Assembly (NCBI GenBank): GCA_002240395.1
Contig: CP016836.1
Location: 2,457,174 to 2,521,173 of the forward strand
DNA from: Xanthomonas citri pv. mangiferaeindicae
GTDB taxonomy: Bacteria; Pseudomonadota; Gammaproteobacteria; Xanthomonadales; Xanthomonadaceae
DNA length: 64,000 nt
Direction: 5' to 3'
In this document: piece after piece, positions 1 through 64,000 of the stretch
Numbering within the stretch: the stretch's first letter is position 1
Layout: the number at the start of each line of letters is the position of its first letter
Program-made: the position numbers and the translations under genes
The notes under the pieces: model-generated
Database searches by the model: none
What the model was told of the DNA's origin: nothing
What the model saw: only the letters and a program-made list of their open reading frames with translations

Positions 1-2085
1 GTCCAGCGGATATGCAGTCTGCGACCCATAACCGTCGCGCTGGGTGTACATGGGGACGCCGGCCGCGGCGCAGCGCTGGGCAACGCCTGCATTGTTGTAA
101 TACGGACTATCGATCGAGCAGGGATCACCATAGGTGTCGTACGAAGCACCGGCACCGCCGAACAAGTTGCTGATGGAAGGTGCGCGGAAGCCTTGCGCCC
201 AGTTGCCGCGCACCATCAGGTCAGCAAACGGCTTCCACTTGAAGCCTGCCTTGCTGTTGAGCGTATCGCCGAAGTTGCTGTAATCGGAATAGCGCGTCGC
301 CAGGTTGAGCTCCAGCAGGTCCATGCCCGGGAGATCTTTGAAGAGCGGGATCAGCAGCTCCAAGTAGGCGTCGTTGAGATCGTAGCCACCGGAAGTCGGC
401 TGGCGGGCATTGCCCGAGCTGAGGCCTGCCGAAACAAACGCGTCGGGATTGTCATAACCAGACTCCTTACGACGCTCGATGCCCGCTGCGAACCCCATCA
501 TGCCGGCAGGCAGCTCGACCACATCGCCAGAGATGTTCGCAGTCACGCTGCGGCTCTTGTTGTGGTACTTGTCCTTCGCAGTGAACAGGATGTAGTCGAT
601 CTGTGCCTGAGACAGTTCACCCGGGCTTGAGAAGGGATTGAACGGCACGCAGCCGTCGATCACCGCACCAGGTGCGCCGCACTTCACGACGCCATCGGTA
701 TCGAGGAACGACGCCCCGGTGGCGAGGCGGAGGTTGCCCATGTTGATGTCGCCAACCTGGGTGTCGATCTGGTCAGTGCTGTTGTAGTTGAAGCCCACGT
801 CCCAGGTGAAGAACCTCTTGCCGACTTCGAACGAGCCCTCAAGTCCGCCGTACCAGTGGAAGGTCTTGACGTCCTGCTCATAGAAGCGGTCCTGCTCGAC
901 CAGGCGACGACTCCAGTTGAGCTCGCGCGCATTCGCGGTGCCCTTCGTGGGGTTGTAATAGCTGCTGGCCAGCAAGCCCTGGTCGCCGCTCAGGTAGTTG
1001 CCTTCGCCCAGCGGGAATCCGGCCAGCTGCTGGGCCGACACGCGCTGATTGAAGAGCGCGTCCGTGCGAATGGCAATGGTGTCAGACAGGTCGTAACGGC
1101 TCTGCAGAAAGACAGAACGCCGTTCCTGCGGTGTGCGCAGGTAGTTATCCAGTGCGAAGTTATAGCGGTCGGCATTTGTGAATCGATGATAGTTACCGAG
1201 GTCGCGGCCGTCGGCACCCTCGTTGATGACCCACTGGTCGATGCCGGCGACGGGCGTGCGACCGGTTTGCCCATCGATGGCCGCTTCGCGCGACCACGCA
1301 TCGATATCGTCGGTTGGGGTGCCGTTGACCGTGAGGTCCCAAAGCCGCCCGAATTTGCTCGTGGCGCTGTACTGGGACGAGCCGAGTCCGAACACGGGGT
1401 CGCGCGAGATCGCGCGGCTGCCGGCCATCACGGCACTTTCCTTGGTGTAGGACGCACCAAACACGGTGTTTCCGCGGTCGTTGCCGACACCGATAGTGAT
1501 GTCGTGGGATTCGCGTTCGCCGTCACCCTGGCTGAACTGCCCGTAGTAGGTATGGGCCTCGACGCCCTCGAAGTTGTCGCGCGTGATGATATTGACCACG
1601 CCCGCGATTGCATCGGAGCCGTAGATGGACGAAGCGCCGTCCTTCAGCACCTCCACGCGCTCGATCATTGCAGCGGGGATGGTATTGAGATCCACGGTGC
1701 CGTCGAGTGCGGACACCCAGCGGCGACCATTGACGAGCACCAGCGTGCGTGCCGAACCCAGGTTGCGAAGGTCGACACCGGCCGAGCCGTCACCGCCGTT
1801 ATTGAACTGCGTATTGATCGCTGCGCCGTTGACCGCGATCTGCTGCAGCACGTCGGCGATGCTGGTACGGCCAGTCTGCTCGATCGCTTCACGCGACAAG
1901 ACGAGCACAGGCTGCTGGGTCTCGATATCGACCGAGCGGATACGCGATCCCGTCACCTGGATGCGATCGAGCGTAGTGGCATCGCCTTCCTGTGCAACGG
2001 CCGAGCCCGCACTGGCCATGGCACCTGTTCCTGCGATGAGCGCAAGAGTTACCGCGTCACGGAGCTTACTGGTCTTCAAAGACAT
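1..2085 (-). CDS. TonB-dependent outer-membrane receptor, N-terminal ~695 aa (C-terminus lies beyond the left edge of the window)
   Basis: Minus-strand translation from the ATG at ~2085 reads MSLKTSKLRDAVTLALIAGTGAMASAGSAVAQEG (signal peptide), then a DTLDRIQVTGSRI TonB-box-like region, a plug domain (IPAAMIERVEVLKDGASSIYGSDAIAGVVNIITR) and barrel repeats. A GGAGAGAGAG RBS sits just upstream. The gene is not in the ORF track because it has no stop inside the window. Confidence 0.85.
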   Translation of the reverse strand, partial: MSLKTSKLRDAVTLALIAGTGAMASAGSAVAQEGDATTLDRIQVTGSRIRSVDIETQQPVLVLSREAIEQTGRTSIADVLQQIAVNGAAINTQFNNGGDGSAGVDLRNLGSARTLVLVNGRRWVSALDGTVDLNTIPAAMIERVEVLKDGASSIYGSDAIAGVVNIITRDNFEGVEAHTYYGQFSQGDGERESHDITIGVGNDRGNTVFGASYTKESAVMAGSRAISRDPVFGLGSSQYSATSKFGRLWDLTVNGTPTDDIDAWSREAAIDGQTGRTPVAGIDQWVINEGADGRDLGNYHRFTNADRYNFALDNYLRTPQERRSVFLQSRYDLSDTIAIRTDALFNQRVSAQQLAGFPLGEGNYLSGDQGLLASSYYNPTKGTANARELNWSRRLVEQDRFYEQDVKTFHWYGGLEGSFEVGKRFFTWDVGFNYNSTDQIDTQVGDINMGNLRLATGASFLDTDGVVKCGAPGAVIDGCVPFNPFSSPGELSQAQIDYILFTAKDKYHNKSRSVTANISGDVVELPAGMMGFAAGIERRKESGYDNPDAFVSAGLSSGNARQPTSGGYDLNDAYLELLIPLFKDLPGMDLLELNLATRYSDYSNFGDTLNSKAGFKWKPFADLMVRGNWAQGFRAPSISNLFGGAGASYDTYGDPCSIDSPYYNNAGVAQRCAAAGVPMYTQRDGYGSQTAYPLD

Positions 2086-2318
2086 CTCTCTCTCCAAGGT
2101 GAGTCTTGGGGTTGCCCCCAAGAAAGGAACCTGCTGCAGGCGTCAATCGAAACGCCAAATCCGGCAAGGTTGCAGCCGATACTAGCGAGGGCGAGAGAAA
2201 AATTAAAGGTCCGTTAACGGCGCGCCTACGTGACGTGAATTCATTCCGGGCGGCGACACCAAGCCTTTCAAGCTGAATAGGGGTTCAGGCTTGGCCCGTG
2301 CGCCGCGCTTGGATCAAG

Positions 2319-2345
2319 ACAAAAAAAGGGCGCCAATGGCGCCCT
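2319..2345 (-). terminator. Rho-independent terminator for the 2346..3197 gene (hairpin AAGGGCGCC-AAT-GGCGCCCTT followed by a U7 run on the minus strand)
   Basis: Perfect 9-bp stem with a 3-nt loop directly after the stop codon; the A7 run on the plus strand gives a U-run on the minus-strand transcript. Confidence 0.75.
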
Positions 2346-3197
2346 TCACAGATCCTGCTGGTACCGGATGTACGGCACGGCGCCGTCGTCGTCGGGCAGG
2401 TCGGCCATGCGAGAGAACGGATTCTTTCCGCGGGTGACCACGTTCTCGGCGCCGACGGTGAGCTGGCCGCTCCAGGGCGTGCGCCAGCTCACGCCCACGC
2501 CCAGGCCTTCCCACTTGGGGAGCCCGGGGGTGTCGACGACCTGGCCGACGATATTGGCGCTGAAGCGCCCGATGCCGCCGCCGACGCTGACACTACTGCT
2601 CGTCCACTGGTCGCTGAGGTCGGGCGGTGCGGTTGCCGACGGGATCAGGGTCGCCTTGGCGAGCGTTCCGGCCAGCGAGACGTACGCGTCGTCGCCAATG
2701 TTCTTTCTGGCGAACACGGTCAGGTCGTGGACGTCGACCCGGCCGGCCGAGCCGCCACGTGCAGGCGTCAGCCAGCCCGGCAGCGTGTCGCGGCCTTCGC
2801 CGAAGGTCACGCCGGCACCACCGCCGGGTCGGCTGAAAGAGGCGGTCGCGGTGGCCCGACGGTTACCGGGGGCCGGATCGTCGAGCGAGGCGAGCTGGCA
2901 ATTGCGCGCCAGGCTGCTGACGGCACCGTTGAAGCTGCTGCCGGGGCTGCACAACAAGGCGAGCGAGCTGCCGGGTTCGAGGCCGAAGGCGGCGTCGAAT
3001 CGGTTCTCGCCCATGCGCCAGCGGCCGCCCGCCTGGTGCGGCGTGGCCGGTTCCAGGACGAGGAAGGCTTCGACCTTGCCGGAAGTATCGAGGACCGGCA
3101 GTACGGTCTGGTTGCGCTTTTCCTGCGCATGCGCACCCGCCGCCACGCAGAGCGCGAGGGACGAGGCGAGCAGCAGTGGCGTCAAAGACAGTCGCAT
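2346..3197 (-). CDS. Hypothetical secreted / outer-membrane protein (283 aa) with an N-terminal signal peptide
   Basis: ORF-track protein starts MRLSLTPLLLASSLALCVAAGAHAQE, a classic Sec signal. It is Gly/Ser/Pro-rich with alternating-pattern beta stretches. I recognise no family. Confidence 0.5.
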   Translation of the reverse strand: MRLSLTPLLLASSLALCVAAGAHAQEKRNQTVLPVLDTSGKVEAFLVLEPATPHQAGGRWRMGENRFDAAFGLEPGSSLALLCSPGSSFNGAVSSLARNCQLASLDDPAPGNRRATATASFSRPGGGAGVTFGEGRDTLPGWLTPARGGSAGRVDVHDLTVFARKNIGDDAYVSLAGTLAKATLIPSATAPPDLSDQWTSSSVSVGGGIGRFSANIVGQVVDTPGLPKWEGLGVGVSWRTPWSGQLTVGAENVVTRGKNPFSRMADLPDDDGAVPYIRYQQDL

Positions 3198-3261
3198 GGC
3201 CGATGTGACCCGGTCGTTGCCGGGAAGTTCCCCAGATTCACCGACCCTACTCTAGAGGGTT

Positions 3262-3298
3262 TATGTTTATTTAACAATCCTGCCACTGTCCCGGCAGG
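3262..3298 (-). terminator. Putative terminator hairpin for hslO (CCTGCC..GGCAGG) followed by an AT-rich tract
   Basis: 6-bp inverted repeat about 5 bp after the hslO stop, flanked by ATTGTTAAATAAACAT. The AT-rich stretch could also be the promoter of the 2346..3197 gene. Confidence 0.35.
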
Positions 3299-3302
3299 GC
3301 CC

Positions 3303-4208
3303 CTACTGCAACCGGTCCGACGCCTCGCCGCTGGCCACCGGGGCCGCCAGCAAGTGCTCGATCTCGTCCTCGGAGAACCGGTAGACACGACCGCAGAACT
3401 CGCAGGTGACCGAGGCCTCGCCGTCAACGGCGGCCGCGCGGGCCTCCGTTTCGCCCAGCGAGACCAGCATCGCCTCCACGCGCTCGCGTGAGCACGAGCA
3501 GGCGAAGGCCAACGGACGTTCTCCGAGCACCTGTGGATCGTCGTCGGGAAACAACCGTGTCAGCAGCGTCTCCACGGGCCATCGAAGCAATTCGCTGGTC
3601 GAGAGCGTGTCAAACAGGATGCTCGCCCGGTTCCAGCCGTCCTCGTCGCCTTCGTCGCCCGGCAGCTTCTGCAGCATCAGTCCGGCGGCGTGGTCGCCCT
3701 CGACTGCAAGCAGCACGCGGGTCGGCAACTGTTCGGACTGGCGGAAGTAGTCCTCGAACGCGCCCGACAGCGATTCGGACTGCAGGCCGACCAAGCCCTG
3801 GTACCGCATCGGGTCACGGCCCTGTGCGGGGTTTTCGATCGTCAGCGCCAGGATCGCGTCATCGCCCAGCGTGCGCAGGTCGCGTGAGATGGTCTCCGCA
3901 CCCGCCTCGGCGATCCGCGCAATGCCGCGGATGGTGCCGGCCGCGGTGCACTCGGCAAACAGCGCCCGCAGCGGCCCGGATGCGCGCAGTTGCACCGACA
4001 GCCGGCCGTCGACCTTGGCATGGCCGGTGAACAGCGCGGCGGCAGCACAGGCCTCGCCCAGCAGGACTTCGACCGAGGCGGGGTAGCGTGCGTTCGCCAG
4101 GACCCGGCGCCAAGTCTCGGTCAGGTGCACGCGGACGCCGCGCACGCCGGCGCGCTGGAGCAGGAAGCGGGACAGCCGGTCGCTGTCGGGAGCGGAGGTT
4201 TCGGTCAT
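3303..4208 (-). CDS. hslO: Hsp33 redox-regulated chaperone (301 aa)
   Basis: [17 protein letters not shown]... through C-terminal [16 protein letters not shown]...[12 protein letters not shown], the CxC...CxxC zinc/redox switch of Hsp33. Start placed by residue counting within ORF 3303..4955 (Met 250). Confidence 0.9.
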
Positions 4209-4268
4209 GAGGTCGTCGTGAGGCGGCGGCGATTGGCGGCATCGGGCGTGCCCGATACAGTGGCCGCC

Positions 4269-5045
4269 ATGATGCAGTCGGTTCGAGAAGATGGGGGCGA
4301 GGGCGGCGCTGCGCAAGCAGGCGTCGCACATCGCCGCGTGGCGCCGCGTCGGCGCCGATGGCTGCGCAGGCTGCTGTGGCTGCCGGTGCTGGCGATCGGG
4401 TTCACCGTGTTGCAGGTCCTGGTGCTGCGCGTGATCGATCCGCCGTTCTCGACGGTCATGGCACTCCGCCAGATCGAGGCCTGGACCGGCGGAGAGGATG
4501 ACTTCGTGCTCTACCACCAGTGGCGCGATCTGGACCAGATCGCGCCCTCGCTTGCGGTCTCGGTCATTGCCGCCGAGGACCAGAACTTCGCGCGGCATCG
4601 CGGCTTCGATCTCGAGGCGATCGAGCGCGCCCGCGCGCACAACGCCCGTGGCCGCTCGACCCGGGGCGCAAGCACGATCAGTCAGCAGACGGCGAAGAAT
4701 CTGTTCCTGTGGAGCGGGCGCAGTTGGGTGCGCAAGGGCCTGGAGGCCTGGTACACGGTGCTGATCGAACTGCTCTGGCCCAAGACCCGGATCCTGGAGG
4801 TGTATCTGAACGTCGCGGAGTTCGGCGACGGGATCTATGGCGCGCAGGCTGCTGCACGTGCGCATTTCGGCAAGGACGCCGCCCAACTGTCGCGTGCGCA
4901 GAGTGCGAGGTTGGCAGCGGTGCTGCCGAGCCCACGGCGCTACAACGCCGCCCATCCCGGGCCTTATGTCCAGCGCCGGGCGCAGTGGATCGAACGCAAT
5001 GCGCGCCAGATCGGCGGCGAGGCCTATCTGGACACGCTGCGATGA
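4269..5045 (+). CDS. mtgA: Monofunctional biosynthetic peptidoglycan transglycosylase (~258 aa)
   Basis: N-terminal TM helix [23 protein letters not shown], then the GT51 motifs [32 protein letters not shown] and [15 protein letters not shown]. Start is Met 94 of ORF 3990..5045; it may be the Met one codon downstream. Confidence 0.8.
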
Positions 5046-6046
5046 GCGCCGGCGCGCCGGCCGAGCGCCTGACGATCGTCATCGCCGCCTTCGACGAAGC
5101 ACGGTCGTTACCGCTGCTGCACCCCCGCATCGCCGCGGTCATGGAGACGCTTGCCGACGATGGCATCGACGCGGGCGTGTTGTACGTCGACGACGGCAGT
5201 ACCGATGGGACCTGGGAGGTGCTGCAGGCACTGGCGGTATCGGATCGGCGGGTGTCGCTGCTGCGGCTGTCGCGCAACTTCGGCAAGGAGATCGCGTTGA
5301 CTGCGGGCCTGGATCTGGTGACCGAGGGGGCGGCGATGATCCTCGATGCCGATGGCCAGGATCCGCCGGAGCTGATCCCAAGCTTCGTCGCGCTCTGGCG
5401 CCAGGGCTACGACGACGTCCACGGCACCCGGCTCAGCCGAGAAGGGGAGCGGTGGTTCAAGAAGCTCACCGCGCACGTGTTCTATCGGGTGATGCAGCGG
5501 CTGGCCAAGACGCCAGTGCCGGCCGATACCGGCGACTACCGGCTGCTGTCGCCGCGCGCACTGGCCGCGTTGCGCCAGTTGCGCGAGCGGCATCGATTCA
5601 TGAAGGGCCTGTTCGGCTGGATCGGGTTCAATCGTGTCGCGCTGCCCTACGAGCGGCATGCGCGTTTGGCGGGGCGCACGAAGTTCGGCTTCTGGCGGCT
5701 GTGGAACTTCGCACTCGAGGGCGTGACCAGCTTCTCGACCGCGCCGTTGCGGCTGGCGACCTACGTCGGTGTGTTCACCGCGTTCGGCGCGTTCGCGTTC
5801 GCCCTGTGGGTCATCGCCAAGGCGATGCTGTTCGGCGATCGTGTGGCCGGCTGGCCGACGATGATGGCGGTGATCCTGTTCCTGGGCGGCGTGCAACTGG
5901 TGGCGCTGGGCGTGATCGGCGAGTACCTGGGCCGGTTGTACGAGGAGTCCAAGCAGCGGCCGCTCTACTTCGTGCGCGATTGGCATCCGGCGGGCACTGC
6001 CACGCCTGCGCTCGAGAATCCAATCGGCCACCACCACAGCCGCTGA
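5042..6046 (+). CDS. Family-2 glycosyltransferase, polyprenyl-phosphate sugar transferase type (ArnC/DPM1-like), with two C-terminal TM helices
   Basis: [10 protein letters not shown]...[16 protein letters not shown]...[14 protein letters not shown] (DxD) plus a C-terminal membrane segment. The ATG overlaps the mtgA stop (ATGA), which indicates translational coupling. Confidence 0.8.
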
Positions 6047-6049
6047 GGC

Positions 6050-8029
6050 TCACTTGGCGTAGGCGCCGCCGCAGCTGCTGTCCTCGCCGCCGCCCAGTTC
6101 CAGGGTCGCCAGCAGCGCGGCGGGCGGCGCGATCGAGCCGAGCGCGAGTGCGACCGCGCCGCGCAGGCCCAGACGGGCCATGTCGGGGCGGAAGCTGGGG
6201 TCGGCGAAGGTGCCGCCGATCACCAGCGGCGAGCGCAGCGCGAGAATGCTGCGGTCCTTGGGCCGCGGGCGCAGCTCCAGATCCAGGGTCTCCTGGCCGA
6301 GGTCGATACGCCCGTCGCCGACGATCAGGGTGTCGGTGGTGTCGAATGCGAGTGCACGGCTTTGCATGACGCCCTTCTGCACGCCGAAATCGGCGAATGC
6401 GCAGCGGACCGGGATCTGCTTGTCCTTGCCGATCAGATACTTGAGCGTCTCGTAGATGTCGATCCCGGCCAGCTCGACGAGCATATTGCTGACCCGGCCT
6501 CTGCCCATTCCGACGGCGATATCGCCGTTGGCGCTGCCCAGCATTGCGGCGACCGAGTTGCCGGTGCCGGCGAGATTGAAGTCGCCGCCGATCTTGCCCA
6601 CTGCCTGGCTGGCGAGCGCGGTATCGGGGAACAGGCCGCCCAGGTCGACGCGGCGCACGCTGGCCTGGAGCCGGGTGTCGATGGTGTCGTTGCGCGCATC
6701 CATGCGGATGGTCGAGCGGATATTGCCGCCCGCGACGCCGAAGTTCAGTGGATCGAGCCGCAGCAACCCTGCCTCGAGCTTGAGATGGGCGTCCATGTCG
6801 TCGATCGGCAGCTTCGGTGCGTTGATGCGTTGTGCGCGCAGGCGCACGTCGGCGTCCATCGAGCGCAACTTGCCCAGCTCGTAGGGGGTATCGGGGATCA
6901 CCTTGCCCCGGGCGGCGAGGGCCTGTTCGCGCCGGACGAGCTCGGGATCGAGCGGCGCATCGCCTTCGCTATCGGGCGTGCCGCCGATGAAGCCGGCCAG
7001 ATCATCGAAATCCAGACGCCTGGACACCAGGTCGGCCTTCAGGAAGGGCCGCTCGCCGCCCACGGTGAAAGCGGCCGAGCCGCCGAGGTCGCTCTGGCCG
7101 ACCTTGCCGGTGAAGCCATCGTAATGCCAGGTCTGGCCGTCGCGGGTCAGGCGCCCGTCGAGGGCGTAAGGCGGGGTGTCGGGCAGGGCGACCCCGACCA
7201 GCGGATACAGATGTTCCAGATTGCGCCCCGACAGTGCGAACTGCAGGTCGAAGTCGCGCAGTTCGAACGGCGCGGTGAGGCTGCCGCGCGCGTGTGCGTG
7301 GGTCGTGCCCGCAGACGCGCGCAGGTCGAGGTGGTAGGGCTTGTCTTCGTCCTGCAGCGCGAGCGGAGACTCGGCCACGCCTTCAAGCGTGAAGCCGTTG
7401 CCGCTCCACTGGCCATCGCCCTCGATCGCGATCGCAGGCGCCGCGTCGGCCCCCGCGCGCGAGGGCCGGCTGGCCAGGCGCACGTCCACGCGGGTCTTGC
7501 TCGGTGCGTCGACGAAACGCAGGCGCCCATCGTCGACCCAGAGGCGGCGGATCTGCATCGGCTCTCCGTCGCCATCGCCCATGTCGAACGTCCAGTTGCC
7601 GCCGCTCCCGTCCGGGTTGGTTTCAAGCAGCAGCACCGGGCGTGCCAGGCGGATTTCGGGCAGGCGGATGCGGCCGCGGAGCAGCGGGAAGACCTCGACC
7701 TGCAGTTCCAGCCGGTCCGCCGCCGCCATCGTCCTGTCCTTGGCCCAGTCGGCATTGGCGAAGCGCAGGCGATCCGCACGCACGGTGGTCACCCGGCCCA
7801 GGTCGACATCGAGGTCGCCGCCGATCTGCAGCACGCGCCCCGTCTGCGCGTGGACGATGCGCTCGACCGGGCGTTTGAACCAGTTCCAGTCCCAGAAGAG
7901 GATCAGCAGCAGCACCAGGACCGCGATCACCGCCAGCACGACGCGCCCCGGATGTCCGAAGAATGCGCCGCGCACGCGCGTGGCGTGCGAGCGCGGGGGC
8001 GGTACGGCAGTGGGCGTGGGATCGGTCAT
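6050..8029 (-). CDS. AsmA-family outer-membrane biogenesis protein (659 aa)
   Basis: N-terminal anchor VVLAVIAVLVLLLILFW followed by a long repetitive beta-rich periplasmic domain, typical of AsmA/TamB-like proteins. Start is Met 17 of ORF 6050..8077. Confidence 0.7.
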   Translation of the reverse strand: MTDPTPTAVPPPRSHATRVRGAFFGHPGRVVLAVIAVLVLLLILFWDWNWFKRPVERIVHAQTGRVLQIGGDLDVDLGRVTTVRADRLRFANADWAKDRTMAAADRLELQVEVFPLLRGRIRLPEIRLARPVLLLETNPDGSGGNWTFDMGDGDGEPMQIRRLWVDDGRLRFVDAPSKTRVDVRLASRPSRAGADAAPAIAIEGDGQWSGNGFTLEGVAESPLALQDEDKPYHLDLRASAGTTHAHARGSLTAPFELRDFDLQFALSGRNLEHLYPLVGVALPDTPPYALDGRLTRDGQTWHYDGFTGKVGQSDLGGSAAFTVGGERPFLKADLVSRRLDFDDLAGFIGGTPDSEGDAPLDPELVRREQALAARGKVIPDTPYELGKLRSMDADVRLRAQRINAPKLPIDDMDAHLKLEAGLLRLDPLNFGVAGGNIRSTIRMDARNDTIDTRLQASVRRVDLGGLFPDTALASQAVGKIGGDFNLAGTGNSVAAMLGSANGDIAVGMGRGRVSNMLVELAGIDIYETLKYLIGKDKQIPVRCAFADFGVQKGVMQSRALAFDTTDTLIVGDGRIDLGQETLDLELRPRPKDRSILALRSPLVIGGTFADPSFRPDMARLGLRGAVALALGSIAPPAALLATLELGGGEDSSCGGAYAK

Positions 8030-8140
8030 CGCGGCTCGCGTCCTGTTTGCGAGGCACCATCCCGCCCGCTCGATCAAGCCCGGGTGAATCCGTTGTGGCG
8101 CGTTCAGTCCGCGGATTCGACGCCACCGCGCGCGTTGGCA

Positions 8141-8794
8141 TCAGCGCGCCGGCACGACCTGGGCGAGCACCGCAACGTAGTGACAGACGCTGCCGGCGAT
8201 GCAGAACAGGTGCCAGATCGCATGCGCGTAAGGGATCGACTCGCGCATGTAGAAGAACGTGCCCAGGGTGTAGAACACGCCGCCGGCGATGATCCAGCTC
8301 AAGGTCCAGGTGTCGAGCGCGGCGGCGACCGGGCCGATCGCGATCACCACCAGCCAGCCCATCGCCACGTAGATCGCGGTCGACAGGCCACGGAAGCGCC
8401 CGGTGTAGAACAGCTTGAAGACCACGCCGGCCAGCGCCAGGGTCCAGATGGTGCCAAACAGCCACCAGCCCAATGTGCCGCGCAGCCCGATCAGCGTGAA
8501 CGGTGTATAGGTGCCGGCGATCAACAGATAGATCGCGCAGTGGTCGAACACTTTCAGCCGGCCCTTGAGGACCGGGTGGTGGACGGCGTGATAGAGCGTC
8601 GAAGCCAGGTAGAGCAGCAGCAGCGTGATGCCGAAGACGATCGAGGCGCCGAGTTGCCAGCCGTTGCCGTACAGCGCGGCGAGCGTGATCAATACCGCGC
8701 CGGCGGCGAGCGCCGCGGTCGCGCCGAGGCCGTGGGTCAGCGCACTCGCGAATTCCTCGCGCTTCTCGCGCAGGGACGGGACAGGGGAGGCCAT
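8141..8794 (-). CDS. Hemolysin-III / PAQR family 7-TM channel protein (217 aa)
   Basis: MASPVPSLREKREEFASALTHGLG... with seven hydrophobic helices and the conserved His residues (HAVHHP..., HAIWHLF) of the Hly-III family. Start is Met 47 of ORF 8141..8932. Confidence 0.8.
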   Translation of the reverse strand: MASPVPSLREKREEFASALTHGLGATAALAAGAVLITLAALYGNGWQLGASIVFGITLLLLYLASTLYHAVHHPVLKGRLKVFDHCAIYLLIAGTYTPFTLIGLRGTLGWWLFGTIWTLALAGVVFKLFYTGRFRGLSTAIYVAMGWLVVIAIGPVAAALDTWTLSWIIAGGVFYTLGTFFYMRESIPYAHAIWHLFCIAGSVCHYVAVLAQVVPAR

Positions 8795-8879
8795 GTTGGT
8801 GCGTCCGACGGGGGAGGGACTGGTCGGATTATGACCCCCGCGGCGCGGTCCTGTCAGACCGCACCGGTCGAGCCGGCGG

Positions 8880-10484
8880 TCAGGCGGCCGGCATCGCGTG
8901 CGCATGCTCCCGCGTGGCCAGGAATTCGACACCCGGCGCGCGCTCCTCGGCCAGTTGCAGGTTCACCCGGGTCGGTGCGAGATAGACCAACTGGTCGGCC
9001 GCGTCGATCGCGAGATTGCCTGCGTGTTTGTCGCGGAAGTCCTCAAGCTTCTTGGCGTCCGCGCAGCGGATCCAGCGCGCGGTCGAGACCTGCACCGGTT
9101 CGAAGATCGCGTCCACGCCGTACTCGTCCTTGAGCCGGTAGGCGACCACGTCGAACTGCAGCACGCCGACCGCGCCAAGGATCAGGTCGTTGCTCATCAG
9201 CGGCTTGAAGAACTGAGTCGCGCCTTCCTCGCTGAGCTGCGCCAGCCCCTTCTGCAACTGCTTGAGCTTGAGCGGGTCGCGCAGACGTGCGCGGCGGAAC
9301 AGCTCGGGCGCGAAGTTGGGAATGCCGGTGAAGGCGATCGGCTCGCCTTCGGTGAAGGTGTCGCCGATCGAGATCGTGCCGTGGTTGTGGATGCCGATCA
9401 CATCGCCCGGATAGGCCTCGGCGGCGATCTCGCGGTCGCTGGCCATGAAGGTCAGCGCGTTGGCGAGCTTGAGCTCCTTGCCGCTACGCGGGTGGAAGGC
9501 CTTCATGCCGGCGGCGAACCGGCCCGAGCACACACGCATGAACGCGACCCGGTCGCGATGCTGCGGATCCATGTTGGCCTGGATCTTGAACACGAAGCCG
9601 GTCAGCTTGTCCTCCTGCGGCGCCACGGTGCGCGTGGTCGTGGCGCGCGGTTGCGGCGGCGGTGCGTGTTCGACGAAGAAGTCGAGCAGCGGCTGGACGC
9701 CGAAGTTGTTGACGCCCGAGCCGAAGAACACCGGCGTCTGCCGGCCGGCGCGATAGGCCGCAAGGTCGAACGGATGGCTGGCGCCCTGCACCAGCTCCAA
9801 CTCATCGCGCAGGTCGGCCAGCATCGCCTGACCGATTCGCTCGGCCAGGCCGGGCGCATCCAGCGAGGGGAAGATCGTCGAGTCCTGGCGGGTGAAGTTG
9901 CGGCCTTGTTCGTAGAGATGCACTTCGCCGGTGAGCAGGTGCACGACACCCTTCAGGCGCTGGCCCATGCCGATCGGCCAGGTCACCGGGGCGCACTGGA
10001 TGCCCAGCACGCGCTCGACTTCGTCGAGCAGGTCGACCGGGTCCTTGCCCTCGCGGTCGAGCTTGTTGACGAAGGTCATGATCGGCGTGTCGCGCATGCG
10101 GCACACCTCCATCAGCTTGATCGTGCGCTCCTCGACGCCCTTGGCGACGTCGATGACCATCAGCGCCGAGTCGACCGCGGTCAGCACGCGATAGGTGTCC
10201 TCGCCGAAGTCGGCGTGGCCGGGCGTGTCGAGCAGGTTGACGATGCGGCCCTCGTAGGGGAACTGCATCACCGAGCTGGTGACCGAGATGCCGCGCTCCT
10301 TCTCCAGCGCCATCCAGTCGGACGTCGCGTGACGGGCGGCCTTGCGCCCTTTGACCGAGCCGGCCATCTGGATCGCGCCGCCGAACAGCAGCAGCTTCTC
10401 GGTGAGGGTGGTCTTGCCGGCGTCCGGGTGCGAGATGATCGCGAAGGTACGGCGGCGGGCGGCTTCGGTGGCGACGTCGGGCAT
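8880..10484 (-). CDS. prfC: Peptide chain release factor 3 (534 aa)
   Basis: [39 protein letters not shown]...NLLDTPGH...NKLDR gives the GTPase G1-G4 motifs of RF3. The 1,343-aa track ORF 8880..12911 is an artefactual upstream extension; the real start is fixed by residue count. Confidence 0.9.
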
Positions 10485-10555
10485 GCTGGCGGCGCACGCG
10501 CACGCGTGCGGTCTCGAGGCTTCGGGAAGCCGGCGATTATACGCGGCGGGTCGGC

Positions 10556-11488
10556 TCAGTCCGGCGGGGGGCGGGCGAAGCGCAGAACCCCGCCGGGGCC
10601 GAACATGCGGAACGGCAGCGATTCCAGGCGCAGGCCGCGGTTGGCCTGGACCGCGAAATGCAGGTGCGGCCCGGTGCTGGCGCCGGTGTCGCCGGAAAAG
10701 CCGAGGATCTGGCCGCGGCGCACGCGTTCGCCCGGCGCGACGATCACGCCGCCGCGTTGTAGGTGCGCGTACAGCGCCATCGTGCCGTCGTCGTGCAGCA
10801 CCCGCACGAAGTTCGCGCGGGCCGGGTCGTCGTGCGCTGTGCCGAGGCGCGTGCTGCCCGAAATCCCGGCCTCGACCTGCATGACCGTGCCGTCGCGTGC
10901 GGCCAGCACCGGCGTGCCTGCGTCGACCGCGAAGTCCACGGCGTAGGCGTGCTCGGGATCGCGATGGCTGAAGCCGCCGCCGAAGCCCTGGGCGATCCGC
11001 AGCGGGGCGCCGCGCAGCGGATAGGTGTACTCGACATCGCGCGGGCGAGCGCTGGGATGGCCGGGCACGGCCCGCAGCGCGAGGTCGACCGCGCCGTCGG
11101 CGGCATCGGGCAGCCAGGCAACGAGCGTGCGGCCATGGGCCGGAACGGTCGCGCGGGCTGGCAATGGCGGGTCGCTGCCCGGTGTCGCGCCATCGGCGGT
11201 CAGCAGCACTTCCACCGGACCGGCCAGGGTGTTCTCCGCGACGATGCCCACACGCCCGGCGGCAGGCTGCCGAAGCAGCCGGACCGCTGGAGGCGAGGCT
11301 GTTGCCGGCGACCACTGCGCGGGCGCGGGCGGCGACGCCGGCCATGCGCCAATGGAAGGCGTCTGGGCCGCGGTGCCCGGCGACAGCACAAGCATCAGAC
11401 CCGCGAAGCCGCCGATCAGCGCGGCAGCCATCGCCGAGCCGCGCTGGCTGGCGTGCCGGGCATGACGGGGATGGGGGCGGCAGCGCAT
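10556..11488 (-). CDS. M23-family peptidase (peptidoglycan metalloendopeptidase) with signal peptide
   Basis: C-terminal LytM motifs [32 protein letters not shown]. Signal-like [23 protein letters not shown]. The start is ambiguous between Met 31 (11488) and Met 50 (11431) of the ORF. Confidence 0.7.
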
Positions 11489-11644
11489 GCCCGCGATTAT
11501 GCCGGCCCTCCATTGGCCCGATGCGCCGTGGTATCGGCCCGCTGGTGATACAGCGACGATCCGCCGGGGCGCTTGCACGATAGTTCATCGCTGCATCCGG
11601 ATGAAGCGATTGACATGGCGTGCAGGGGCTGGCAACCTGCGTGA

Positions 11645-11775
11645 CATCCATCGAGACCGGCGGAGGGACAGGCCCTTTGATGCCGGGGCAACCTGATGGG
11701 ATCCGCGCGTCGCGTGGGCCCCGTCGCGGTGCCAAGTCCTGCGGGGACCTGTGCGTCCACCGGAAGATGGTCATG
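11645..11775 (+). ncRNA. SAM-I (S-box) riboswitch aptamer in the metX 5' leader
   Basis: CCATCGAGACCGGCGGAGGGACAGGCCCTTTGATGCCGGGGCAACC ... GGTGCCAAGTCCTGCGGGG ... CCACCGGAAGATGG matches the conserved SAM-I core (P1 CCATC/GATGG, GGNGGAGGGA-NNGGCCC-GAUGAA-CCNGGCAACC, GGUGCNAANUCC, GAAAGAUG). It lies 95 nt upstream of the metX ATG. Confidence 0.7.
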
Positions 11776-11870
11776 CGTCGCTTCGGCATCGAGGCGATGC
11801 ATCCGCCGAGTCGGCGGCTTCCGGCATCCCCCCGCAAGACGCGATGGTCCGTTCCCATCTGGACATCGCC

Positions 11871-12926
11871 ATGAGTCTTGTCGACACCGCGCCCCGCCAT
11901 TCCGACGCCGGCCCCGATCCGGCGTTCGTGCCCACGTCGCCATCGAACGCCGCGACCGGAGACCGCGCTCTGCGCGGCCGCATCGATGTCGCGCTGCCGA
12001 TGCGCCACGCCGGTTTGCGCCACGTCGGTCTGCGCTATGAACTGCGCGGCACGCCAGGTGCGCCGGTGGTGTTCGTAGCCGGCGGGATCTCCGCGCACCG
12101 TCATGTCGCCTCGAGTGCCTCGTATCCCGAGCCGGGCTGGTCCGAGGCGCTGCTTGGTGCGGGCCGTGCGCTGGACCCTGCCTGCGTGCAGGTGCTGGCC
12201 TTCGATTTCATCGGCGCCGACGGCGCACTCGATGCCCCGATCGACACCACCGACCAGGCCGATGCGGTCGCCGCGCTGCTCGACGCGCTCGACATCCCGG
12301 TGCTGCACGCCTTCGTCGGCTACTCCTACGGTGCGCTGGTCGGGCTGCAGTTCGCGGTGCGCCACGGCGGCCGGCTGCGGCGGCTGGTCGCGGTCAGCGG
12401 CGCGCATCGCGCGCATCCCTACGCCGCGGCGTGGCGTGCGCTGCAGCGCCAGACCGTCGCACTGGGCCAGCTGCAGTGCGCCGATGCGCAAGGCCTGTCG
12501 CTGGCCCGGCAATTCGCGATGCTCAGCTATCGCACCCCTGAAGAATTCGCAGAGCGCTTCGACGCCGCACCCGAAGTCGTCAACGGCCGTGTGCGTGTCG
12601 CCGCCGAGGACTATCTCGACGCCGCGGGCGCGCGCTATGTCGCGCGCACGCCGGTTGCCGCGTGGCTGCGGCTGTCCGAATCGATCGACCTGCACCGGAT
12701 CGAGCCGACCCAGGTCCGGGTGCCGACCACCGTCGTCGCCGTCGAGGGCGACCGGTTGGTGCCGCTGGCCGACGCGGTGACGCTGCTCGAGGGCCTCGGA
12801 CCGAACGGCCGGCTGCGCGTGCTGCGCTCGCCCTACGGCCACGACGCCTTCCTCAAGGAAACCGATCGCATCGACGCCATCCTGGCCGTCGCACTGCGCG
12901 ACACCGACCACGGAGATACCGCATGA
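11871..12926 (+). CDS. metX: Homoserine O-acyltransferase (MetX family; O-succinyltransferase in Xanthomonas-like organisms), 351 aa
   Basis: Alpha/beta-hydrolase fold with [17 protein letters not shown] (nucleophile elbow) and ...[11 protein letters not shown]. Start is Met 41 of ORF 11751..12926. Confidence 0.85.
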
Positions 12927-14158
12927 GCATCCAGAGCCCGTCCTTCGATCCGGCCGCGTGCCGCCCCAGCACGCGTGCGGTGCGCGCCGGCATCGACCGC
13001 GATCCGGCCTACGGCGCGGTGACCCCTCCGATCGTGCTGTCGAGCAACTTCAGCTTCGAGGGCTTCGAGCGCAAGCGCGAGTACGACTACACGCGCAGCG
13101 GCAATCCCACCCGCGACCTGCTCGGCGAGGCGCTGGCCGCGCTCGAAGGCGGTGCCGGCGCGGTGGTCACGTCGACCGGCATGGCCGCGATCACGCTGGT
13201 GCTCAACGCGCTGCTGCAGCCCGGCGACCGGCTGGTGGTGCCGCATGACGCCTACGGCGGCAGTTGGCGGCTGTTCGATGCGCTGGCACGCAAGGGGCAT
13301 TTCGAGCTGGTCACCGCCGATCTCACCGACCCGCGTGCGCTGGCCGATGCGCTGGCCTGCGGCCCGAAGCTGGTGCTGATCGAGACCCCCTCCAATCCCT
13401 TGCTGCGCATCACCGACCTGCGTTTCGTCATCGAGGCCGCGCAGCGCGCCGGTGCGCTGACGGTGGTCGACAACACCTTCTTGTCGCCAGCGCTGCAGCG
13501 GCCGATCGCGTTCGGCGCCGACGTGGTGCTGCACTCGACGACCAAGTACATCAACGGCCACAGCGATGTCGTCGGCGGCGCGGTGGTCGCGCGCGATGCC
13601 GAGGTGCATGCGCAACTGGCATGGTGGGCGAATGCGCTGGGCATCACCGGCTCGCCGTTCGACAGTTTCCTGACCCTGCGCGGATTGCGCACGCTCGATG
13701 CGCGGTTGCGCGTGCATCAGGAGAACACCGCCGGCATCGTCGCGCTGCTGGATTCGCATCCCGCGGTGGCGCGGGTGCACTACCCGGGCCTGACCTCGCA
13801 CCCCGGGCATGCGGTCGCCGCGCGCCAGCAATCGGGCTTCGGCGCGATGCTGTCGTTCGAACTGGCCGGGCGCGACCCGCGCGCGGCCGTGCGTGCGTTC
13901 GTCGAGGGCCTGCAGTACTTCACGCTGGCCGAGTCGCTGGGCGGCGTCGAGAGCCTGGTCGCGCATCCAGCGACGATGACCCATGCCGCGATGAGCGCGC
14001 AGGCGCGCGAGGCGGCCGGCATTTCCGAGGGTCTGCTGCGGCTGTCGGTCGGCATCGAGGCGCTCGACGACCTGCTTACCGACCTGCAGGCAGCGCTGGC
14101 GCGAGCGGCCACCGTCGCCGACCAGGCGCCGGCAATCCGCGCCGGAGCCGACGCATGA
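12923..14158 (+). CDS. metB: Cystathionine gamma-synthase / O-succinylhomoserine (thiol)-lyase, PLP-dependent (411 aa)
   Basis: [10 protein letters not shown]...[20 protein letters not shown]...[16 protein letters not shown] (PLP-lysine motif). The ATG overlaps the metX stop (ATGA). Confidence 0.85.
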
Positions 14159-15243
14159 GCACGGTCGTCGCCTTGCGCCGTGCGCGCCGGACGCAACCGC
14201 AGCCCGCTCGGCTCGCGTTGCTGGGCACCGGTACTGTCGGCAGTGCCTTCGTCGCGCGCTACCAGGGGCTGGCCGCGCGGGGCCTGGCGCTGCCGGCCTT
14301 GGCGCGGATCTGCAATTCGCGCACGCAGATCGCCTGCGGCGACGATCCGGTGGCGGTGCTCGAACAGGCGCGTGTCGCGGCGACCCGACGCAACGGCTTT
14401 CCGCCCTGGGCCGAGGGCGAGAGTCCGCGGCCGGGCGATATCGTGGTCGATGCGACCGCCAGCGAGACAGTCGCCGACTGGCATCCCGAGTGGCTCGCGC
14501 GCGGAGTCCACGTGGTCACCGCCAACAAGCTCGGTACCGGCGGCGAACTCGGCCGGGCGCAAGCGATCGCCGAGGCGGTCGGCAGCGAAGGTGGCGGCCG
14601 CTATGGCGACAGCGCCACGGTCGGTGCGGGATTGCCGTTGCTGCGCAGCCTGCGCGCGCTGGTCGCCGGCGGCGACCGCATCCACGCGGTCGAAGGGGTG
14701 TTGTCGGGGTCGCTGGCCTGGTTGTTCGCCCGGTTCGACGGCAGCCAGCCGTTTTCGACTCTCGTGCAGGAGGCCCGCGCTGCCGGCTTCACCGAGCCCG
14801 ATCCGCGCATCGATCTGTCAGGCGAGGACGTGCGCCGCAAGCTGTTGATCCTGGCGCGGGCGGCGGGGCTGCCGCTGTCGGCGCATCAGGTCGCAGTCGA
14901 ATCGCTGGTGCCGCCGGCATTGGCCGCACGCGAGGTTGGGGCGCTCGAGGGCGGGTTCGCCGAGCTCGACACCGCGCTCGCCGCGCGCTGGGCCGCAGCG
15001 TCCGCGGAAGGATTGCGGTTGTGCGTGGTGGGACGTTTCGATGCGCTCGGCGGTGCCAGCGTCGGTCTGCGTGCATTGCCGGCGCATCACCCGCTGTGCG
15101 CCGGCGGCGGAACCGACAACCGGGTTGCGATCCACAGCGATCGCTATCGCGAACAGCCGCTCGTGATCCAGGGCCCCGGGGCCGGTGCGGAAGTGACAGC
15201 AGCAGCATTGCTCGACGACGTCCTGGCCTGCGCGCGACCCTGA
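14155..15243 (+). CDS. hom: Homoserine dehydrogenase, short ACT-less form (362 aa)
   Basis: LALLGTGTVGSAFVARY NAD(P)-binding motif and a catalytic domain ending ...IQGPGAGAEVTAAALLDDV, with no C-terminal ACT domain. The ATG overlaps the metB stop (ATGA). Confidence 0.8.
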   Translation: MSTVVALRRARRTQPQPARLALLGTGTVGSAFVARYQGLAARGLALPALARICNSRTQIACGDDPVAVLEQARVAATRRNGFPPWAEGESPRPGDIVVDATASETVADWHPEWLARGVHVVTANKLGTGGELGRAQAIAEAVGSEGGGRYGDSATVGAGLPLLRSLRALVAGGDRIHAVEGVLSGSLAWLFARFDGSQPFSTLVQEARAAGFTEPDPRIDLSGEDVRRKLLILARAAGLPLSAHQVAVESLVPPALAAREVGALEGGFAELDTALAARWAAASAEGLRLCVVGRFDALGGASVGLRALPAHHPLCAGGGTDNRVAIHSDRYREQPLVIQGPGAGAEVTAAALLDDVLACARP

Positions 15244-15332
15244 CCCGCCCGAGCCTGGGGCAAACCCTAGATCGGGTGCACCCCGATGGCAGGAAGCTGA
15301 ACGGCGCGCTGAAATGGCGTCATTCAGTTTCC

Positions 15333-16115
15333 ATGTCGATCACGGGGGTCTCCATCATGTCCAACACATCTTCCTTGAGCATGTCCGTCTCGCTGAGCGT
15401 CAGCGGCCAGTTGCCGTCGGTGCAGAGCTCGGCCAGCACCCAGCGCACATCCGACGGGCGGGTGCAGTTCGAGAACGATAACTACCGCATCACCGCCGGC
15501 GACAACGACGAGGTGGTGGTGTTCAACAAGAACACCGGCGAGAACTACCGCATCTGGGGCGATCCCCACGTCGAGATCGACGGCAAGCACGCCTTCGACT
15601 TCTGGGGCCAGACCACCTTCCTGCTCGACGACGGGACCAAGGTCACCATCGAGACCACGCCGTGGGAGCAGGGCGGCAATGGTGCGACGGTGGCCTCGGT
15701 CGTGACGATCACCGACGGCGACTACGGCGTGCAGATCTCCGGTGTCGACAGCAACACCTATGGCGACCTGGCGTTCCAGGAGTTCGCCGGCGGCGGCCGT
15801 CTGCTCGATGCCGCCGTGCGCGACGGCAACGTGCTGCTGGAGAACGAGAACGGCAGCGGCTTCATCGCCGTCGACCAGAACGGCAACATCCAGAATGTCG
15901 ACCAGGCCTTCATCAATGCCACCGACGAACTGAAGAACGGCGGCCCGGACTTCCTGGCCCACTTCGCCGAGATCTTCTCGTTCTTCACCGGCCTGATGTC
16001 GATCGGCTTCAACGGCGGGCTGTCGCTGGGCAGTGACAATCCCAACCGCGACCCCGAGCCGACCGCCCAGCCGGTGCCGTGGCAGTTCAGCCTGACGCTG
16101 ACGATCAGCGCCTGA
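15333..16115 (+). CDS. Cysteine-free, N-terminally Ser-rich protein with a DUF1521/MIIA-like metal-ion-inducible autocleavage motif (WGDPHVEIDGKH)
   Basis: 260 aa if the start is Met-1 (15333), 252 aa if it is the Met at 15357 preceded by GGGGG. No Cys, no signal peptide, Ser-rich first 35 aa, Gly/Asn/Asp-rich, host-like GC3 codon usage. The GD|PH motif is the self-cleavage site described for NopE1/MIIA domains. Confidence 0.6.
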   Translation: MSITGVSIMSNTSSLSMSVSLSVSGQLPSVQSSASTQRTSDGRVQFENDNYRITAGDNDEVVVFNKNTGENYRIWGDPHVEIDGKHAFDFWGQTTFLLDDGTKVTIETTPWEQGGNGATVASVVTITDGDYGVQISGVDSNTYGDLAFQEFAGGGRLLDAAVRDGNVLLENENGSGFIAVDQNGNIQNVDQAFINATDELKNGGPDFLAHFAEIFSFFTGLMSIGFNGGLSLGSDNPNRDPEPTAQPVPWQFSLTLTISA

Positions 16116-16130
16116 TTGGCGCATGTCCCC

Positions 16131-16170
16131 AAAAACGGCGTGCCGCGACCACGGCGCGCCGTTTTTCTTT
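16131..16170. terminator. Bidirectional rho-independent terminator between the MIIA-like gene (+) and vapC (-)
   Basis: AAAAACGGCGTGCCG-CGACCA-CGGCGCGCCGTTTTTCTTT: a 12-bp stem (1 mismatch) flanked by an A5 run upstream and a T5CT3 run downstream. Confidence 0.7.
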
Positions 16171-16216
16171 GGATCACCTGGGTGCGCGGCGTTGCTCGCC
16201 GTCGCCATGCGCGGCT

Positions 16217-16627
16217 TCAGCCTCGATACCCGAAGGGGTCGAACAACGGCACGCCGAAGGGGCGGAAATCCTTGAGGTTCCGTGTGACCACGGTCAGCCC
16301 ATGGACGAGGGCCGTCGCAGCGATTAGCCCATCCTCAAGGTGATGGTCTGGACGGCCGTGCATGAGCCGCGCCCATTGCCGGAAGACGGCAGCATCGGCA
16401 GACAACACGGCGTATGAGTCGGCGAGCTCGTCGAGCCAGACCTGGATGTCCGACGCCTTGGCCGGGTCGAGGCCGCGGGTGATCTCGATGCCGGCCTGGA
16501 TTTCACCAATCGTCACTGCCGACAGGTAAAGACCGCTTTCGGGCGCCTGTCCAATCCAGGCCTGTACGCCGCCGTGCGGCTTGTTCTTGCGCAACTCCGA
16601 AACGACATTCGTATCCAGCAGGAACAT
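16217..16627 (-). CDS. vapC: PIN-domain toxin VapC (136 aa)
   Basis: MFLLDTNVVSELRKNKP...ATALVHGLTVVTRNLKDF is the PIN fold (D5, E, D acidic residues). Start is Met 26 of ORF 16217..16702. Confidence 0.8.
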   Translation of the reverse strand: MFLLDTNVVSELRKNKPHGGVQAWIGQAPESGLYLSAVTIGEIQAGIEITRGLDPAKASDIQVWLDELADSYAVLSADAAVFRQWARLMHGRPDHHLEDGLIAATALVHGLTVVTRNLKDFRPFGVPLFDPFGYRG

Positions 16628-16631
16628 GCGG

Positions 16632-16886
16632 TCAGTCGAGCGCCTCGGGATCGTGCCGCCGCAGACGGCCTCGCGGCGGCAGGGGCAGGCCATCCGGGCC
16701 ATCGGGCGCCTGCAGCAGCGCCTTCAGGCTGCGTGGCCGCTGCTGCAACCGTTGCCACTGCTCCATCGGAACGACGACTGCGGTCGGTTTGCCATGATGG
16801 CTGACGATCTGCGGGCCGTCCTCCACGCTGGCGCGCAGAAGCTCGCTGAAGCGCGCCTTTGCTTCCTGAACTTGCCAAGTCTTCAT
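16632..16886 (-). CDS. vapB: Type II antitoxin (Phd/YefM- or VapB-like, 84 aa)
   Basis: Small protein MKTWQVQEAKARFSELLRASVEDGPQIV..., typical antitoxin N-terminus. It ends 4 nt before the vapC start. Confidence 0.7.
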   Translation of the reverse strand: MKTWQVQEAKARFSELLRASVEDGPQIVSHHGKPTAVVVPMEQWQRLQQRPRSLKALLQAPDGPDGLPLPPRGRLRRHDPEALD

Positions 16887-16945
16887 GAAAGCTCTCCACG
16901 CCCGATCTAGTCTGAATTCTGGTCCGAAATCAGGTCTGGGTCAAC

Positions 16946-18328
<1,383 letters not shown>

Positions 18329-18377
18329 CGCGCTATTCTACGGCCCGCCCCCTGTTCCATGCCTGACGCGACGCCGC

Positions 18378-18611
18378 ATGACGCCCCCGGCCCTGATCCT
18401 GTACCAGCGCGACGACTGCCATCTGTGCGACCTCGCGCTCGAGGTGCTGGCGCAGGCGCGCGCGCCTGCGTTCGACAGTGTCTTCATCGATGACGACGCC
18501 GCGCTCGAGGTGCGCTACGGCTGCCGTGTGCCGGTGCTCCGCGATGCCGGGCGCGACGTCGAACTGGAGTGGCCGTTCGACGCCGACGCGGTGCGGCGGC
18601 TGCTGGCCTGA
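18378..18611 (+). CDS. Glutaredoxin-like small protein (DUF836-like), 77 aa
   Basis: LILYQRDDCHLCDLALEVL...RYGCRVPVL is a thioredoxin-fold CxxC motif. Start is Met 22 of ORF 18315..18611. Confidence 0.55.
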   Translation: MTPPALILYQRDDCHLCDLALEVLAQARAPAFDSVFIDDDAALEVRYGCRVPVLRDAGRDVELEWPFDADAVRRLLA

Positions 18612-18627
18612 CCCGCCGACAGCGACG

Positions 18628-19188
18628 TCAGTTCGCAGGCTTGAGATACACCCGCGTGGCGACCGCGATCTCGTCGGGGATCGTGCCGGTGTCGGCCCAT
18701 TCGCCGCCGCCGACGCCGAAATCCAGGCGACGCACTGTCGCCCTGCCCGACAGCAGCGGACGTGGGCCTGGGATCCAGGTGAAGGTCAACGTGACCGGCT
18801 TGCGCACGCCGCGCAGCGCGAGCTCGCCGTCGGCCGCGTAGCGTCCGTCGCCGAGGTCGCGGAACCGGGTCGCGGTATAGGTGGCCTGGGCGAAGCGGGC
18901 GGCGTCGAAGAACGCCGCGCCGCGCATCTCGCCGTCATAGTCGTCGTTGCGGGTGGTCGCGGTCGCGATCGGGATTGCCACTTCCAGCCTGGCGCCGCTC
19001 AGGTCGGTCGGGTCGAATGCGAGCGTGGTGCGGAAGTCGGGAAACGTGCCGGTGAACACCTCGCCCTGGTACTTGCCGGCGAAGGCCAGCGACGAGCCGG
19101 CGGCCTGCACGTAATCGGCAGCGGAGGCGGTGAGCGGCATCGCGACGGCGAGCGCGGCCGCGAACAGGAAGCGGGGGGCGTGGGGCAT
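18628..19188 (-). CDS. YceI-family periplasmic polyisoprenoid-binding protein (186 aa)
   Basis: Signal peptide MPHAPRFLFAAALAVAMPLTASA, then YceI-like beta-barrel repeats (...GELALRGVRKPVTLTF...). Confidence 0.8.
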   Translation of the reverse strand: MPHAPRFLFAAALAVAMPLTASAADYVQAAGSSLAFAGKYQGEVFTGTFPDFRTTLAFDPTDLSGARLEVAIPIATATTRNDDYDGEMRGAAFFDAARFAQATYTATRFRDLGDGRYAADGELALRGVRKPVTLTFTWIPGPRPLLSGRATVRRLDFGVGGGEWADTGTIPDEIAVATRVYLKPAN

Positions 19189-19191
19189 CGG

Positions 19192-19769
19192 TCAGTCCTG
19201 GAGTGAGGGTGGGGGGCAGGGCGCAACCAGCCGCGTGGCAGCATCCGTGCCAGCGTGGCATCGCGCAGGAACAGGTGGTGGTATAGCGCCGCGGCCGCAT
19301 GCAGCAGCGCCAACGCCACCAGCGTCCAGAACAGCCATTCGTGCGCCTGGCCGGCCAGGCCGCGCAGATCCGGGTCGCGCGCGACCAGCGCCGGCAGATT
19401 GAACAGGCCAAACCACTGCAGCGGGTAGCCGGCGGCCGAATTGAAGGTCCAGCCGCTGAGCGGGATCGCCAGCAGCAGTGCATACAGCAGCCAGTGCGTG
19501 AGCGTGGCGATGCGGTCCTGCCAGCGCGGGGTGCCGGGCACCGGGCGCGGCGCGCCGGCGAACAGCCGCCAGGCCAGCCGCAGCGCCGCGAGCGCAAGAA
19601 TCGTCAGGCCCAGCGACTTGTGCAGGGCGTAGACCTGGACCTTGGTCGGGCTGGGTCGCATGTCGCCCATCGTCAGGCCGATGATGCCGACCGCCAGGAT
19701 CAGCACCACGACGGTCCAATGCAGCAGTTGGCTCACCGCGCCCCAGCGCTCGACATTCTTCAGCGTCAT
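19192..19769 (-). CDS. cybB: Cytochrome b561 (CybB-like); no in-frame stop before it runs into yceI, so a frameshift or sequencing indel near the 3' end is likely
   Basis: [31 protein letters not shown]...[38 protein letters not shown] has the four-helix b561 His ligands. The reading frame continues 190 nt into yceI; the +1 frame stops at 19192, 3 nt before the yceI ATG. Confidence 0.7.
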
Positions 19770-20428
19770 GGTGTCTCGTCTCCGGGTGTGTCGGTGCCGA
19801 CCGCTGTGTCGTCGGCATCGCCCGCATCGTCGCGGCCCGTGCCGCGCTCGCGCACCGCTTCGAGTTCGATGCGCAGGCCGACCGTGTCGCCGATCATCGA
19901 CGGCCAGGCGTCGATGCCGAAGTCCGCCCGCGACAGCTGCGCGGTGGCCGAGAATCCGACCATGCGCCTGAACGGCGGCATCGGGTGGCGGCGTGCGGCG
20001 TTGAACGTCGCATCGAGCGCGACCTCGCGCGACACGCCGTGCAGCGTCAGCGTGCCGTGGACGATCGCATGCGTGGCATCGCGAGGCTCGATACGGTTGG
20101 AGACGAAGGTTGCGGAGGGATGGCGCTCGGTATCGAGCAGATTGCGCGCGCGGACCGCGCGGTTCCAACGGTCGTCGCCGAAGTCGATGCGCTCGAGCGG
20201 CACCGAGACCTCGACCCGCGCGCTCGACCAGTCCGCGGGATCGAAGACCAGCGTGCCCTGGCTGCCCGACACCGTGCCGATCGCCTTCGACAGGCCGGCG
20301 TGTTCGATCTCGAGCATCACCCGGGTGTGCACCGGATCGAGCGCGTACTGCGCCGGTCGCGCGGCCACCGGCGCGCAGGCCAATGCCAGCAGCAGGCAGG
20401 GGACGAACAGGCGCCGCGGCAGTCGCAT
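19766..20428 (-). CDS. Second YceI-family protein (220 aa)
   Basis: [23 protein letters not shown] signal plus a YceI-like domain ([22 protein letters not shown]...). Its stop overlaps the cybB start, giving a yceI-cybB-yceI operon. Confidence 0.7.
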
Positions 20429-20579
20429 CGTCTTGAGTTCCGGTCGCCGCGGGCGGCATGCGGGGATTCTAGGCACGAATCGCATGGTCGCGCAGCCGCG
20501 GTGGCGCTTGCATCCGGGACGATGCGTTGCGAGCATCGCGCGTTGCGGGCAAGGCCGCGGGGAAAGGGATGTCGGGCCC

Positions 20580-23500
20580 ATGTGGAAGCGTGTTGCCGCT
20601 CTGGCGCTGATCTGGACGTTCGCCTGCGGTGTCCTGGCCGCGACGCCGGAGATGCCGCGGTTGCGGGTGCTCGGCGTCGCCGATGGCCTGCCCACGTCCG
20701 ATGTCACCGGCATCGCCCAGGACAGCGACGGCTTCGTCTGGATCGCGACCGCCGACGGTCTGGCCCGCTACGACGGCGCCGGATTCATGGTCTGGCAGCA
20801 CGATCCAGAAGCGGCGGATGCCTTCCCCGGCAACAATCTGCAGGCGCTGCATGTCGACCACGAGGACCGCGTCTGGGTCGCGGCCCAGGAAGGCGGTGTC
20901 GCGGTGATGGACCGTGATCGCTCGGCAGGTTTCCGGCCTTATCGGATCGACGCGCATCCAGAAGCGCGGCTCGGTGATGTCTGGGATTTCGCCAGCCGGC
21001 CGGGCGAGATCTGGATGGGCCTGGGCACCGACGGGGTCTACGGCCTGCGCGCCGACGGCAGCTTTGTGCATCTGCGCCACGATCCCAACGACCCGCGCAC
21101 GCTGCCCAGTGACAACGTGGTCAGCCTGTCGTTCGACAACGACGGCATGCTGTGGATCGCGACGATGGCGGGCCTGGCCCGCTACGACGGCCGCCGTGTC
21201 TGGCGCGAGCCGTTGCCCGGCGGCGATATGCCGCTGACGGTCACCGACGTGCAGGCGATGGGCGACGAAGTCTGGGCCTCGAGCGCGCGCGGGCTGTTCG
21301 TGCGCATGCGCGACGGCCAGTGGCACTGGCGCCCGTGGTCGGGCATGTTCGCCCGGCCCAATAGCGTGCTGTCGATGCTTGCCGATCCGCGTGGCGGCTA
21401 CTGGCTGGGCACCCGGCGCGGCCTGTGGCGATTGTCTGAGGACGGCATCCCGACCCCGGTGCCGGTCGGCCGGGACGCGTCGCGGCCGTTCCCGGCCCGA
21501 GCGATGTTCCTGCAGCCCGACGGCGCGCTGTGGGCATCGGCGCCGGGCGAGGGCGTCGGCTTCCTGCGCTCGGACTGGCGCCATGTCGCCGAGCTGGTGC
21601 GCGGCGAACGCGGGCTGCAGGGCCACGGCTACGCGACGATCGCACCGGCCAACGACGGCGGTCTGTGGCTGGGATCGGAAACCGGCGTCGTCGAGCATGT
21701 GGACCAGGCGCTGCAGGTCTCCCGGCTCGACGGGGAGGCGCGCGCGCGCCTGGCCAACCAGCGCATCCTGGGCATGGCCGAGACGCGCAGCGGCGTGCTG
21801 TGGATCGGCCATGTCGGCGGCCTGTTCCGGCACGGACGCGACGGTACGCTGAGCGAGTGGGAAGGCGAGCCGGGCACCTCGGTCGCGCACGGCGTGGGCT
21901 ACAACATCGTGCGCGCTGCGCCTGACGGCACGCTGTGGACCGGCAGCATGGGCGGCTATGGGGTCGAGCACCGCGATGGCGACACCGGCCGCATGCTGTG
22001 GCAAGCCGGCGATGATCCCTTGGTCCATGAGGGCGTCTACGGCTTCGACGTCGCACCCGACAACACCGCCTGGGCGGCTTCGGTGCCGGGGCTGGGCTAC
22101 TTCGACCCGCAGGCTGGTCGGTTCGTGATCGTCAGCGGCGAGCAGCCCTATTACGCGGTCGCCGTGCAGGGCGAAGACACGGTCTGGGCGGCCGGGCGCG
22201 ACGGCCTGGAGCGCTGGCGCCTCGAGGACGACACCTGGGCGCGGCAGGAGCGGATCGGCACGCGCGAGGGGCTGCCGTCGGTGATGCCGATGGGGCTGGC
22301 GGTCGACGTGCGCGGACGGGTCTGGGTCTCCACCCGGCGTGGTCTCTACCGCTGGGATCCGCAGGCCCGGCGCATGCGCCGCTATGGCAGCGAGCACGGC
22401 CTGTCGTCGCAGGAAATGCTGTTCCGCTCGATCGCGGTGAGCAGCAGCGGCCTGCTCGCTGCCGGCACCGCGGTCGACTCGGTGGCCATCATCAACACCG
22501 CGTCGGAGGAGACCGGTCGGGTCGAGGAACCGAAGCTGCGCGTTCTCGGCCTGGACGTGCGCCGCGACGGGCTGTGGCAACCGCTCGAGGGCGCTCATCC
22601 CGAACTGTTCCCCGACGACCGCGAGCTGCGCGTCTCGGCCCGGCTGCTGGCCTATGACGATCCGGGATCGAACCATTACTGGACCTGGCTCCAGGGCCTG
22701 GACACCGGCTGGGTCGACCAGGGCGCCAATGGCGACCGGGTGTTCTCGGGCCTGCGGCCCGGCAACTATGTGCTGCGCATCCGCGCCAGCGACGCCTACG
22801 GCAATGCCGCGCCGATGCAGGAACTGCGATTCCGGGTGTTGCCGCCGTGGTGGCAGACCTGGTGGGCACTCACGCTGCTGATCTGCGCCATGGGACTGGT
22901 CGCGCTGTGGGGCGCGTCGATCTACCGCCGGCGCGTGCGGCGGCGCGCGGAACTGCAGTTGGCCGGGCGCCAGCGCGAACTTGCCGAGCAGGCGTCGCTG
23001 GCCAAGAGCCGCTTCCTGGCCACGCTCGGCCATGAGGTCCGCACACCGATGACTGGCGTGCTGGGCATGAGCGAGCTGCTGCTCGACACCCCGCTCGACG
23101 CGCGGCAGCGCAGCTACACCGAATCCATCCGCCGCGCCGGCGACCACCTGATGCGTCTGGTCAACGATGCACTGGATCTGGCGCGGATCGAGGCCGGCAA
23201 GCTCGAGCTCGATCCGCAGCCGTTCGAGCTGCGCGCATTGATCGAGGACATCGTCTCGCTGTCCGCGCCGATGGCCCGGCACAAGGCGCTGGGCTTCGAT
23301 GTCGCCTTCGACGAGGGCGTGCCGGCCTGGGTGCATGGCGACGCGGTGCGGGTGCGGCAGATCCTGTTGAACCTGATCGGCAATGCAATCAAGTTCACCG
23401 ACGACGGGCGGGTCGGATTGCGGATCGCGCGTCCGCCCGAAGGCCTGTGTTTCCAGATCAGCGACACCGGCCCCGGGCTCAGCGCCGAGCAATGCCAGCG

Positions 23501-24131
23501 GCTGTTCCGGCGTTTCGAGCAGGCCGACGGCGCACGCACCGCCGCGCGCTACGGCGGCAGCGGCCTGGGGCTGGCGATCAGCCAGGAACTGTCGCTGGCG
23601 ATGGGCGGCCGGATCGACGTCGAGAGCACCCTTGGCGCGGGCACCCGGTTCACGGTCGTGCTGCCATTGGCCGAGGTCGCCACCCCGCCGCGGCGCACGC
23701 GCTTCGAGGGCCACGAGCGCATCACCGCGGCGGTCGGACTGGTGGTGCTGCTGGTCGAGGACGACCAGACCGTGGCCGACGTGATCCGGGGCCTGCTCGA
23801 GGCGCAGGGCCACCAGGTCGCTCACGCGATGCATGGGCTCGCTGCGCTGACCGAAGTGCGGACCCAGACGTTCGACATCGCCCTGCTCGATCTGGACCTG
23901 CCGGGCATCGACGGTCTGACCCTGGCCGGCATGCTGCGCGCCCAAGGCTTCGACCGTCCGCTGGTTGCGGTCACCGCGCGCGCCGATGCCGAGGCCGAGC
24001 CGGCGGCGCGCGCGGCCGGTTTCGACGGCTTCCTGCGCAAGCCGCTGACCGGCGAGATGCTGGCCGACGTGCTGGCCCAAAGCTGGCGGCCGGTCCACGA
24101 AGGCGGCGGTCTGGACGACCGCGAGGACTAA
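20580..24131 (+). CDS. Hybrid sensor histidine kinase (1,183 aa): signal/TM, periplasmic two-component-regulator beta-propeller repeats plus a Y_Y_Y-like domain, TM, HisKA, HATPase_c, C-terminal receiver
   Basis: [20 protein letters not shown]; repeated DGxxWIATxxGLxRYDG propeller motifs; [21 protein letters not shown]; H-box [12 protein letters not shown]; N/G boxes ([27 protein letters not shown]); receiver VLLVEDD...D. The track ORF 19299..24131 is extended upstream by artefact. Confidence 0.85.
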
Positions 24132-24177
24132 CGGCGGCTTGGCACCGCCTGCACGGCGGCGTCGCCAGACTGCCGCC

Positions 24178-25215
24178 ATGGCCGCCTCCCGTCCGTCCTC
24201 CACCGCCCGCATGCCGAAAGGGCGGCGCGACGACCTCATCCAGTTGCGCCCCGAGGGCCTGTACTGCCCGGCCGGCGATTTCCATATCGATCCTTGGCGT
24301 CCGGTGCCGCGTGCGGTGATCACTCACGGCCACGGCGACCATGCGCGCACTGGCATGGGCGCCTACCACACCACGCGTGCGGGGCTGCCGATCCTGGAGT
24401 GGCGCCTGGGCGAGCAGATCTATGTCGCACACGATTACGGCGCGCCATTCCAGATGGGCGCGGCGACGGTGTCGCTGCATCCGGCCGGCCACGTGCTGGG
24501 CTCGGCCCAGGTGCGGGTGGAGGTCGACGGCGAGGTCTGGGTCGCCTCGGGCGACTACAAGCGCCAGCACGATCCGACCTGCGCACCGTTCGAGGTCGTG
24601 CGCTGCGACACCTTCATCACCGAGGCCACGTTCGGCCTGCCGGTCTACCGATGGCCCGACACCGCACTGGTCGCCGCCGAGATCGAGGCCTGGCGCGCGC
24701 ACTGCGAGACGCGCGGGGAGGTGGCGGTGCTGTTCTGTTACGCGCTGGGCAAGGCCCAGCGCGTGCTGGCCGAACTGGCGGCGCATACCGACCAGCCGGC
24801 GCTGCTGCACGGGGCGGTCGCCGCCGGCGTCGAGGTCTACCGGCGGGCCGGCATCGCGATGCTCGACACCCTGCCGGTCGCCGAGACCGATCGCGGCGGC
24901 GATTTTGCCGGCCGGTTGGTCATCGCGCCGCCATCGGCGGCCGGCAGCGCGTGGATGCGCCGGTTCCGCCGCGCGCAGCAGGGCTTCGCATCGGGCTGGA
25001 TGCGCATTCGTGGCAATCGACGCCGTCGCAACTACGATCGCGGCTTCGTGGTGTCCGACCACGCCGACTGGCCCGATCTGATGCGGACCGTGCGCGAGAC
25101 CGGTGCCACGCGGGTGATCGCGACCCATGGCAACACCGATGCGATCATCCGTGCGCTACGCGAGGATGGCATCGCGGCCGAAGCCTTCCGCACCGATTTC
25201 GGGGACGAGGAATGA
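24178..25215 (+). CDS. Ligase-associated DNA damage response exonuclease (metallo-beta-lactamase fold)
   Basis: ...LIQLRPEGLYCPAGDFHIDPWRPVPRAVITHGHGDHAR... is the HxHxDH MBL motif. The start is uncertain: Met 14 at 24178 or Met 25 at 24211 of the ORF. Confidence 0.75.
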   Translation: MAASRPSSTARMPKGRRDDLIQLRPEGLYCPAGDFHIDPWRPVPRAVITHGHGDHARTGMGAYHTTRAGLPILEWRLGEQIYVAHDYGAPFQMGAATVSLHPAGHVLGSAQVRVEVDGEVWVASGDYKRQHDPTCAPFEVVRCDTFITEATFGLPVYRWPDTALVAAEIEAWRAHCETRGEVAVLFCYALGKAQRVLAELAAHTDQPALLHGAVAAGVEVYRRAGIAMLDTLPVAETDRGGDFAGRLVIAPPSAAGSAWMRRFRRAQQGFASGWMRIRGNRRRRNYDRGFVVSDHADWPDLMRTVRETGATRVIATHGNTDAIIRALREDGIAAEAFRTDFGDEE

Positions 25216-25240
25216 GCGCCCGGCGCTCGAGGGCCTGCGC

Positions 25241-26953
25241 ATGAGGCGCTTCGCCCGGCTGTACCGCGAGCTCGATCGCAGCACCGCCACGCTCGACAAG
25301 CGCGCGGCACTGGTTGCCTACTTCCGCGACGCGCCGCCGCACGATGCCGCCTGGGCGCTGTTCCTGCTGGCCGGCGGCAAGGTCGCCGGGGCCGGGCGAC
25401 GCATCGCCAATACCCGCGAACTGCGCGAATGGATTGGTGAGGCCGCGGGCTTGCCCGACTGGCTGGTCGACGACAGCTACGACCAGGTCGGCGACTTGGC
25501 CGAGACGCTCGCGCTGCTGCTCGACGATCCCGTCGCGCCGGCCGACGACGTCTCGCTGGCCGAATGGATCGAGCGGCGGCTGATCCCGGTCGCCAATCGC
25601 GACCCGGCGGTCCGGCGCGCGCTGGTGGTCGAGGCCTGGGCTTCGCTGTGTTTCGACGAGCGGCTGGTGTTCAACAAGTTGCTGACCGGCGCGCTGCGCG
25701 TGGGCGTTTCGCAGCGACTGGTGCAGCAGGCGCTGGCGGAGATGAGCGGGCTGGACATCGCGCGTATCGCCCAACGCATGCTCGGCAGTTGGACGCCGAG
25801 CGCGCAGTTCCTGCGCGACCTGCTCTCGCCCGACGAACTGCCCAGCGACCGGCGTCAGCCGTATCCGTTCTTCCTTGCTTCGCCCTTGGAGCAGGCGCTG
25901 CGTCCCGACACGGTGAGCGAGGGCACGGATGTCGAGGCGGCCGCCGATGCGGAGCCGGATATGGACGTGGCGGCGCCGGTGCTGGCCAACGATCCCGACG
26001 CGGTCGCGCGTGCGCTCGGCCCGATCGAAGACTGGCTGCTGGAATGGAAGTGGGACGGCATCCGCCTGCAACTGATCCGCCGCGGCGCGGACATCGCGCT
26101 GTGGTCGCGCGGCGAAGAACGCCTCGACGGACGCTTTCCCGAGATCGAAGCCGCGGCGCTGACGCTGCCCCGCGACTGTGTGTTCGACGGCGAGCTGCTG
26201 GCCTGGCGGCCGGGCGAACCCGCGCCGATGCCGTTCACCGCGCTGCAGACCCGCATCCAGCGCCGCAAGCCCGGACCGAAGACACTCGCCGACACGCCGG
26301 TGCGCGTGCAGGTCTACGACCTGCTCGAGCTCGACGGCGAGGACTGGCGCGACCGGCCGCAGGCCGAGCGCCGGGCGATGCTCGAGACATTGGTCGCCCA
26401 GTACGACGATCCGCGCATCGTGATCTCGCCGCGTGTGGACGCCGCTGACTGGGCGCAGGCCGCCGCGCTGCGCGCCGATGCCCGCGCGCGCGGCGTCGAG
26501 GGCTTGATGCTCAAGCGCGCCGATGCCCGCTACCAGGCCGGCCGGCGTCGCGGCGACTGGTGGAAGTGGAAGATCGATCCGCTGACCATCGACGCGGTGC
26601 TGATCTATGCGCAGGCCGGCCACGGCCGGCGCAGCACGCTCTACACCGACTACACCTTCGCACTGTGGGATGGCGACACCCTGGTGCCGGTCGCCAAAGC
26701 CTATTCGGGGCTCGACGACCGCGAAATCCTCGCGCTCGACAAGTGGATCCGCGCGCACACCCTCGAGCGCTTCGGGCCGGTGCGTTCGGTCACCGCGCAC
26801 CATGTCTTCGAGCTCGGCTTCGAGGCGGTCAACCGCTCGAGCCGGCACAAGTCCGGCATCGCCGTGCGCTTTCCGCGCATCCTGCGCTGGCGCCGCGACA
26901 AGCCGATCGCCGAGGCCGATCGGCTCGAGACCTTGCGGGCGCTCGCACGGTGA
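25241..26953 (+). CDS. ATP-dependent DNA ligase, ligase-associated damage-response type (570 aa)
   Basis: Nucleotidyltransferase motif I WLLEWKWDGIRLQ (KxDG), motifs III-V (FDGELLAW, LMLKRADARYQAGRRRGDWWKWK) and OB domain. Start is Met 39 of ORF 25127..26953. Confidence 0.85.
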   Translation: MRRFARLYRELDRSTATLDKRAALVAYFRDAPPHDAAWALFLLAGGKVAGAGRRIANTRELREWIGEAAGLPDWLVDDSYDQVGDLAETLALLLDDPVAPADDVSLAEWIERRLIPVANRDPAVRRALVVEAWASLCFDERLVFNKLLTGALRVGVSQRLVQQALAEMSGLDIARIAQRMLGSWTPSAQFLRDLLSPDELPSDRRQPYPFFLASPLEQALRPDTVSEGTDVEAAADAEPDMDVAAPVLANDPDAVARALGPIEDWLLEWKWDGIRLQLIRRGADIALWSRGEERLDGRFPEIEAAALTLPRDCVFDGELLAWRPGEPAPMPFTALQTRIQRRKPGPKTLADTPVRVQVYDLLELDGEDWRDRPQAERRAMLETLVAQYDDPRIVISPRVDAADWAQAAALRADARARGVEGLMLKRADARYQAGRRRGDWWKWKIDPLTIDAVLIYAQAGHGRRSTLYTDYTFALWDGDTLVPVAKAYSGLDDREILALDKWIRAHTLERFGPVRSVTAHHVFELGFEAVNRSSRHKSGIAVRFPRILRWRRDKPIAEADRLETLRALAR

Positions 26954-27014
26954 CGGCGGCGTCCGGCGAGCGCGGCCGTCCGCGGTGCGCAGGGACGTGG
27001 CCCGGCCGGTGGCG

Positions 27015-29513
27015 ATGACTCGTCTTCGCGGCCCCGATGCGCCGCTGCGCGCCTGGTTTGCGGCGCAGGGCTGGCGTCCGGCACCGTTCCAGCGCGAGGT
27101 CTGGCGCCGGTATCTGGCCGGGGAGTCGGGCCTGTTGCATACCCCGACCGGCAGCGGCAAAACACTGGCCGCCTTCGGCGGGCCCCTGCTCGAAGCGCTG
27201 GCCGCGCGCCCGCGTGCGAAGGCCGGTCCACGCACGACCCCGGCGAAGTCAGCCGCGCGTGCCGGCAAAGACGCCGGGCGCAGGCTGCAGGTGCTGTGGA
27301 TCACCCCGCTGCGCGCGCTCGCGGTCGACACGGTGCGCGCATTGCGCGCGCCGATCGAGGCGCTCGGTCTGGATTGGACGGTCGCCATGCGCACTGGCGA
27401 TGCCAGCGCACGCGACCGGCGGCTGGCGCGCAGCGGCCAGGCCGAGGTGCTGGTGACCACGCCCGAATCGCTGTCATTGCTGCTCTCCTATGCCGACACC
27501 GCGCCGCTGCTGGCCTCGGTGCGCTGCGTGGTCGTCGACGAATGGCACGAACTGCTCGGCAACAAGCGCGGCGTGCTGCTGCAGCTGGCGCTTGCGCGGC
27601 TGCGCCGGCTCGCACCGGCGCTGCGCATCTGGGGCGTCTCGGCGACGCTCGGCAACCTGGCGCAGGCGCGCGATGCGCTGCTGCCGCATTGTCCGCAGGC
27701 GCAGGTGGTCGCCGGGGTGGCGCCCAAGCGTTTCACGCTCGACACGCTGCTGCCCGGCGAGGACGAGCGCTTTCCGTGGGCCGGCCATCTGGGCCTGGCG
27801 CAGTTGCCGCGTGTGCTGGAGCGGCTGATGGCCGAACGCACCAGCCTGCTGTTCGCCAACACCCGCTCGCAGGCCGAACTGTGGCATCGCGCGCTGTCGG
27901 CGGTCTGGCCGGAGGCGCCCGAAACGCTGGCACTGCATCACGGTTCGCTCGATCCGAAGCTGCGCGCGGCCGCTGAGCAGGGCCTGCGCGCCGGCAGCGT
28001 GCGCTGCGTGGTTGCGACCTCCAGCCTCGATCTCGGTGTCGACTTTCCCGCCGTCGACCAAGTACTGCAGATTGGCAGCCCGAAAGGCGTCTCGCGCTTG
28101 CTGCAACGTGCCGGGCGCGCACGCCACCGCCCGGGCGAAGCGGGGCACGTGGTCTGCGTGCCGACGCACGCGCTGGAACTGGTCGAGTACGCCGCGGCTC
28201 GCGCCGCGGTTGCCGCGGGTACGATCGAATCGCGCCCGCCGCCTGTGCTCAGCCTCGATGTGCTGGCCCAGCACTGTGTGACGCTGGCGCTGGGCGGCGG
28301 CTTCGAGGCCGATGCGCTTTACGACGAAGTCCGCGGGACCCATGCGTTCCGCGCGCTCGACCCACTGGCCTGGCGCGCGGTGCTCGATTTCATCGTCCAG
28401 GGCGGCGCGGCGCTGGCGCATTACCCCGACTTCCGCCGCGTGGTGCGCGGCGAGGACGGGGTCTATCGGGTCGAGGACCGACGCATCGCGCTGCGTCATC
28501 GCCTGTCGATCGGCACGATCGCCAGCGATGGCGCGGTGCGCGTGAAGCTGCTGCGCGGCGGGGGCCTGGGCTCGGTCGAGGAGAGTTTCGTCGGTCGCTT
28601 GCGGCCGCGCGACCGGTTCCAGTTCGCCGGCCGCACGCTGGAGTTGGTGCGGCTGGAAGACATGACCGCGTACGTGCGCGTCGCCAAGGCCGGCAGCGGC
28701 ACGGTGCCCAAATGGCAGGGCGGCCGGATGTCGCTGTCGGGCACGTTGGCGCACGAGGTCGAGCGCCTGTTCGCCGGCCCGCGCGATGCACCGGAGCTGC
28801 GTGCGATCGGTCGGCTGCTCGATCTGCAGCAGCGGCTGTCTGCACTACCGGCGCCGGGCCGCCTGCTGGTGGAATGGATCCGCGCGCGCGGCGCGCGCCA
28901 CCTGTTCGTGTTTCCGTTCGCCGGGCGTCAGGTGCACGAGGGCCTGGCCGCGCTGCTGGCGCTGCGCTGGGGCCGCCTGCGCGCCAACAGCTTCTCGTTC
29001 GCCGCCAACGATTACGGCTTCGTGCTCTCGCCCGCGCAGGAAGTGGAGCTCGATGCGCTCGATGTCGAAGCGATGCTCTCGCCCGAGGCCTTGATCGATG
29101 ACCTGCGCGAGAGCCTGAACCTGGCCGAGCTCGCCCGCCGCCAATTTCGCGACATCGCCCGCGTCGCCGGTCTGCTGCCGCCGTCGCTGCCCGGACGCGC
29201 GCCACGTTCGATGCGCCAGTTGCAGGCCTCCAGCGGCCTGCTGTTCGACGTGCTGCGCCGGCACGATCCCGACCACATGCTGCTGGCGCTGGCCGAGCGT
29301 GAGGTGTTCGCCGCGCAACTGGACGTGGTGCAACTGCGCACCACGCTGGAGGATTGCAGTGCCCGCAGGCTCGACCTGCATCCGCTGCGCACGTTCACCC
29401 CGCTGTCGTTCCCGCTGTGGGCCGAGTCGATGCGTGGCCAGCTCAGCACCGAGGACTGGCGCACACGCGTGCAGCGCGCGGCGGCGCAACTGGAGCGGCG
29501 CAATCGTGGCTGA
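27015..29513 (+). CDS. Ligase-associated DEXH-box helicase (Lhr-core-like, 832 aa)
   Basis: Motif I LLHTPTGSGKTLAA, motif II VVVDEWHEL (DEwH), motif VI QRAGRARHRPG. Start is Met 137 of ORF 26607..29513. Confidence 0.85.
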   Translation: MTRLRGPDAPLRAWFAAQGWRPAPFQREVWRRYLAGESGLLHTPTGSGKTLAAFGGPLLEALAARPRAKAGPRTTPAKSAARAGKDAGRRLQVLWITPLRALAVDTVRALRAPIEALGLDWTVAMRTGDASARDRRLARSGQAEVLVTTPESLSLLLSYADTAPLLASVRCVVVDEWHELLGNKRGVLLQLALARLRRLAPALRIWGVSATLGNLAQARDALLPHCPQAQVVAGVAPKRFTLDTLLPGEDERFPWAGHLGLAQLPRVLERLMAERTSLLFANTRSQAELWHRALSAVWPEAPETLALHHGSLDPKLRAAAEQGLRAGSVRCVVATSSLDLGVDFPAVDQVLQIGSPKGVSRLLQRAGRARHRPGEAGHVVCVPTHALELVEYAAARAAVAAGTIESRPPPVLSLDVLAQHCVTLALGGGFEADALYDEVRGTHAFRALDPLAWRAVLDFIVQGGAALAHYPDFRRVVRGEDGVYRVEDRRIALRHRLSIGTIASDGAVRVKLLRGGGLGSVEESFVGRLRPRDRFQFAGRTLELVRLEDMTAYVRVAKAGSGTVPKWQGGRMSLSGTLAHEVERLFAGPRDAPELRAIGRLLDLQQRLSALPAPGRLLVEWIRARGARHLFVFPFAGRQVHEGLAALLALRWGRLRANSFSFAANDYGFVLSPAQEVELDALDVEAMLSPEALIDDLRESLNLAELARRQFRDIARVAGLLPPSLPGRAPRSMRQLQASSGLLFDVLRRHDPDHMLLALAEREVFAAQLDVVQLRTTLEDCSARRLDLHPLRTFTPLSFPLWAESMRGQLSTEDWRTRVQRAAAQLERRNRG

Positions 29514-30180
29514 CGGCGCGTTGGAGATCGAGATTGCCGGCGAGGCGCTGCGATTGTTCGCCGAGCGTGCGCTGCTGTGGCCGCGGCAGCGCACGCTGGT
29601 CGTGGCCGACGTGCATCTGGGCAAGGCGCAGCACTTTCGCGAGGCCGGCATCGCGCTGCCGCGTGGCGGCACCGAGCACGATCTCGAACGGCTCGACGGG
29701 CTGATCGAAGCCAGCGGCGCGACGCGATTGCTGGTGCTCGGCGACCTGCTGCACGCCGGTGCGCGCGACGCGCCGTGGCGCACGGCCTGGCGGGCCTGGC
29801 GGGCGGACCGTCCCGCGCTGTCGGTCGACCTGGTCGGCGGCAATCACGATCGCGCCCTGCGCGCTGCGCCCGAGCTGGCATGCACGCTCGGCCTGCGCCT
29901 GCACGGCGCGCTGTTGCACGAGCCCCCCTTCGTGTTCGTGCATGACGTCGACGACGCGGTTGCGGCCGATGTCGCGGGCTACCGGCTTGGCGGGCATCTG
30001 CATCCGGTGGTGCGCCTGCCGGGCCTGCCGCGCTTGCCGGCTTTCGTGTTCGCGCAGGATGCCGGCTTGCTGCCGGCGTTCACCGCGTTCGCTGGCGGCC
30101 TGCCGATCGCACCGTCGCCCGGCATGCGGCTGTACCCCTGCGCGCCGGGGGCCGTGGTGGCGCTGCCGGCGACGCTCTGA
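29506..30180 (+). CDS. pdeM: Ligase-associated DNA damage response metallophosphoesterase PdeM (224 aa)
   Basis: Calcineurin-like motifs VVADVHLGK, LGDLLH, GNHD. The GTG start overlaps the helicase stop (GTGGCTGA), so the genes are translationally coupled. Confidence 0.75.
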   Translation: MADGALEIEIAGEALRLFAERALLWPRQRTLVVADVHLGKAQHFREAGIALPRGGTEHDLERLDGLIEASGATRLLVLGDLLHAGARDAPWRTAWRAWRADRPALSVDLVGGNHDRALRAAPELACTLGLRLHGALLHEPPFVFVHDVDDAVAADVAGYRLGGHLHPVVRLPGLPRLPAFVFAQDAGLLPAFTAFAGGLPIAPSPGMRLYPCAPGAVVALPATL

Positions 30181-30211
30181 GCGCATCCGTCGCTCGCATC
30201 CATCCGCTGGC

Positions 30212-30245
30212 TTGACGGCGACCGTAGCCGGGCTGGCATGATGGC
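30212..30245 (+). promoter_or_regulatory. Candidate sigma70-type promoter for the yqiJ/flotillin/AAA+/TelA operon (-35 TTGACG, about 18-19 bp spacer, -10 CATGAT)
   Basis: TTGACGGCGACCGTAGCCGGGCTGGCATGATGG lies 80-115 nt upstream of the 30327 ATG. The -10 is a weak match, so confidence is low. Confidence 0.25.
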
Positions 30246-30326
30246 GGGCCCATCGACCGGATGTTCGGCGGGAGCGGCCTGCGCGGGGAGTGTGGGCTGG
30301 CCAGGACACAGGAGTGCTTCGCCGAC

Positions 30327-30959
30327 ATGCCCGAATTCGTCGCCACCGCGCTCGGATACCCCACGCTCGTCTACAGCGTGCTGCTGGGGGTGTGCGCGCT
30401 CTACTGGCTGATCGCGGCGCTGGGGCTGGTGGACATCGGTGGCCTCGATCTCGACCTCGACCTGCCCGATGGCGCGGACGCGCATGGACTGGCCGGCGTG
30501 CTCGCACGGCTGGGGCTCGATCGGTTGCCGATCATGCTGGTGCTCACACTGGTGGTGTTCTTCGGCTGGTTCTGCACCTACTTCATCCATCTGTTCCTGC
30601 TCGCGCCGCTGTGGGGCTGGCTGCGCTGGACGCTGGGCACGCTCACTGCGCTGCTCGCACTGCTGCCGGGCGCACTGCTGACCACCGCGGCGCTGCGACC
30701 GTTGCGGCGCTGGCTGTCGAAGTTGCAACCGGTCGCCGAACCCTCGCTGCTGGGACGGGTGGCCGTCGTGCGGACGCCGACGGTGTCGGCGTCCGCCGGA
30801 ATGGCCGATGTCGACGACGGCGGTGCCGGCCTCGTCCTGCAGGTGCGCGCCGAAGGGGCCCATGTCCACCAACGCGGCGAGCGGGTGGTGCTGGTCGAGT
30901 TCGATCCTGTGGGGCATTGCTATCGGGTCGTGCCCGAAGCCGATTACCGTCACATCTGA
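30327..30959 (+). CDS. YqiJ/NfeD-like inner-membrane protein (DUF1449-like): N-terminal TM helices plus a C-terminal OB-fold beta domain; usual partner of flotillin YqiK
   Basis: MPEFVATALGYPTLVYSVLLGVCALYWLIAALGL..., a second and third hydrophobic helix, and a C-terminal GRVAVVRTPTVSASAGMADVDDGGAGLVLQVRAEGAHVHQRGERVVLVEFDPVGHCYRVV beta-rich tail. Start is Met 23 of ORF 30261..30959. Confidence 0.65.
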   Translation: MPEFVATALGYPTLVYSVLLGVCALYWLIAALGLVDIGGLDLDLDLPDGADAHGLAGVLARLGLDRLPIMLVLTLVVFFGWFCTYFIHLFLLAPLWGWLRWTLGTLTALLALLPGALLTTAALRPLRRWLSKLQPVAEPSLLGRVAVVRTPTVSASAGMADVDDGGAGLVLQVRAEGAHVHQRGERVVLVEFDPVGHCYRVVPEADYRHI

Positions 30960-31007
30960 TCCGTACGGTCCGCGGAATGCGGACCCCAAGCGAAGGAGAA
31001 ACACCCG

Positions 31008-32993
31008 ATGAGTGTCGCCACGCTCGCCCCGTTCCTGATCGGCCTGGGCATCGTCATGGTCGTGCTGCTCGGCGCGGCCGGCCTGTTCAAGGCCTTCTAC
31101 AAGAAGGTCGACCAGGGCACCGCGCTGATCGTCAACGACATGAGCACGCAGCCCAAGGTGCGCTTCACCGGTGCGCTCATCATCCCGGTCCTCTACCGCG
31201 CCGAGCTGATGAAGATCAGCCTGATCACGCTGCAGATCGATCGCCGGGGCAAGGAGGGGCTGATCTGCCGCGACAACATGCGCGCCGACATCGCGGTGGC
31301 GTTCTACTTGCGCGTCAACGAGACCCAGGCCGACGTGCTGCGGGTGGCCAAGGCCCTGGGCGCCGATCGCGCCTCGGACAAGCATGCAGTCGACGAGCTG
31401 TTCAACGCCAAGTTCTCCGAGGCGCTCAAGACCGTCGGCAAGAAGTTCGACTTCACCGACCTGTTCGAAAAGCGCCAGGAGTTCCGCGACGAGATCATCG
31501 CCGTCATCGGCAACGACCTCAACGGCTATGTGCTCGAGGACGTGGCGATCGATTACCTCGAGCAGACGCCCAAGAGCGTGCTCGATCCGCACAACATCCT
31601 CGACGCCGAGGGCATCCGCAAGATCACGGAGCTGACCGCCTCGCAGAACGTGGTCACCAACGAGCTCGAGCAGAACGAGCGGTTGGCGATCACCAAGAAG
31701 AATGTCGAGACGCGCGAGGCGACCCTGTCGCTCGAACGTCAGCAGGCCGAGGCCGAGGCGCGCCAGCAGCGCGAGATCGAGACGATCCGCGCGCGTGAGG
31801 AAGCCGAGACCGCAAAGGTGCAGGAGGAACAGCGGCAGGTCGCCGAGAACGCCCGCATCGAAGCCCAGCAGCTGATCGACATCCGTGAGGAGAACCGCCT
31901 GCGCGAGGTCGAGGTCGCAGCGCAGAATCGCCAGCGCGCGGTCGCGATCGAAGCCGAGCGCGTCGAGCGCGCCCGCCAGCTTGAGCAGGTCACCACCGAC
32001 CGTGAAGTGCAACTGCAGGGCGTGGAGCGCGACAAGGTCGTCGAGCAGGGCCGGATGGACGTGGCCAACATTACCCGCGAACGCATCGCCATCGACAAGA
32101 CCGTGGCCCAGGAGGAGGAACGGATCAAGGAAGTGCGCGAGGTGTCGGAAGCGGACCGTCTCAAGCAAGTCACGATCCTCGACGCCGAGGCCAAGGCGCA
32201 GGAGGCGTTGGTGCGTCAGGTCAAGGAAGCCGAGGCGCGCGAGACCGCCGCCCGGCACCGTGCGGTCGAGGTCACCACGCTCGCACAGGCCGATTTCGAG
32301 GCAGCCGGCAAGCAGGCCGAAGCCAAGAAGCTGCTCGCCGAAGGCGTCCGTGCCGAGCGTGCCGCGCCGGGTCTGGCCGAGGCGCAGGTGCAAGAGGCCG
32401 GTGCGGTCGCGATCGAGAAGGTCGGCGTTGCCGAGGCGCGCGTCATCGAGGCGAAGGCGGATGCCAATCTCAAGCAGGGGACGGCGGAGGCGCGGGTGCT
32501 GGCCGAGACCTTGTCGGCGCAGGCCCAGGGCGAGTCGCAGATGGGCCGTGCGAAGGCCGAAGCGGTCGAGTCGATCGGCAGCGCAGAGGCCACCGTGGTC
32601 GAGAAGAAGCTCTCGGCCGAGGCCGAGGGGCTGACCCGCAAGTTCCAGGCGATCGATGCGCTCAGCGATACCGCACGCGGGCACGAGGAGTTCCGCATGG
32701 CGCTCGACACAGGGCTCCGGCAGGCGCTGGCGTCGATCGAGGCAGGCAAGGACATCTCGCGCGAGAATGCCGAGGTCATCGCCAGCGCATTGCGCAACGC
32801 CGACATCGATCTGGTCGGCGGTGATGGCGGCATGTTCGAGAACCTGGTCAAGGCGGTCTCGCTGGGGCGGTCGATCGAGGGCCTGGCCGGCAAGAGCCCG
32901 ATCGTGCAGGACCTGATGCAGCGCTACCTTGGCGTCGCTGCCTCCAGTGCCGACACCGAGCGCCGCGCGCTCGTCGAGGACGGCGCGGCCTGA
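31008..32993 (+). CDS. Flotillin-family SPFH/Band-7 protein (YqiK-like, 661 aa)
   Basis: N-terminal TM LAPFLIGLGIVMVVLLGAAGLF, an SPFH domain (KISLITLQIDRRGKEGLICRDNMRADIAVAFYLRV) and a long EA/EAR-rich coiled-coil 'flotillin' repeat region (QQAEAEARQQREIETIRAREEAETAKVQEEQRQ...). RBS AGGAGAAACACCCGATG. Confidence 0.85.
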   Translation: MSVATLAPFLIGLGIVMVVLLGAAGLFKAFYKKVDQGTALIVNDMSTQPKVRFTGALIIPVLYRAELMKISLITLQIDRRGKEGLICRDNMRADIAVAFYLRVNETQADVLRVAKALGADRASDKHAVDELFNAKFSEALKTVGKKFDFTDLFEKRQEFRDEIIAVIGNDLNGYVLEDVAIDYLEQTPKSVLDPHNILDAEGIRKITELTASQNVVTNELEQNERLAITKKNVETREATLSLERQQAEAEARQQREIETIRAREEAETAKVQEEQRQVAENARIEAQQLIDIREENRLREVEVAAQNRQRAVAIEAERVERARQLEQVTTDREVQLQGVERDKVVEQGRMDVANITRERIAIDKTVAQEEERIKEVREVSEADRLKQVTILDAEAKAQEALVRQVKEAEARETAARHRAVEVTTLAQADFEAAGKQAEAKKLLAEGVRAERAAPGLAEAQVQEAGAVAIEKVGVAEARVIEAKADANLKQGTAEARVLAETLSAQAQGESQMGRAKAEAVESIGSAEATVVEKKLSAEAEGLTRKFQAIDALSDTARGHEEFRMALDTGLRQALASIEAGKDISRENAEVIASALRNADIDLVGGDGGMFENLVKAVSLGRSIEGLAGKSPIVQDLMQRYLGVAASSADTERRALVEDGAA

Positions 32994-33059
32994 GGCCGCA
33001 CTCGCTCCGCAACGTCGCAGAGGCGGTCGCCGGCCGCCGGTGACGCGCCGAGATCCACC

Positions 33060-33082
33060 GGGCATGCGCACAGTGCATGCCC
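33060..33082 (+). promoter_or_regulatory. Perfect 8-bp stem hairpin/palindrome (GGGCATGC-gcacagt-GCATGCCC) in the 109-bp gap between the flotillin and giant AAA+ genes
   Basis: Seen directly in the sequence. There is no U-run, so it is not a classic terminator. It could be an mRNA processing or stability element, or a protein-binding site. Confidence 0.3.
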
Positions 33083-33105
33083 GTCACAGCGCAGGATGAG
33101 TCGTG

Positions 33106-36100
33106 ATGTCAGAACCCACGCCCGACGCCGGGCAGCAGGCGCCCACGACGGCCAGCCATGTTGACGAGGCGGTCGCCCAGGGCGGTGCTTACGAGGTGCT
33201 GCGACGGCGCCTGGCCGAGCAGGGCGCACGCCTGCGCAGCTTGGCCGAGTCGCTCAACACACGCCGCTTGCAGGAGTTTGGCGACAGCCGCATGGAGGTC
33301 GCCGGACGCTTCCGCATCCGCACCGAGAACAATTGCGTCGGTCGCGACATCGTCCAGGTGCTCGGCGACCACCTGCTGTTTGGCTACAACGTCTACATCG
33401 GCCTTCGGACCCAGACGCGCGTCGAGGATGTTTTCGCGCTCTACCGCCTGACCGAGGAGGCGGACGGCTACGACGTGGTACCGGTCGACCCCACCGGCAG
33501 CTTCCTCGGCGATGCCGGCTTCGTCCGCGACTTCGGCGAACTCTACGCCTACTACAAGCACGCCCGCTTGCTGCAGTTGATCGTGCGCGAGGGCCGGTTG
33601 CTGGCCGCGTTCCAGATCGGCGAACGCAGTACCGACGTGCGCGTGTTCCGTTGGCAGATCGCCAACTCCGGGGAGCTGCGCTACCTGGACTCGCGCGGTG
33701 AGCGCGACATCGCCCTGCCGCCGCCGTTCGACTTCGAGTGGACTCGCGCGACCCGTGAGCTGGCGGTCGATGGGCGCCACCCGCATCTCAACATCCTCGA
33801 CACGATCTTCGTGGAGACGACCGGCGGCGACCTGACCGTCAAGATCGAGAACAACACGCAGACCGGGCAGGGGATCTATGCCGAGGCGGTCGAGGACCGC
33901 ACGCAGTCGATCGACGATGCGATCTTCGACTTCGCCAAGGTCGGGTCGCTGATCCTGCTTAAGGTGCTGCCCTACCGCGAACAGGCCTGGCGCGGACTGA
34001 TCTACAACACCTTGACCGGCACGATCGTGCGCAACGACGCCATCGTCCAGGCTTGCGTGCAACTGCCCGAAGACCACGGGATCATCTTCCCGGGCGGTTA
34101 CTACCTGCAAAGCGGCGAGCACAAGGCCTTCGACGCGCAGATGGACGGTATGCAGTTCAAGCGCGCGATCCGCTCGCCCAACGGCGAGGACGTCATGTAC
34201 GTCTTCTATGATCGCGAGGCTGGGCGCTCGGCGCTGTTCGTCTACAACACGATCCAGCGCGCACTGCAGAATCCGGTGTTCGGGCACGGCTATGCGATCC
34301 TGGCCGACGGACGCATGGTGCTGTTCCATGCCGAGGGCGATGCGCCGACCCGGATCCACCCGATGCAGGTCTGGCAAACGCCGTTCACCAGCGACGAGTA
34401 CGCCGCTCGCGTGCCGACCGGCAACAATTTCATGGGGCGCATCGGCAATCCCGAACTGGTGCGCGGCATCTCCAACCTGTTCGATCTCGCGCGCGAGATC
34501 GACGGCCGTGAGGTGTCGGTCCAGCGCTACCAGCTGCTGGTGCACAACGCCCGGCGCCTGTTCGACGCCCACCACTGGCTCGAGGACGAGGCGAGCGAAG
34601 GGGCCGGGCCGCTGCTGCACGAGATCGCCGCGACCGGCGAGTCGGTGCTCGATGAGTACGAGAAAGTCGAGGGAATCCGGCAGCAGTCCGATCTCGCGAT
34701 GCGCGAGGCCGAAGCCGAGCACCGCACTTTGCTGGGCCGGCTGCAGACCGACGACTGGGATCGGATCGAGGACTTCGTCGAGGCGCTCGGTGCGATCGGG
34801 CGACTGCGCGGTCACCTGCTGACGATCCGCGACCTGCGCTACATCGACACTGCGGCCATCGACCGCATGGGCGAGGCACTGCAGGCAGCCCAGGACCGCG
34901 TGGGCGCCGCGACGGGCGTGTTCCTGGCGGGCGAGACCGCGTTGCAGCCGCTGGCCGAGCGGCTGCACGCACTCGACGGCGAGGCGCAAGCTGCCCAGAC
35001 CGCGCGGACGCTGACCGAGCGTATCGACGCGATGCAGGCGTTGGCGGGCGATCTGGACATGCTCTCGGAGCTGATGGCCACGCTGAAGGTCGAGGATGCG
35101 ACAGAGCGCACGCATGTGGTCGAGGCGATCTCTGGACTGTACGCCCGGCTCAACCAGTCGCGCGCGCGTGCCGACCAGCGACGGCGCAGCCTGGGCTCGG
35201 CCGAGGCTGTCGCCCAGTTCGGCGCCCAGTTCGCGCTGTTCGGACAGGCGATCGCCGGCGCGCTGGCGCTGGCGACCGACCCCGAGCGTGCCGACGAACA
35301 GCTGTCGCGGTTGACCGTGCAGTTGGAGGAACTGGAGAGCCAGTTCGGTGAGCACGAGCAGTTTCTGGCCGACATTCTTGCCAAGCGCGAGGAGCTGGTG
35401 GAGACGTTCGAGGCGCACCGGCAGGCGCTGCTCGACGATCGCCAGCGCAAGGCCCAGGCAGTGTTCGACGCCGCGGCGCGCATCCTCGACGGCCTGCCGC
35501 GGCGGACCGAGCGGTTCACTAGCGCCGACGAGCTGAACGCGTTCTTCGCCGGCGATGCGCTGATCCTGAAGTTGCGCGAACTCGCCGGCCGGCTGCGCGG
35601 GTACCGCGACAACGTCAAGGCCGACGATGTCGAGGCGCGCCTGAAGGGGGTGCGCGACGAGGCGGTGCGCAGCCTGCGTGATCGCAGCGACCTGTTCGAG
35701 GGCGGTGGCCAGGTGATCCGGCTCGGGCGAAGGCACCGTTTCAGCGTTAACGTCCAGCCGCTGGACCTGACCATCCTGCCGCGCGGCGACGGCCTGGCGG
35801 TGCACCTGACCGGGACTGACTTCTACGAGGCGATTCACGACGCCGAGCTCGACGCACTGCGCGACTACTGGCAGGTGACGCTGGATTCCGAATCGCCGTC
35901 GATCGCGCGCGGCGAGTATCTGGCCGGACGTGTGCTGGAGGCGGCGATCGCCGGGCGCGACGATCTGCGTCTGGAAGAAATGGTTGCGCAGGTCGGCGAC
36001 CCGGATGCGCTCGAGCGCACAGTGCGGACCTTCGCCGCGCCGCGCTACCGAGAGGGTTATGAGAAGGGGATCCACGACCACGACGCGGCGTTGATCCTGC

Positions 36101-38424
36101 GCGCGCTGTTGCCGCTCTACGCCGCCGCAGGTCCGCTGGTCCACCCGCCGGCTGCACGCGCGCTGGCGATGTTGTTCTGGGCGCACGCTGGCGACGACGG
36201 TGACGCTGCGCAGTGGCCGGCGCGTACCGCCGGCGCACTGGCGATCGAACGCTTGTTCGGCTCCATCGACGGCGTGGACGCGCTGCGCGCGGAGATCGCC
36301 GAAGCGCTGTCGGGATTCCTTGTGCGACACGCGCTGCCGATTGATCCGGCATTGGCCGTGGATGCGGCGACGTACCTGATCGACGAACTGCGCGAGGGCG
36401 ATCCGACCTTCGGCATCAGCCACTACGCCCGACGCCTGGTCGACGCCCTGCGCGAAGCACTCGATGCGGCCGACCTGGCCGCCACCTTCGACGCCTCGAT
36501 GCAGCGTCTGGTCGAGCGGCCGTCGGCGCAATGGGCGTTGGCGGCGCAGTGGCTGTACGGCCTGTGCGGCGATCCCAAGCACGCGCCGCTGGCCGGCTAC
36601 GTGCCCGAGGCGATCGTGTTGTTGCTGGCCGGCCGCACGCTGCGCCATCGGGTGCGCGAGGCTGCGCTGATCGCCGAGGTCGCGGGGTTGCTCGGCGAGC
36701 ACCCGCGGATCGAGGAGGGCCGCCTGCGGTTGGCGGTTGACGATTTCCTGTCGCGGCTGCGCGCGCACCGCGAGACCTTCGTGCCTGCGTTCCACCGCTA
36801 CCAGGCGGTGCGTCAGCGCATCGCCACGCGCGAACGCGAGGCGCTTCGGCTATCGGAGTTCAAGGCGCGGCCATTGACCTCGTTCGTGCGTAATCGGCTG
36901 ATCGACGAGGTCTATCTGCCGCTGATCGGCGACAACCTCGCCAAGCAGATGGGTACCGTCGGCGAGGACAAGCGCAGCGACCTGATGGGCCTGCTGATGA
37001 TGATCTCGCCACCCGGATACGGAAAGACCACGTTGATGGAGTACGTGGCCAGCCGGCTTGGCCTGGTCTTCATGAAGATCAACGGCCCGGCGCTCGGCCA
37101 CGAGGTGCGCTCGCTCGATCCCGACCAGGCGCCCGATGCGACCTCGCGCCAGGAGCTGCACAAGCTCAACCTGGCGCTGGAGATGGGCAGCAACACGATG
37201 CTGTACGTCGATGATATCCAGCACACCCATCCCGAGTTCCTGCAGAAGTTCATCTCGTTGTGCGACGGCACACGCCGCATCGAAGGCGTGTGGCAAGGCC
37301 GCACCAAGACCTACGACATGCGCGGGCGGAAGTTCTGTGTGGTCATGGCCGGTAACCCGTATACCGAATCGGGCGAGGTGTTCAAGATTCCGGACATGCT
37401 CGCCAACCGCGCCGACATCTACAACCTGGGCGATGTGCTCGGCGGCATGGAGGATGCGTTCAAGCTCAGCTATATCGAGAACAGCCTGACTTCCAACCCG
37501 GTGCTGGCACCGTTGGCCACGCGCGACATGCGCGATCTGTATCTGCTGGCCGACCGCGCTGCGGGCAAGGAGGTCTCCACCAACGACCTGTCGCATGCCT
37601 ACAGCGGCGCGGAGGTCAACGAGATCGTCGCCACCCTGCAGCGGCTGATGCAGGTGCGCGACGTGGTCTACCGGGTCAATCAGCAGTACATCGCCAGCGC
37701 CGCACAGGCCGACCGCTACCGCACCGAGCCGGCGTTCCGCTTGCAAGGCAGCTATCGCAATATGAACAAGCTGGCCGAGAAAATCTCGCCAGTGATGAAC
37801 ACTGCCGAGTTGCAGCAGCTCATCGCCGACCATTACCTGGGCGAGGCCCAGCTGTTGACCACCGGCGCCGAGGAGAACCTGCTGAAGCTGGCCGAGCTGC
37901 GTGGCACGATGACCGAGGCCCAGGCCGCACGCTGGGCGCAGATCAAGCGCGACTTCCTGCGCGACAAGGCGATGGGCGGCGAGGACGCCGACACCGGCGC
38001 GCGCGTGGTGGCGCAACTGGCCGACATCGCCCAGGGCCTGCAGGCGATGGGCGGCGGCGAGCCACCGCCGGCACCGCCGCAGGTGCCGTGGCAGGACATC
38101 CTGGACGCCCTGCAGCGCATCGCCGCGCGCGAGGCGGACGTACCGGCCGTGCGAAGCGAACCTATCGAGGCCGCGCCGGCCGCGATGCAGGCCACGATCG
38201 CGCCGCTGCTCGAGCGATTCGGCGAGTCGCTGGCCGGGCAGGCCGGCCTCAATGCTGCCCTCGCGCAACTGATCGAGTTGTTGCAACTGCGTGTGGCGGC
38301 GAACGACGCCGCGCCTGCGACGGCCCGGGCGCGACGCGAGCGCACGCCTGCCGAGCGCCGGCTTGACGAGGCGCTCGACCAGTTGGGGCTACTGGACGGG
38401 CGCAGGGAGACACCGCCGGAATGA
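33106..38424 (+). CDS. Giant (~1,772 aa) uncharacterised protein: beta-rich N-terminal third, long helical/coiled-coil middle, C-terminal AAA+ ATPase of the AAA_5/MoxR-dynein-like type
   Basis: Single uninterrupted ORF with host-like codon usage and an AGGA RBS 9 nt upstream. Walker A ISPPGYGKTTLMEY (~nt 37000-37040), Walker B NTMLYVDDIQH (~37200-37225), sensor-1 FCVVMAGNP, and YTESGEVFKIPDMLANRADIY, which resembles the MoxR NP..G..LP.A.LDRF region. No VWA partner is present. Confidence 0.8.
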   Translation: MSEPTPDAGQQAPTTASHVDEAVAQGGAYEVLRRRLAEQGARLRSLAESLNTRRLQEFGDSRMEVAGRFRIRTENNCVGRDIVQVLGDHLLFGYNVYIGLRTQTRVEDVFALYRLTEEADGYDVVPVDPTGSFLGDAGFVRDFGELYAYYKHARLLQLIVREGRLLAAFQIGERSTDVRVFRWQIANSGELRYLDSRGERDIALPPPFDFEWTRATRELAVDGRHPHLNILDTIFVETTGGDLTVKIENNTQTGQGIYAEAVEDRTQSIDDAIFDFAKVGSLILLKVLPYREQAWRGLIYNTLTGTIVRNDAIVQACVQLPEDHGIIFPGGYYLQSGEHKAFDAQMDGMQFKRAIRSPNGEDVMYVFYDREAGRSALFVYNTIQRALQNPVFGHGYAILADGRMVLFHAEGDAPTRIHPMQVWQTPFTSDEYAARVPTGNNFMGRIGNPELVRGISNLFDLAREIDGREVSVQRYQLLVHNARRLFDAHHWLEDEASEGAGPLLHEIAATGESVLDEYEKVEGIRQQSDLAMREAEAEHRTLLGRLQTDDWDRIEDFVEALGAIGRLRGHLLTIRDLRYIDTAAIDRMGEALQAAQDRVGAATGVFLAGETALQPLAERLHALDGEAQAAQTARTLTERIDAMQALAGDLDMLSELMATLKVEDATERTHVVEAISGLYARLNQSRARADQRRRSLGSAEAVAQFGAQFALFGQAIAGALALATDPERADEQLSRLTVQLEELESQFGEHEQFLADILAKREELVETFEAHRQALLDDRQRKAQAVFDAAARILDGLPRRTERFTSADELNAFFAGDALILKLRELAGRLRGYRDNVKADDVEARLKGVRDEAVRSLRDRSDLFEGGGQVIRLGRRHRFSVNVQPLDLTILPRGDGLAVHLTGTDFYEAIHDAELDALRDYWQVTLDSESPSIARGEYLAGRVLEAAIAGRDDLRLEEMVAQVGDPDALERTVRTFAAPRYREGYEKGIHDHDAALILRALLPLYAAAGPLVHPPAARALAMLFWAHAGDDGDAAQWPARTAGALAIERLFGSIDGVDALRAEIAEALSGFLVRHALPIDPALAVDAATYLIDELREGDPTFGISHYARRLVDALREALDAADLAATFDASMQRLVERPSAQWALAAQWLYGLCGDPKHAPLAGYVPEAIVLLLAGRTLRHRVREAALIAEVAGLLGEHPRIEEGRLRLAVDDFLSRLRAHRETFVPAFHRYQAVRQRIATREREALRLSEFKARPLTSFVRNRLIDEVYLPLIGDNLAKQMGTVGEDKRSDLMGLLMMISPPGYGKTTLMEYVASRLGLVFMKINGPALGHEVRSLDPDQAPDATSRQELHKLNLALEMGSNTMLYVDDIQHTHPEFLQKFISLCDGTRRIEGVWQGRTKTYDMRGRKFCVVMAGNPYTESGEVFKIPDMLANRADIYNLGDVLGGMEDAFKLSYIENSLTSNPVLAPLATRDMRDLYLLADRAAGKEVSTNDLSHAYSGAEVNEIVATLQRLMQVRDVVYRVNQQYIASAAQADRYRTEPAFRLQGSYRNMNKLAEKISPVMNTAELQQLIADHYLGEAQLLTTGAEENLLKLAELRGTMTEAQAARWAQIKRDFLRDKAMGGEDADTGARVVAQLADIAQGLQAMGGGEPPPAPPQVPWQDILDALQRIAAREADVPAVRSEPIEAAPAAMQATIAPLLERFGESLAGQAGLNAALAQLIELLQLRVAANDAAPATARARRERTPAERRLDEALDQLGLLDGRRETPPE

Positions 38425-39179
38425 GCCGCCAGGCGCCGCACGACGCAGCGAAGACAAACACGTCGGCGGATCGGGTCGGCGCCGCGATGGCGCACGGCGC
38501 AGGGGCACTCGACGCGCTCGATGCGATCGAGCTCGAGGCGGCGCTGGATGCCGCTGCCGCCGCCGGGCTGGTCGAACGCCTGCGCGCGGTGCACCTGGCG
38601 ATGCGCGCGGACGCACCGCGCGCCCTGCGTCGTAGTGCCGGGTTGCTCGGACGCCTGTTCGGGCGAGACGTCAAGCTGCAGGCAGAGGCCAGCGCGCTGG
38701 CCGCACGCCTGGGCGTACTGCTGCGCGATGCCGATCGCGCCGCCGACGGGCTGACCGCGCATCTCGACGGCCAGCGCGCCTGCCTCGACCGGCTCGACGC
38801 AGCGCTGGCGGCGCTGCGCGCCGCTGCTGCGGACACCGGTCCGGCGCTCGGCGCTGCAGACGATGCAGCGCGCCTGGCGCTCGACCGGCGCCGGCAGCAT
38901 CTGCGCGACGTGGAGGCGGCGCATGCGCTGAGCGCGCGCCAGCTCGCACTGCTGCACGCGCAGGGCCTGTCGCTACTGGACCGCTACCGCAACATCCGTG
39001 AGGTGCTGGTGCCGGTCTGGCGTCAGCGCGCCCTCGGGACGGGCGCCATCGACGGCGCCGCGCAAACCGAGGCGGCCGCGGCGATCGAGGCCGAGATCGC
39101 TGCCGAACTCGCCGGCATGGCCGCTACACTCGACCCACGGCCGTCCGACCGGGCCGCCGATCAGGAGACCGTCGCATGA
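38421..39179 (+). CDS. Ala/Leu/Arg-rich all-helical 252-aa protein, translationally coupled on both sides (ATGA overlaps)
   Basis: The start overlaps the giant gene's stop and the stop overlaps the TelA-like start. Composition is very high in A, L, R, D (coiled-coil-like: LDAIELEAALDAAAAAGLVERLRAVHLAMRAD...). I recognise no family; its size and position recall KlaA (KilA) upstream of KlaB/TelA in the RK2 kilA locus. Confidence 0.55.
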   Translation: MSRQAPHDAAKTNTSADRVGAAMAHGAGALDALDAIELEAALDAAAAAGLVERLRAVHLAMRADAPRALRRSAGLLGRLFGRDVKLQAEASALAARLGVLLRDADRAADGLTAHLDGQRACLDRLDAALAALRAAAADTGPALGAADDAARLALDRRRQHLRDVEAAHALSARQLALLHAQGLSLLDRYRNIREVLVPVWRQRALGTGAIDGAAQTEAAAAIEAEIAAELAGMAATLDPRPSDRAADQETVA

Positions 39180-40276
39180 GCCAGGACACCCCCGACCACG
39201 CCCTCTTGCCCGCCGCCGGTGTGCTCGATGATGCCGCGCTGCAGGCCCTGGGCCTGACCGCAGACGACCGCGGCGAGATCGCCGCGGCCGGCAAGGCGCT
39301 TCAGGACATCTCGCCCGGCAATCTGCACGTGTTCGGCCGCGAGGCGGCGAGCAAGACGGCCGCCTTCTCCAGCCAGTTGCTCGATCAGGTGCGCAACAGC
39401 GACCTCGACGCCTCCGGCGACAAGCTCGGCGAGGTGGTACGCATCGCGCGCGGCCTCGACCTGGGCAGTGTCGCCGGGCGATCGAAGCTGCCGGTGATCG
39501 GCCCACTGATCGACCGGCTGCGTGGCTCGCGTGACGAACTGGTGCAGAAGTTCAGTACCACCAACCAGCAGATCGAGCGACTGATGCAGGACATCGGCCG
39601 CCAGCAGGACGGCCAGCACCGGCGCGTGTCCGAGTTCGACCGGATGTTCGACATCGTCGTCGAGGAGCGCCGTGCGCTGGGCGTCCACGTCGCGGCGGGC
39701 CGGCAGCGCTTGGCCGAACTGGCCGAGGACCTGCGCGCGCTCGATGGGCTCGACGACCCGCAGTCGCGTACCCGGCGCGCGGAGATCGACAACGCGGTCC
39801 GGTTGCTCGACAAGCGCGTCGGCGACCTGGCGGTGATGCAGCACGCCGCTGAGCAGTCGCTGCCGATGATCCGCTTGATCCAGGCCAACGCGATTCAGCT
39901 CATCGAGAAGTTCAACACCGTGCGCAACGTCACGATCCCGTCGTGGAAGCGGCAGTTCGCGATCCAGCTGTCGCTGGGCGAGCAGAAGAACGCAGTCGCG
40001 CTGTCGAATGCGATCGACGACGCCACCAACGAGTTGATGCGCCGAAACGCCGATCTGCTGCGCGAGACATCGGTGGGAACGGCGCGTGCGAACCAGCGTG
40101 CGGTGATCGACATCGCGACCCTGCGCCACGTCCACGACCAGCTGATCCACACGGTCGAGGAAGTCCGTCAGGTCCACCGCGAAGGCATCGAGCAGCGCCG
40201 GCAGGCAGAGGGCGAACTGGCGCGGCTGCGCGAGGACGTCCAGAAGCAGCTGGCCAAACCCGCGTTGGAGGTCTGA
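39176..40276 (+). CDS. TelA/KlaB-family 'toxic anion resistance' protein (366 aa)
   Basis: The conserved TelA C-terminal half is recognisable: MIRLIQANAIQLIEKFNTVRNVTIPSWKRQFAIQLSLGEQ..., DIATLRHVHDQLIHTVEEVRQVHREG. The protein is all-helical with no TM. Confidence 0.75.
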   Translation: MSQDTPDHALLPAAGVLDDAALQALGLTADDRGEIAAAGKALQDISPGNLHVFGREAASKTAAFSSQLLDQVRNSDLDASGDKLGEVVRIARGLDLGSVAGRSKLPVIGPLIDRLRGSRDELVQKFSTTNQQIERLMQDIGRQQDGQHRRVSEFDRMFDIVVEERRALGVHVAAGRQRLAELAEDLRALDGLDDPQSRTRRAEIDNAVRLLDKRVGDLAVMQHAAEQSLPMIRLIQANAIQLIEKFNTVRNVTIPSWKRQFAIQLSLGEQKNAVALSNAIDDATNELMRRNADLLRETSVGTARANQRAVIDIATLRHVHDQLIHTVEEVRQVHREGIEQRRQAEGELARLREDVQKQLAKPALEV

Positions 40277-40404
40277 GGTGCCATTCGCATCCCCGGTTTT
40301 CTGGATCCTGGTTTTGCGAGCGGGCAAGCAGGGCGGGCGCGCCCATCGCGCGCTCGACGCCGCCGTCGGCCGTCGGCGTGGGCAATCCAGCGTCGGACCG
40401 GTGC

Positions 40405-40428
40405 AGCGCCGTCCGTTGAAGGACGGCG
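40405..40428. terminator. Stem-loop (GCGCCGTCC-GTTGAA-GGACGGCGC) in the convergent gap between the TelA-like gene and hemE; possible bidirectional terminator without a U-run
   Basis: 9-bp perfect stem, seen in sequence. There is no flanking T/A run, so this is low confidence. Confidence 0.3.
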
Positions 40429-40441
40429 CGCGCGTCCGGTC

Positions 40442-41515
40442 TCAGCGCGCGCTGTAGTCGTGCACCTCGTCGACGAGCACCGCGACGTGATCGGGATTCA
40501 TGTCCGGCGACATGCCGTGGCCGAGGTTGAACACGTGGCCGTCGCGCGAGCCCTGGTTGCCGGCGGCGTAGCTGTCGAGCGCTCGCCGCACTTCGCTGCG
40601 GATCGCATCGGGCGCGCCGTACAGCGTCGCCGGGTCGAGGTTGCCCTGCAGGGCGACGCGGCCGCCGGTCCGGCGCGCGGCATCGCCGAGCTCGATCAGC
40701 CAGTCCACGCCGACACCGTCGGCGCCGGTCTGTGCGAGGTCCTCGAGATAGGCGGCGGTGCCCTTGCCGAACAGGATCAGCGGTGCGCGGTCGGCGCCGT
40801 CGCCGCGCTCGAGTTCCTTGGCGATGCGCGCCAGGTACGGCAGTGAGAACTCGCGGTACATCGCCGGGCTCAGCACGCCGCCCCAGGTGTCGAACACCTG
40901 CAGCGCCTGCGCGCCCGCGGCGCGTTGTGCGGCCAGATAGGCGATCACCGCGTCGGTGTTGACCGACAACAGCGCGTGCAGCGCCTGCGGGTCGTTGAGC
41001 GCCATCGCCTTGATGCGCGCGAAGTCTTTGCTGCCACCGCCCTCGACCATGTAACAGGCCAGCGTCCACGGGCTGCCCGAGAAGCCGATCAGCGGCACCG
41101 CGCCGTCGAGCTCACGACGGATCAGCCGCACTGCGTCCATCACGTAGCGCAGTTCGGTCTCCATGTCCGGCACGCCGAGCCGGGCGATCGCCGCGGCGTC
41201 GCGCACCGGGTGGCGGAACTTGGGACCTTCGCCTTCGACGAAGTACAGCTCCAGGCCCATCGCGTCGGGGATGGTCAAGATGTCGGAGAACAGGATCGCC
41301 GCATCGAGCGGGAAGCGGCGCAACGGCTGCAGCGTGACTTCGCAGGCGATGTCCGGTTGCTTGGCCATGCCCAGGAAGCTGCCGGCCTGGCGACGGGTCT
41401 CGCGGTACTCGGGCAGGTAGCGCCCGGCCTGGCGCATCAGCCAGACCGGCGTGCGGTCCACGGGCTCGCGGCGCAGGGCGCGCAGGAAGCGGTCGTTCTT
41501 CAGAGGTGCGGACAA
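40442..41515 (-). CDS. hemE: Uroporphyrinogen decarboxylase (357 aa)
   Basis: [39 protein letters not shown]... is a canonical HemE N-terminus. Confidence 0.9.
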
Positions 41516-41526
41516 GGGGGTCTTCC

Positions 41527-41820
41527 TTACTCGGTGGCGTCGGCGTGGGCCGTGCGGGCATCAGGAGCGGACGGCATCGTTGCTGCGTGCGTGCCGACCA
41601 GGTGGAAACCGCGACGCAGCTGGGTGTCGCGCGCGCGTTCGAGCGCGCCCAGCGCACTGGGCTCGTCGGCGTACTGCTGGCTGCGCAACTGGCTGCGGCC
41701 GCCGATCTGCCCCGACTCGCGCACGAGCGTCCAGCCGCCGAGCAGGTCGGGCTGCAGCATCAGCTGGACGAAACGCGCGGCCTCGTGGCCCTGGGCCGGT
41801 TGTTGCAGCAGCAGTCGCAT
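41527..41820 (-). CDS. Small hypothetical protein (97 aa) between aroB and hemE
   Basis: ORF with very high GC3 (coding-like): [78 protein letters not shown]... I recognise no family, and it could also be spurious. Confidence 0.3.
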
Positions 41821-41891
41821 GGGGCGGCATTGTACGGGGCGCAGGCCAAGCGCGGGCCTGCTTGCCCGAACAACGCGTTGGCGCAGCGGCG

Positions 41892-42986
41892 TCAGCCGGC
41901 GCGCAACACGCCGATGACCGCGCTTTCGGGCACGTCGGCCAGCACCTGGGCGCGGCCGGCGCCGGACCAGACGATGAAGCGCAGGCCGCCGGCCTGGGCC
42001 TTCTTGTCGAGCCGCATATGCGCCAGCAGGCGCTCGGAGTCGAGGCCTGCCGGCAGCGCGACCGGCAACTGCAGGCGGGACAGCAGCGCGATCAGGCGTG
42101 CGGTGTCGTCGGCCGGCGACAGGCCCAGCGCCTCCGACAGACGCGCGGCGAGCACCATGCCGACCGCGACCGCCTCGCCGTGGTTGAGTCCGCCGTAGCC
42201 CTGCTCGGTCTCGATCGCGTGGCCGAAGGTGTGGCCGAAGTTGAGCAGGGCGCGCTCGCCGTGCTCGAACGGATCGCGCGCGACGATCGCAGCCTTGTGC
42301 GCGCAACTGCGCGCGACCGCTTCGGCCAGCGCGGCCTCGTCCATGGCCAGCAGCGCCGGTGCCTGTGCATCGAGCCAGTCGAGGAACGGCGCATCGGCGA
42401 TCGCGCCGTACTTGACCACTTCGGCGAGCCCTGCGCGCAGTTCGCGCGCCGGCAGAGTGCGCAGCGCCGCGGTATCGGCAATCACCGCGCGCGGCGGATG
42501 GAAGGCGCCGACCAGGTTCTTGCCTTGCGGCAGGTCGACCGCGGTCTTGCCGCCGACCGACGAATCGACCATGGCCAGCAGCGTGGTCGGCAGTTGCACG
42601 CAGTCGATGCCGCGCATCCAGCACGCGGCGGCGAAGCCGGCCAGGTCGCCAATCACGCCGCCGCCCAGGGCGAACAGGGTCGCATCGCGGCGCAGCCGCG
42701 CCTGCGCCATCGCATCGACGACCTGGGTGAAATGGGCCAGGGTCTTGGCCGACTCGCCGGCCGGCAACACATGGCGATGCACGCGCAGGTCCGGCCGGGC
42801 GGCCTGCAGCGCGGCGGCGACCCGGTCGGCGTAGAGCGGGGCGACGTGGCGATCGCTGACCAGCATCGCCTCGCCACCGCGCACGTGTCGGGCAAGCAGC
42901 GCGCCATCGTCGAGCAGCGCCGGGCCGATGTGGATGGTGTAGGGGCGTTCGCCGGCGACGGCGACTTCACGAAGCGGTAAGGACAT
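41892..42986 (-). CDS. aroB: 3-dehydroquinate synthase (364 aa)
   Basis: [25 protein letters not shown]..., [14 protein letters not shown], metal-binding His motifs ([11 protein letters not shown]). Start fixed by counting from the stop. Confidence 0.9.
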
Positions 42987-43072
42987 GGGGGATGGCTCGG
43001 TTGCGCGTGGGGCCTGGCCCGTGGCATCGACGTGGCAGGTCAGGCGGGAGGCGTGGGATGGAAAGGCGGCGC

Positions 43073-43633
43073 TCATGCGGCCGGCGGGTCCGGTGTCGGG
43101 GACGTGGCGGGTCGCCAATGGGTCTCGACCAGGTGGCCGAGCGCGGCAGCGGCTTCCGCGCAACCGTAGGCGCCAGTGTCGAAGCGCAGATGGGCGGCCT
43201 GCGCATACAGCGGCGCGCGCACCTGGGCCAACCGATGCAGCACCTCGCTGCGATCGTCGCCAGCGATCAACGGCCGTGCCCGGTCGCGGGCCAGGCGTGC
43301 AAGCTGGGTGTCGACATCGGCATGCATATGGACCACGAAGCCGCGCGCGCGCATGCGCTGCCGGTTCTCGGCGTCGAGGACCGCGCCGCCGCCGGTCGCG
43401 ATGATCTGGCGGGTGCCCTCGAGCACCGCGGCCAGCGCCGCCTGCTCGCGCGCGCGGAAGCCCGCCTCGCCTTCGCAGTCGAAGATCGTGGCGATCGTCG
43501 CGCCGGTGCGGACCTCGATTTCGTGGTCGACATCGACGAACGCCAGCCCGAAGCGGGCAGCCAGGCGGCGGCCGATCGACGACTTGCCGGCGCCCATCGG
43601 ACCGACGAGCACGAGGTTGGGAGCACAGTGCAT
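43073..43633 (-). CDS. aroK: Shikimate kinase (186 aa)
   Basis: [24 protein letters not shown] (P-loop), ...TGGGAV..., giving aroK-aroB synteny. Confidence 0.9.
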
Positions 43634-43699
43634 GGCCGAATCCTAGCAGCGGGCCGCACCGCATCGATGCCGGCCGCACATCATTGCCTGCGCGGCCGA

Positions 43700-44509
43700 T
43701 CAGCCGGGCAGGCGTACGCGCCGCTGCGCGTCCAGCGCGATCACGACATCGGCGGTATCCGGCAAGGTACGCAGCAGTCGTCGGCTGACGCGCTCGTAGT
43801 GCTGCACGAAGCGTTCGACCTGGGCGCGGTCCATGCCCGCCCGATCGGGCGCCGCACTGCGCAGCGCCTGCTCCTGCTGCCAGCGCCAGGTCGGCACCAC
43901 CTCGAAACCTGGCGGCTGCAGGAACAGCAGCCGGTCCACGCGCCGCCACAGTGCGGGGTAGTCGCGGGCGAGCGCGGTGTTGCACCAGTGGCGCCAGGTG
44001 CCGTCGGGATCTTCGTCGCGCTCCAAGGCGTTGATCGGCGCGGCCAGCGCCTCCGCAGGCTCAGGTGTCGCGCCCAGGCACCAGCCCTCGAACACGGTCA
44101 GCGCGACCGGGCCGGCACTCGCCCAGTCCGCGGCCGGCCGCCGGTCGTCGCGTCCCTTGTCGAAGCGCGGCAACCGGGTGCTGCCGCCCGCTCGCAGCGT
44201 ATCGAGCAGCGCGCAGCCGAACGCGACCTCATGCGTGCCCGGCGGGCCGCGGGTGGCGAGCAGCGGGTGCACGGTGCGGGCCAGGCGCTGCCGGGCACGG
44301 TGGTCGAGATAGAGGTCGTCGAGCGAGAGCACCGCGATCGCCAGGCCGCGCGCCCGACCGGCGGCGGCGAGCTGGGTGGCCAGCGTCGACTTGCCTGTGC
44401 CCTGCAGGCCACTGATGCCGAGCACGCGCGCCCCTTGCCGCAAGGCGTCGTCGAGCACGCGCGCGACGAGCGCGTCGGACCATTGCGCAGGTGAGGGCGG
44501 GGCGGCCAT
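43700..44509 (-). CDS. P-loop kinase of unknown substrate (COG4240-like; glycerate/uridine-kinase-like fold)
   Basis: [19 protein letters not shown] Walker A, with no other motifs I recognise. Confidence 0.55.
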
Positions 44510-44598
44510 CGCGGCACGATACCCGAGCGTCGACGCCGCCAGTGACGAATGGTGCGCCGACGTTCGACATCGCGGCGCGGCGGCGCGATGATCGGCAT

Positions 44599-45207
44599 AT
44601 GACCACGCCCTGCGCCGCCCTGCTGACCGAAGCCCTGTCCACGTTCTCCGTGCTGTTCGACGAGGCCGCCGCGGCCGGCGAGCCCGACCGCACCGCGATG
44701 ACCGTCGCTACCGCCGCCCTTGACGGGCGCCCCTCGGCGCGGGTCGTGCTGCTCAAGGCCTGGGACGAGCGCGGTTTCGTGTTCTACACCCATCTCGATG
44801 GCCGCAAGGGCCGCGAGCTGCAAGACAACCCGCAGGCGGCATTGCTGTTCCATTGGCCACGCGTGCGCCACGGCGTGCAGGTCCGCATCGAGGGGCCGGT
44901 GGTGATCGTCGGCGACGAGGAGGCCGACGCGTACTTCGCGTCGCGTCCGCGTGGCAGCCAGCTCGGCGCCTGGGCGTCGCGGCAGTCGGAGGAGCTCGAC
45001 GACCGCGCGACCTTCGAGCAGCGGCTCGACGATGTCGCCCGCGAGTTCGAAGGGCGCGACGTGCCACGCCCGCCACGCTGGTCGGGCCTGCGCGTCCGTC
45101 CCGACCGCATGGAGTTTTGGTACGGCGCCGACTATCGCCTGCACGAGCGCTGGCTCTACGAATGCGATGCCGCCGGCAACTGCCGCAAGCGGATGCTGTA
45201 TCCGTAG
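44599..45207 (+). CDS. pdxH: Pyridoxamine 5'-phosphate oxidase (202 aa)
   Basis: ...[40 protein letters not shown]...[24 protein letters not shown] are PNPOx signatures including the C-terminal W..G...RLHDR. Start is Met 37 of ORF 44491..45207. Confidence 0.85.
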
Positions 45208-45318
45208 ACCGGCACCGGCGGCGCCCGGTCACGGGGCGGAACGCTGCTTTGCACGGGCGTCATCCCCCGTGGCAGCCCGCGCACTAGCATGCAGGCCCCC
45301 AGCTTCGAGAGTGCCCCC

Positions 45319-45936
45319 ATGCAACGCATCGCCATTGTCGGCGTGACCGGTCGGGTCGGCTCGCGCCTTGCGCGCGAACTGCTCGCGCGTGGCCACCGCG
45401 TCACCGGCATCGCCCGCAACACCGCCGATGTCCCGCCGCAGGCGGGGTTGCGCCTGCAGTCCGCCGATGCCTCGCGCAGCGAGTCGCTTGCGCCGGTGCT
45501 GGCCGGGCACGACGTCGTGGTCAGCGCCGCCCGCTTCGACGGGGGGCCGAGTGCGCAGGTCGTCGTCGACGCGGTCCGCGCGGCCGGTGTGCCGAGGCTG
45601 CTGGTCGTCGGCGGCGCGGGCAGCCTGGAGGTCGCGCCGGGCGTCGCCTTGATCGACACCCCGGAGTTTCCCGAGGCCTATCGCGCCGAGGCCGCTGCCG
45701 GCCGTGCGTTTCTGCAGGCCTTGCGTGACGTCGCCGACCTCGACTGGACCTTCGTCTCGCCGGCGGCCGTGTTCGAGCCCGGCGAGCGCACCGGCGTGTT
45801 CCGGGTCGGCGGCGACAGCCTGCCGGTCGACGCCCAGGGCCGTAGTGCGATCTCAATGGAGGATTACGCCATCGCCTTCGCCGACGAGATCGAACGTCCC
45901 GCACACCCGCGTCAGCGCATCAGCGTCGGCTACTGA
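45319..45936 (+). CDS. NAD(P)H-binding atypical SDR / NmrA-like oxidoreductase (205 aa)
   Basis: MQRIAIVGVTGRVGSRLARELLARGHRVTGIAR is a Rossmann GxxGxxG motif. Confidence 0.7.
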   Translation: MQRIAIVGVTGRVGSRLARELLARGHRVTGIARNTADVPPQAGLRLQSADASRSESLAPVLAGHDVVVSAARFDGGPSAQVVVDAVRAAGVPRLLVVGGAGSLEVAPGVALIDTPEFPEAYRAEAAAGRAFLQALRDVADLDWTFVSPAAVFEPGERTGVFRVGGDSLPVDAQGRSAISMEDYAIAFADEIERPAHPRQRISVGY

Positions 45937-45992
45937 GGCCGCGTGCACGGGGTCGCGGCCCTGCCGCGGCGCCCGTGGACCTTGGCGTGTCG

Positions 45993-46460
45993 TCAGCGCG
46001 GGATCTCGCGGCTGAAACGCAGCACGGTGCGGATGCCGTCGGCGCCCGCGACCGCGATCTCCAGCCGCAGGGTGTCGGGGCCGGACGCATGTGCAATGGC
46101 GACATGCTCGACCTGTCCGTCGACGGTGACCGCTGCGAATGCCAGCGGCTGACGCACACCGCGCAGGTCGCGCGCATGACCGGTCACGGTCACTGGCGGC
46201 GTGGCGTCGCCGTCGCGGACGCTCACCAGTACGAGCACACGCTCGTCGCCGCGGTCGATGCCGTACTGGCGCGCGGCGGCCTCCGAGATGCGCGCGGTCG
46301 GCACGACGCTGGCCTCGACTTCGGCGGTGCCGAGCATGGCGCGTTCGGGCATCGCGAGGGTGTTGCCGCCGCCGCTGACGACCGGGGGGGACGGTTCGGT
46401 GCCGCAGGCGGCGAACGCCAGCGCCAGCATGGCCGCGAGCGGCAGCCGGCGCTCAGTCAT
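45993..46460 (-). CDS. Putative lipoprotein (155 aa; DUF4426-like, uncertain)
   Basis: MTERRLPLAAMLALAFAACG is a lipobox. It lies immediately downstream of proC with a 4-nt overlap. Confidence 0.5.
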   Translation of the reverse strand: MTERRLPLAAMLALAFAACGTEPSPPVVSGGGNTLAMPERAMLGTAEVEASVVPTARISEAAARQYGIDRGDERVLVLVSVRDGDATPPVTVTGHARDLRGVRQPLAFAAVTVDGQVEHVAIAHASGPDTLRLEIAVAGADGIRTVLRFSREIPR

Positions 46461-47295
46461 TGGCGGCCGACAGTTCGGCGCCGCGGCGCGCCGCGCTCGC
46501 GATCGCTTCGGCGACCAGGGCGCGCAGCCCGCCGGCCTCGAAGGTCTCGATCGCCGCCTGGGTGGTGCCGCCTGGCGAGGTCACGCGCTGGCGCAGTGCG
46601 GCGGGCGCTTCGTCGCTCTCGGTGAGCATGCGCGCCGCACCGAGCACGGTCTGCAGCACCAGCGTGCGCGCGTCGGCAGCCGGCAGGCCCTGGGCGATGG
46701 CCGCCGCCTCCATGGCCTCGGCGAGCAGGAAGACATAGGCCGGGCCGCTGCCCGAGACCGCAGTGACCGCGTCCATGCGTGCTTCGTCCTCGATCCAGAC
46801 CGTGGGCCCGGCGCTGCGCAGCAAGGCATCGGCGCGCTGGCGCCCGGCAGGGTCGACCTGTGCGTTGGCGAACAGGCCGGTCACGCCGGCGCCGAGCAGG
46901 GCAGGGGTGTTGGGCATCGTGCGCACGACCGCGACCCCGCCGCCGAGCCAGCGCTCGAGCTGTGCGGCGGTGATGCCGGCCGCGATCGACAGCACCAGCG
47001 GACGCGTTTCGGCGGCCAGCGGCGCGAGCGCTTCGCAGACCTCGCGCAGCACCTGCGGTTTGGTTGCCAGTACCCAGGTACTGGCGCCGGCGACGGCCTC
47101 GGCGGCGGTCTCGAACGTCAGGATGCCGAAGTCGCGGGCGAGCGCGTCGCGGGTGCCGGCATTGGGATCGGCGACGCGGATCGTGCGCGGGTCGGCGTCG
47201 CGCGCGAGCAGCCCGCCGATCAGGCTGCGTGCCATGTTGCCGCCGCCCACAAAAGCGGTCGTGGCGTCGGGATCGAAGACGGAGGCTTGGGGCAT
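46453..47295 (-). CDS. proC: Pyrroline-5-carboxylate reductase (280 aa)
   Basis: AFVGGGNMARSLIGGLL ... C-terminal SPGGTTQAAIETFEAGG. Start is Met 105 of ORF 46453..47607. Confidence 0.85.
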   Translation of the reverse strand: MPQASVFDPDATTAFVGGGNMARSLIGGLLARDADPRTIRVADPNAGTRDALARDFGILTFETAAEAVAGASTWVLATKPQVLREVCEALAPLAAETRPLVLSIAAGITAAQLERWLGGGVAVVRTMPNTPALLGAGVTGLFANAQVDPAGRQRADALLRSAGPTVWIEDEARMDAVTAVSGSGPAYVFLLAEAMEAAAIAQGLPAADARTLVLQTVLGAARMLTESDEAPAALRQRVTSPGGTTQAAIETFEAGGLRALVAEAIASAARRGAELSAAND

Positions 47296-47463
47296 GAGGA
47301 GTCCGGAACGGCAGGAAGGGAGCCGCCGCCAATGCCGCGCCGCGCAGTCCGGCGACGCGGCCGCATCGGGGCTGCGACGGCGGGGTCTATACTGCCGCCG
47401 GACACCGGGAGGCGCCAGTCGCCGCCGGCCCGCGCCGCCGCCGGACCACCAACGAGGGACACC

Positions 47464-48501
47464 ATGGACATCGCCGAACTGTTGGCGTTCTCGGTCAAGA
47501 ACAAGGCCTCCGACCTGCACCTGTCGGCCGGCCTGCCGCCGATGATCCGCGTCGACGGCGACGTGCGGCGCATCAACATTCCCGCACTCGACCACAAGCA
47601 GGTGCATGCGCTGATCTACGACATCATGTCGGACAAGCAGCGGCGCGATTACGAGGAGTTCCTCGAGGTCGACTTCTCATTCGAGATCCCGGGCCTGGCG
47701 CGGTTCCGCGTCAACGCGTTCAATCAGAACCGCGGCGCCGGTGCGGTGTTCCGCACGATTCCGTCCGAGGTGCTGACCCTCGACGACCTCAACTGTCCGC
47801 CGATCTTCCGCCAGCTGATCGACCAGCCGCAGGGCCTGATCCTGGTGACCGGGCCGACCGGCTCGGGCAAGTCGACCACGCTGGCGGCGATGCTCGACCA
47901 CATCAACAAGAACGAGTACGCGCACATCCTGTCGGTCGAAGATCCGATCGAGTTCGTGCACACCTCGCAAAAGTGCCTGGTCAACCAGCGCGAAGTCCAC
48001 CGCGACACCCATGGCTTCAACGAGGCGCTGCGCTCGGCGCTGCGCGAGGACCCCGATTACATCCTGGTCGGCGAATTGCGCGATCTGGAGACCATCCGTC
48101 TGGCGCTGACCGCCGCCGAGACCGGCCACCTGGTGTTCGGCACCCTGCACACCAGCTCGGCGGCCAAGACCATCGATCGCATCATCGATGTCTTCCCGGC
48201 CGGCGAGAAGGCGATGGTGCGCTCGATGCTGTCCGAAAGCTTGCGCGCGGTGATCTCCCAGGCCCTGCTCAAGAAGGTCGGCGGCGGCCGCACGGCGGCC
48301 TGGGAGATCATGGTCGGCATCCCGGCGATCCGGAACCTGATCCGCGAGGACAAGGTCGCGCAGATGTACTCGGCGATCCAGACCGGACAGCAGTCGGGCA
48401 TGATGACCCTCGACCAGCATCTCCAGGACCTGGTCCGGCGCGGCGTCGTCGCGCGCGCCCAGGCCAAGGAACATGCGAAAGACAAGCGACTTTTCGAATG
48501 A
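47464..48501 (+). CDS. pilT: Type IV pilus retraction ATPase PilT (345 aa)
   Basis: MDIAELLAFSVKNKASDLHLSAGLPPMIRVDGDVRRI...GPTGSGKSTTLAAM; AIRNLIRE... Confidence 0.9.
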   Translation: MDIAELLAFSVKNKASDLHLSAGLPPMIRVDGDVRRINIPALDHKQVHALIYDIMSDKQRRDYEEFLEVDFSFEIPGLARFRVNAFNQNRGAGAVFRTIPSEVLTLDDLNCPPIFRQLIDQPQGLILVTGPTGSGKSTTLAAMLDHINKNEYAHILSVEDPIEFVHTSQKCLVNQREVHRDTHGFNEALRSALREDPDYILVGELRDLETIRLALTAAETGHLVFGTLHTSSAAKTIDRIIDVFPAGEKAMVRSMLSESLRAVISQALLKKVGGGRTAAWEIMVGIPAIRNLIREDKVAQMYSAIQTGQQSGMMTLDQHLQDLVRRGVVARAQAKEHAKDKRLFE

Positions 48502-48606
48502 GTCTTGATGTCAGGATTCGTGAACAGTGATTCGTCAAGGTCAAGCGCGGCTGCTCGTCCGACTCCCGAATCACCCTTGACCAATCAGGGCTCCGCAGGA
48601 GCACAG

Positions 48607-49737
48607 ATGAGCAGCCTCGACTTCACTTCGTTCCTCAAGCTGATGGCCCACCAGCGGGCCTCGGACCTGTTCATCACCGCCGGCCTGCCGCCGTCGATGA
48701 AGGTACACGGCAAGATCTCGCCGATCACCCAGACGCCGCTCACGCCGCAGCAGGCGCGCGACATGGTGCTCAACGTGATGACCCCGCCGCAGCGCGAGGA
48801 GTTCGAGCGCACGCACGAATGCAACTTCGCGATCGGCGTCTCCGGTGTGGGCCGGTTCCGCATCTCGTGCTTCTACCAGCGCAATCAGGTCGGCATGGTG
48901 CTGCGACGCATCGAGACGCACATCCCGACGATCGAGGAACTGAACCTGCCGGCAGTGGTCAAGACGCTGGCGATGACCAAGCGCGGCATCGTGATCATGG
49001 TCGGCGGCACCGGTGCCGGCAAATCCACGTCGCTGGCGGCGATGATCGGCTACCGCAACCAGAACTCGAGTGGGCACATCATCACGATCGAGGATCCGAT
49101 CGAGTTCGTGCACCGGCACGCCGGCTGCATCATCACCCAGCGCGAAGTCGGCATCGACACCGACAGTTGGGAGGCCGCGCTCAAGAACACCCTGCGCCAG
49201 GCCCCCGACGTGATCATGATCGGCGAGGTGCGCACCCGCGAGGGCATGAACCACGCGATCGCCTTCGCCGAGACCGGGCATCTGGTGCTGTGCACCCTGC
49301 ACGCCAACAACGCCAACCAGGCGATGGACCGGGTCATCAACTTCTTCCCCGAGGATCGGCGCAGCCAGTTGCTGATGGACCTGTCGCTCAATCTCAAGGG
49401 CGTCATCGCCCAGCAGTTGATCCCCACGCCCGACGGCAAGGGCCGGCGCGCAGCGATGGAGATCCTGCTCGGGACCCCGCTGGTGCAGGATTACATCCGC
49501 GAAGGCGAGATCCCCAAGCTCAAGGAGATCATGAAGGAGTCGACCAACCTGGGCATGAAGACGTTCGACCAGTCGTTGTTCGAGCTCTATCAGGCCGGCG
49601 AGATCTCCTACGAGGACGCCCTGCGCTACGCCGATTCGGCCAACGAGGTGCGCTTGCGCATCAAGCTGGCGCAGGGCGGCGATGCGCGCACGCTGGCCCA
49701 GGGCCTGGATGGGGTGGAAGTCGCCGAGGTCCGCTGA
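48607..49737 (+). CDS. pilU: Type IV pilus ATPase PilU (376 aa)
   Basis: MSSLDFTSFLKLMAHQRASDLFITAGLPPSMKVHGKI...GGTGAGKSTSLAAM is PilT-paralogue architecture, in tandem with pilT. Confidence 0.9.
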   Translation: MSSLDFTSFLKLMAHQRASDLFITAGLPPSMKVHGKISPITQTPLTPQQARDMVLNVMTPPQREEFERTHECNFAIGVSGVGRFRISCFYQRNQVGMVLRRIETHIPTIEELNLPAVVKTLAMTKRGIVIMVGGTGAGKSTSLAAMIGYRNQNSSGHIITIEDPIEFVHRHAGCIITQREVGIDTDSWEAALKNTLRQAPDVIMIGEVRTREGMNHAIAFAETGHLVLCTLHANNANQAMDRVINFFPEDRRSQLLMDLSLNLKGVIAQQLIPTPDGKGRRAAMEILLGTPLVQDYIREGEIPKLKEIMKESTNLGMKTFDQSLFELYQAGEISYEDALRYADSANEVRLRIKLAQGGDARTLAQGLDGVEVAEVR

Positions 49738-49844
49738 GGGCATGCAGCCGGACGCTTGATCGGCGAGGTGCGTGCGGCCGAAAATCCGCGCGCGGCGACG
49801 GGCCCGGTGCGCGTCGCCAGCCCATCCCATCACAAGGAAGCACC

Positions 49845-50624
49845 ATGCATCACTTCGTTCCCCGCTGCGTCCTGGCCGTCTCGCTGCTGGCCGCGGCGGT
49901 CTCCGCCGCGCACGCGCAGAGCGCTCTCGATCGCCTCAAGGGGCTGGGCGGCGGCCGCGCCCAGACTGCGCTGGATGTCGGCAGCGATGTCGTCAAGGGG
50001 CTGACGCTCAGCGATGCCGACATCGCCACGCTCGGCGCCGAGGCCGCAGTCGCCTACGATGCCGAGAATCTGGTCGCGCCTGCCAGCGATCCCTACGCGC
50101 AGCGGCTGGCGCGCCTGGTCGCGGGCTGGGAGAACGATGCCGGCCTGAATCTCAACTTCAAGGTCTATCGCACGCCCGAGATCAACGCGTTCGCCTTGCC
50201 CGACGGCTCGGTGCGGGTGTTCAGTGGCCTGATGGACGCGATGGACGACGACGAACTGCGCTTCGTCATCGGCCACGAGATCGGCCACGTCAAGCACGGA
50301 CACAGCAAGGCCCGGTTCCGCACCGCCTATCTCGCCCAGGCCGCGCGCAAGGGTGTGGCGAGCACCAATAACGCAGCCGGCCGCCTGGCGGCGTCCGAGC
50401 TGGGCGGCGTCGTCGAAGAGGTGGTCAAGGCGCAGCATTCACAGTCCAACGAACTCGAGTCCGACGGCTACGGCCTGGGGCTGCTGCAGCGCGGCGGCTT
50501 CAACCCGCAGGCGGCCGTGACCGCATTGCAGAAGCTCGACGACGGCGGCCCCAAGGCCGGCATGCTGTCCAGCCACCCCGATCCGGCGCGCCGCGCGCAG
50601 CGCATCCAGGCGCAACTGCGCTAA
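49845..50624 (+). CDS. Periplasmic M48-family Zn metallopeptidase (259 aa)
   Basis: Signal [24 protein letters not shown]; [10 protein letters not shown] (HExxH). RBS AAGGAAG. Confidence 0.75.
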
Positions 50625-50738
50625 GCGCGTCGGGCACGCGCTCGCGGGTCTTGCGCGCTGCGCGCGCCGCGAAACGCTGCGTTGTTCCGATCCGACCCGT
50701 GCTGCGCGTATCGTGGCCGGGCCTTGTCGCCAGTTTGA

Positions 50739-50751
50739 CCTCCGTCGGAGG
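50739..50751. promoter_or_regulatory. Perfect palindrome CCTCCG-t-CGGAGG overlapping the -35/spacer of the putative sodA promoter (TTGACC at ~50735-50740)
   Basis: Seen in sequence 35-50 nt upstream of the sodA RBS AGAGGAG. It is an operator-like site; the regulator is unknown. Confidence 0.3.
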
Positions 50752-50785
50752 ACAATGGCGCATTCATCTAAGAGGAGTCTCGCTG

Positions 50786-51412
50786 ATGGCCTACACCCTT
50801 CCCGAACTTGGCTACGCCTATGACGCGCTCGAGCCGCATATCGACGCCAAGACGATGGAGATCCATCACACCAAGCACCACCAGACCTACATCAACAACG
50901 CCAACGCTGCGCTCGAAGGCACCGAGTGGGCGGATCGCCCGGTCGAGGAACTGGTGGCCAATCTCGACAAGTTGCCCGAGGACAAGCGCGGTCCGCTGCG
51001 CAACAACGCGGGCGGCCATGCCAACCACTCGCTGTTCTGGACGGTGATGTCGCCCAAGGGCGGCGGCGCGCCGGTCGGCGATGTCGCCAAGCACATCGAC
51101 AGCGACCTGGGCGGTTTCGATGCATTCAAGGAGGCCTTCACCAAGGCCGCGATCAGCCGTTTCGGCAGCGGCTGGGCCTGGCTGTCGGTCGACAAGGCCG
51201 GCACGCTGAAGGTCGAGAGCAGCGCCAACCAGGACAATCCGCTGATGCAGGGCATCGGCTCGGGCAACACCCCGATCCTGGGCCTGGACGTCTGGGAACA
51301 CGCCTACTACCTCAAGTACCAGAACCGTCGTCCCGACTACATCGCCGCGTTCTACAACGTCGTCGACTGGAACGAGGTCGAGCGCCGCTATCAGGCCGCG
51401 GTCAAGGGCTGA
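50786..51412 (+). CDS. sodA: Mn/Fe superoxide dismutase (Mn-type signature, 208 aa)
   Basis: [40 protein letters not shown]...[19 protein letters not shown]. Start is Met 46 of ORF 50651..51412, with a strong RBS. Confidence 0.9.
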
Positions 51413-51438
51413 GCCCACAGCCACTGCGGTCCCCGCAG

Positions 51439-51466
51439 CGCCCGCCGGTCGTACCGGCGGGCGTTT
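51439..51466 (+). terminator. Rho-independent terminator of sodA (CGCCCGCCGG-tcgta-CCGGCGGGCG followed by TTTGCGTT)
   Basis: 10-bp perfect GC stem followed by a T-rich tract, 27 nt after the stop. Confidence 0.65.
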
Positions 51467-51470
51467 GCGT

Positions 51471-52535
51471 TCAAGGCGTCGCGATATCGGACGCCGGAAC
51501 GATGTCGACCGCGAGCACACGGCGCTCGGTCGTGAGCGCGATCTCGGCGATCTGCGTGGCCTGCCGGTCGTACACCCAGGCCATGCAGCAGCTCTGGCTG
51601 CCGGCTGCGTGATAGCTGTTGAGCAGGTTGATCACGGTGACCTCGCTGCAGTCACCGTCATGGTGCAGCGCAAACGTCGCCGCGAACTCGAAGGTGTAAT
51701 GCCCGGCGCCATGCCAGGGCCGGGGGGCATCGTCGCTGCGTTCAGGGCACGCGGGGGGCGGGTCGGTGCGCTCGGCAAGTGCGCCGAGGCCCCGATCGAC
51801 CGCGGCCAGCAGCGATGGCGCTGACGGGTGGCTGCCCTGCTGCGGCGCGACCCGGTGGCGCATCGCATAGCGCACGCGCAGTCCGTCCTGCGCGGGCTCA
51901 GGGTTGAACGGACGGGTGAGGGTGAGCGTGTCCTGCGCATAGACGCTGTCGCGGTAGACGGTCCAGATGCGGCCGTCGATCGCGATGAGGTCGAAGGCCT
52001 GGTCGCCGCCCCGGCCGTTGATCGAAAAGGTCATGGCGTCGCGCGCGTCGGCGTCGCCGACATCCGCAAGCGGCCACGCGAAGCCGTCCGGGCGCTGGCG
52101 GATCAGCTCGATCTGCGAAAACAGGCCGGTACCGCCGACATAGGTCTCGCGTACGAGGTCGAGACGTCCATCGCCATCGAGATCGACCAGTTGCAGGTGG
52201 GCGCCGCGTCCTTCGCCATCGCCGCGATCGCAGGTGCCCGGCCAGCGCGCCAGGGCCTGCCAGTCGGCCAGCGGCACGCCTGGGGGCCGGCCGATGTGCG
52301 CCAGGCAGTCGGCCAGCGGCTCGTCTGTCGCATCGGCCAGTGCAATGTCGAGCTCCGTGGTGCTCACGGCCTGGAGCGGGGAGAGGGCCGCCGCCAGCGG
52401 GTCGACAGCGCCTGCGGTGGCGGCGTCCAGAATCGCTTGGCGCAGTGTGTCGACGGGTCGCTCGGCCTGCGCCGCCAGGACGGGCGCAAGCGCGAGAGCT
52501 GCGACCAGCAGCCCGCGCAGGCCACCGGATGTCAT
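51471..52535 (-). CDS. Hypothetical periplasmic protein with signal peptide and a VCBS/FG-GAP-like DLDGDGRLDL motif (354 aa)
   Basis: MTSGGLRGLLVAALALAPVLAAQA signal. Start is Met 65 of ORF 51471..52727. I recognise no family. Confidence 0.5.
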   Translation of the reverse strand: MTSGGLRGLLVAALALAPVLAAQAERPVDTLRQAILDAATAGAVDPLAAALSPLQAVSTTELDIALADATDEPLADCLAHIGRPPGVPLADWQALARWPGTCDRGDGEGRGAHLQLVDLDGDGRLDLVRETYVGGTGLFSQIELIRQRPDGFAWPLADVGDADARDAMTFSINGRGGDQAFDLIAIDGRIWTVYRDSVYAQDTLTLTRPFNPEPAQDGLRVRYAMRHRVAPQQGSHPSAPSLLAAVDRGLGALAERTDPPPACPERSDDAPRPWHGAGHYTFEFAATFALHHDGDCSEVTVINLLNSYHAAGSQSCCMAWVYDRQATQIAEIALTTERRVLAVDIVPASDIATP

Positions 52536-53071
52536 GGCGTGGCGCGCCGTCGCAGTTCGACCGCAACCGGGCAGTCGGGGCGATGCGCGCCGGGCAGGTA
52601 GCCCAGGCTCATCAGGAACTCGCCGGTGATCTCGCCGCCGGTGAACCGGAATGTGCGCTTGAACAGCTTCACCCACGAGGCTTTGTCGCGCGGCCTGCCG
52701 TCTTCGTTGGCGTGCGCGTCCAGCCACGCGGCGAAGCCGCCATGACTCGTTCGCAGGCCCTGCACGACCTGGGCGTTGTGGATCGCCGCGTCGATCTTGA
52801 GCCGGTTGCGGATAATCGCCGGGTCGGCCAGCAGGCGCGCGCGGTCCGCCTCACCGTAGCCGGCGACCGCATCGACGTCGAAGCCGTCGTAGGCCGCGCG
52901 GAAGCCCGCGCGCTTGCGCAGCACCGTCTCCCAGCTCAGCCCGGCCTGGTTGATCTCCAGCAACAGGCGCTCGAACAGCACCGCCTCCTCGCGCTGCGGA
53001 AAGCCGTATTCGGTGTCGTGGTAGGGCCCGTGCAGCGGATGGCCGGGGGCGATGTCGCAGTAGCCGCTCAT
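52532..53071 (-). CDS. tag: DNA-3-methyladenine glycosylase I (179 aa)
   Basis: MSGYCDIAPGHPLHGPYHDTEYGFP...EINQAGLSWETVLRKR... are Tag signature residues. Start is Met 59 of ORF 52532..53245. Confidence 0.85.
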   Translation of the reverse strand: MSGYCDIAPGHPLHGPYHDTEYGFPQREEAVLFERLLLEINQAGLSWETVLRKRAGFRAAYDGFDVDAVAGYGEADRARLLADPAIIRNRLKIDAAIHNAQVVQGLRTSHGGFAAWLDAHANEDGRPRDKASWVKLFKRTFRFTGGEITGEFLMSLGYLPGAHRPDCPVAVELRRRATP

Positions 53072-53171
53072 GCGCGCAGCATAGGCAGGGCCGCGGCCTG
53101 GCGCCAGGTGCCGGCTTGCGCCCTTCACGGCGGCCGCGCGACCATGCGCCATCGCCCAGCAGGAACCGTCG

Positions 53172-53627
53172 ATGGAAATCGCACACCGTCGTGTCGCCAC
53201 GGTCCACTTCACGCTGTCGGACACCTCCGGCGCGCAGATCGCCACGACCCGTGGCCACGATCCGCTGGTCTACATGCACGGCAGCGGCTCGATCATCCGC
53301 GGGTTGGAGGAGGCACTCGAGGGGCGCAGCGCCGGGGACACGTTCACCGTCGAGATCCCGCCCGAAGCCGGTTTCGGGCCGCGCCACGATGGGTTGGTGC
53401 AGCGCCTGCCGCGCAGCGTGTTCACCGGCAACACCGTGCCGGCGGTCGGCGAGAAGCTGCGCGCGCAGACCGAGAAGGGTCCGTTGGACGTCACGGTCAC
53501 CGCGCTCGATGCCGACAGCATCACCGTGGACGGCAACAACCCGCTGGCCGGGCGCACGCTGCGCGCCGAGGTCGAGGTCGTCGGCGTGCGGGTGGCGACG
53601 CCGCAGGAAATCCAGTTCGGGCTGTGA
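53172..53627 (+). CDS. FKBP-type peptidyl-prolyl cis-trans isomerase (SlyD/FkpB-like, 151 aa)
   Basis: VATVHFTLSDTSGAQI...LVYMHGSGSIIRGLEEAL is FKBP-fold with an insert-in-flap region. Confidence 0.8.
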   Translation: MEIAHRRVATVHFTLSDTSGAQIATTRGHDPLVYMHGSGSIIRGLEEALEGRSAGDTFTVEIPPEAGFGPRHDGLVQRLPRSVFTGNTVPAVGEKLRAQTEKGPLDVTVTALDADSITVDGNNPLAGRTLRAEVEVVGVRVATPQEIQFGL

Positions 53628-53640
53628 GCCGGTCGCCGGC

Positions 53641-54525
53641 TCAGCCCGGCTGGGTGCGGCCGTCCAGACGCGTCGCCAGGGCCTGGGCGTCGAACGGCGC
53701 ACGGACTTTGGCGTCGTTGTCGAAGTAGCAGTAGACGTCGCGACCGGAGGCCGCCGGCGGCGCCCGCGGGGCGCTGCGCGCGGCATCGCGCGGCTCGCCG
53801 CCGGCCGCCCAGCGGGCGATCCGGCGCGCCCAGCGATCGAGGGCGGGCTCGCCGTAGCCGCTGGTGTAGAGCTCGGTATCGCCGTGCAGGCGGATGTAGA
53901 CGAAATCGGCGGTGACGTCCTCGAGCACCGGGTGCCGCCCTGCGCTGTCGGAAACCACCAGACCAACGCCGTGCGCGCGCAGCAGGGCGATGAACGCAGG
54001 GTCGCAGAAGCTCGCATGCCGCACTTCCAGCGCATGCCGGATCGGCCGTTCGCGCAGGCGCGGCAAGGCGGTGCGGCCGGCCATCCGGTCACGCTCGCGC
54101 CGCCGGGCCAGTGCCAGCGCTGCAGCGGTATCGTGCGGCAAGGCGCGCAGAAAGGCGTCGATGCGCGCCGGCTCGAACGCCAGGTTCGGCGGCAATTGCC
54201 ACAGCAATGGGCCGAGGCGGTCATCGAGTGTCAGCACGCCGGATGCGAAGAAGTTCGCCAGCGGCATCTCCACGTCGCGCAGCCGCTTCATGTGCGTGAC
54301 CAGACGCGGCCCCTTGACCGCGAACACGAAGCCTGGCGGGGTCGCATCGCGCCAGCTGCGCCAGCTTTTGGGCGATTGCAGCGAGTAGAACGACCCGTTG
54401 ATCTCGATGGTCCGGAACATGCGCGAGGCGAAGGCCAGTTCCTCGCGCTGGACCAGGTCCTGGGGATAGAAGACCCCGCGCCAGGGGGCATAACGCCAGC
54501 CGGAGATGCCGATGCGGACCGCCAT
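53641..54525 (-). CDS. DUF72 (YecE-like) family protein (294 aa)
   Basis: MAVRIGISGWRYAPWRGVFYPQDL...FYSLQ is a DUF72 N-terminal signature. Confidence 0.8.
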   Translation of the reverse strand: MAVRIGISGWRYAPWRGVFYPQDLVQREELAFASRMFRTIEINGSFYSLQSPKSWRSWRDATPPGFVFAVKGPRLVTHMKRLRDVEMPLANFFASGVLTLDDRLGPLLWQLPPNLAFEPARIDAFLRALPHDTAAALALARRRERDRMAGRTALPRLRERPIRHALEVRHASFCDPAFIALLRAHGVGLVVSDSAGRHPVLEDVTADFVYIRLHGDTELYTSGYGEPALDRWARRIARWAAGGEPRDAARSAPRAPPAASGRDVYCYFDNDAKVRAPFDAQALATRLDGRTQPG

Positions 54526-54642
54526 GGGAAACGAGCTTGGCGACCGGCGGCGGAGGCTGCGTGAAGCGGATTGCGTTGCCTACGGCGCCGGCCTGCAGGT
54601 CATGCACAGGTGGCGTGCAGCGCGGCCGGCTAGAATGCCGCC

Positions 54643-55197
54643 ATGTCGTTCTTTGCCAATCACCTGCTGGTCGCGCTGCCGGCGCTGCAGGATCCCGACT
54701 TCGCGCGTTCGGTCGCGTTGATCTGCCAACACGATGCCGAGGGCGCGATGGGCGTGGTCGTCAACCGGCCTTCGGAGTACACCCTGGGCGAAGTGTTCGA
54801 GCAGATGGGCATCGTGCTCATCGACCAACGCCTGCGCGACCACCGAGTGCTCGCCGGCGGCCCGGTGCATCCCGAGCGCGGTTTCGTGCTGCACGACGGC
54901 CAGGCGCGCTGGGATTCGAGCCTGGCGATTGCCGAGGACCTGAATGTCACCACATCGCGCGACGTGCTCGAGGCGATGGCGGCCGGCGAAGGTCCGGACA
55001 ACGCGATCGTCGCGCTGGGTTGTGCCGGCTGGGGCGCCGGCCAGCTCGAACAGGAACTGACCCAGCACAGCTGGCTGACCGTGCCTGCCGATGCGCCACT
55101 GCTGTTCGATACCCCGCTCGATGCGCGCTGGCAGGCCGCGGCCGGCCGGATCGGCGTCGACATGACCCTCGTCGTCAGCCACGGCGGGCGGGCGTGA
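54643..55197 (+). CDS. YqgE/AlgH-family protein (184 aa)
   Basis: [43 protein letters not shown] is canonical YqgE. Confidence 0.85.
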
Positions 55198-55676
55198 GCG
55201 AGGCTGCGCCCGCCGCTCCGGCGATCCGCCGCGACGGCACCGTGCTCGGTTTCGACGTGGGTGCGCGACGCATCGGCGTGGCCGTGGGCAGCGCGTTCGG
55301 CAACGGCGCGCGTGCGTTGGCTGTCGTCGACGTGCACGGCGGCCAGATCGACTGGCCGGCAGTCGCGCGGTTGCACAAAGAGTGGCGGCCGGACGGCATG
55401 ATCGTCGGCGACCCGCTGACCCTGGACGGCGGCGACCAGCCGGCGCGGGTCCGGGCGCATGCGTTCGCGCGCGAACTCGTCGCCCGCTTCGGCCTGCCGG
55501 TCGTCTTGATCGACGAGCGCGCAAGCTCGATCGAGGCGGCCCGCCGCTTCGCCGTCGACCGGGCCGAGGGACGCCGCCGCCGCCGCGATGCCGCGACACT
55601 CGACGCGGTCGCCGCGGCGGTCATCGTCGAGCGCTGGCTCGCCGCGCCGGACACCGCCACGCCGGTGACGCGCTGA
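55194..55676 (+). CDS. ruvX: Holliday-junction resolvase-like nuclease RuvX/YqgF (160 aa); GTG start overlapping the yqgE stop
   Basis: ...[19 protein letters not shown]...[14 protein letters not shown]. There is no in-frame ATG; GTG at 55194 forms a GTGA overlap with the yqgE stop, preserving yqgE-yqgF synteny. Confidence 0.75.
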
Positions 55677-55746
55677 CCGACGCGCGCTATCCGCGCGGGT
55701 ACCGGGTGCGGGACAATCGAGATCCCGCCGCTGCCCGCTCACTGCG

Positions 55747-56694
55747 ATGTCCCAGACCGCATCTTCCGCGCAACTCGACGCCAACGGCCGCCTGCGCCAC
55801 CTGTTGACCCTCGACGGCTTGCCGCGTGCGACGCTGGAGACGCTGCTCGACCGCGCCCAGGCGATTCTCGATGGGGACGAACGCAATGCGCGTCTGGCCG
55901 GCGTCGCGGTCTGCACGCTGTTCTTTGAACCCTCGACGCGGACCCGTCTGAGCTTCCAGCGCGCGACCCAGCGACTCGGCGCCGACGTGCTCGGCTTCGA
56001 CGCCTCGACTTCGTCGACGACCAAGGGCGAGACCGCGCTCGATACCTTCCGCAACATCGAGGCGATGGGCGTGCGCGGTTTCGTCGTGCGCCACAGCGCC
56101 GACGGCGCGGTCGCCGCGCTGGCGCAGGCCGCCGCGCCCGACACCGCACTGCTCAATGCCGGCGACGGGCGCAGCGCGCATCCCACGCAGGGCCTGCTCG
56201 ACATGCTGACTTTGCGCCAGGCCAAGGGCACGGATTTCTCGGGCCTGCGCGTGGCGATCGTCGGCGATGTGAAGCACTCGCGGGTCGCGCGCAGCGACCT
56301 GCAGGCGCTGCGCACGCTCGGTGCCGGCGAGATCCGCGTCTGTGGACCGGCGGCGCTGTTGCCCGATGAGGCGACGCTCGCCGGCTGCACCGTCTCGCAC
56401 GATCTCGACGCGGCACTGGAAGGCGTCGACGCGGTGATGATGCTGCGGCTGCAACGCGAGCGCATGGAAGAAGGGCTGGTCGGCTCGCTTGAGGACTACC
56501 ACTGCGACTACGGGCTCGACGCACGCCGGCTGCGGCTGGCGGCGCCCGATGCGGTGGTGCTGCATCCCGGGCCGATGAACCGCGGCGTGGAGATCGCCGA
56601 CGACGTCGCCGACGGCCCGCAGTCGCAGGTGCTGCGTCAGGTCCACAACGGGGTCGCGGTGCGCATGGCCGCGCTGGAGGCGTTGCTGGCCTGA
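55747..56694 (+). CDS. pyrB: Aspartate carbamoyltransferase catalytic subunit (315 aa)
   Basis: ...LFFEPSTRTRLSFQRA... (STRTR), HPTQ, ...LHPGPMNRG. Confidence 0.9.
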   Translation: MSQTASSAQLDANGRLRHLLTLDGLPRATLETLLDRAQAILDGDERNARLAGVAVCTLFFEPSTRTRLSFQRATQRLGADVLGFDASTSSTTKGETALDTFRNIEAMGVRGFVVRHSADGAVAALAQAAAPDTALLNAGDGRSAHPTQGLLDMLTLRQAKGTDFSGLRVAIVGDVKHSRVARSDLQALRTLGAGEIRVCGPAALLPDEATLAGCTVSHDLDAALEGVDAVMMLRLQRERMEEGLVGSLEDYHCDYGLDARRLRLAAPDAVVLHPGPMNRGVEIADDVADGPQSQVLRQVHNGVAVRMAALEALLA

Positions 56695-56764
56695 GCCCGG
56701 GCGCGGGCCGGTTACGGCGACGCGAATCCGGTATCTTGCCTGGCTTTCGACCAGGCCGGCCCCG

Positions 56765-58162
56765 ATGCAGCCCACCTCTACGTCCAGTCCAAAGACCACA
56801 CGGCCGGTCGCGGCGCCCGCGCACGCGCTCAAGCCGCGGCAACTGGTGATGATGGGCCTGGGCAGCGCGATCGGCGCCGGTCTGTTCCTGGGCTCGGGCG
56901 TCGGCATTCAGGTCGCAGGTCCCGCCGTGCTGCTGTCCTATCTGATCGCCGGCGCGCTGGTGATCGTGGTGATGCATGCACTCGGCGAGATGGCCGCGGC
57001 CAAGCCCGCCAGCGGTGCGTTCTCGGTCTATGCCGAGGACGCGATGGGCGCGACTGCCGGCGCGACGGTCGGCTGGTTGTGGTGGCTGCAGGTGGTGATC
57101 GTGATCGCCGCCGAGGCGGTCGGCGCGGCTGGCCTGCTGGCGACCTTGTGGCCTAGCCTCTCGGTGCCCGGGCTGGCGCTCACGTTCATGGCGGTATTCA
57201 CCGCGATCAATCTGCTGGGCGTGCGCAATTTCGGCGAGTTCGAGTTCTGGTTCGCGATCCTGAAAGTGGTTGCGATCCTGGCCTTCATCGCGGTCGGCAT
57301 CGTGCTGCTGCTGGGCTGGCTGCCCGACGTCGCATCGCCGGGGCTGGCGCATTTCCATGCCAATGGCGGCTTCGCGCCGAACGGGCTGATGGGCGTCGGC
57401 GCGGCGCTGCTGGTCGTGGTGTTCGCGTTCGGCGGCACCGAGATTGTCGCCATCGCCGCTGCCGAGACCGACGATCCGGCGCGCAGCCTCGCACGCGCAA
57501 TCCGCACCGTCGCCTGGCGCATCCTGTTGTTCTATCTGGGCTCGATCGCGGTGATCGTGGCCGTCGTGCCCTGGAACAGCCCGGCGCTGGCCTCGCCGTT
57601 CGCGGCGGTGTTGCAGGTGGCGCGCATTCCCGGCGCGGCCGCCGCGATCACCCTGGTTGCGGTAATCGCGCTGTTGTCGGCGCTCAACGCCAACCTCTAC
57701 GGCGCGTCGCGGATGATCTGGTCGCTGGCCCGGCGCGGCGAGGCGCCGGCGGTGCTTGGTCGCAGCGACCGCCGTCAGGTGCCGGTCGCCGCGGTGCTGG
57801 CCAGTGTCGCCTTCGGTTTCCTCGCGGCGGGCCTGGAGCTGTTGTTCCCGCAGCGGGTGCTGCCGGTGCTGCTCAACATCGTCGGCGCGACCTGCCTGCT
57901 GGTCTGGACGATCGCGCTGGTCTCGCAGCTGATCCTGCGCCGCCGCGCCGATCGGGCAGGCACTGCGCTGCCGTACCGGATGCGCGGGTTCCCGGTGCCG
58001 ACCCTGGCCGCGCTGGCGATCCTGGGGCTGATCTTCGTGCTGTTGATCGTCTCCCCGGACACCCGCGCGCAGTTCCTGTCGATGGTGCTGCTGGTCGCAG
58101 TGATCGCCGCGCTCGGCGCGCTGGCGCGACGGCTGCGGACGGGCGCGCGCCCCGCGCCTTAG
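56765..58162 (+). CDS. APC-family amino-acid permease, 12 TM (465 aa)
   Basis: LKPRQLVMMGLGSAIGAGLFLGSG is the amino-acid permease signature, with multiple TM helices. Confidence 0.85.
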   Translation: MQPTSTSSPKTTRPVAAPAHALKPRQLVMMGLGSAIGAGLFLGSGVGIQVAGPAVLLSYLIAGALVIVVMHALGEMAAAKPASGAFSVYAEDAMGATAGATVGWLWWLQVVIVIAAEAVGAAGLLATLWPSLSVPGLALTFMAVFTAINLLGVRNFGEFEFWFAILKVVAILAFIAVGIVLLLGWLPDVASPGLAHFHANGGFAPNGLMGVGAALLVVVFAFGGTEIVAIAAAETDDPARSLARAIRTVAWRILLFYLGSIAVIVAVVPWNSPALASPFAAVLQVARIPGAAAAITLVAVIALLSALNANLYGASRMIWSLARRGEAPAVLGRSDRRQVPVAAVLASVAFGFLAAGLELLFPQRVLPVLLNIVGATCLLVWTIALVSQLILRRRADRAGTALPYRMRGFPVPTLAALAILGLIFVLLIVSPDTRAQFLSMVLLVAVIAALGALARRLRTGARPAP

Positions 58163-58222
58163 TCGCGTGTCGCGCGCGGTCGACGACGCCCCGGCCCGCG
58201 CTCGGCCCGGGCGACGTGTCGC

Positions 58223-59053
58223 TCAGCGCCGCTGCGCGAACAGCCAATCCCACAGCGCCTGCGTGGCGTAGGCTGCGTCCCAGCTGTTGTGGTTGGCGTC
58301 GGGGAACTCGGTGTAGCGCACGTCGGCGCCGACGCGCTGCAGCGCGGCGTACATCCGGCGCGACTGCTCGGGGGGCACGACATCGTCGCGGGCGCCGTGG
58401 AACAGCCAACTGGGAATGTCGCGCAGCCGTTGCGCGGCGGCATCGAACGGGTCGGGCGCCTCGCGAGTCGATTCGACTTGCAGGCTGTCGAGATCGGGGC
58501 GCGTGCCGGGCGGGGTGATGCCGCCGCACACCGGCACCAGGGCCGCGAAGCGCTCGGGCGCACGCAGGGCCAGCGACCAAGTGCCGTAGCCGCCGCGGGA
58601 CATGCCGGTCAGCGAGGTGCGGCGCCGGTCGCCGTCGAACTCGACGGTGGCGGCATCGAGCGCGGCCAGCGCCATCGTCGCCACGTCGCCTTCCCATGAC
58701 GTGCCTTCGGGCGATTGCGGAAATACCACCAGGGCCGGGAAATCGGCCGCGTGCGCGCGCACGTACGGCCCCAGGCCGGCGTGGGTCTGCTTGTCGCCGT
58801 CGCTGCCGCGTTCGCCCGAACCGTGCAGGAACAACACCACCGGCAGTGGCCGGGGCACGGCCGCCGTCGGCACGAAAACCTGGTAGGCGTAGCGGTGTCC
58901 GCCGACCTCGACCGTACGGCGCACGAAGCGGCCCGGTGCCTGCGCGGACGGCGACGAGCGACAGCCGGCGAGCCAGGCTGCGCCACCGGCGCCAGCGAGT
59001 GCGAGACCGCGCAGCACGCGGCGGCGGGACGTGGAATCGGGGGGCAGGGACAT
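58223..59053 (-). CDS. Alpha/beta-hydrolase (esterase / PHB-depolymerase-like) lipoprotein with a Tat-type signal (276 aa)
   Basis: MSLPPDSTSRRRVLRGLALAGAGGAAWLAGC (RRxxLR plus lipobox), GMSRGG nucleophile elbow, HGARD...H. Confidence 0.7.
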   Translation of the reverse strand: MSLPPDSTSRRRVLRGLALAGAGGAAWLAGCRSSPSAQAPGRFVRRTVEVGGHRYAYQVFVPTAAVPRPLPVVLFLHGSGERGSDGDKQTHAGLGPYVRAHAADFPALVVFPQSPEGTSWEGDVATMALAALDAATVEFDGDRRRTSLTGMSRGGYGTWSLALRAPERFAALVPVCGGITPPGTRPDLDSLQVESTREAPDPFDAAAQRLRDIPSWLFHGARDDVVPPEQSRRMYAALQRVGADVRYTEFPDANHNSWDAAYATQALWDWLFAQRR

Positions 59054-59078
59054 CGGTGGCTCCAGGACGGGGGCGCGC

Positions 59079-59717
59079 TCAGAGGGCGGGCCGCAGGACG
59101 AGGGCGAGGGCGATCGCATGCAGCGCGATCATCGCCACGAAGACATGACGGTAGGCGCGCTTGACGCTCTTGTGCCGCAGCAGGCGTTGCGCGAGCCAGG
59201 CAGCCGGCCAGCCGCCGAGCAGTTCGAACAAGTGCAACTGGGCTTCGGGCGTGCGTCGGCGTCCGGCCTGCGCGGCGCGCTTATCGACCGCATACATCCC
59301 GAACGTGACCAAGTTGAGGACCCCCAGCCCTGGCACGAGCATGGCGGGCAGGCAGCCGGCGTCGATGCCCCAGGCCAGCGCCGCGGCCCACAGCGCGATC
59401 GTCAGCAGCATCGCCAGCGCGCCGACCGGGCCGCGCGCGCGCGGCCTTGGGGCCGGCGGTGCCTGGCGCAATCGGCGTTCGCGTGTGGCGGCCAGCGACA
59501 CCCGCACCACCCGATGGGCGCGCCAACGGCCATCGGCCTGGCGTTCGGGCGTGTAGCGCACGATCTCGCCGACTTCCGGCCGGCGGCCGCCCTGGTCGTA
59601 GTCGCGGATGTGGAAAAACGCGCGCGGCCCGTCGGCAGGATCGAGCGGCTCGACAAAGCCGTAGCCGCGACCGTCGTCCCAACTGGCGATCTTTCCCGGT
59701 TGCGAGGTCGGCGGCAT
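59079..59717 (-). CDS. Cold-shock-domain protein fused to a DUF1294 membrane domain (212 aa)
   Basis: GKIASWDDGRGYGFVEP...FFHIRD (CSD) followed by 3 TM helices. Start is Met 169 of ORF 59079..60221. Confidence 0.7.
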   Translation of the reverse strand: MPPTSQPGKIASWDDGRGYGFVEPLDPADGPRAFFHIRDYDQGGRRPEVGEIVRYTPERQADGRWRAHRVVRVSLAATRERRLRQAPPAPRPRARGPVGALAMLLTIALWAAALAWGIDAGCLPAMLVPGLGVLNLVTFGMYAVDKRAAQAGRRRTPEAQLHLFELLGGWPAAWLAQRLLRHKSVKRAYRHVFVAMIALHAIALALVLRPAL

Positions 59718-59728
59718 TTGTGCGGTCC

Positions 59729-61090
59729 TCAGCGCAGCATGATCGCAGTGGCCAGGCCGAGAAAGCTGAAGAAGCCCATGATGTCGGTCACCGCGGTGAC
59801 GACGACCGTACCGGCGACCGCCGGATCGACGCGCATCCGCTTGAGCAGCAACGGCAGCAGCACGCCAGCGGTCGCGGCCGAGCAGAAGTTGATCACCAGC
59901 GCGGTGAAGATCACCAGCGACAACACCCAGTCGTGGAACCAGACCAGCGCGACCAGCGCGACCAGGGTGCCGATCAACATGCCGTTGATCAGCGCCACGC
60001 GCAGTTCCTTCCACATCAGGATGCGGGCGTTGCTGGCGCCCACCTGGCCCAGCGCCAGGCCGCGCACCATCAGCGTGAGCACCTGCACCGCGGCATTGCC
60101 GCCGATGCCGGCGACGATCGGCATCAACACCGCCAGCGCCACGACTTTTTCGATCGTCGCCTCGAAGCGACCGATCACGAAAGCGGCCATGAACGCGGTC
60201 AGCAGATTGATGCCCAGCCACACCACGCGGCCGCGCACCGCACGCCGGATCGGCGAGAACAGGTCCTCGTCCTCGTCCAGACCCGCCGCGCCCAGGGCCT
60301 GGTGCTCGGCCTGCTCACGGATGATGTCAACCACGTCGTCGACGGTGATCCGGCCCAGCAGCACGTTGCCGTCGTCGACCACCGGCGCGGAGACCCAGTC
60401 GTTGTCGGAGAACTGGCGCGCGACCTGATCGGCCGATTCGTCGACGTGGATCGAGTCGAGCTCGTCGTCGATCAGCCGGTTGATCGGGGTGCCGGGATCG
60501 CGGGTCACCAGATCCTGCAGCGCGACCCAGCCGATCAGCTGGTGGCGGCGGTTGACCACATACAGATGGTCGGTGTGATCGGGCAGTTCGCCGCGCAGGC
60601 GCAGGAAGCGCAGCACCACGTCGACCGTGGTGTCGGCGCGCACCGTCACCACGTCGGGGTTCATCAATCGGCCGGCGGTGTCCTCGGGATAGGAGAGCAC
60701 CTGTTCCAGGCGCTCGCGGTTCTCCCGGTCCATCGAGCGCAGCAGCGTGTCGATGACCGCATCGGGCAGGTCCTCGACCAGGTCGGCGAGGTCGTCGATA
60801 TCGAGATCTTCGACTGCTGCGACCAGCTCGTCGGGATCCATGTCCGCGATCAGGCTCTCGCGGACCTCGTCGCCGACGTGGACCAGCACCTCGCCGTCGT
60901 CGTCGGCATCGACCAGCCCCCAGACCACGATGCGCTTGTCGTGGGGCAAGGACTCGAGCAGGTTGCCGATCTCGGCCGGCGCCAGCGTGTTGACCATGCG
61001 CCGTACCGGCCCCAGCCGCCCGCTGTCGAGGGCATCGGAGAGCAGGCGCAGCTGGCGCGCGGTCTTGTCGTGGCGGACGGCTTCGGCCAT
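59729..61090 (-). CDS. mgtE: Magnesium transporter MgtE (453 aa)
   Basis: N-domain, tandem CBS (LMNPDVVTVRADTTV...), TM domain with the conserved ...GNAAVQ... pore motif. Confidence 0.9.
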   Translation of the reverse strand: MAEAVRHDKTARQLRLLSDALDSGRLGPVRRMVNTLAPAEIGNLLESLPHDKRIVVWGLVDADDDGEVLVHVGDEVRESLIADMDPDELVAAVEDLDIDDLADLVEDLPDAVIDTLLRSMDRENRERLEQVLSYPEDTAGRLMNPDVVTVRADTTVDVVLRFLRLRGELPDHTDHLYVVNRRHQLIGWVALQDLVTRDPGTPINRLIDDELDSIHVDESADQVARQFSDNDWVSAPVVDDGNVLLGRITVDDVVDIIREQAEHQALGAAGLDEDEDLFSPIRRAVRGRVVWLGINLLTAFMAAFVIGRFEATIEKVVALAVLMPIVAGIGGNAAVQVLTLMVRGLALGQVGASNARILMWKELRVALINGMLIGTLVALVALVWFHDWVLSLVIFTALVINFCSAATAGVLLPLLLKRMRVDPAVAGTVVVTAVTDIMGFFSFLGLATAIMLR

Positions 61091-61236
61091 GAACGGCTCC
61101 GTTGCGCGTCGCGACGCACGCGGCGCGACTGGGTCAGATATGCATCGCTGCATTATCCGCGCTGCCCGCCGATCTGCACACCCCGGTCAAGCGTATCGGT
61201 TCGCGCGCGTTGGGTGCCGGCGCGGCCGGCATCGGC

Positions 61237-62970
61237 TCAGCCGGCCGCGCGTGCCGGCTGCGCGGCGTCGAGCCAGCGTTCGATCGACGCGCGGTCGCGT
61301 GCGCGCAGCAACGCCGGCGTCCGCGATCGCAGCGCGCGCAGGTCGATCCCGCGGATCGCGCGGCGCACTTCCAGCAGCGGCGACGGGTGCAGGCTCAGTT
61401 CCTCGATGCCCAGCGCCAGCAGCAGCGGTGTGAAGCGCGCATCGCCGGCAATCTCCCCGCAGACCGAGGCCGGGATGCCGCGCGCGCGCGCCACGCGCAC
61501 GATGCCGTGCAGCAGGCGGATCACCGCCGGGTGCAACGGCGAGTACAGGTCGCCGAGCGCGTCGTTGTTGCGATCGGCCGCCAGCAGGTACTGCACCAGG
61601 TCGTTGGTGCCGATCGACAGGAAGTCGAGCTCGCGCACGAACGTGGGCAGCGCGATCGCCGCCGAGGGCACCTCGATCATCGCCCCCAACGCGATCCGCT
61701 CGGCGGTCTCGTGCCCCTCGGCGCGCAGGTCGCGCTGGACCCGGTCCAGCAACCGGCGCACCGCGACGATCTCCTCGCGCCCGCTGACCATCGGCACCAG
61801 CACCCGCACCGGGCCGTAACCCGAAGCCCGCGCGATCGCCCGCAACTGGGTCTCCAGCAAGCCGTTGCGCGCCATCGACAGCCGCACCCCGCGCAGGCCC
61901 AGCGCGGGATTGGGCTCGTGGCGCAGGGCCAGCCCGGTGTCGTCGGCCTTGTCGGCGCCGATGTCGAGCGTGCGGATCGTCACCGTGCGACCGGTCATGC
62001 CCAGCACCAGGTCGCGATAGGCGCGGAACTGCGCGTGCTCGTCGGGGATTTCGCGGCTCTGCAGGAACAGGAATTCGGTGCGGTAGAGGCCGACGCCGGC
62101 CACGCCCAGCGCGTGCGCCTCGGCGACGTCCTCGCGCGATTCGGCATTGGCCCACAGCTTCATGTCGACGCCATCGAGCGTCTTGCTCGGCTCGCGCCGC
62201 AGCCGGCGCAACTGCTTGCGCTCGCGCTTCTCCTCGCGCAACCGCGCCCGATAGGCGCGCAGGTCCTCGGCATTGGGCTCGACGACGATCTCGCCGGTGC
62301 CGCCATCGACGACCAGCACTGCACCGTCGTTGATCTGGGCCAGCGCCTGCGGCGCGTTGACGATCAGCGGCAACTGCAGGCTGCGGGCGAGGATCGCCGA
62401 ATGCGACAGCGTGCTGCCGGTCGAGGTGACGATGGCCAACACGCCCTGGGCCTGCAGCCGACCGATCTCCGATGGCGCGATCGCATCGGTCACCAGGATC
62501 TCGCCGGCCACGCCTTGCAACTCGGCCTCGTGCGCATGCAGCGCCGCGTGCACCCGGCCGATGACGTGGTCGATGTCCTCGATGCGGCTGCGGAAGTAGG
62601 CATCGTCCATGCCTTCGAACACCGCCGCCAGGCGGTCGCGCTGCAGCCGCAGCGCGTAGTCGGCGCCGTACAGTCCGGTGCCGACGAGCTCGTCCAGGCC
62701 CTGCAGCAGTTCCGGATCGTCGAGCAGCAGCGTGTGCAGGTCGAGGAACTCGCCGACCTCGTGGGCCAGCGCGCCGTGCAGCTGGTCGCGCATCGTGCGG
62801 ATCTCGCCGCGCACCTGGGCGATCGCGGCGTGCAGTCGCGCCAGCTCGGCCGGCGCCTGGTCCGGGCCGATGCGCTCTTCGGCGACTTCGAGCGCGTGCG
62901 GTTCGCGGACGCGCGCGCGCCCCAGCGCGTTCCCGCGCGAGGCGCCGTGCCCGTGCAGCGACTGCCGCAT
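61237..62970 (-). CDS. ptsI: PTS enzyme I (phosphoenolpyruvate-protein phosphotransferase, 577 aa)
   Basis: GASRGNALGRARV...; phospho-His region ...TSTGSTLSHSAILARSL; PEP-utilising C-domain ...GLYRTEFLF... Start is Met 45 of ORF 61237..63102. Confidence 0.85.
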   Translation of the reverse strand: MRQSLHGHGASRGNALGRARVREPHALEVAEERIGPDQAPAELARLHAAIAQVRGEIRTMRDQLHGALAHEVGEFLDLHTLLLDDPELLQGLDELVGTGLYGADYALRLQRDRLAAVFEGMDDAYFRSRIEDIDHVIGRVHAALHAHEAELQGVAGEILVTDAIAPSEIGRLQAQGVLAIVTSTGSTLSHSAILARSLQLPLIVNAPQALAQINDGAVLVVDGGTGEIVVEPNAEDLRAYRARLREEKRERKQLRRLRREPSKTLDGVDMKLWANAESREDVAEAHALGVAGVGLYRTEFLFLQSREIPDEHAQFRAYRDLVLGMTGRTVTIRTLDIGADKADDTGLALRHEPNPALGLRGVRLSMARNGLLETQLRAIARASGYGPVRVLVPMVSGREEIVAVRRLLDRVQRDLRAEGHETAERIALGAMIEVPSAAIALPTFVRELDFLSIGTNDLVQYLLAADRNNDALGDLYSPLHPAVIRLLHGIVRVARARGIPASVCGEIAGDARFTPLLLALGIEELSLHPSPLLEVRRAIRGIDLRALRSRTPALLRARDRASIERWLDAAQPARAAG

Positions 62971-63028
62971 CAGGCGTGCTCGCCCGCCGCCGGACGGCAG
63001 GTTGCGCGGGCGGGCGGCGAGGCGTTCA

Positions 63029-63298
63029 TCACCCCTCCTCGTCGAACCGGCGTTCGAACAGCGCGGCGGCCGCTTCCATCGCGGCGGCTTCGTCGTCGCC
63101 ATCGAGCCGCAGCACCACCCGCGTGCCGTGGCCGGCTGCCAGCAGCATCACCCCCATGATGCTCTTGGCGTTGACCTCGCGGCCCTTGGCGACCAGCGTC
63201 GCATTGCAGCGGAAGCCCGACAGCACCTGCACCAGCTTGGCGGTGGCGCGCGCATGCAGGCCGAGCTTGTTGGCGACGAGCAGTTCACGTTCGATCAT
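63029..63298 (-). CDS. ptsH: Phosphocarrier protein HPr/NPr (89 aa)
   Basis: MIERELLVANKLGLHARATAKLV has the His15 region. Confidence 0.85.
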   Translation of the reverse strand: MIERELLVANKLGLHARATAKLVQVLSGFRCNATLVAKGREVNAKSIMGVMLLAAGHGTRVVLRLDGDDEAAAMEAAAALFERRFDEEG

Positions 63299-63340
63299 CG
63301 GGGGCGGGGCCTGTCCTGGAAGCGAAAAGATGGCGGCGCA

Positions 63341-63733
63341 TCAGGCGTCGTCGAGCACGACGCCGTTGCGGGCGCCCGCCGCGGCTGTGGCCGGCAACGC
63401 GTCGAGCGCCTGCTCAGGATAATTCATCACCCGCAGCAGCATTGGCAGACTGAGTGCGGAGATGCGCCGGGCAGGTGTGCCGAGACGCGCGAGCTGAGCT
63501 GCGACATTGCTGGGGCTGGCGCCGTAGAGATCGGTGAGGATCAGTACACCATCGCCATCGTCCACCGTGCGCATCGCTGCGCTGGCCTTGGGCAATGAGA
63601 CCTCGAGCGCCTCGTCGAAGGGCACCTCGAACACCGCGGTGCGCAGCGGCAGCTGCGTCAACAGGCGCACGGCCACCGCGTGCATCGCAGTGCCGATGCC
63701 TTCGTGGGTCAAGAGGAGTACGCCGACGGCCAT
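63341..63733 (-). CDS. PTS EIIA, mannose/fructose family (130 aa)
   Basis: MAVGVLLLTHEGIGTAMHAVA... is the EIIA-Man His10 region. Confidence 0.8.
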   Translation of the reverse strand: MAVGVLLLTHEGIGTAMHAVAVRLLTQLPLRTAVFEVPFDEALEVSLPKASAAMRTVDDGDGVLILTDLYGASPSNVAAQLARLGTPARRISALSLPMLLRVMNYPEQALDALPATAAAGARNGVVLDDA

Positions 63734-63837
63734 GCGTGGACGTTACCAGAGCGAGGGGACCGCCCGGAAGCGTCGCGGCCGCGATACAGCGTCCGCGCCT
63801 GCCGCGCAGCCGTGCGCCGCCACGCGCTGCGGGGCGC

Positions 63838-64000
63838 TCAGTCGAGCTCGCGGTGCCAGGTCGCCACGTCCGGCCAACCGGTCTCGCGGGCATGGCGCGC
63901 GAGCGCCTCGGCCAGGTAGACCGAGCGATGCCGGCCGCCGCTGCATCCGAACGCGACGGTGACATAGCTGCGCGTGGCACTGCGCATGCGCGGCAGCCAG
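63838..64000 (-). CDS. rapZ: RNase adaptor protein RapZ (YhbJ), C-terminal 53 aa only (the gene continues past the right edge)
   Basis: Minus-strand translation ...[43 protein letters not shown] matches the conserved RapZ C-terminus (IGCTGGxHRSV). It is not in the ORF track because it is truncated. Confidence 0.7.

Follow-up and report, generated by a model that had tools for sequence, protein, structure and literature searches.

Introduction

To our knowledge, work on MIIA (DUF1521) domains has been confined to two systems, one from a bacterium symbiotic with legumes and the other from a pathogen of corals, both eukaryote-associated, and we know of no structure for them. They are already used as calcium-triggered cleavage tags. 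The MIIA domain of the Vibrio protein has two Ca2+ sites and is disordered until it folds on Ca2+; cleavage takes place after the Asp of the GDPH motif and is abolished by a D-to-A mutation (Hoyer et al., PMC6506597). Its Kd lies in the low micromolar range, from which the authors infer that the sites are unoccupied at the low Ca2+ level inside the bacterium, and they proposed a T3SS 'host-sensing' model for the protein, with both cleavage fragments released (PMC6506597). In Bradyrhizobium, NopE might substitute for the translocon, according to one proposal (PMC7643967). Self-cleavage at GDPH is also known from VWD domains, in which it proceeds via an Asp anhydride, with the motif placed in a loop between two sheets (PMC8267560, PMC11796319). 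In FCGBP this cleavage stabilises the domain, the Asp is buried and the fragments stay together, an observation that speaks against taking fragment release for granted (PMC11796319). The only link between MIIA and VWD domains that we found in the open literature is a citation of NopE1 in an FCGBP GDPH-cleavage paper.

The gene described here lies in a 64-kb window (the whole stretch of DNA analysed, 64,000 nucleotides), whose DNA is ~93-96% identical to Luteimonas sp. RC10 and thus stems from a near relation of this strain. Its product is a compact new member of the known, already auto-annotated DUF1521/MIIA family and no new kind of system.

Results

A native gene for a Cys-free, acidic protein

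The + strand ORF extends from 15333 or 15357 to 16115, and the sequence-only reading had accepted either start, i.e., a product of 260 or 252 aa. In an alignment of 12 Luteimonas upstream regions, the in-frame ATG at 15333 is unconserved, whereas ATG or GTG occupies the place of ATG 15357 in all 12 (Table 1); hence, the product is the 252-aa protein, and the longer version can be dropped. The codon-position GC of 0.56/0.43/0.93 identifies the + strand frame as coding in a genome of 70% GC, and the dN/dS values against eight Luteimonas orthologues range from 0.04 to 0.25. Given the GC3 of 0.93 and these dN/dS values, the ORF is a real, native Luteimonas gene. A 294-aa antisense ORF (15324-16208) was rejected as a high-GC artefact. 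An exact look-up of the window protein sequence returned no record in public assemblies.

The 252-aa protein has no Cys, a pI of 4.07, 33 Asp and Glu against 11 Lys and Arg, and 29 Gly, 20 Asn, and 21 Asp residues; of its first 30 residues, 12 are Ser (40%), none is acidic, and one is basic. The Cys-free, Ser-rich, and Gly/Asn/Asp-rich character ascribed to it earlier is thus borne out. The lack of Cys recurs in 66 of the 120 closest relatives. The N-terminal 31 residues include 15 Ser or Thr, a single Arg, and no Asp or Glu, and in 119 relatives the corresponding region spans a median of 30 aa, with 68% small or polar residues and hardly any charge. In the structure model this region has a pLDDT below 50, and inspection of the sequence by eye revealed no evident Sec signal peptide.

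Table 1. Features of the DUF1521/MIIA locus and its immediate surroundings (positions are those of the window)
Feature	Position	Strand	Basis
Conserved upstream element CTGGGGCAAA-CCCTAGATCGGG-TGCACCCCGATGG	15255..15289	+	Near-invariant in 12 Luteimonas upstream regions
Second conserved block TGAAATGGCGTCATTCAGTTTCCAT, Luteimonas-specific; candidate core promoter or 5' leader	15310..15334	+	12-sequence alignment
Shine-Dalgarno-like GGGGG	15344..15348	+	8 nt before ATG 15357; AGGGG kept before the start in aligned Luteimonas
DUF1521/MIIA protein CDS, 252 aa, stop included	15357..16115	+	Translation, Pfam, alignment, GC3, dN/dS
N-terminal region, ~31 aa, Ser/Thr-rich, near-uncharged, sequence-variable; candidate export signal	15357..15449	+	Composition
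DUF1521/MIIA domain, aa 40-191, acidic all-beta sandwich, VWD-like fold	15474..15929	+	
G68-D69-P70-H71, predicted autocleavage site, scissile bond D69-P70	15558..15569	+	Orthologue alignment, model loop
EF-hand-like loop DSNTYGDLAFQEF, aa 131-143, candidate Ca2+ site	15747..15785	+	PROSITE PS00018, one violation at position 5
Hydrophobic Gly/Ser-rich conserved segment, aa 198-224, ...LAHFAEIFSFFTGLMSIGFNGGL..., outside the Pfam domain	15948..16028	+	Hydropathy, alignment
C-terminal motif QFSLTLTISA, general form FS[LF]T[LV], kept in relatives	16083..16112	+	Alignment; strand predicted, low confidence
Intrinsic terminator, 15-bp stem, closing arm ends UUUUU, then CUUU	16131..16166	+	-35.6 kcal/mol, z = -3.1
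Type II TA pair: vapC (PIN) ~16217-16627, phd/yefM 16632-16886	16217..16886	-	Pfam PIN, PhdYeFM_antitox

Family membership and the GD-PH site

The protein matches Pfam DUF1521 (PF07481, InterPro IPR011086) with E=4.8e-33 and 115 bits, far above the gathering cutoff of 23.6, over profile positions 15-163 of 169; this confirms the DUF1521/MIIA assignment made from the sequence alone, and the accession given with it, PF07484, is to be corrected to PF07481. NCBIfam and PADLOC returned no match for the window protein. A search of 5.8 billion proteins recovered 443 relatives; all among the matches listed carry PF07481, and the named ones are 'DUF1521 domain-containing proteins' of Luteimonas and Burkholderiales. 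Only 588 family matches at E<=0.001 came out of 1.84 billion cluster representatives searched exhaustively; therefore, the family is rare. A NopE-type Bradyrhizobium protein of 497 aa has two such domains, to which the window protein is 35% and 34% identical.

The segment previously quoted as carrying the autocleavage motif, WGDPHVEIDGKHAFDFWG, lies at aa 67-84 (252-aa numbering) with its translation exactly as described, and the conservation of the motif holds up among orthologues: WGDPH, with the GD-PH site in it, is invariant in the 18 aligned sequences (18/18) and in all 120 closest relatives (120/120). In the family at large, GDPH occupies the cleavage column in 232 of 259 aligned members, and since ~10% of the distant members have lost it, cleavage is not essential to every one of them. 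A cut at D69-P70 would produce an N-fragment of 7.5 kDa and a C-fragment of 19.4 kDa (computed masses).

Further toward the C-terminus, the D, N, G, D, and L of the EF-hand-like loop are invariant among the orthologues, and the Vibrio MIIA domain shows a comparable relaxed match to PS00018 (Hoyer et al., PMC6506597). The tail beyond the domain has a maximal 19-residue hydropathy of 1.38 in the window protein and 0.8-2.3 in 120 relatives, in which the hydrophobic peak follows GDPH at a median distance of 140 aa. We consider the segment at aa 198-224 a candidate membrane-inserting or docking element. When compared with PDB sequences, the C-terminal tail showed only a non-significant similarity, to a reaction-centre transmembrane helix. 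Because the conserved hydrophobic tail fits the proposal of NopE as a translocon substitute (PMC7643967), a translocon-like role can be envisaged for it.

A fold resembling VWD domains

The full-length structure model is confident in the core only. A model of the domain alone, built with 69 sequences, has a pLDDT of 91.8 and a pTM of 0.89 and shows an all-beta sandwich, in which G-D-P is placed in a loop between two strands and the N-fragment supplies several strands of the sandwich. A sequence profile of the orthologues matched FCGBP with a whole-sequence E=5.6e-7, each single site being weak, and its segment WGDPHvxiDGkxaFDFwGqttfxL aligns to the GDPH start of four FCGBP VWD domains. hhalign against one FCGBP VWD fragment gave a probability of 76% over 63 columns, extending well past the motif. 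The VWD-type features of the window protein are an N-terminal GDPH...DG..FDF.G..Y.L motif and the beta-sandwich fold. Pfam VWD (PF00094) is unlisted for the window protein even at E<=10; a Foldseek search of the PDB with the full-length model found nothing below E=0.04, which is not significant; and, with no Cys, the protein has no VWD disulfide framework, nor did Pfam detect a C8, TIL, E, or other domain in it. The profile alignments and the models suggest that the DUF1521/MIIA-VWD likeness is probably a case of remote homology, or at least of a common structural solution.

Gene neighborhoods in Luteimonas

The DUF1521 gene of the closest Luteimonas group has the metX-metB-hom operon on one side and sdaA on the other; a second group carries it a few kb from there, flanked by prfC and a gene for an M23 peptidase, and L. 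terricola and L. arsenica have it at other locations. The ~30 other window ORFs that were scanned are housekeeping or DNA-repair genes, with no T3SS or T1SS gene (including ABC and MFP genes) among them, in agreement with the earlier remark that no T3SS genes are visible nearby. Likewise, the 20-kb neighborhoods of the Luteimonas orthologues contain no T3SS or other dedicated secretion genes. The lack of a secretion gene in the scanned window ORFs and in these flanks counts against the overall explanation proposed below. However, the absence of a T3SS from the 64-kb window does not show T3SS independence, because orthologues adjoin T3SS genes and the upstream box is kept (see below).

The toxin-antitoxin pair that had been noted beside the gene is real, as judged by the Pfam matches of both components, but the association with the gene is not sustained. 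When the window is aligned to Luteimonas sp. RC10 and TWI596, its bases from ~16165 to 16944 (0.78 kb) find no counterpart, and sp. FCS-9 is the only one of the Luteimonas loci in which the TA proteins were found. As the segment bearing the cassette is without counterpart in RC10 and TWI596, the vapC/phd pair is an incidental strain-variable 0.78-kb insertion, unrelated to the DUF1521 gene.

Burkholderiales orthologues lie beside type III secretion genes

A genome scan yielded 79 loci, distributed between Luteimonas and Burkholderiales (the Rubrivivax, Roseateles/Pelomonas, Aquincola, Rhizobacter, and Ideonella group), the orthologues of the latter being the same ~250-aa protein. Clustering of the flanking ORFs revealed homologues of sctR (FliP/SctR), sctS, and sctT within 10 kb in 17 of the 54 Burkholderiales loci, in some of them adjoining the gene, and SctU and SctN homologues near it in others. 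The order in Aquincola sp. J276 is sctL-like, sctN, ..., sensor kinase, LuxR-type response regulator, sctR, sctS, sctT, and DUF1521. The sensor kinases that recur near the gene as 'Family 2' in the clustering were discounted as an artefact of the generic HisKA/HATPase domains. The best 120 relatives of the Aquincola SctN ATPase are all at least 67% identical to it, and none is named Luteimonas.

The genes just downstream of DUF1521 in Burkholderiales code for LysM-CHAP and SLT-LysM-CHAP cell-wall hydrolases, for glycine-zipper proteins, each with a small partner, and for a WHH/colicin-DNase toxin. On inspection by eye, most of these downstream products are without signal peptides.

A common CTAG-centred upstream box

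The upstream element, which can also be written CTGGGGCAAA-CCCTAGATCGGG-TGCACCCCG, contains a core 12-bp CTAG-centred box (15265-15276) that lies 92 nt before the start codon and is unique in the window. The pattern CCC[TC]AGNTN[CG]GG occurs upstream of the DUF1521 start in 40 of the 79 loci, spanning two bacterial classes, where ~1 is expected from the pattern density, and in both lineages its distance to the start is most often ~90-110 nt. In Burkholderiales, 16 further intergenic copies precede LysM-CHAP, LysM/glycine-zipper, and other genes at a similar distance, and none was seen ahead of the sct genes of the Aquincola locus. From this distribution we infer that the box would mark cargo genes that are regulated together; that Luteimonas has retained it argues that this control, perhaps along with the export logic, has been kept there as well.

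The second conserved block is likewise unique in the window, with 0 occurrences expected by chance. An Rfam search of 15150-16300 gave only a sub-threshold match, over the terminator, and none for this block, and a sigma-70 scan returned no promoter for the DUF1521 gene. Sigma-54 (GG-N10-GC), sigma-28, and HrpL hrp-box elements were considered and discarded, as their spacing does not fit the conserved upstream blocks by eye. The PIP box (TTCGB-N15-TTCGB), which the sequence-only reading had not seen nearby, has 0 matches in the whole 64-kb window.

Discussion

Proposed mechanism and its alternatives

We propose, with a probability of roughly 0.6, that the locus is a vertically inherited chromosomal Luteimonas gene for an exported MIIA protein that undergoes Ca2+-driven cleavage and takes a type III route. 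By analogy to characterized family members, the window protein is most likely exported, folds on calcium, and cleaves at D69-P70. Judging from NopE1 and VIC_001052, the polypeptide would stay unfolded at the low Ca2+ of the cytoplasm and would be exported by means of its N-terminal ~30 aa, which are uncharged and Ser/Thr-rich; once it has reached the outside or the interior of a target cell, Ca2+ binding would then bring about folding to the beta-sandwich. The strained G-D-P-H loop could thereby allow the D69 side chain to attack its own peptide bond, splitting the chain into the 7.5- and 19.4-kDa fragments. Beyond these steps, the C-fragment with its hydrophobic tail might be the active part, whether it works as an effector or, in contact with membranes, as a helper or translocator, and the CTAG box might serve to activate the gene jointly with those of other exported proteins. 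The weak step of this proposal is export in Luteimonas, which would depend on a type III system encoded elsewhere in the genome; by analogy to the Burkholderiales loci, such a system is the most likely route, and we prefer it because of the T3SS-linked orthologues and the common upstream box.

The same domain chemistry could also be served in Luteimonas by a non-type-III route, e.g., a type I system (ABC/MFP/TolC) recognizing the C-terminal ~60 aa, which we regard as unlikely, though as the main competitor of the type III route. It would account for the lack of any T3SS gene in the window or the Luteimonas neighborhoods and for the conserved C-terminal tail, and the acidic, Cys-free, and Gly/Asp/Asn-rich window protein is like other calcium-folding acidic Cys-free proteins. 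The ...SLTLTISA tail is also reminiscent of the ...SITLTASA terminus of E. coli HlyA, a likeness that may count for such a route. The RTX protein FrpC, too, has a Ca2+-dependent Asp-Pro self-processing module (cited in PMC8267560). Nevertheless, the window protein has no GGxGxD repeats, none of the scanned window ORFs is an ABC or MFP gene, the C-terminal motif is present also in the Burkholderiales orthologues linked to T3SS genes, and the Ser-rich charge-free N-terminus and the common box suggest that the protein is handled as those orthologues are. Far less probable still is that the protein is not secreted at all and works as a metal-responsive switch within the cell, be it in the cytoplasm or in the periplasm: the housekeeping surroundings (metX-metB-hom upstream, sdaA downstream), with no secretion genes found nearby, would agree with this, but orthologues are embedded beside T3SS export genes, the box is common to LysM/CHAP genes whose signal-peptide-less products must act outside the cytoplasm, and the low micromolar Kd of the Vibrio domain has its sites taken as empty in the bacterium (PMC6506597).

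A different kind of alternative concerns the consequence of the cut. The GD-PH cleavage could be a fold-stabilizing maturation without fragment release, leaving an intact non-covalent sandwich, e.g., in a surface or matrix Ca2+-binding or adhesive protein. The VWD-like fold with the motif in an equivalent position, the several sandwich strands contributed by the N-fragment in the model, the retention of the domain without GDPH in some family members, and the stabilization by cleavage in FCGBP with its buried Asp (PMC11796319) all point in this direction; however, unlike in VWD domains there is no Cys to tether the fragments, and the published Vibrio model has both of them released (PMC6506597). 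We hold this to be improbable as a separate account, and it is compatible with, and not exclusive of, the explanation by export and Ca2+-driven cleavage.

The export explanation and the VWD likeness can be joined in a wider and rather doubtful reading, in which MIIA would be a disulfide-free bacterial counterpart of VWD whose cleavage arms a tail that aids a divergent type III delivery. Under this reading, MIIA and animal VWD domains would have the Ca2+-dependent fold and the GD-PH self-cleavage in common, and the ~250-aa subfamily would help to deliver LysM/CHAP hydrolases, glycine-zipper proteins, and a WHH nuclease, which are without signal peptides, all of these cargo genes being switched on via one CTAG-centred promoter box. 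Luteimonas, with the gene and its box in a housekeeping region, may then use an apparatus encoded elsewhere or none.

Implications

Among free-living bacteria of soil and water, namely Luteimonas and the Rubrivivax-Roseateles group, the compact single-domain MIIA form is widespread and is kept by purifying selection. To what was known of the family, the present analysis adds the T3SS-linked orthologues, the common box, the VWD-like fold, the candidate Ca2+ loop, and a confident model, each of which is testable. If the VWD relationship is real, it would link the self-processing of a bacterial effector to the maturation of mucins, FCGBP, and RGM, and would offer a small Cys-free model protein for studying how GD-PH cleavage is triggered. 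Short natural MIIA variants may also have practical use as Ca2+-triggered cleavage tags.

Comparison with known systems

Harpins, like the window protein, are Gly-rich, acidic, and Cys-free and have no evident signal peptide; in contrast to them, the window protein has at its core a defined beta-sandwich domain, modelled with confidence, and no harpin family was matched in Pfam. The self-processing module of FrpC (Neisseria, RTX 'clip-and-link') offers a parallel in the Ca2+-dependent Asp-Pro autocleavage of a secreted acidic bacterial protein (cited in PMC8267560), a likeness of described mechanism; FrpC is a type I-secreted RTX protein, whereas the window protein is without RTX repeats.

The VWD domains that self-cleave at GDPH are those of FCGBP, MUC2, MUC5AC, and RGM. 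These domains are disulfide-rich, with the cut halves held by disulfides, whereas the window protein is wholly without Cys; only ~80-104 residues superpose, with which both remote homology and convergence are compatible. In common they have the motif WGDPH-x3/4-DG-x2-FDF-x-G-x3-[FY]-x-L, aligned with four FCGBP VWD domains, and the placement of GDPH in an inter-strand loop, and VWD domains, too, have a Ca2+ site (PMC11796319).

Closer at hand is VIC_001052 of Vibrio coralliilyticus, encoded in a T3SS cluster, which, compared by its published description, has 370 aa with the domain at 73-243, against 252 aa in the window protein with the domain starting ~35 residues from the N-terminus. Both proteins have a single MIIA domain, a GDPH site, and a large negative charge excess, and neither has a canonical EF-hand, the loop fitting PS00018 once position 5 is relaxed.

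Compared with NopE1 and NopE2 of Bradyrhizobium diazoefficiens USDA110, which are type III-secreted and have two DUF1521/MIIA domains, the window protein has one domain and is half as long, but possesses a conserved hydrophobic C-terminal tail beyond that domain. There are no T3SS genes found near the Luteimonas gene, and its upstream element is the CTAG box and no PIP box, the rhizobial tts box having been compared by eye only. What unites the window protein with NopE1 and NopE2 is the Pfam domain itself, GD-PHV in the same alignment column, an acidic composition, and the setting of the genes, in that nopE adjoins core T3SS genes, as do the orthologues of the window protein.

Upstream elements of the DUF1521 genes

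A 12-bp, CTAG-centered box, CCCTAGNTNGGG, with conserved flanks lies approximately 90–110 nt 5' of the DUF1521 genes in Luteimonas and Burkholderiales alike (Table). In Burkholderiales it also occurs 5' of genes coding for LysM-CHAP proteins, LysM/glycine-zipper proteins, and other products, which are devoid of signal peptides; the box looks like a regulon-wide promoter element. The second block, TGAAATGGCGTCATTCAGTTTCCAT, was found to be conserved only in Luteimonas and contains an inverted repeat, GAATG-N4-CATTC. It has no match in Rfam, and inspection by eye showed that its spacings do not fit a sigma-54, sigma-28, or hrp-box element.

Neighborhoods and N-terminal variation of DUF1521 orthologs

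In Rubrivivax-type loci the DUF1521 gene is directly followed by one coding for a WHH/colicin-DNase toxin, whereas in Roseateles and Pelomonas the genes 3' of it encode LysM-CHAP hydrolases as well as a glycine-zipper protein accompanied by a small partner. It is unusual for polymorphic-toxin-like cargo to adjoin a type III export cluster. In the divergent type III cluster of Aquincola (locus L081), the interval between sctN and sctR contains genes for a sensor kinase and a LuxR-type response regulator. FliH/SctL and YscO are matched weakly, and several genes of the cluster have no Pfam match. DUF6683 proteins are recurrent, being encoded in 35 of the 54 Burkholderiales loci.

Several of the more distant orthologs, from Luteimonas group 2 (P0012, P0019, P0036, and P0040), display a GG-C motif (e.g., IAAGGC, ITVGGC) approximately 20–25 residues from the N-terminus. 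The DUF1521 protein of the window has no cysteine. The motif does not match the pattern of a canonical lipobox.

Features of the window and of related loci
Feature	Location	Context
CTAG-centered box with conserved flanks	window 15255-15289	
Second conserved block	window 15310-15334	between CTAG box and ribosome-binding site
vapC (PIN)/phd-yefM toxin-antitoxin cassette	in ~0.78-kb segment, window 16165-16944	between terminator and sdaA
ATP-dependent DNA ligase	window 25151-26953	
Lhr-type DEAD/DEAH helicase	window 26985-29513	
1773-aa protein, DUF3686 + DUF7902 + AAA_5	window 33103-38424	
Two tandem T2SSE-family ATPase genes, pilT/pilU type	window 47332-49737	
Divergent type III cluster, Aquincola	L081 1-9888	
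Further CTAG boxes	L081 9915, 10796; L082 9892, 12631, 15168	
WHH/colicin-DNase toxin gene	L072 4663-5784 (also L053, L056)	directly 3' of DUF1521 gene

Other genes of the window

Among the Luteimonas loci, the VapC and Phd/YefM proteins were found in Luteimonas sp. FCS-9 alone, and the closer relatives RC10 and TWI596 have no counterpart of the toxin-antitoxin segment. The GC3 of this cassette is below 0.82, the gene-calling filter. Apart from the pilT/pilU-type pair, no gene related to secretion or pili was seen in the window. The gene for the DUF3686/DUF7902/AAA_5 protein is preceded by a 661-aa ORF without a match and followed by a further such ORF and then a TelA-family gene, and these genes (31008-40276) may constitute a stress or conflict system. 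The ligase and helicase genes are bracketed by two ORFs with no Pfam match (24178-30180), an order resembling that of a ligase-associated DNA-damage-response operon.

Follow-up and report, generated by a model that had tools for sequence, protein, structure and literature searches.

On balance, we read the five co-directional genes g1 to g5 (Table 1) as a form of the PspA-associated flotillin operon found in Lysobacteraceae, a module for stress handling and remodelling at the inner membrane. They lie in a 64-kb window of a Luteimonas genome, the whole stretch of DNA analyzed here. PspA-associated operons that include the triad of a YqiJ-like protein, a flotillin, and a giant AAA+ ATPase have been described by comparative genomics (Ravi, Anantharaman, Aravind, Gennaro et al., mSystems 2024; PMC11237479), in a description that is computational only. 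An earlier note on this DNA had regarded the five-gene system as undescribed, a view that was abandoned because the triad had already been reported in that study; it was also conserved in nearly all of 88 related loci. The attached pair, a KlaA-like protein and TelA, appears to be the new part. TelA is not mentioned in the main text or in one supplementary file of the 2024 paper, and we found no literature account of a TelA-triad link, although the work of Anantharaman, Iyer, and Aravind (2012) on Ter/TelA systems could mention one.

An ORF check recovered all five plus-strand reading frames in the tight packing claimed for them, and the junctions were re-read from the sequence. The g1-g2 gap is 48 nt and holds a ribosome-binding site, and the g2-g3 gap is 109 to 112 nt and holds a hairpin. 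ATGA overlaps at both the g3/g4 and the g4/g5 junctions suggested translational coupling. The g2-g3 spacer folded with a minimum free energy of −52.3 kcal/mol (z −1.87), and hairpins of other sequence occupy the same position in related loci (L039, L014, L010, L011, L012, L017, and L029); the hairpin is possibly an attenuator or an mRNA stability element. The GC-rich hairpin between g5 and the convergent hemE is probably a bidirectional terminator at the 3′ end of the operon. A promoter scan found no sigma-70-like promoter 5′ of g1. The composition is host-like, as had been noted, with GC3 of 0.80 to 0.90 in all five genes, matching the adjoining genes; total GC over g1-g3 is about 4 points lower.

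Table 1. Features of the five-gene operon and its 3′ flank (positions in the window)
Feature	Position	Strand	Comment
g1, YqiJ/DUF1449-like 3-TM protein	30327-30959	+	210 aa; alternative ATG at 30261
Hairpin GGTCCGC-GGAAT-GCGGACC, g1-g2 spacer	30967-30985	+	Sequence inspection
Ribosome-binding site AAGGAG, 3′ of g1-g2 hairpin	30993-30998	+	Sequence inspection
g2, YqiK-type flotillin	31008-32993	+	661 aa
Hairpin, GC-rich, 11 bp, g2-g3 spacer, just 5′ of g3 ribosome-binding site	33059-33083	+	
g3, giant ATPase (DUF3686 + DUF7902 + AAA+)	33106 (or GTG 33103)-38424	+	1,772 aa
AAA+ core inside g3	36967-37425	+	Walker A K1307, Walker B D1369-D1370, putative sensor-1 N1417, putative arginine finger R1435
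g4, KlaA homologue, Ala-rich, helical	38421-39179	+	252 aa; start overlaps g3 stop
g5, TelA/KlaB	39176-40276	+	366 aa; start overlaps g4 stop
Hairpin GCGCCGTCC-GTTGAA-GGACGGCGC, GC-rich, between g5 and hemE	40406-40429	.	Sequence inspection
hemE	40442-41515	-	Convergent with g5

Profile searches divided the five proteins. Pfam recognized g5 as TelA and found AAA_5 and AAA in g3 but assigned none of g1, g2, and g4, which were assigned, g1 with moderate support, by profile-profile comparison with E. coli YqiJ and YqiK and with plasmid KlaA after direct Pfam and NCBIfam assignment had failed. The g2 protein consists of an N-terminal transmembrane segment, an SPFH domain, a long Glu/Ala/Arg-rich coiled coil, and a flotillin C-terminal region. 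A profile of six orthologues aligned with E. coli YqiK over 416 columns (hhalign probability 99.9%, E 1.5e-33, 31% identity), which bears out the claim that g2 is an SPFH/flotillin protein. g2 itself had no Pfam match even at E ≤ 10, did not reach the Band_7 (PF01145) threshold, and stayed below the cut-off of NCBIfam FloT (E 3e-4; 19.8 bits versus 700). One of the six orthologues passed Band_7 (E 9e-11), and RefSeq labels the orthologues SPFH or flotillin. Against PDB sequences, the flotillin profile gave a marginal QmcA match alone (E 0.016). As judged from these alignments, g2 belongs to a divergent flotillin subfamily and is not a nonmember.

The g1 product, an inner-membrane protein, has three predicted transmembrane segments and a beta-rich (OB-like) C-terminal tail. 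Its earlier description as YqiJ/NfeD-like was moderately supported by the alignment of its orthologue profile with E. coli YqiJ (hhalign probability 59%, E 9e-5, 147 columns) and by orthologues of 82 to 86% identity that carry the source names DUF1449 or OB-fold-containing protein; Pfam gave no match above threshold, with YqiJ_N at just E 0.72. A g1-type gene was detected directly 5′ of the flotillin gene in most of the 88 loci. Together, g1 and g2 would correspond to the membrane-anchored yqiJK pair of E. coli, the g1 part with moderate support. The E. coli genes have the same order and similar sizes, but 3′ of yqiK, E. coli K-12 carries no gene for a giant ATPase, KlaA, or TelA.

For g3, an AAA+ ATPase had been named as the sole recognizable module, which proved too narrow. 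The protein is soluble and comprises an N-terminal coiled coil (aa 14 to 58), a beta-propeller (aa ~64 to 424) inside DUF3686 (aa 43 to 490), a long helical region that includes DUF7902 (aa 612 to 695), the AAA+ domain (aa ~1288 to 1440), and a helical, low-complexity tail. The match to DUF3686 (PF12458; E 3.7e-194) covers positions 2 to 448 of the 448 in the profile; DUF7902 (PF25472) matched with E 9e-24, AAA_5 with E 5e-6 (26.9 bits versus a cut-off of 22), and AAA with E 4e-5. An AF2 model of aa 1 to 750 had a pLDDT of 74.7, and in Foldseek the N-terminal model matched beta-propeller proteins (E 3e-5 to 4e-4). Matches of g3 in the PDB were confined to the region around the P-loop, which resembles Rix7, p97, and RuvB. 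Across 25 diverse members of the family, conservation extends to Walker A (SPPGYGKT, its PPGYGKT part invariant), Walker B (LYVDDIQH), and the invariant residues N1417 and R1435. Since Walker B carries an invariant DD and not the canonical DE, ATP turnover may be slow or regulatory. Homologues of g3 fall into over 5,000 clusters when grouped at 90% identity, and 454 clusters at 50% identity had E < 1e-30. This large giant DUF3686-AAA+ family occurs in at least eight phyla, with some copies on megaplasmids, and is almost always found beside a flotillin; a literature search found no experimental work on it.

The assignment of g5 to TelA was confirmed by Pfam (E 1.8e-72) and by 49% identity to IncP KlaB, the closest of the TelA proteins tested. 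g4 had been called KlaA-like from its position, and it turned out to be a true KlaA homologue: the g4 family aligned with KlaA over 189 columns (hhalign probability 98.5%, E 2.8e-15). Pfam did not recognize g4 directly, and IncP KlaA itself matches Pfam TelA above threshold (E 9e-11). The g4 and TelA families also aligned with each other (66%, E 6e-5) on a common IRDVLLPxWRQ / VRNVTIPSWKRQ block. Because g4 is homologous to KlaA, and KlaA is a Pfam TelA protein, g4 is a short, divergent TelA-family paralogue. The AF2 model of g5 (pLDDT 71) is an elongated bundle with very long helices (residues 111 to 189, 195 to 308, and 313 to 359). Foldseek returned no significant structural match for it (best E 0.035, to generic helical bundles), and a PDB search found no solved structure of a TelA relative. 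Homology of TelA or KlaA to PspA/IM30/ESCRT-III was considered and rejected at the level of sequence, with an hhalign probability of 0.2% for each against the operon-linked PspA profile; an ESCRT-III-type identity of TelA had no Foldseek support either.

Since the early 1990s, TelA has figured as a resistance and kil determinant that lacks a mechanism, and we know of no biochemical function described since then for TelA/KlaB or KlaA. In Listeria, mutation of telA sensitizes cells to envelope-active antibiotics. In the IncP kilA operon (klaA-klaB/telA-klaC/telB, e.g., in RK2), the homologues of g4 and g5 stand in the same order and are as tightly linked. However, the plasmid pair is part of the kil/kor regulon, while g4 and g5 are chromosomal and form the 3′ end of a flotillin/AAA+ operon. 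The plasmid operon also has KlaC/TelB, and tblastn with KlaC gave no match in either the window or the related loci. The absence of terD, and with it a difference from the ter cluster (terZABCDEF), was upheld by a TerD probe, the one Ter protein probed, whose best match in the window was not significant (E 0.52).

The comparison set of 88 related loci spans at least eight phyla (Pseudomonadota, Myxococcota, Actinomycetota, Deinococcota, Bacteroidota, Gemmatimonadota, Acidobacteriota, and one Clostridia MAG are represented). The flotillin gene adjoins the giant ATPase gene in 85 of them, and the other three end at a contig edge. A lack of conserved adjacency in related genomes had been named in the earlier note as a refutation of its idea; adjacency held for these two genes, and for TelA it did not extend beyond a subset of Lysobacteraceae and the Vibrionaceae. 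TelA is present in about 19 of the loci and absent from about 69 and is therefore not a core component of the triad. Other accessory genes are PLDc_2 (14 loci) and rhomboid (12 loci). A pair consisting of DUF2170 (YjfI, CesT/Tir-like) and PspA lies 5′ of the triad in 41 and 39 of the 88 loci, mostly on the same strand (L013, L015, L016, L029, L046, and 36 others). In five loci, DUF2170-PspA-g1-g2-g3-g4-TelA is a single co-directional block; since both proteins are present there, the idea that TelA replaces PspA was rejected.

Neither PspA nor DUF2170 was found anywhere in the 64-kb window. According to Ravi et al. (PMC11237479), the core operon usually has a CesT/Tir-PspA pair, and "abbreviated" operons without PspA are explicitly allowed. 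Compared with their operon (CesT/Tir-PspA, Band-7/flotillin, YqiJ/YuaF, and propeller-AAA+), the window operon has the core in common, lacks the CesT/Tir-PspA pair and the PLD gene, and has two extras, the KlaA-like and TelA genes, whose overlaps suggest translational coupling. The full DUF2170-PspA form is found in sister genera of the window organism, where the DUF2170 and PspA genes precede the same five genes.

The five genes move as a unit between genomic contexts. In Lysobacteraceae they are contiguous in three different contexts, among them the trpF-trpB interval of Stenotrophomonas and Xanthomonas chitinilytica and, in Luteimonas, the interval from the MPE gene to hemE. After the triad of Vibrio campbellii and Photobacterium come a PLD gene and then a TelA gene whose product is just 29% identical to g5. 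Since g5 is 49% identical to plasmid KlaB, this divergence points to two independent recruitments of TelA to the triad. By these sequence comparisons, Lysobacteraceae acquired the KlaA/TelA pair as a lineage-specific addition, and another TelA subfamily joined the triad in Vibrio/Photobacterium.

SPFH proteins build membrane cages with NfeD partners, and in Bacillus subtilis the SPFH protein YdjI connects PspA to the membrane. In the proposed inner-membrane stress and remodelling module, the flotillin and YqiJ-like proteins would likewise oligomerize into a scaffold on the cytoplasmic side of the inner membrane. The giant ATPase would dock on this scaffold through its propeller and coiled-coil region and spend ATP on building, remodelling, or recycling long coiled-coil structures at the stressed membrane, in a role comparable to that of FtsH in HflK/C cages or of Vps4 on ESCRT-III. 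The KlaA-like protein and TelA may be elongated helical bundles that serve as partners or clients and bind damaged membrane or shield it, working alongside PspA where it is present and not replacing it. The tellurite or "toxic anion" phenotype behind the TelA name would then count as one readout of damage (membrane or redox) and not as the function. B. subtilis pspA-ydjGHI (PspA, membrane adaptors, and YdjI) and the HflK/C-FtsH cages follow a like logic, in which an SPFH scaffold with a PspA-type or AAA+ partner serves membrane quality control. Their partners are not homologous, however, and g3 has no protease domain and has its own propeller and coiled-coil architecture. The same functional reading of the core operon was reached by independent comparative genomics (Ravi et al.; PMC11237479).

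The apparent coupling of TelA, its movement with the triad, the Vibrionaceae recruitment, and the presence of PspA in the same operon together would give TelA a concrete place in membrane-stress biology. A bolder proposal, possible but not one we would expect to hold, is that a giant AAA+ machine, scaffolded by flotillin and also cooperating with PspA, has TelA/KlaB and KlaA as its dedicated partners or clients, in an ATP-driven membrane repair that would resemble ESCRT-III/Vps4 with nonhomologous parts. If so, membrane repair would account for all of the TelA phenotypes (tellurite, colicin, phage, and antibiotic). Such loci occur in tractable hosts (Stenotrophomonas, Xanthomonas, and Vibrio campbellii).

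Several of the same observations bear on an anti-phage or abortive-infection role, which we consider unlikely, with the propeller-AAA+ giant sensing infection and TelA/KlaA (elsewhere PLD or rhomboid proteins) acting on the membrane as effectors to kill the cell or arrest it. The accessory genes listed above vary in an effector-like manner, the distribution is patchy with megaplasmid copies (pQBR103, Deinococcus, Streptomyces, and Hymenobacter), and horizontal transfer is clear from a Longimicrobium giant that is 72% identical to Xanthomonadaceae proteins. Furthermore, overexpression of klaA, klaB, or klaC is lethal to the host, and resistance to phages and colicins has been associated with ter/TelA determinants. 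However, inheritance of the triad within Lysobacteraceae appears largely vertical, its neighbors are housekeeping genes (trp genes, hemE, aroKB, and a DNA ligase cluster) and not defense islands, and its recurrent partners, PspA and flotillin, are classic envelope-stress proteins. Membership in a known defense system was rejected: PADLOC-DB v2 had no match for the five proteins, save a 29-residue P-loop match to IetA (E 0.011), and no copies were found in 50,697 phage records.

The operon could also consist of two unrelated modules side by side, the flotillin/AAA+ triad and a chromosomal klaA-klaB pair of the kilA type that has a separate function, for example resistance to tellurite or oxyanions. 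IncP and Dyella plasmids do carry the pair as a unit by itself, g5 is nearer to plasmid KlaB than to any other TelA tested, and most triad loci lack TelA. Nevertheless, we think this quite unlikely: the overlap of the g3 stop and the g4 start leaves no space for either a promoter or a terminator, the five genes remain together in three contexts, and a distant TelA joined the same triad in Vibrionaceae. KlaC/TelB, which the plasmid tellurite resistance determinant requires, is absent.

It is highly improbable that the giant protein is a repair ATPase whose operon cooperates with the adjacent Lhr-ligase-phosphoesterase cluster: although the Pfam text for DUF3686 reads "ATPase involved in DNA repair," the operon begins 146 nt 3′ of this same-strand four-gene ligase/Lhr/MPE cluster, and the P-loop region is weakly RuvB-like, the RuvB similarity spans only ~45 residues, Pfam finds no nucleic-acid-binding or nuclease domain in g3, no literature was found to back the name, and the constant partners (flotillin, YqiJ, and PspA) are membrane proteins. 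A functional link to the cluster was rejected because the adjacency occurs in Luteimonas alone (3 of the 88 loci). The neighborhood data thus largely refute the DNA repair reading and suggest that the Pfam/NCBI name "DNA repair ATPase" is misleading and due for revision.

All five plus-strand ORFs that the earlier note had grouped as an operon (g1 to g5) were found in the window, and its description of the junctions agrees with the sequence. The 48-nt g1-g2 spacer contains an AAGGAG ribosome-binding site as well as a small hairpin, and the g2-g3 spacer of 109 to 112 nt contains a strong GC hairpin. There are two ATGA stop/start overlaps in the operon, one of them at the g3/g4 junction, and a hairpin lies 3′ of g5, before the convergent hemE. 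The composition is host-like, as had been claimed: third-position GC (GC3) of the operon genes is 0.80 to 0.90, similar to that of adjacent genes. Total GC dips over g1 to g3 (~0.67 to 0.68, versus 0.71 to 0.73 in the flanks and g4-g5; window 30001-38000) with no change in GC3, and the dip probably reflects Lys/Glu/Ile-rich coiled coils rather than foreign DNA.

Features of the operon and of the region 5′ of it (positions in the window)
Feature	Position	Strand	Description
g1	30327-30959	+	ORF in window; YqiJ-like
g2	31008-32993	+	ORF in window; flotillin
g3	33106-38424	+	ORF in window; giant ATPase
g4	38421-39179	+	ORF in window; KlaA homologue
g5	39176-40276	+	ORF in window; TelA/KlaB
GC-rich hairpin	33059-33083		between flotillin stop and giant gene's ribosome-binding site
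Hybrid sensor kinase, 1,610 aa	19299-24131	+	Reg_prop/Y_Y_Y propeller repeats, HisKA, HATPase_c, receiver domain
ORF, no Pfam match	24139-25212	+	repair cluster
ATP-dependent DNA ligase	25127-26953	+	repair cluster
Lhr-type helicase	26607-29513	+	repair cluster
Calcineurin-like phosphoesterase	29299-30180	+	repair cluster

A GC-rich hairpin precedes the giant gene in all Lysobacteraceae loci inspected (the window, L039, L014, L010, L011, L012, L017, and L029). Because its placement is kept among these loci while its sequence is not, the hairpin suggests a structural RNA element, which could be an attenuator or stabiliser setting a high flotillin-to-ATPase ratio.

The 1,772-aa product of g3 matched DUF3686 over its full length (E 3.7e-194), together with DUF7902 and AAA_5/AAA, and therefore belongs to a defined family, called "DNA repair ATPase" by sources. 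The window is from a Luteimonas species (Lysobacteraceae), and the closest homologue of the g3 product, from Luteimonas sp. TWI1416, is 96% identical to it. The canonical AAA+ Walker B motif is Asp-Glu. That of g3 is Asp-Asp (LYVDDIQH; D1369-D1370, window 37210-37215), a pair invariant in 25 family members at only 32 to 51% identity and, as judged from these sequences, a family trait and not decay.

A Pfam search gave no match for g1, g2, or g4, and these were assigned by profile-profile alignment. The profile of g2 orthologues aligned with E. coli YqiK (probability 99.9%, E 1.5e-33, 416 columns), which makes g2 a divergent member of the YqiK-type flotillins. With the g1 profile, the match to E. 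coli YqiJ had a probability of only 59% (E 9e-5); g1 resembles YqiJ in size, in having three hydrophobic stretches, and in its beta-rich tail, it is encoded 5′ of the flotillin, and its close orthologues carry the names DUF1449 or OB-fold-containing. The g4 family aligned with KlaA of an IncP plasmid (98.5%, E 2.8e-15), and g5 matched Pfam TelA (E 1.8e-72) and is 49% identical to KlaB. KlaA of IncP plasmid pMNCN064 (L090 2201-2929) itself scores above the Pfam threshold for TelA (E 9e-11), indicating that klaA and klaB are paralogues. Since the g4 and g5 families also have a C-terminal block in common (IRDVLLPxWRQ / VRNVTIPSWKRQ), g4-g5 is a klaA-klaB-like tandem of TelA paralogues. No KlaC/TelB was found. 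These alignments uphold the naming of g2 as a flotillin and g5 as TelA, and the likening of g4 to KlaA upstream of KlaB. The predicted structure of g5 (pLDDT 71) contains helices of 79, 114, and 47 residues. KlaA of pMNCN064 also matched Band_7 weakly over residues 47-107 (E 0.004); a 2007 paper, as cited in PMC3762200, claims that TelA is related to major vault protein, with an SPFH-like shoulder domain.

The triad of g1, g2, and g3 is linked almost universally. A genome scan gave at least 600 stretches, 589 of them confirmed as relatives of the giant protein, and the best 80 loci entered the comparison; in the 88 loci compared, these included, the flotillin gene lies directly 5′ of the giant gene in 85, and the other three all end there at a contig end. 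In most loci among the matches listed, the flotillin gene has a g1-like gene before it. When flanking ORFs were clustered without bias and scanned with Pfam, linkage to PspA recurred: the commonest upstream extras among the matches listed were PspA/IM30 (41 loci) and DUF2170/YjfI (39 loci), on the same strand in most loci; the commonest downstream were PLDc_2, in 14 loci, and rhomboid, in 12. In Longimicrobium (Gemmatimonadota, L093-L095), the locus is the triad alone, and its giant protein shares 72% identity with the Xanthomonadaceae proteins, far above the expectation for this phylum distance, which indicates recent cross-phylum transfer.

Ravi et al. 2024 (PMC11237479) described an operon class that includes a CesT/Tir-PspA pair, a Band-7/flotillin protein, a propeller-AAA+ protein, a 3-TM YqiJ/YuaF protein, and sometimes PLD, abbreviated forms without PspA being more widespread. 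Its core is the core found here, so that the earlier note, right about the flotillin and TelA/KlaA identities, was mistaken in calling g1-g3 undescribed: the triad is of a known kind, described by computational prediction only. On megaplasmid pQBR103 (L001, Pseudomonas fluorescens SBW25, 85407-97641), the triad follows PspA, rhomboid, and yjfK/L/M/C-like genes (DUF2491, DUF350, DUF1190, and glutathionylspermidine synthase family), an order that joins two PspA operon classes of Ravi et al. in one co-directional block.

What the operon in the window has beyond that class is the KlaA/TelA extension. Among the matches listed, g4 and TelA follow the triad in part of the Lysobacteraceae only (Luteimonas, Xanthomonas chitinilytica, Stenotrophomonas, Pseudoxanthomonas, Thermomonas, Solilutibacter, and a single Lysobacter). 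The five genes are contiguous in three contexts: MPE...hemE (Luteimonas), trpF...trpB (Stenotrophomonas and X. chitinilytica), and a seven-gene form. Judged by gene arrangement, the TelA paralogues appear to be translationally coupled, and their linkage to the triad is conserved. Vibrio campbellii and Photobacterium have the order g1-flotillin-giant-PLD-TelA; their TelA shares only 29% identity with g5, compared with 49% between g5 and plasmid KlaB, which indicates a second, independent recruitment. Among the matches listed, the proposed linkage of TelA to flotillin and the giant gene holds for these two groups only. The order DUF2170-PspA-g1-g2-g3-g4-TelA occurs in five loci, ruling out PspA and TelA as alternatives to each other. 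TelA is not mentioned in Ravi et al. or in one supplementary file, and no literature was found on DUF3686 (PF12458) or "DNA repair ATPase" with flotillin, or joining TelA with PspA and flotillin, a 2012 Ter/TelA comparative-genomics paper lying outside the search. As far as this search reached, the extension is new, and it provides a testable hypothesis for the TelA family, long without explanation.

With slightly better than even confidence, we favor a flotillin scaffold and a giant ATPase remodeller, with TelA/KlaA as partners, at the stressed membrane. The flotillin and YqiJ-like protein would form the membrane scaffold; the giant ATPase, docking via its propeller and coiled-coil region, may carry out ATP-driven remodelling of coiled-coil assemblies; and TelA and KlaA would be elongated helical-bundle partners or clients, together with PspA. 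TelA and KlaA showed no homology to PspA, which at the level of sequence rules them out as PspA homologues, and no significant structural neighbour was found for the TelA model; their biochemical role is therefore drawn from context. Among plasmid records, tblastn matches to the giant protein came from Pseudomonas pQBR103, Deinococcus, Streptomyces, Hymenobacter, and Halomonas, as well as from Vibrio, Photobacterium, Nonomuraea, and Proteus. That the operon is a defence system is unlikely, given that PADLOC returned no match, no phage-borne copies were found, and housekeeping genes flank it. Slightly less probable again is a chance juxtaposition of two modules, against which stand the ATGA overlap, conservation across the three contexts, and independent TelA recruitment in Vibrionaceae.

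Directly 5′ of the operon is a ligase-associated repair cluster of four genes (window 24139-30180, +). Among the matches listed for the 88 loci, this Lhr/ligase cluster adjoins the flotillin operon only in Luteimonas (L010, L014, and L039). A DNA repair role is very improbable, as the family name and this Luteimonas-specific neighbour are all that speaks for it. The gene for a 1,610-aa hybrid sensor kinase stands 5′ of the repair cluster.
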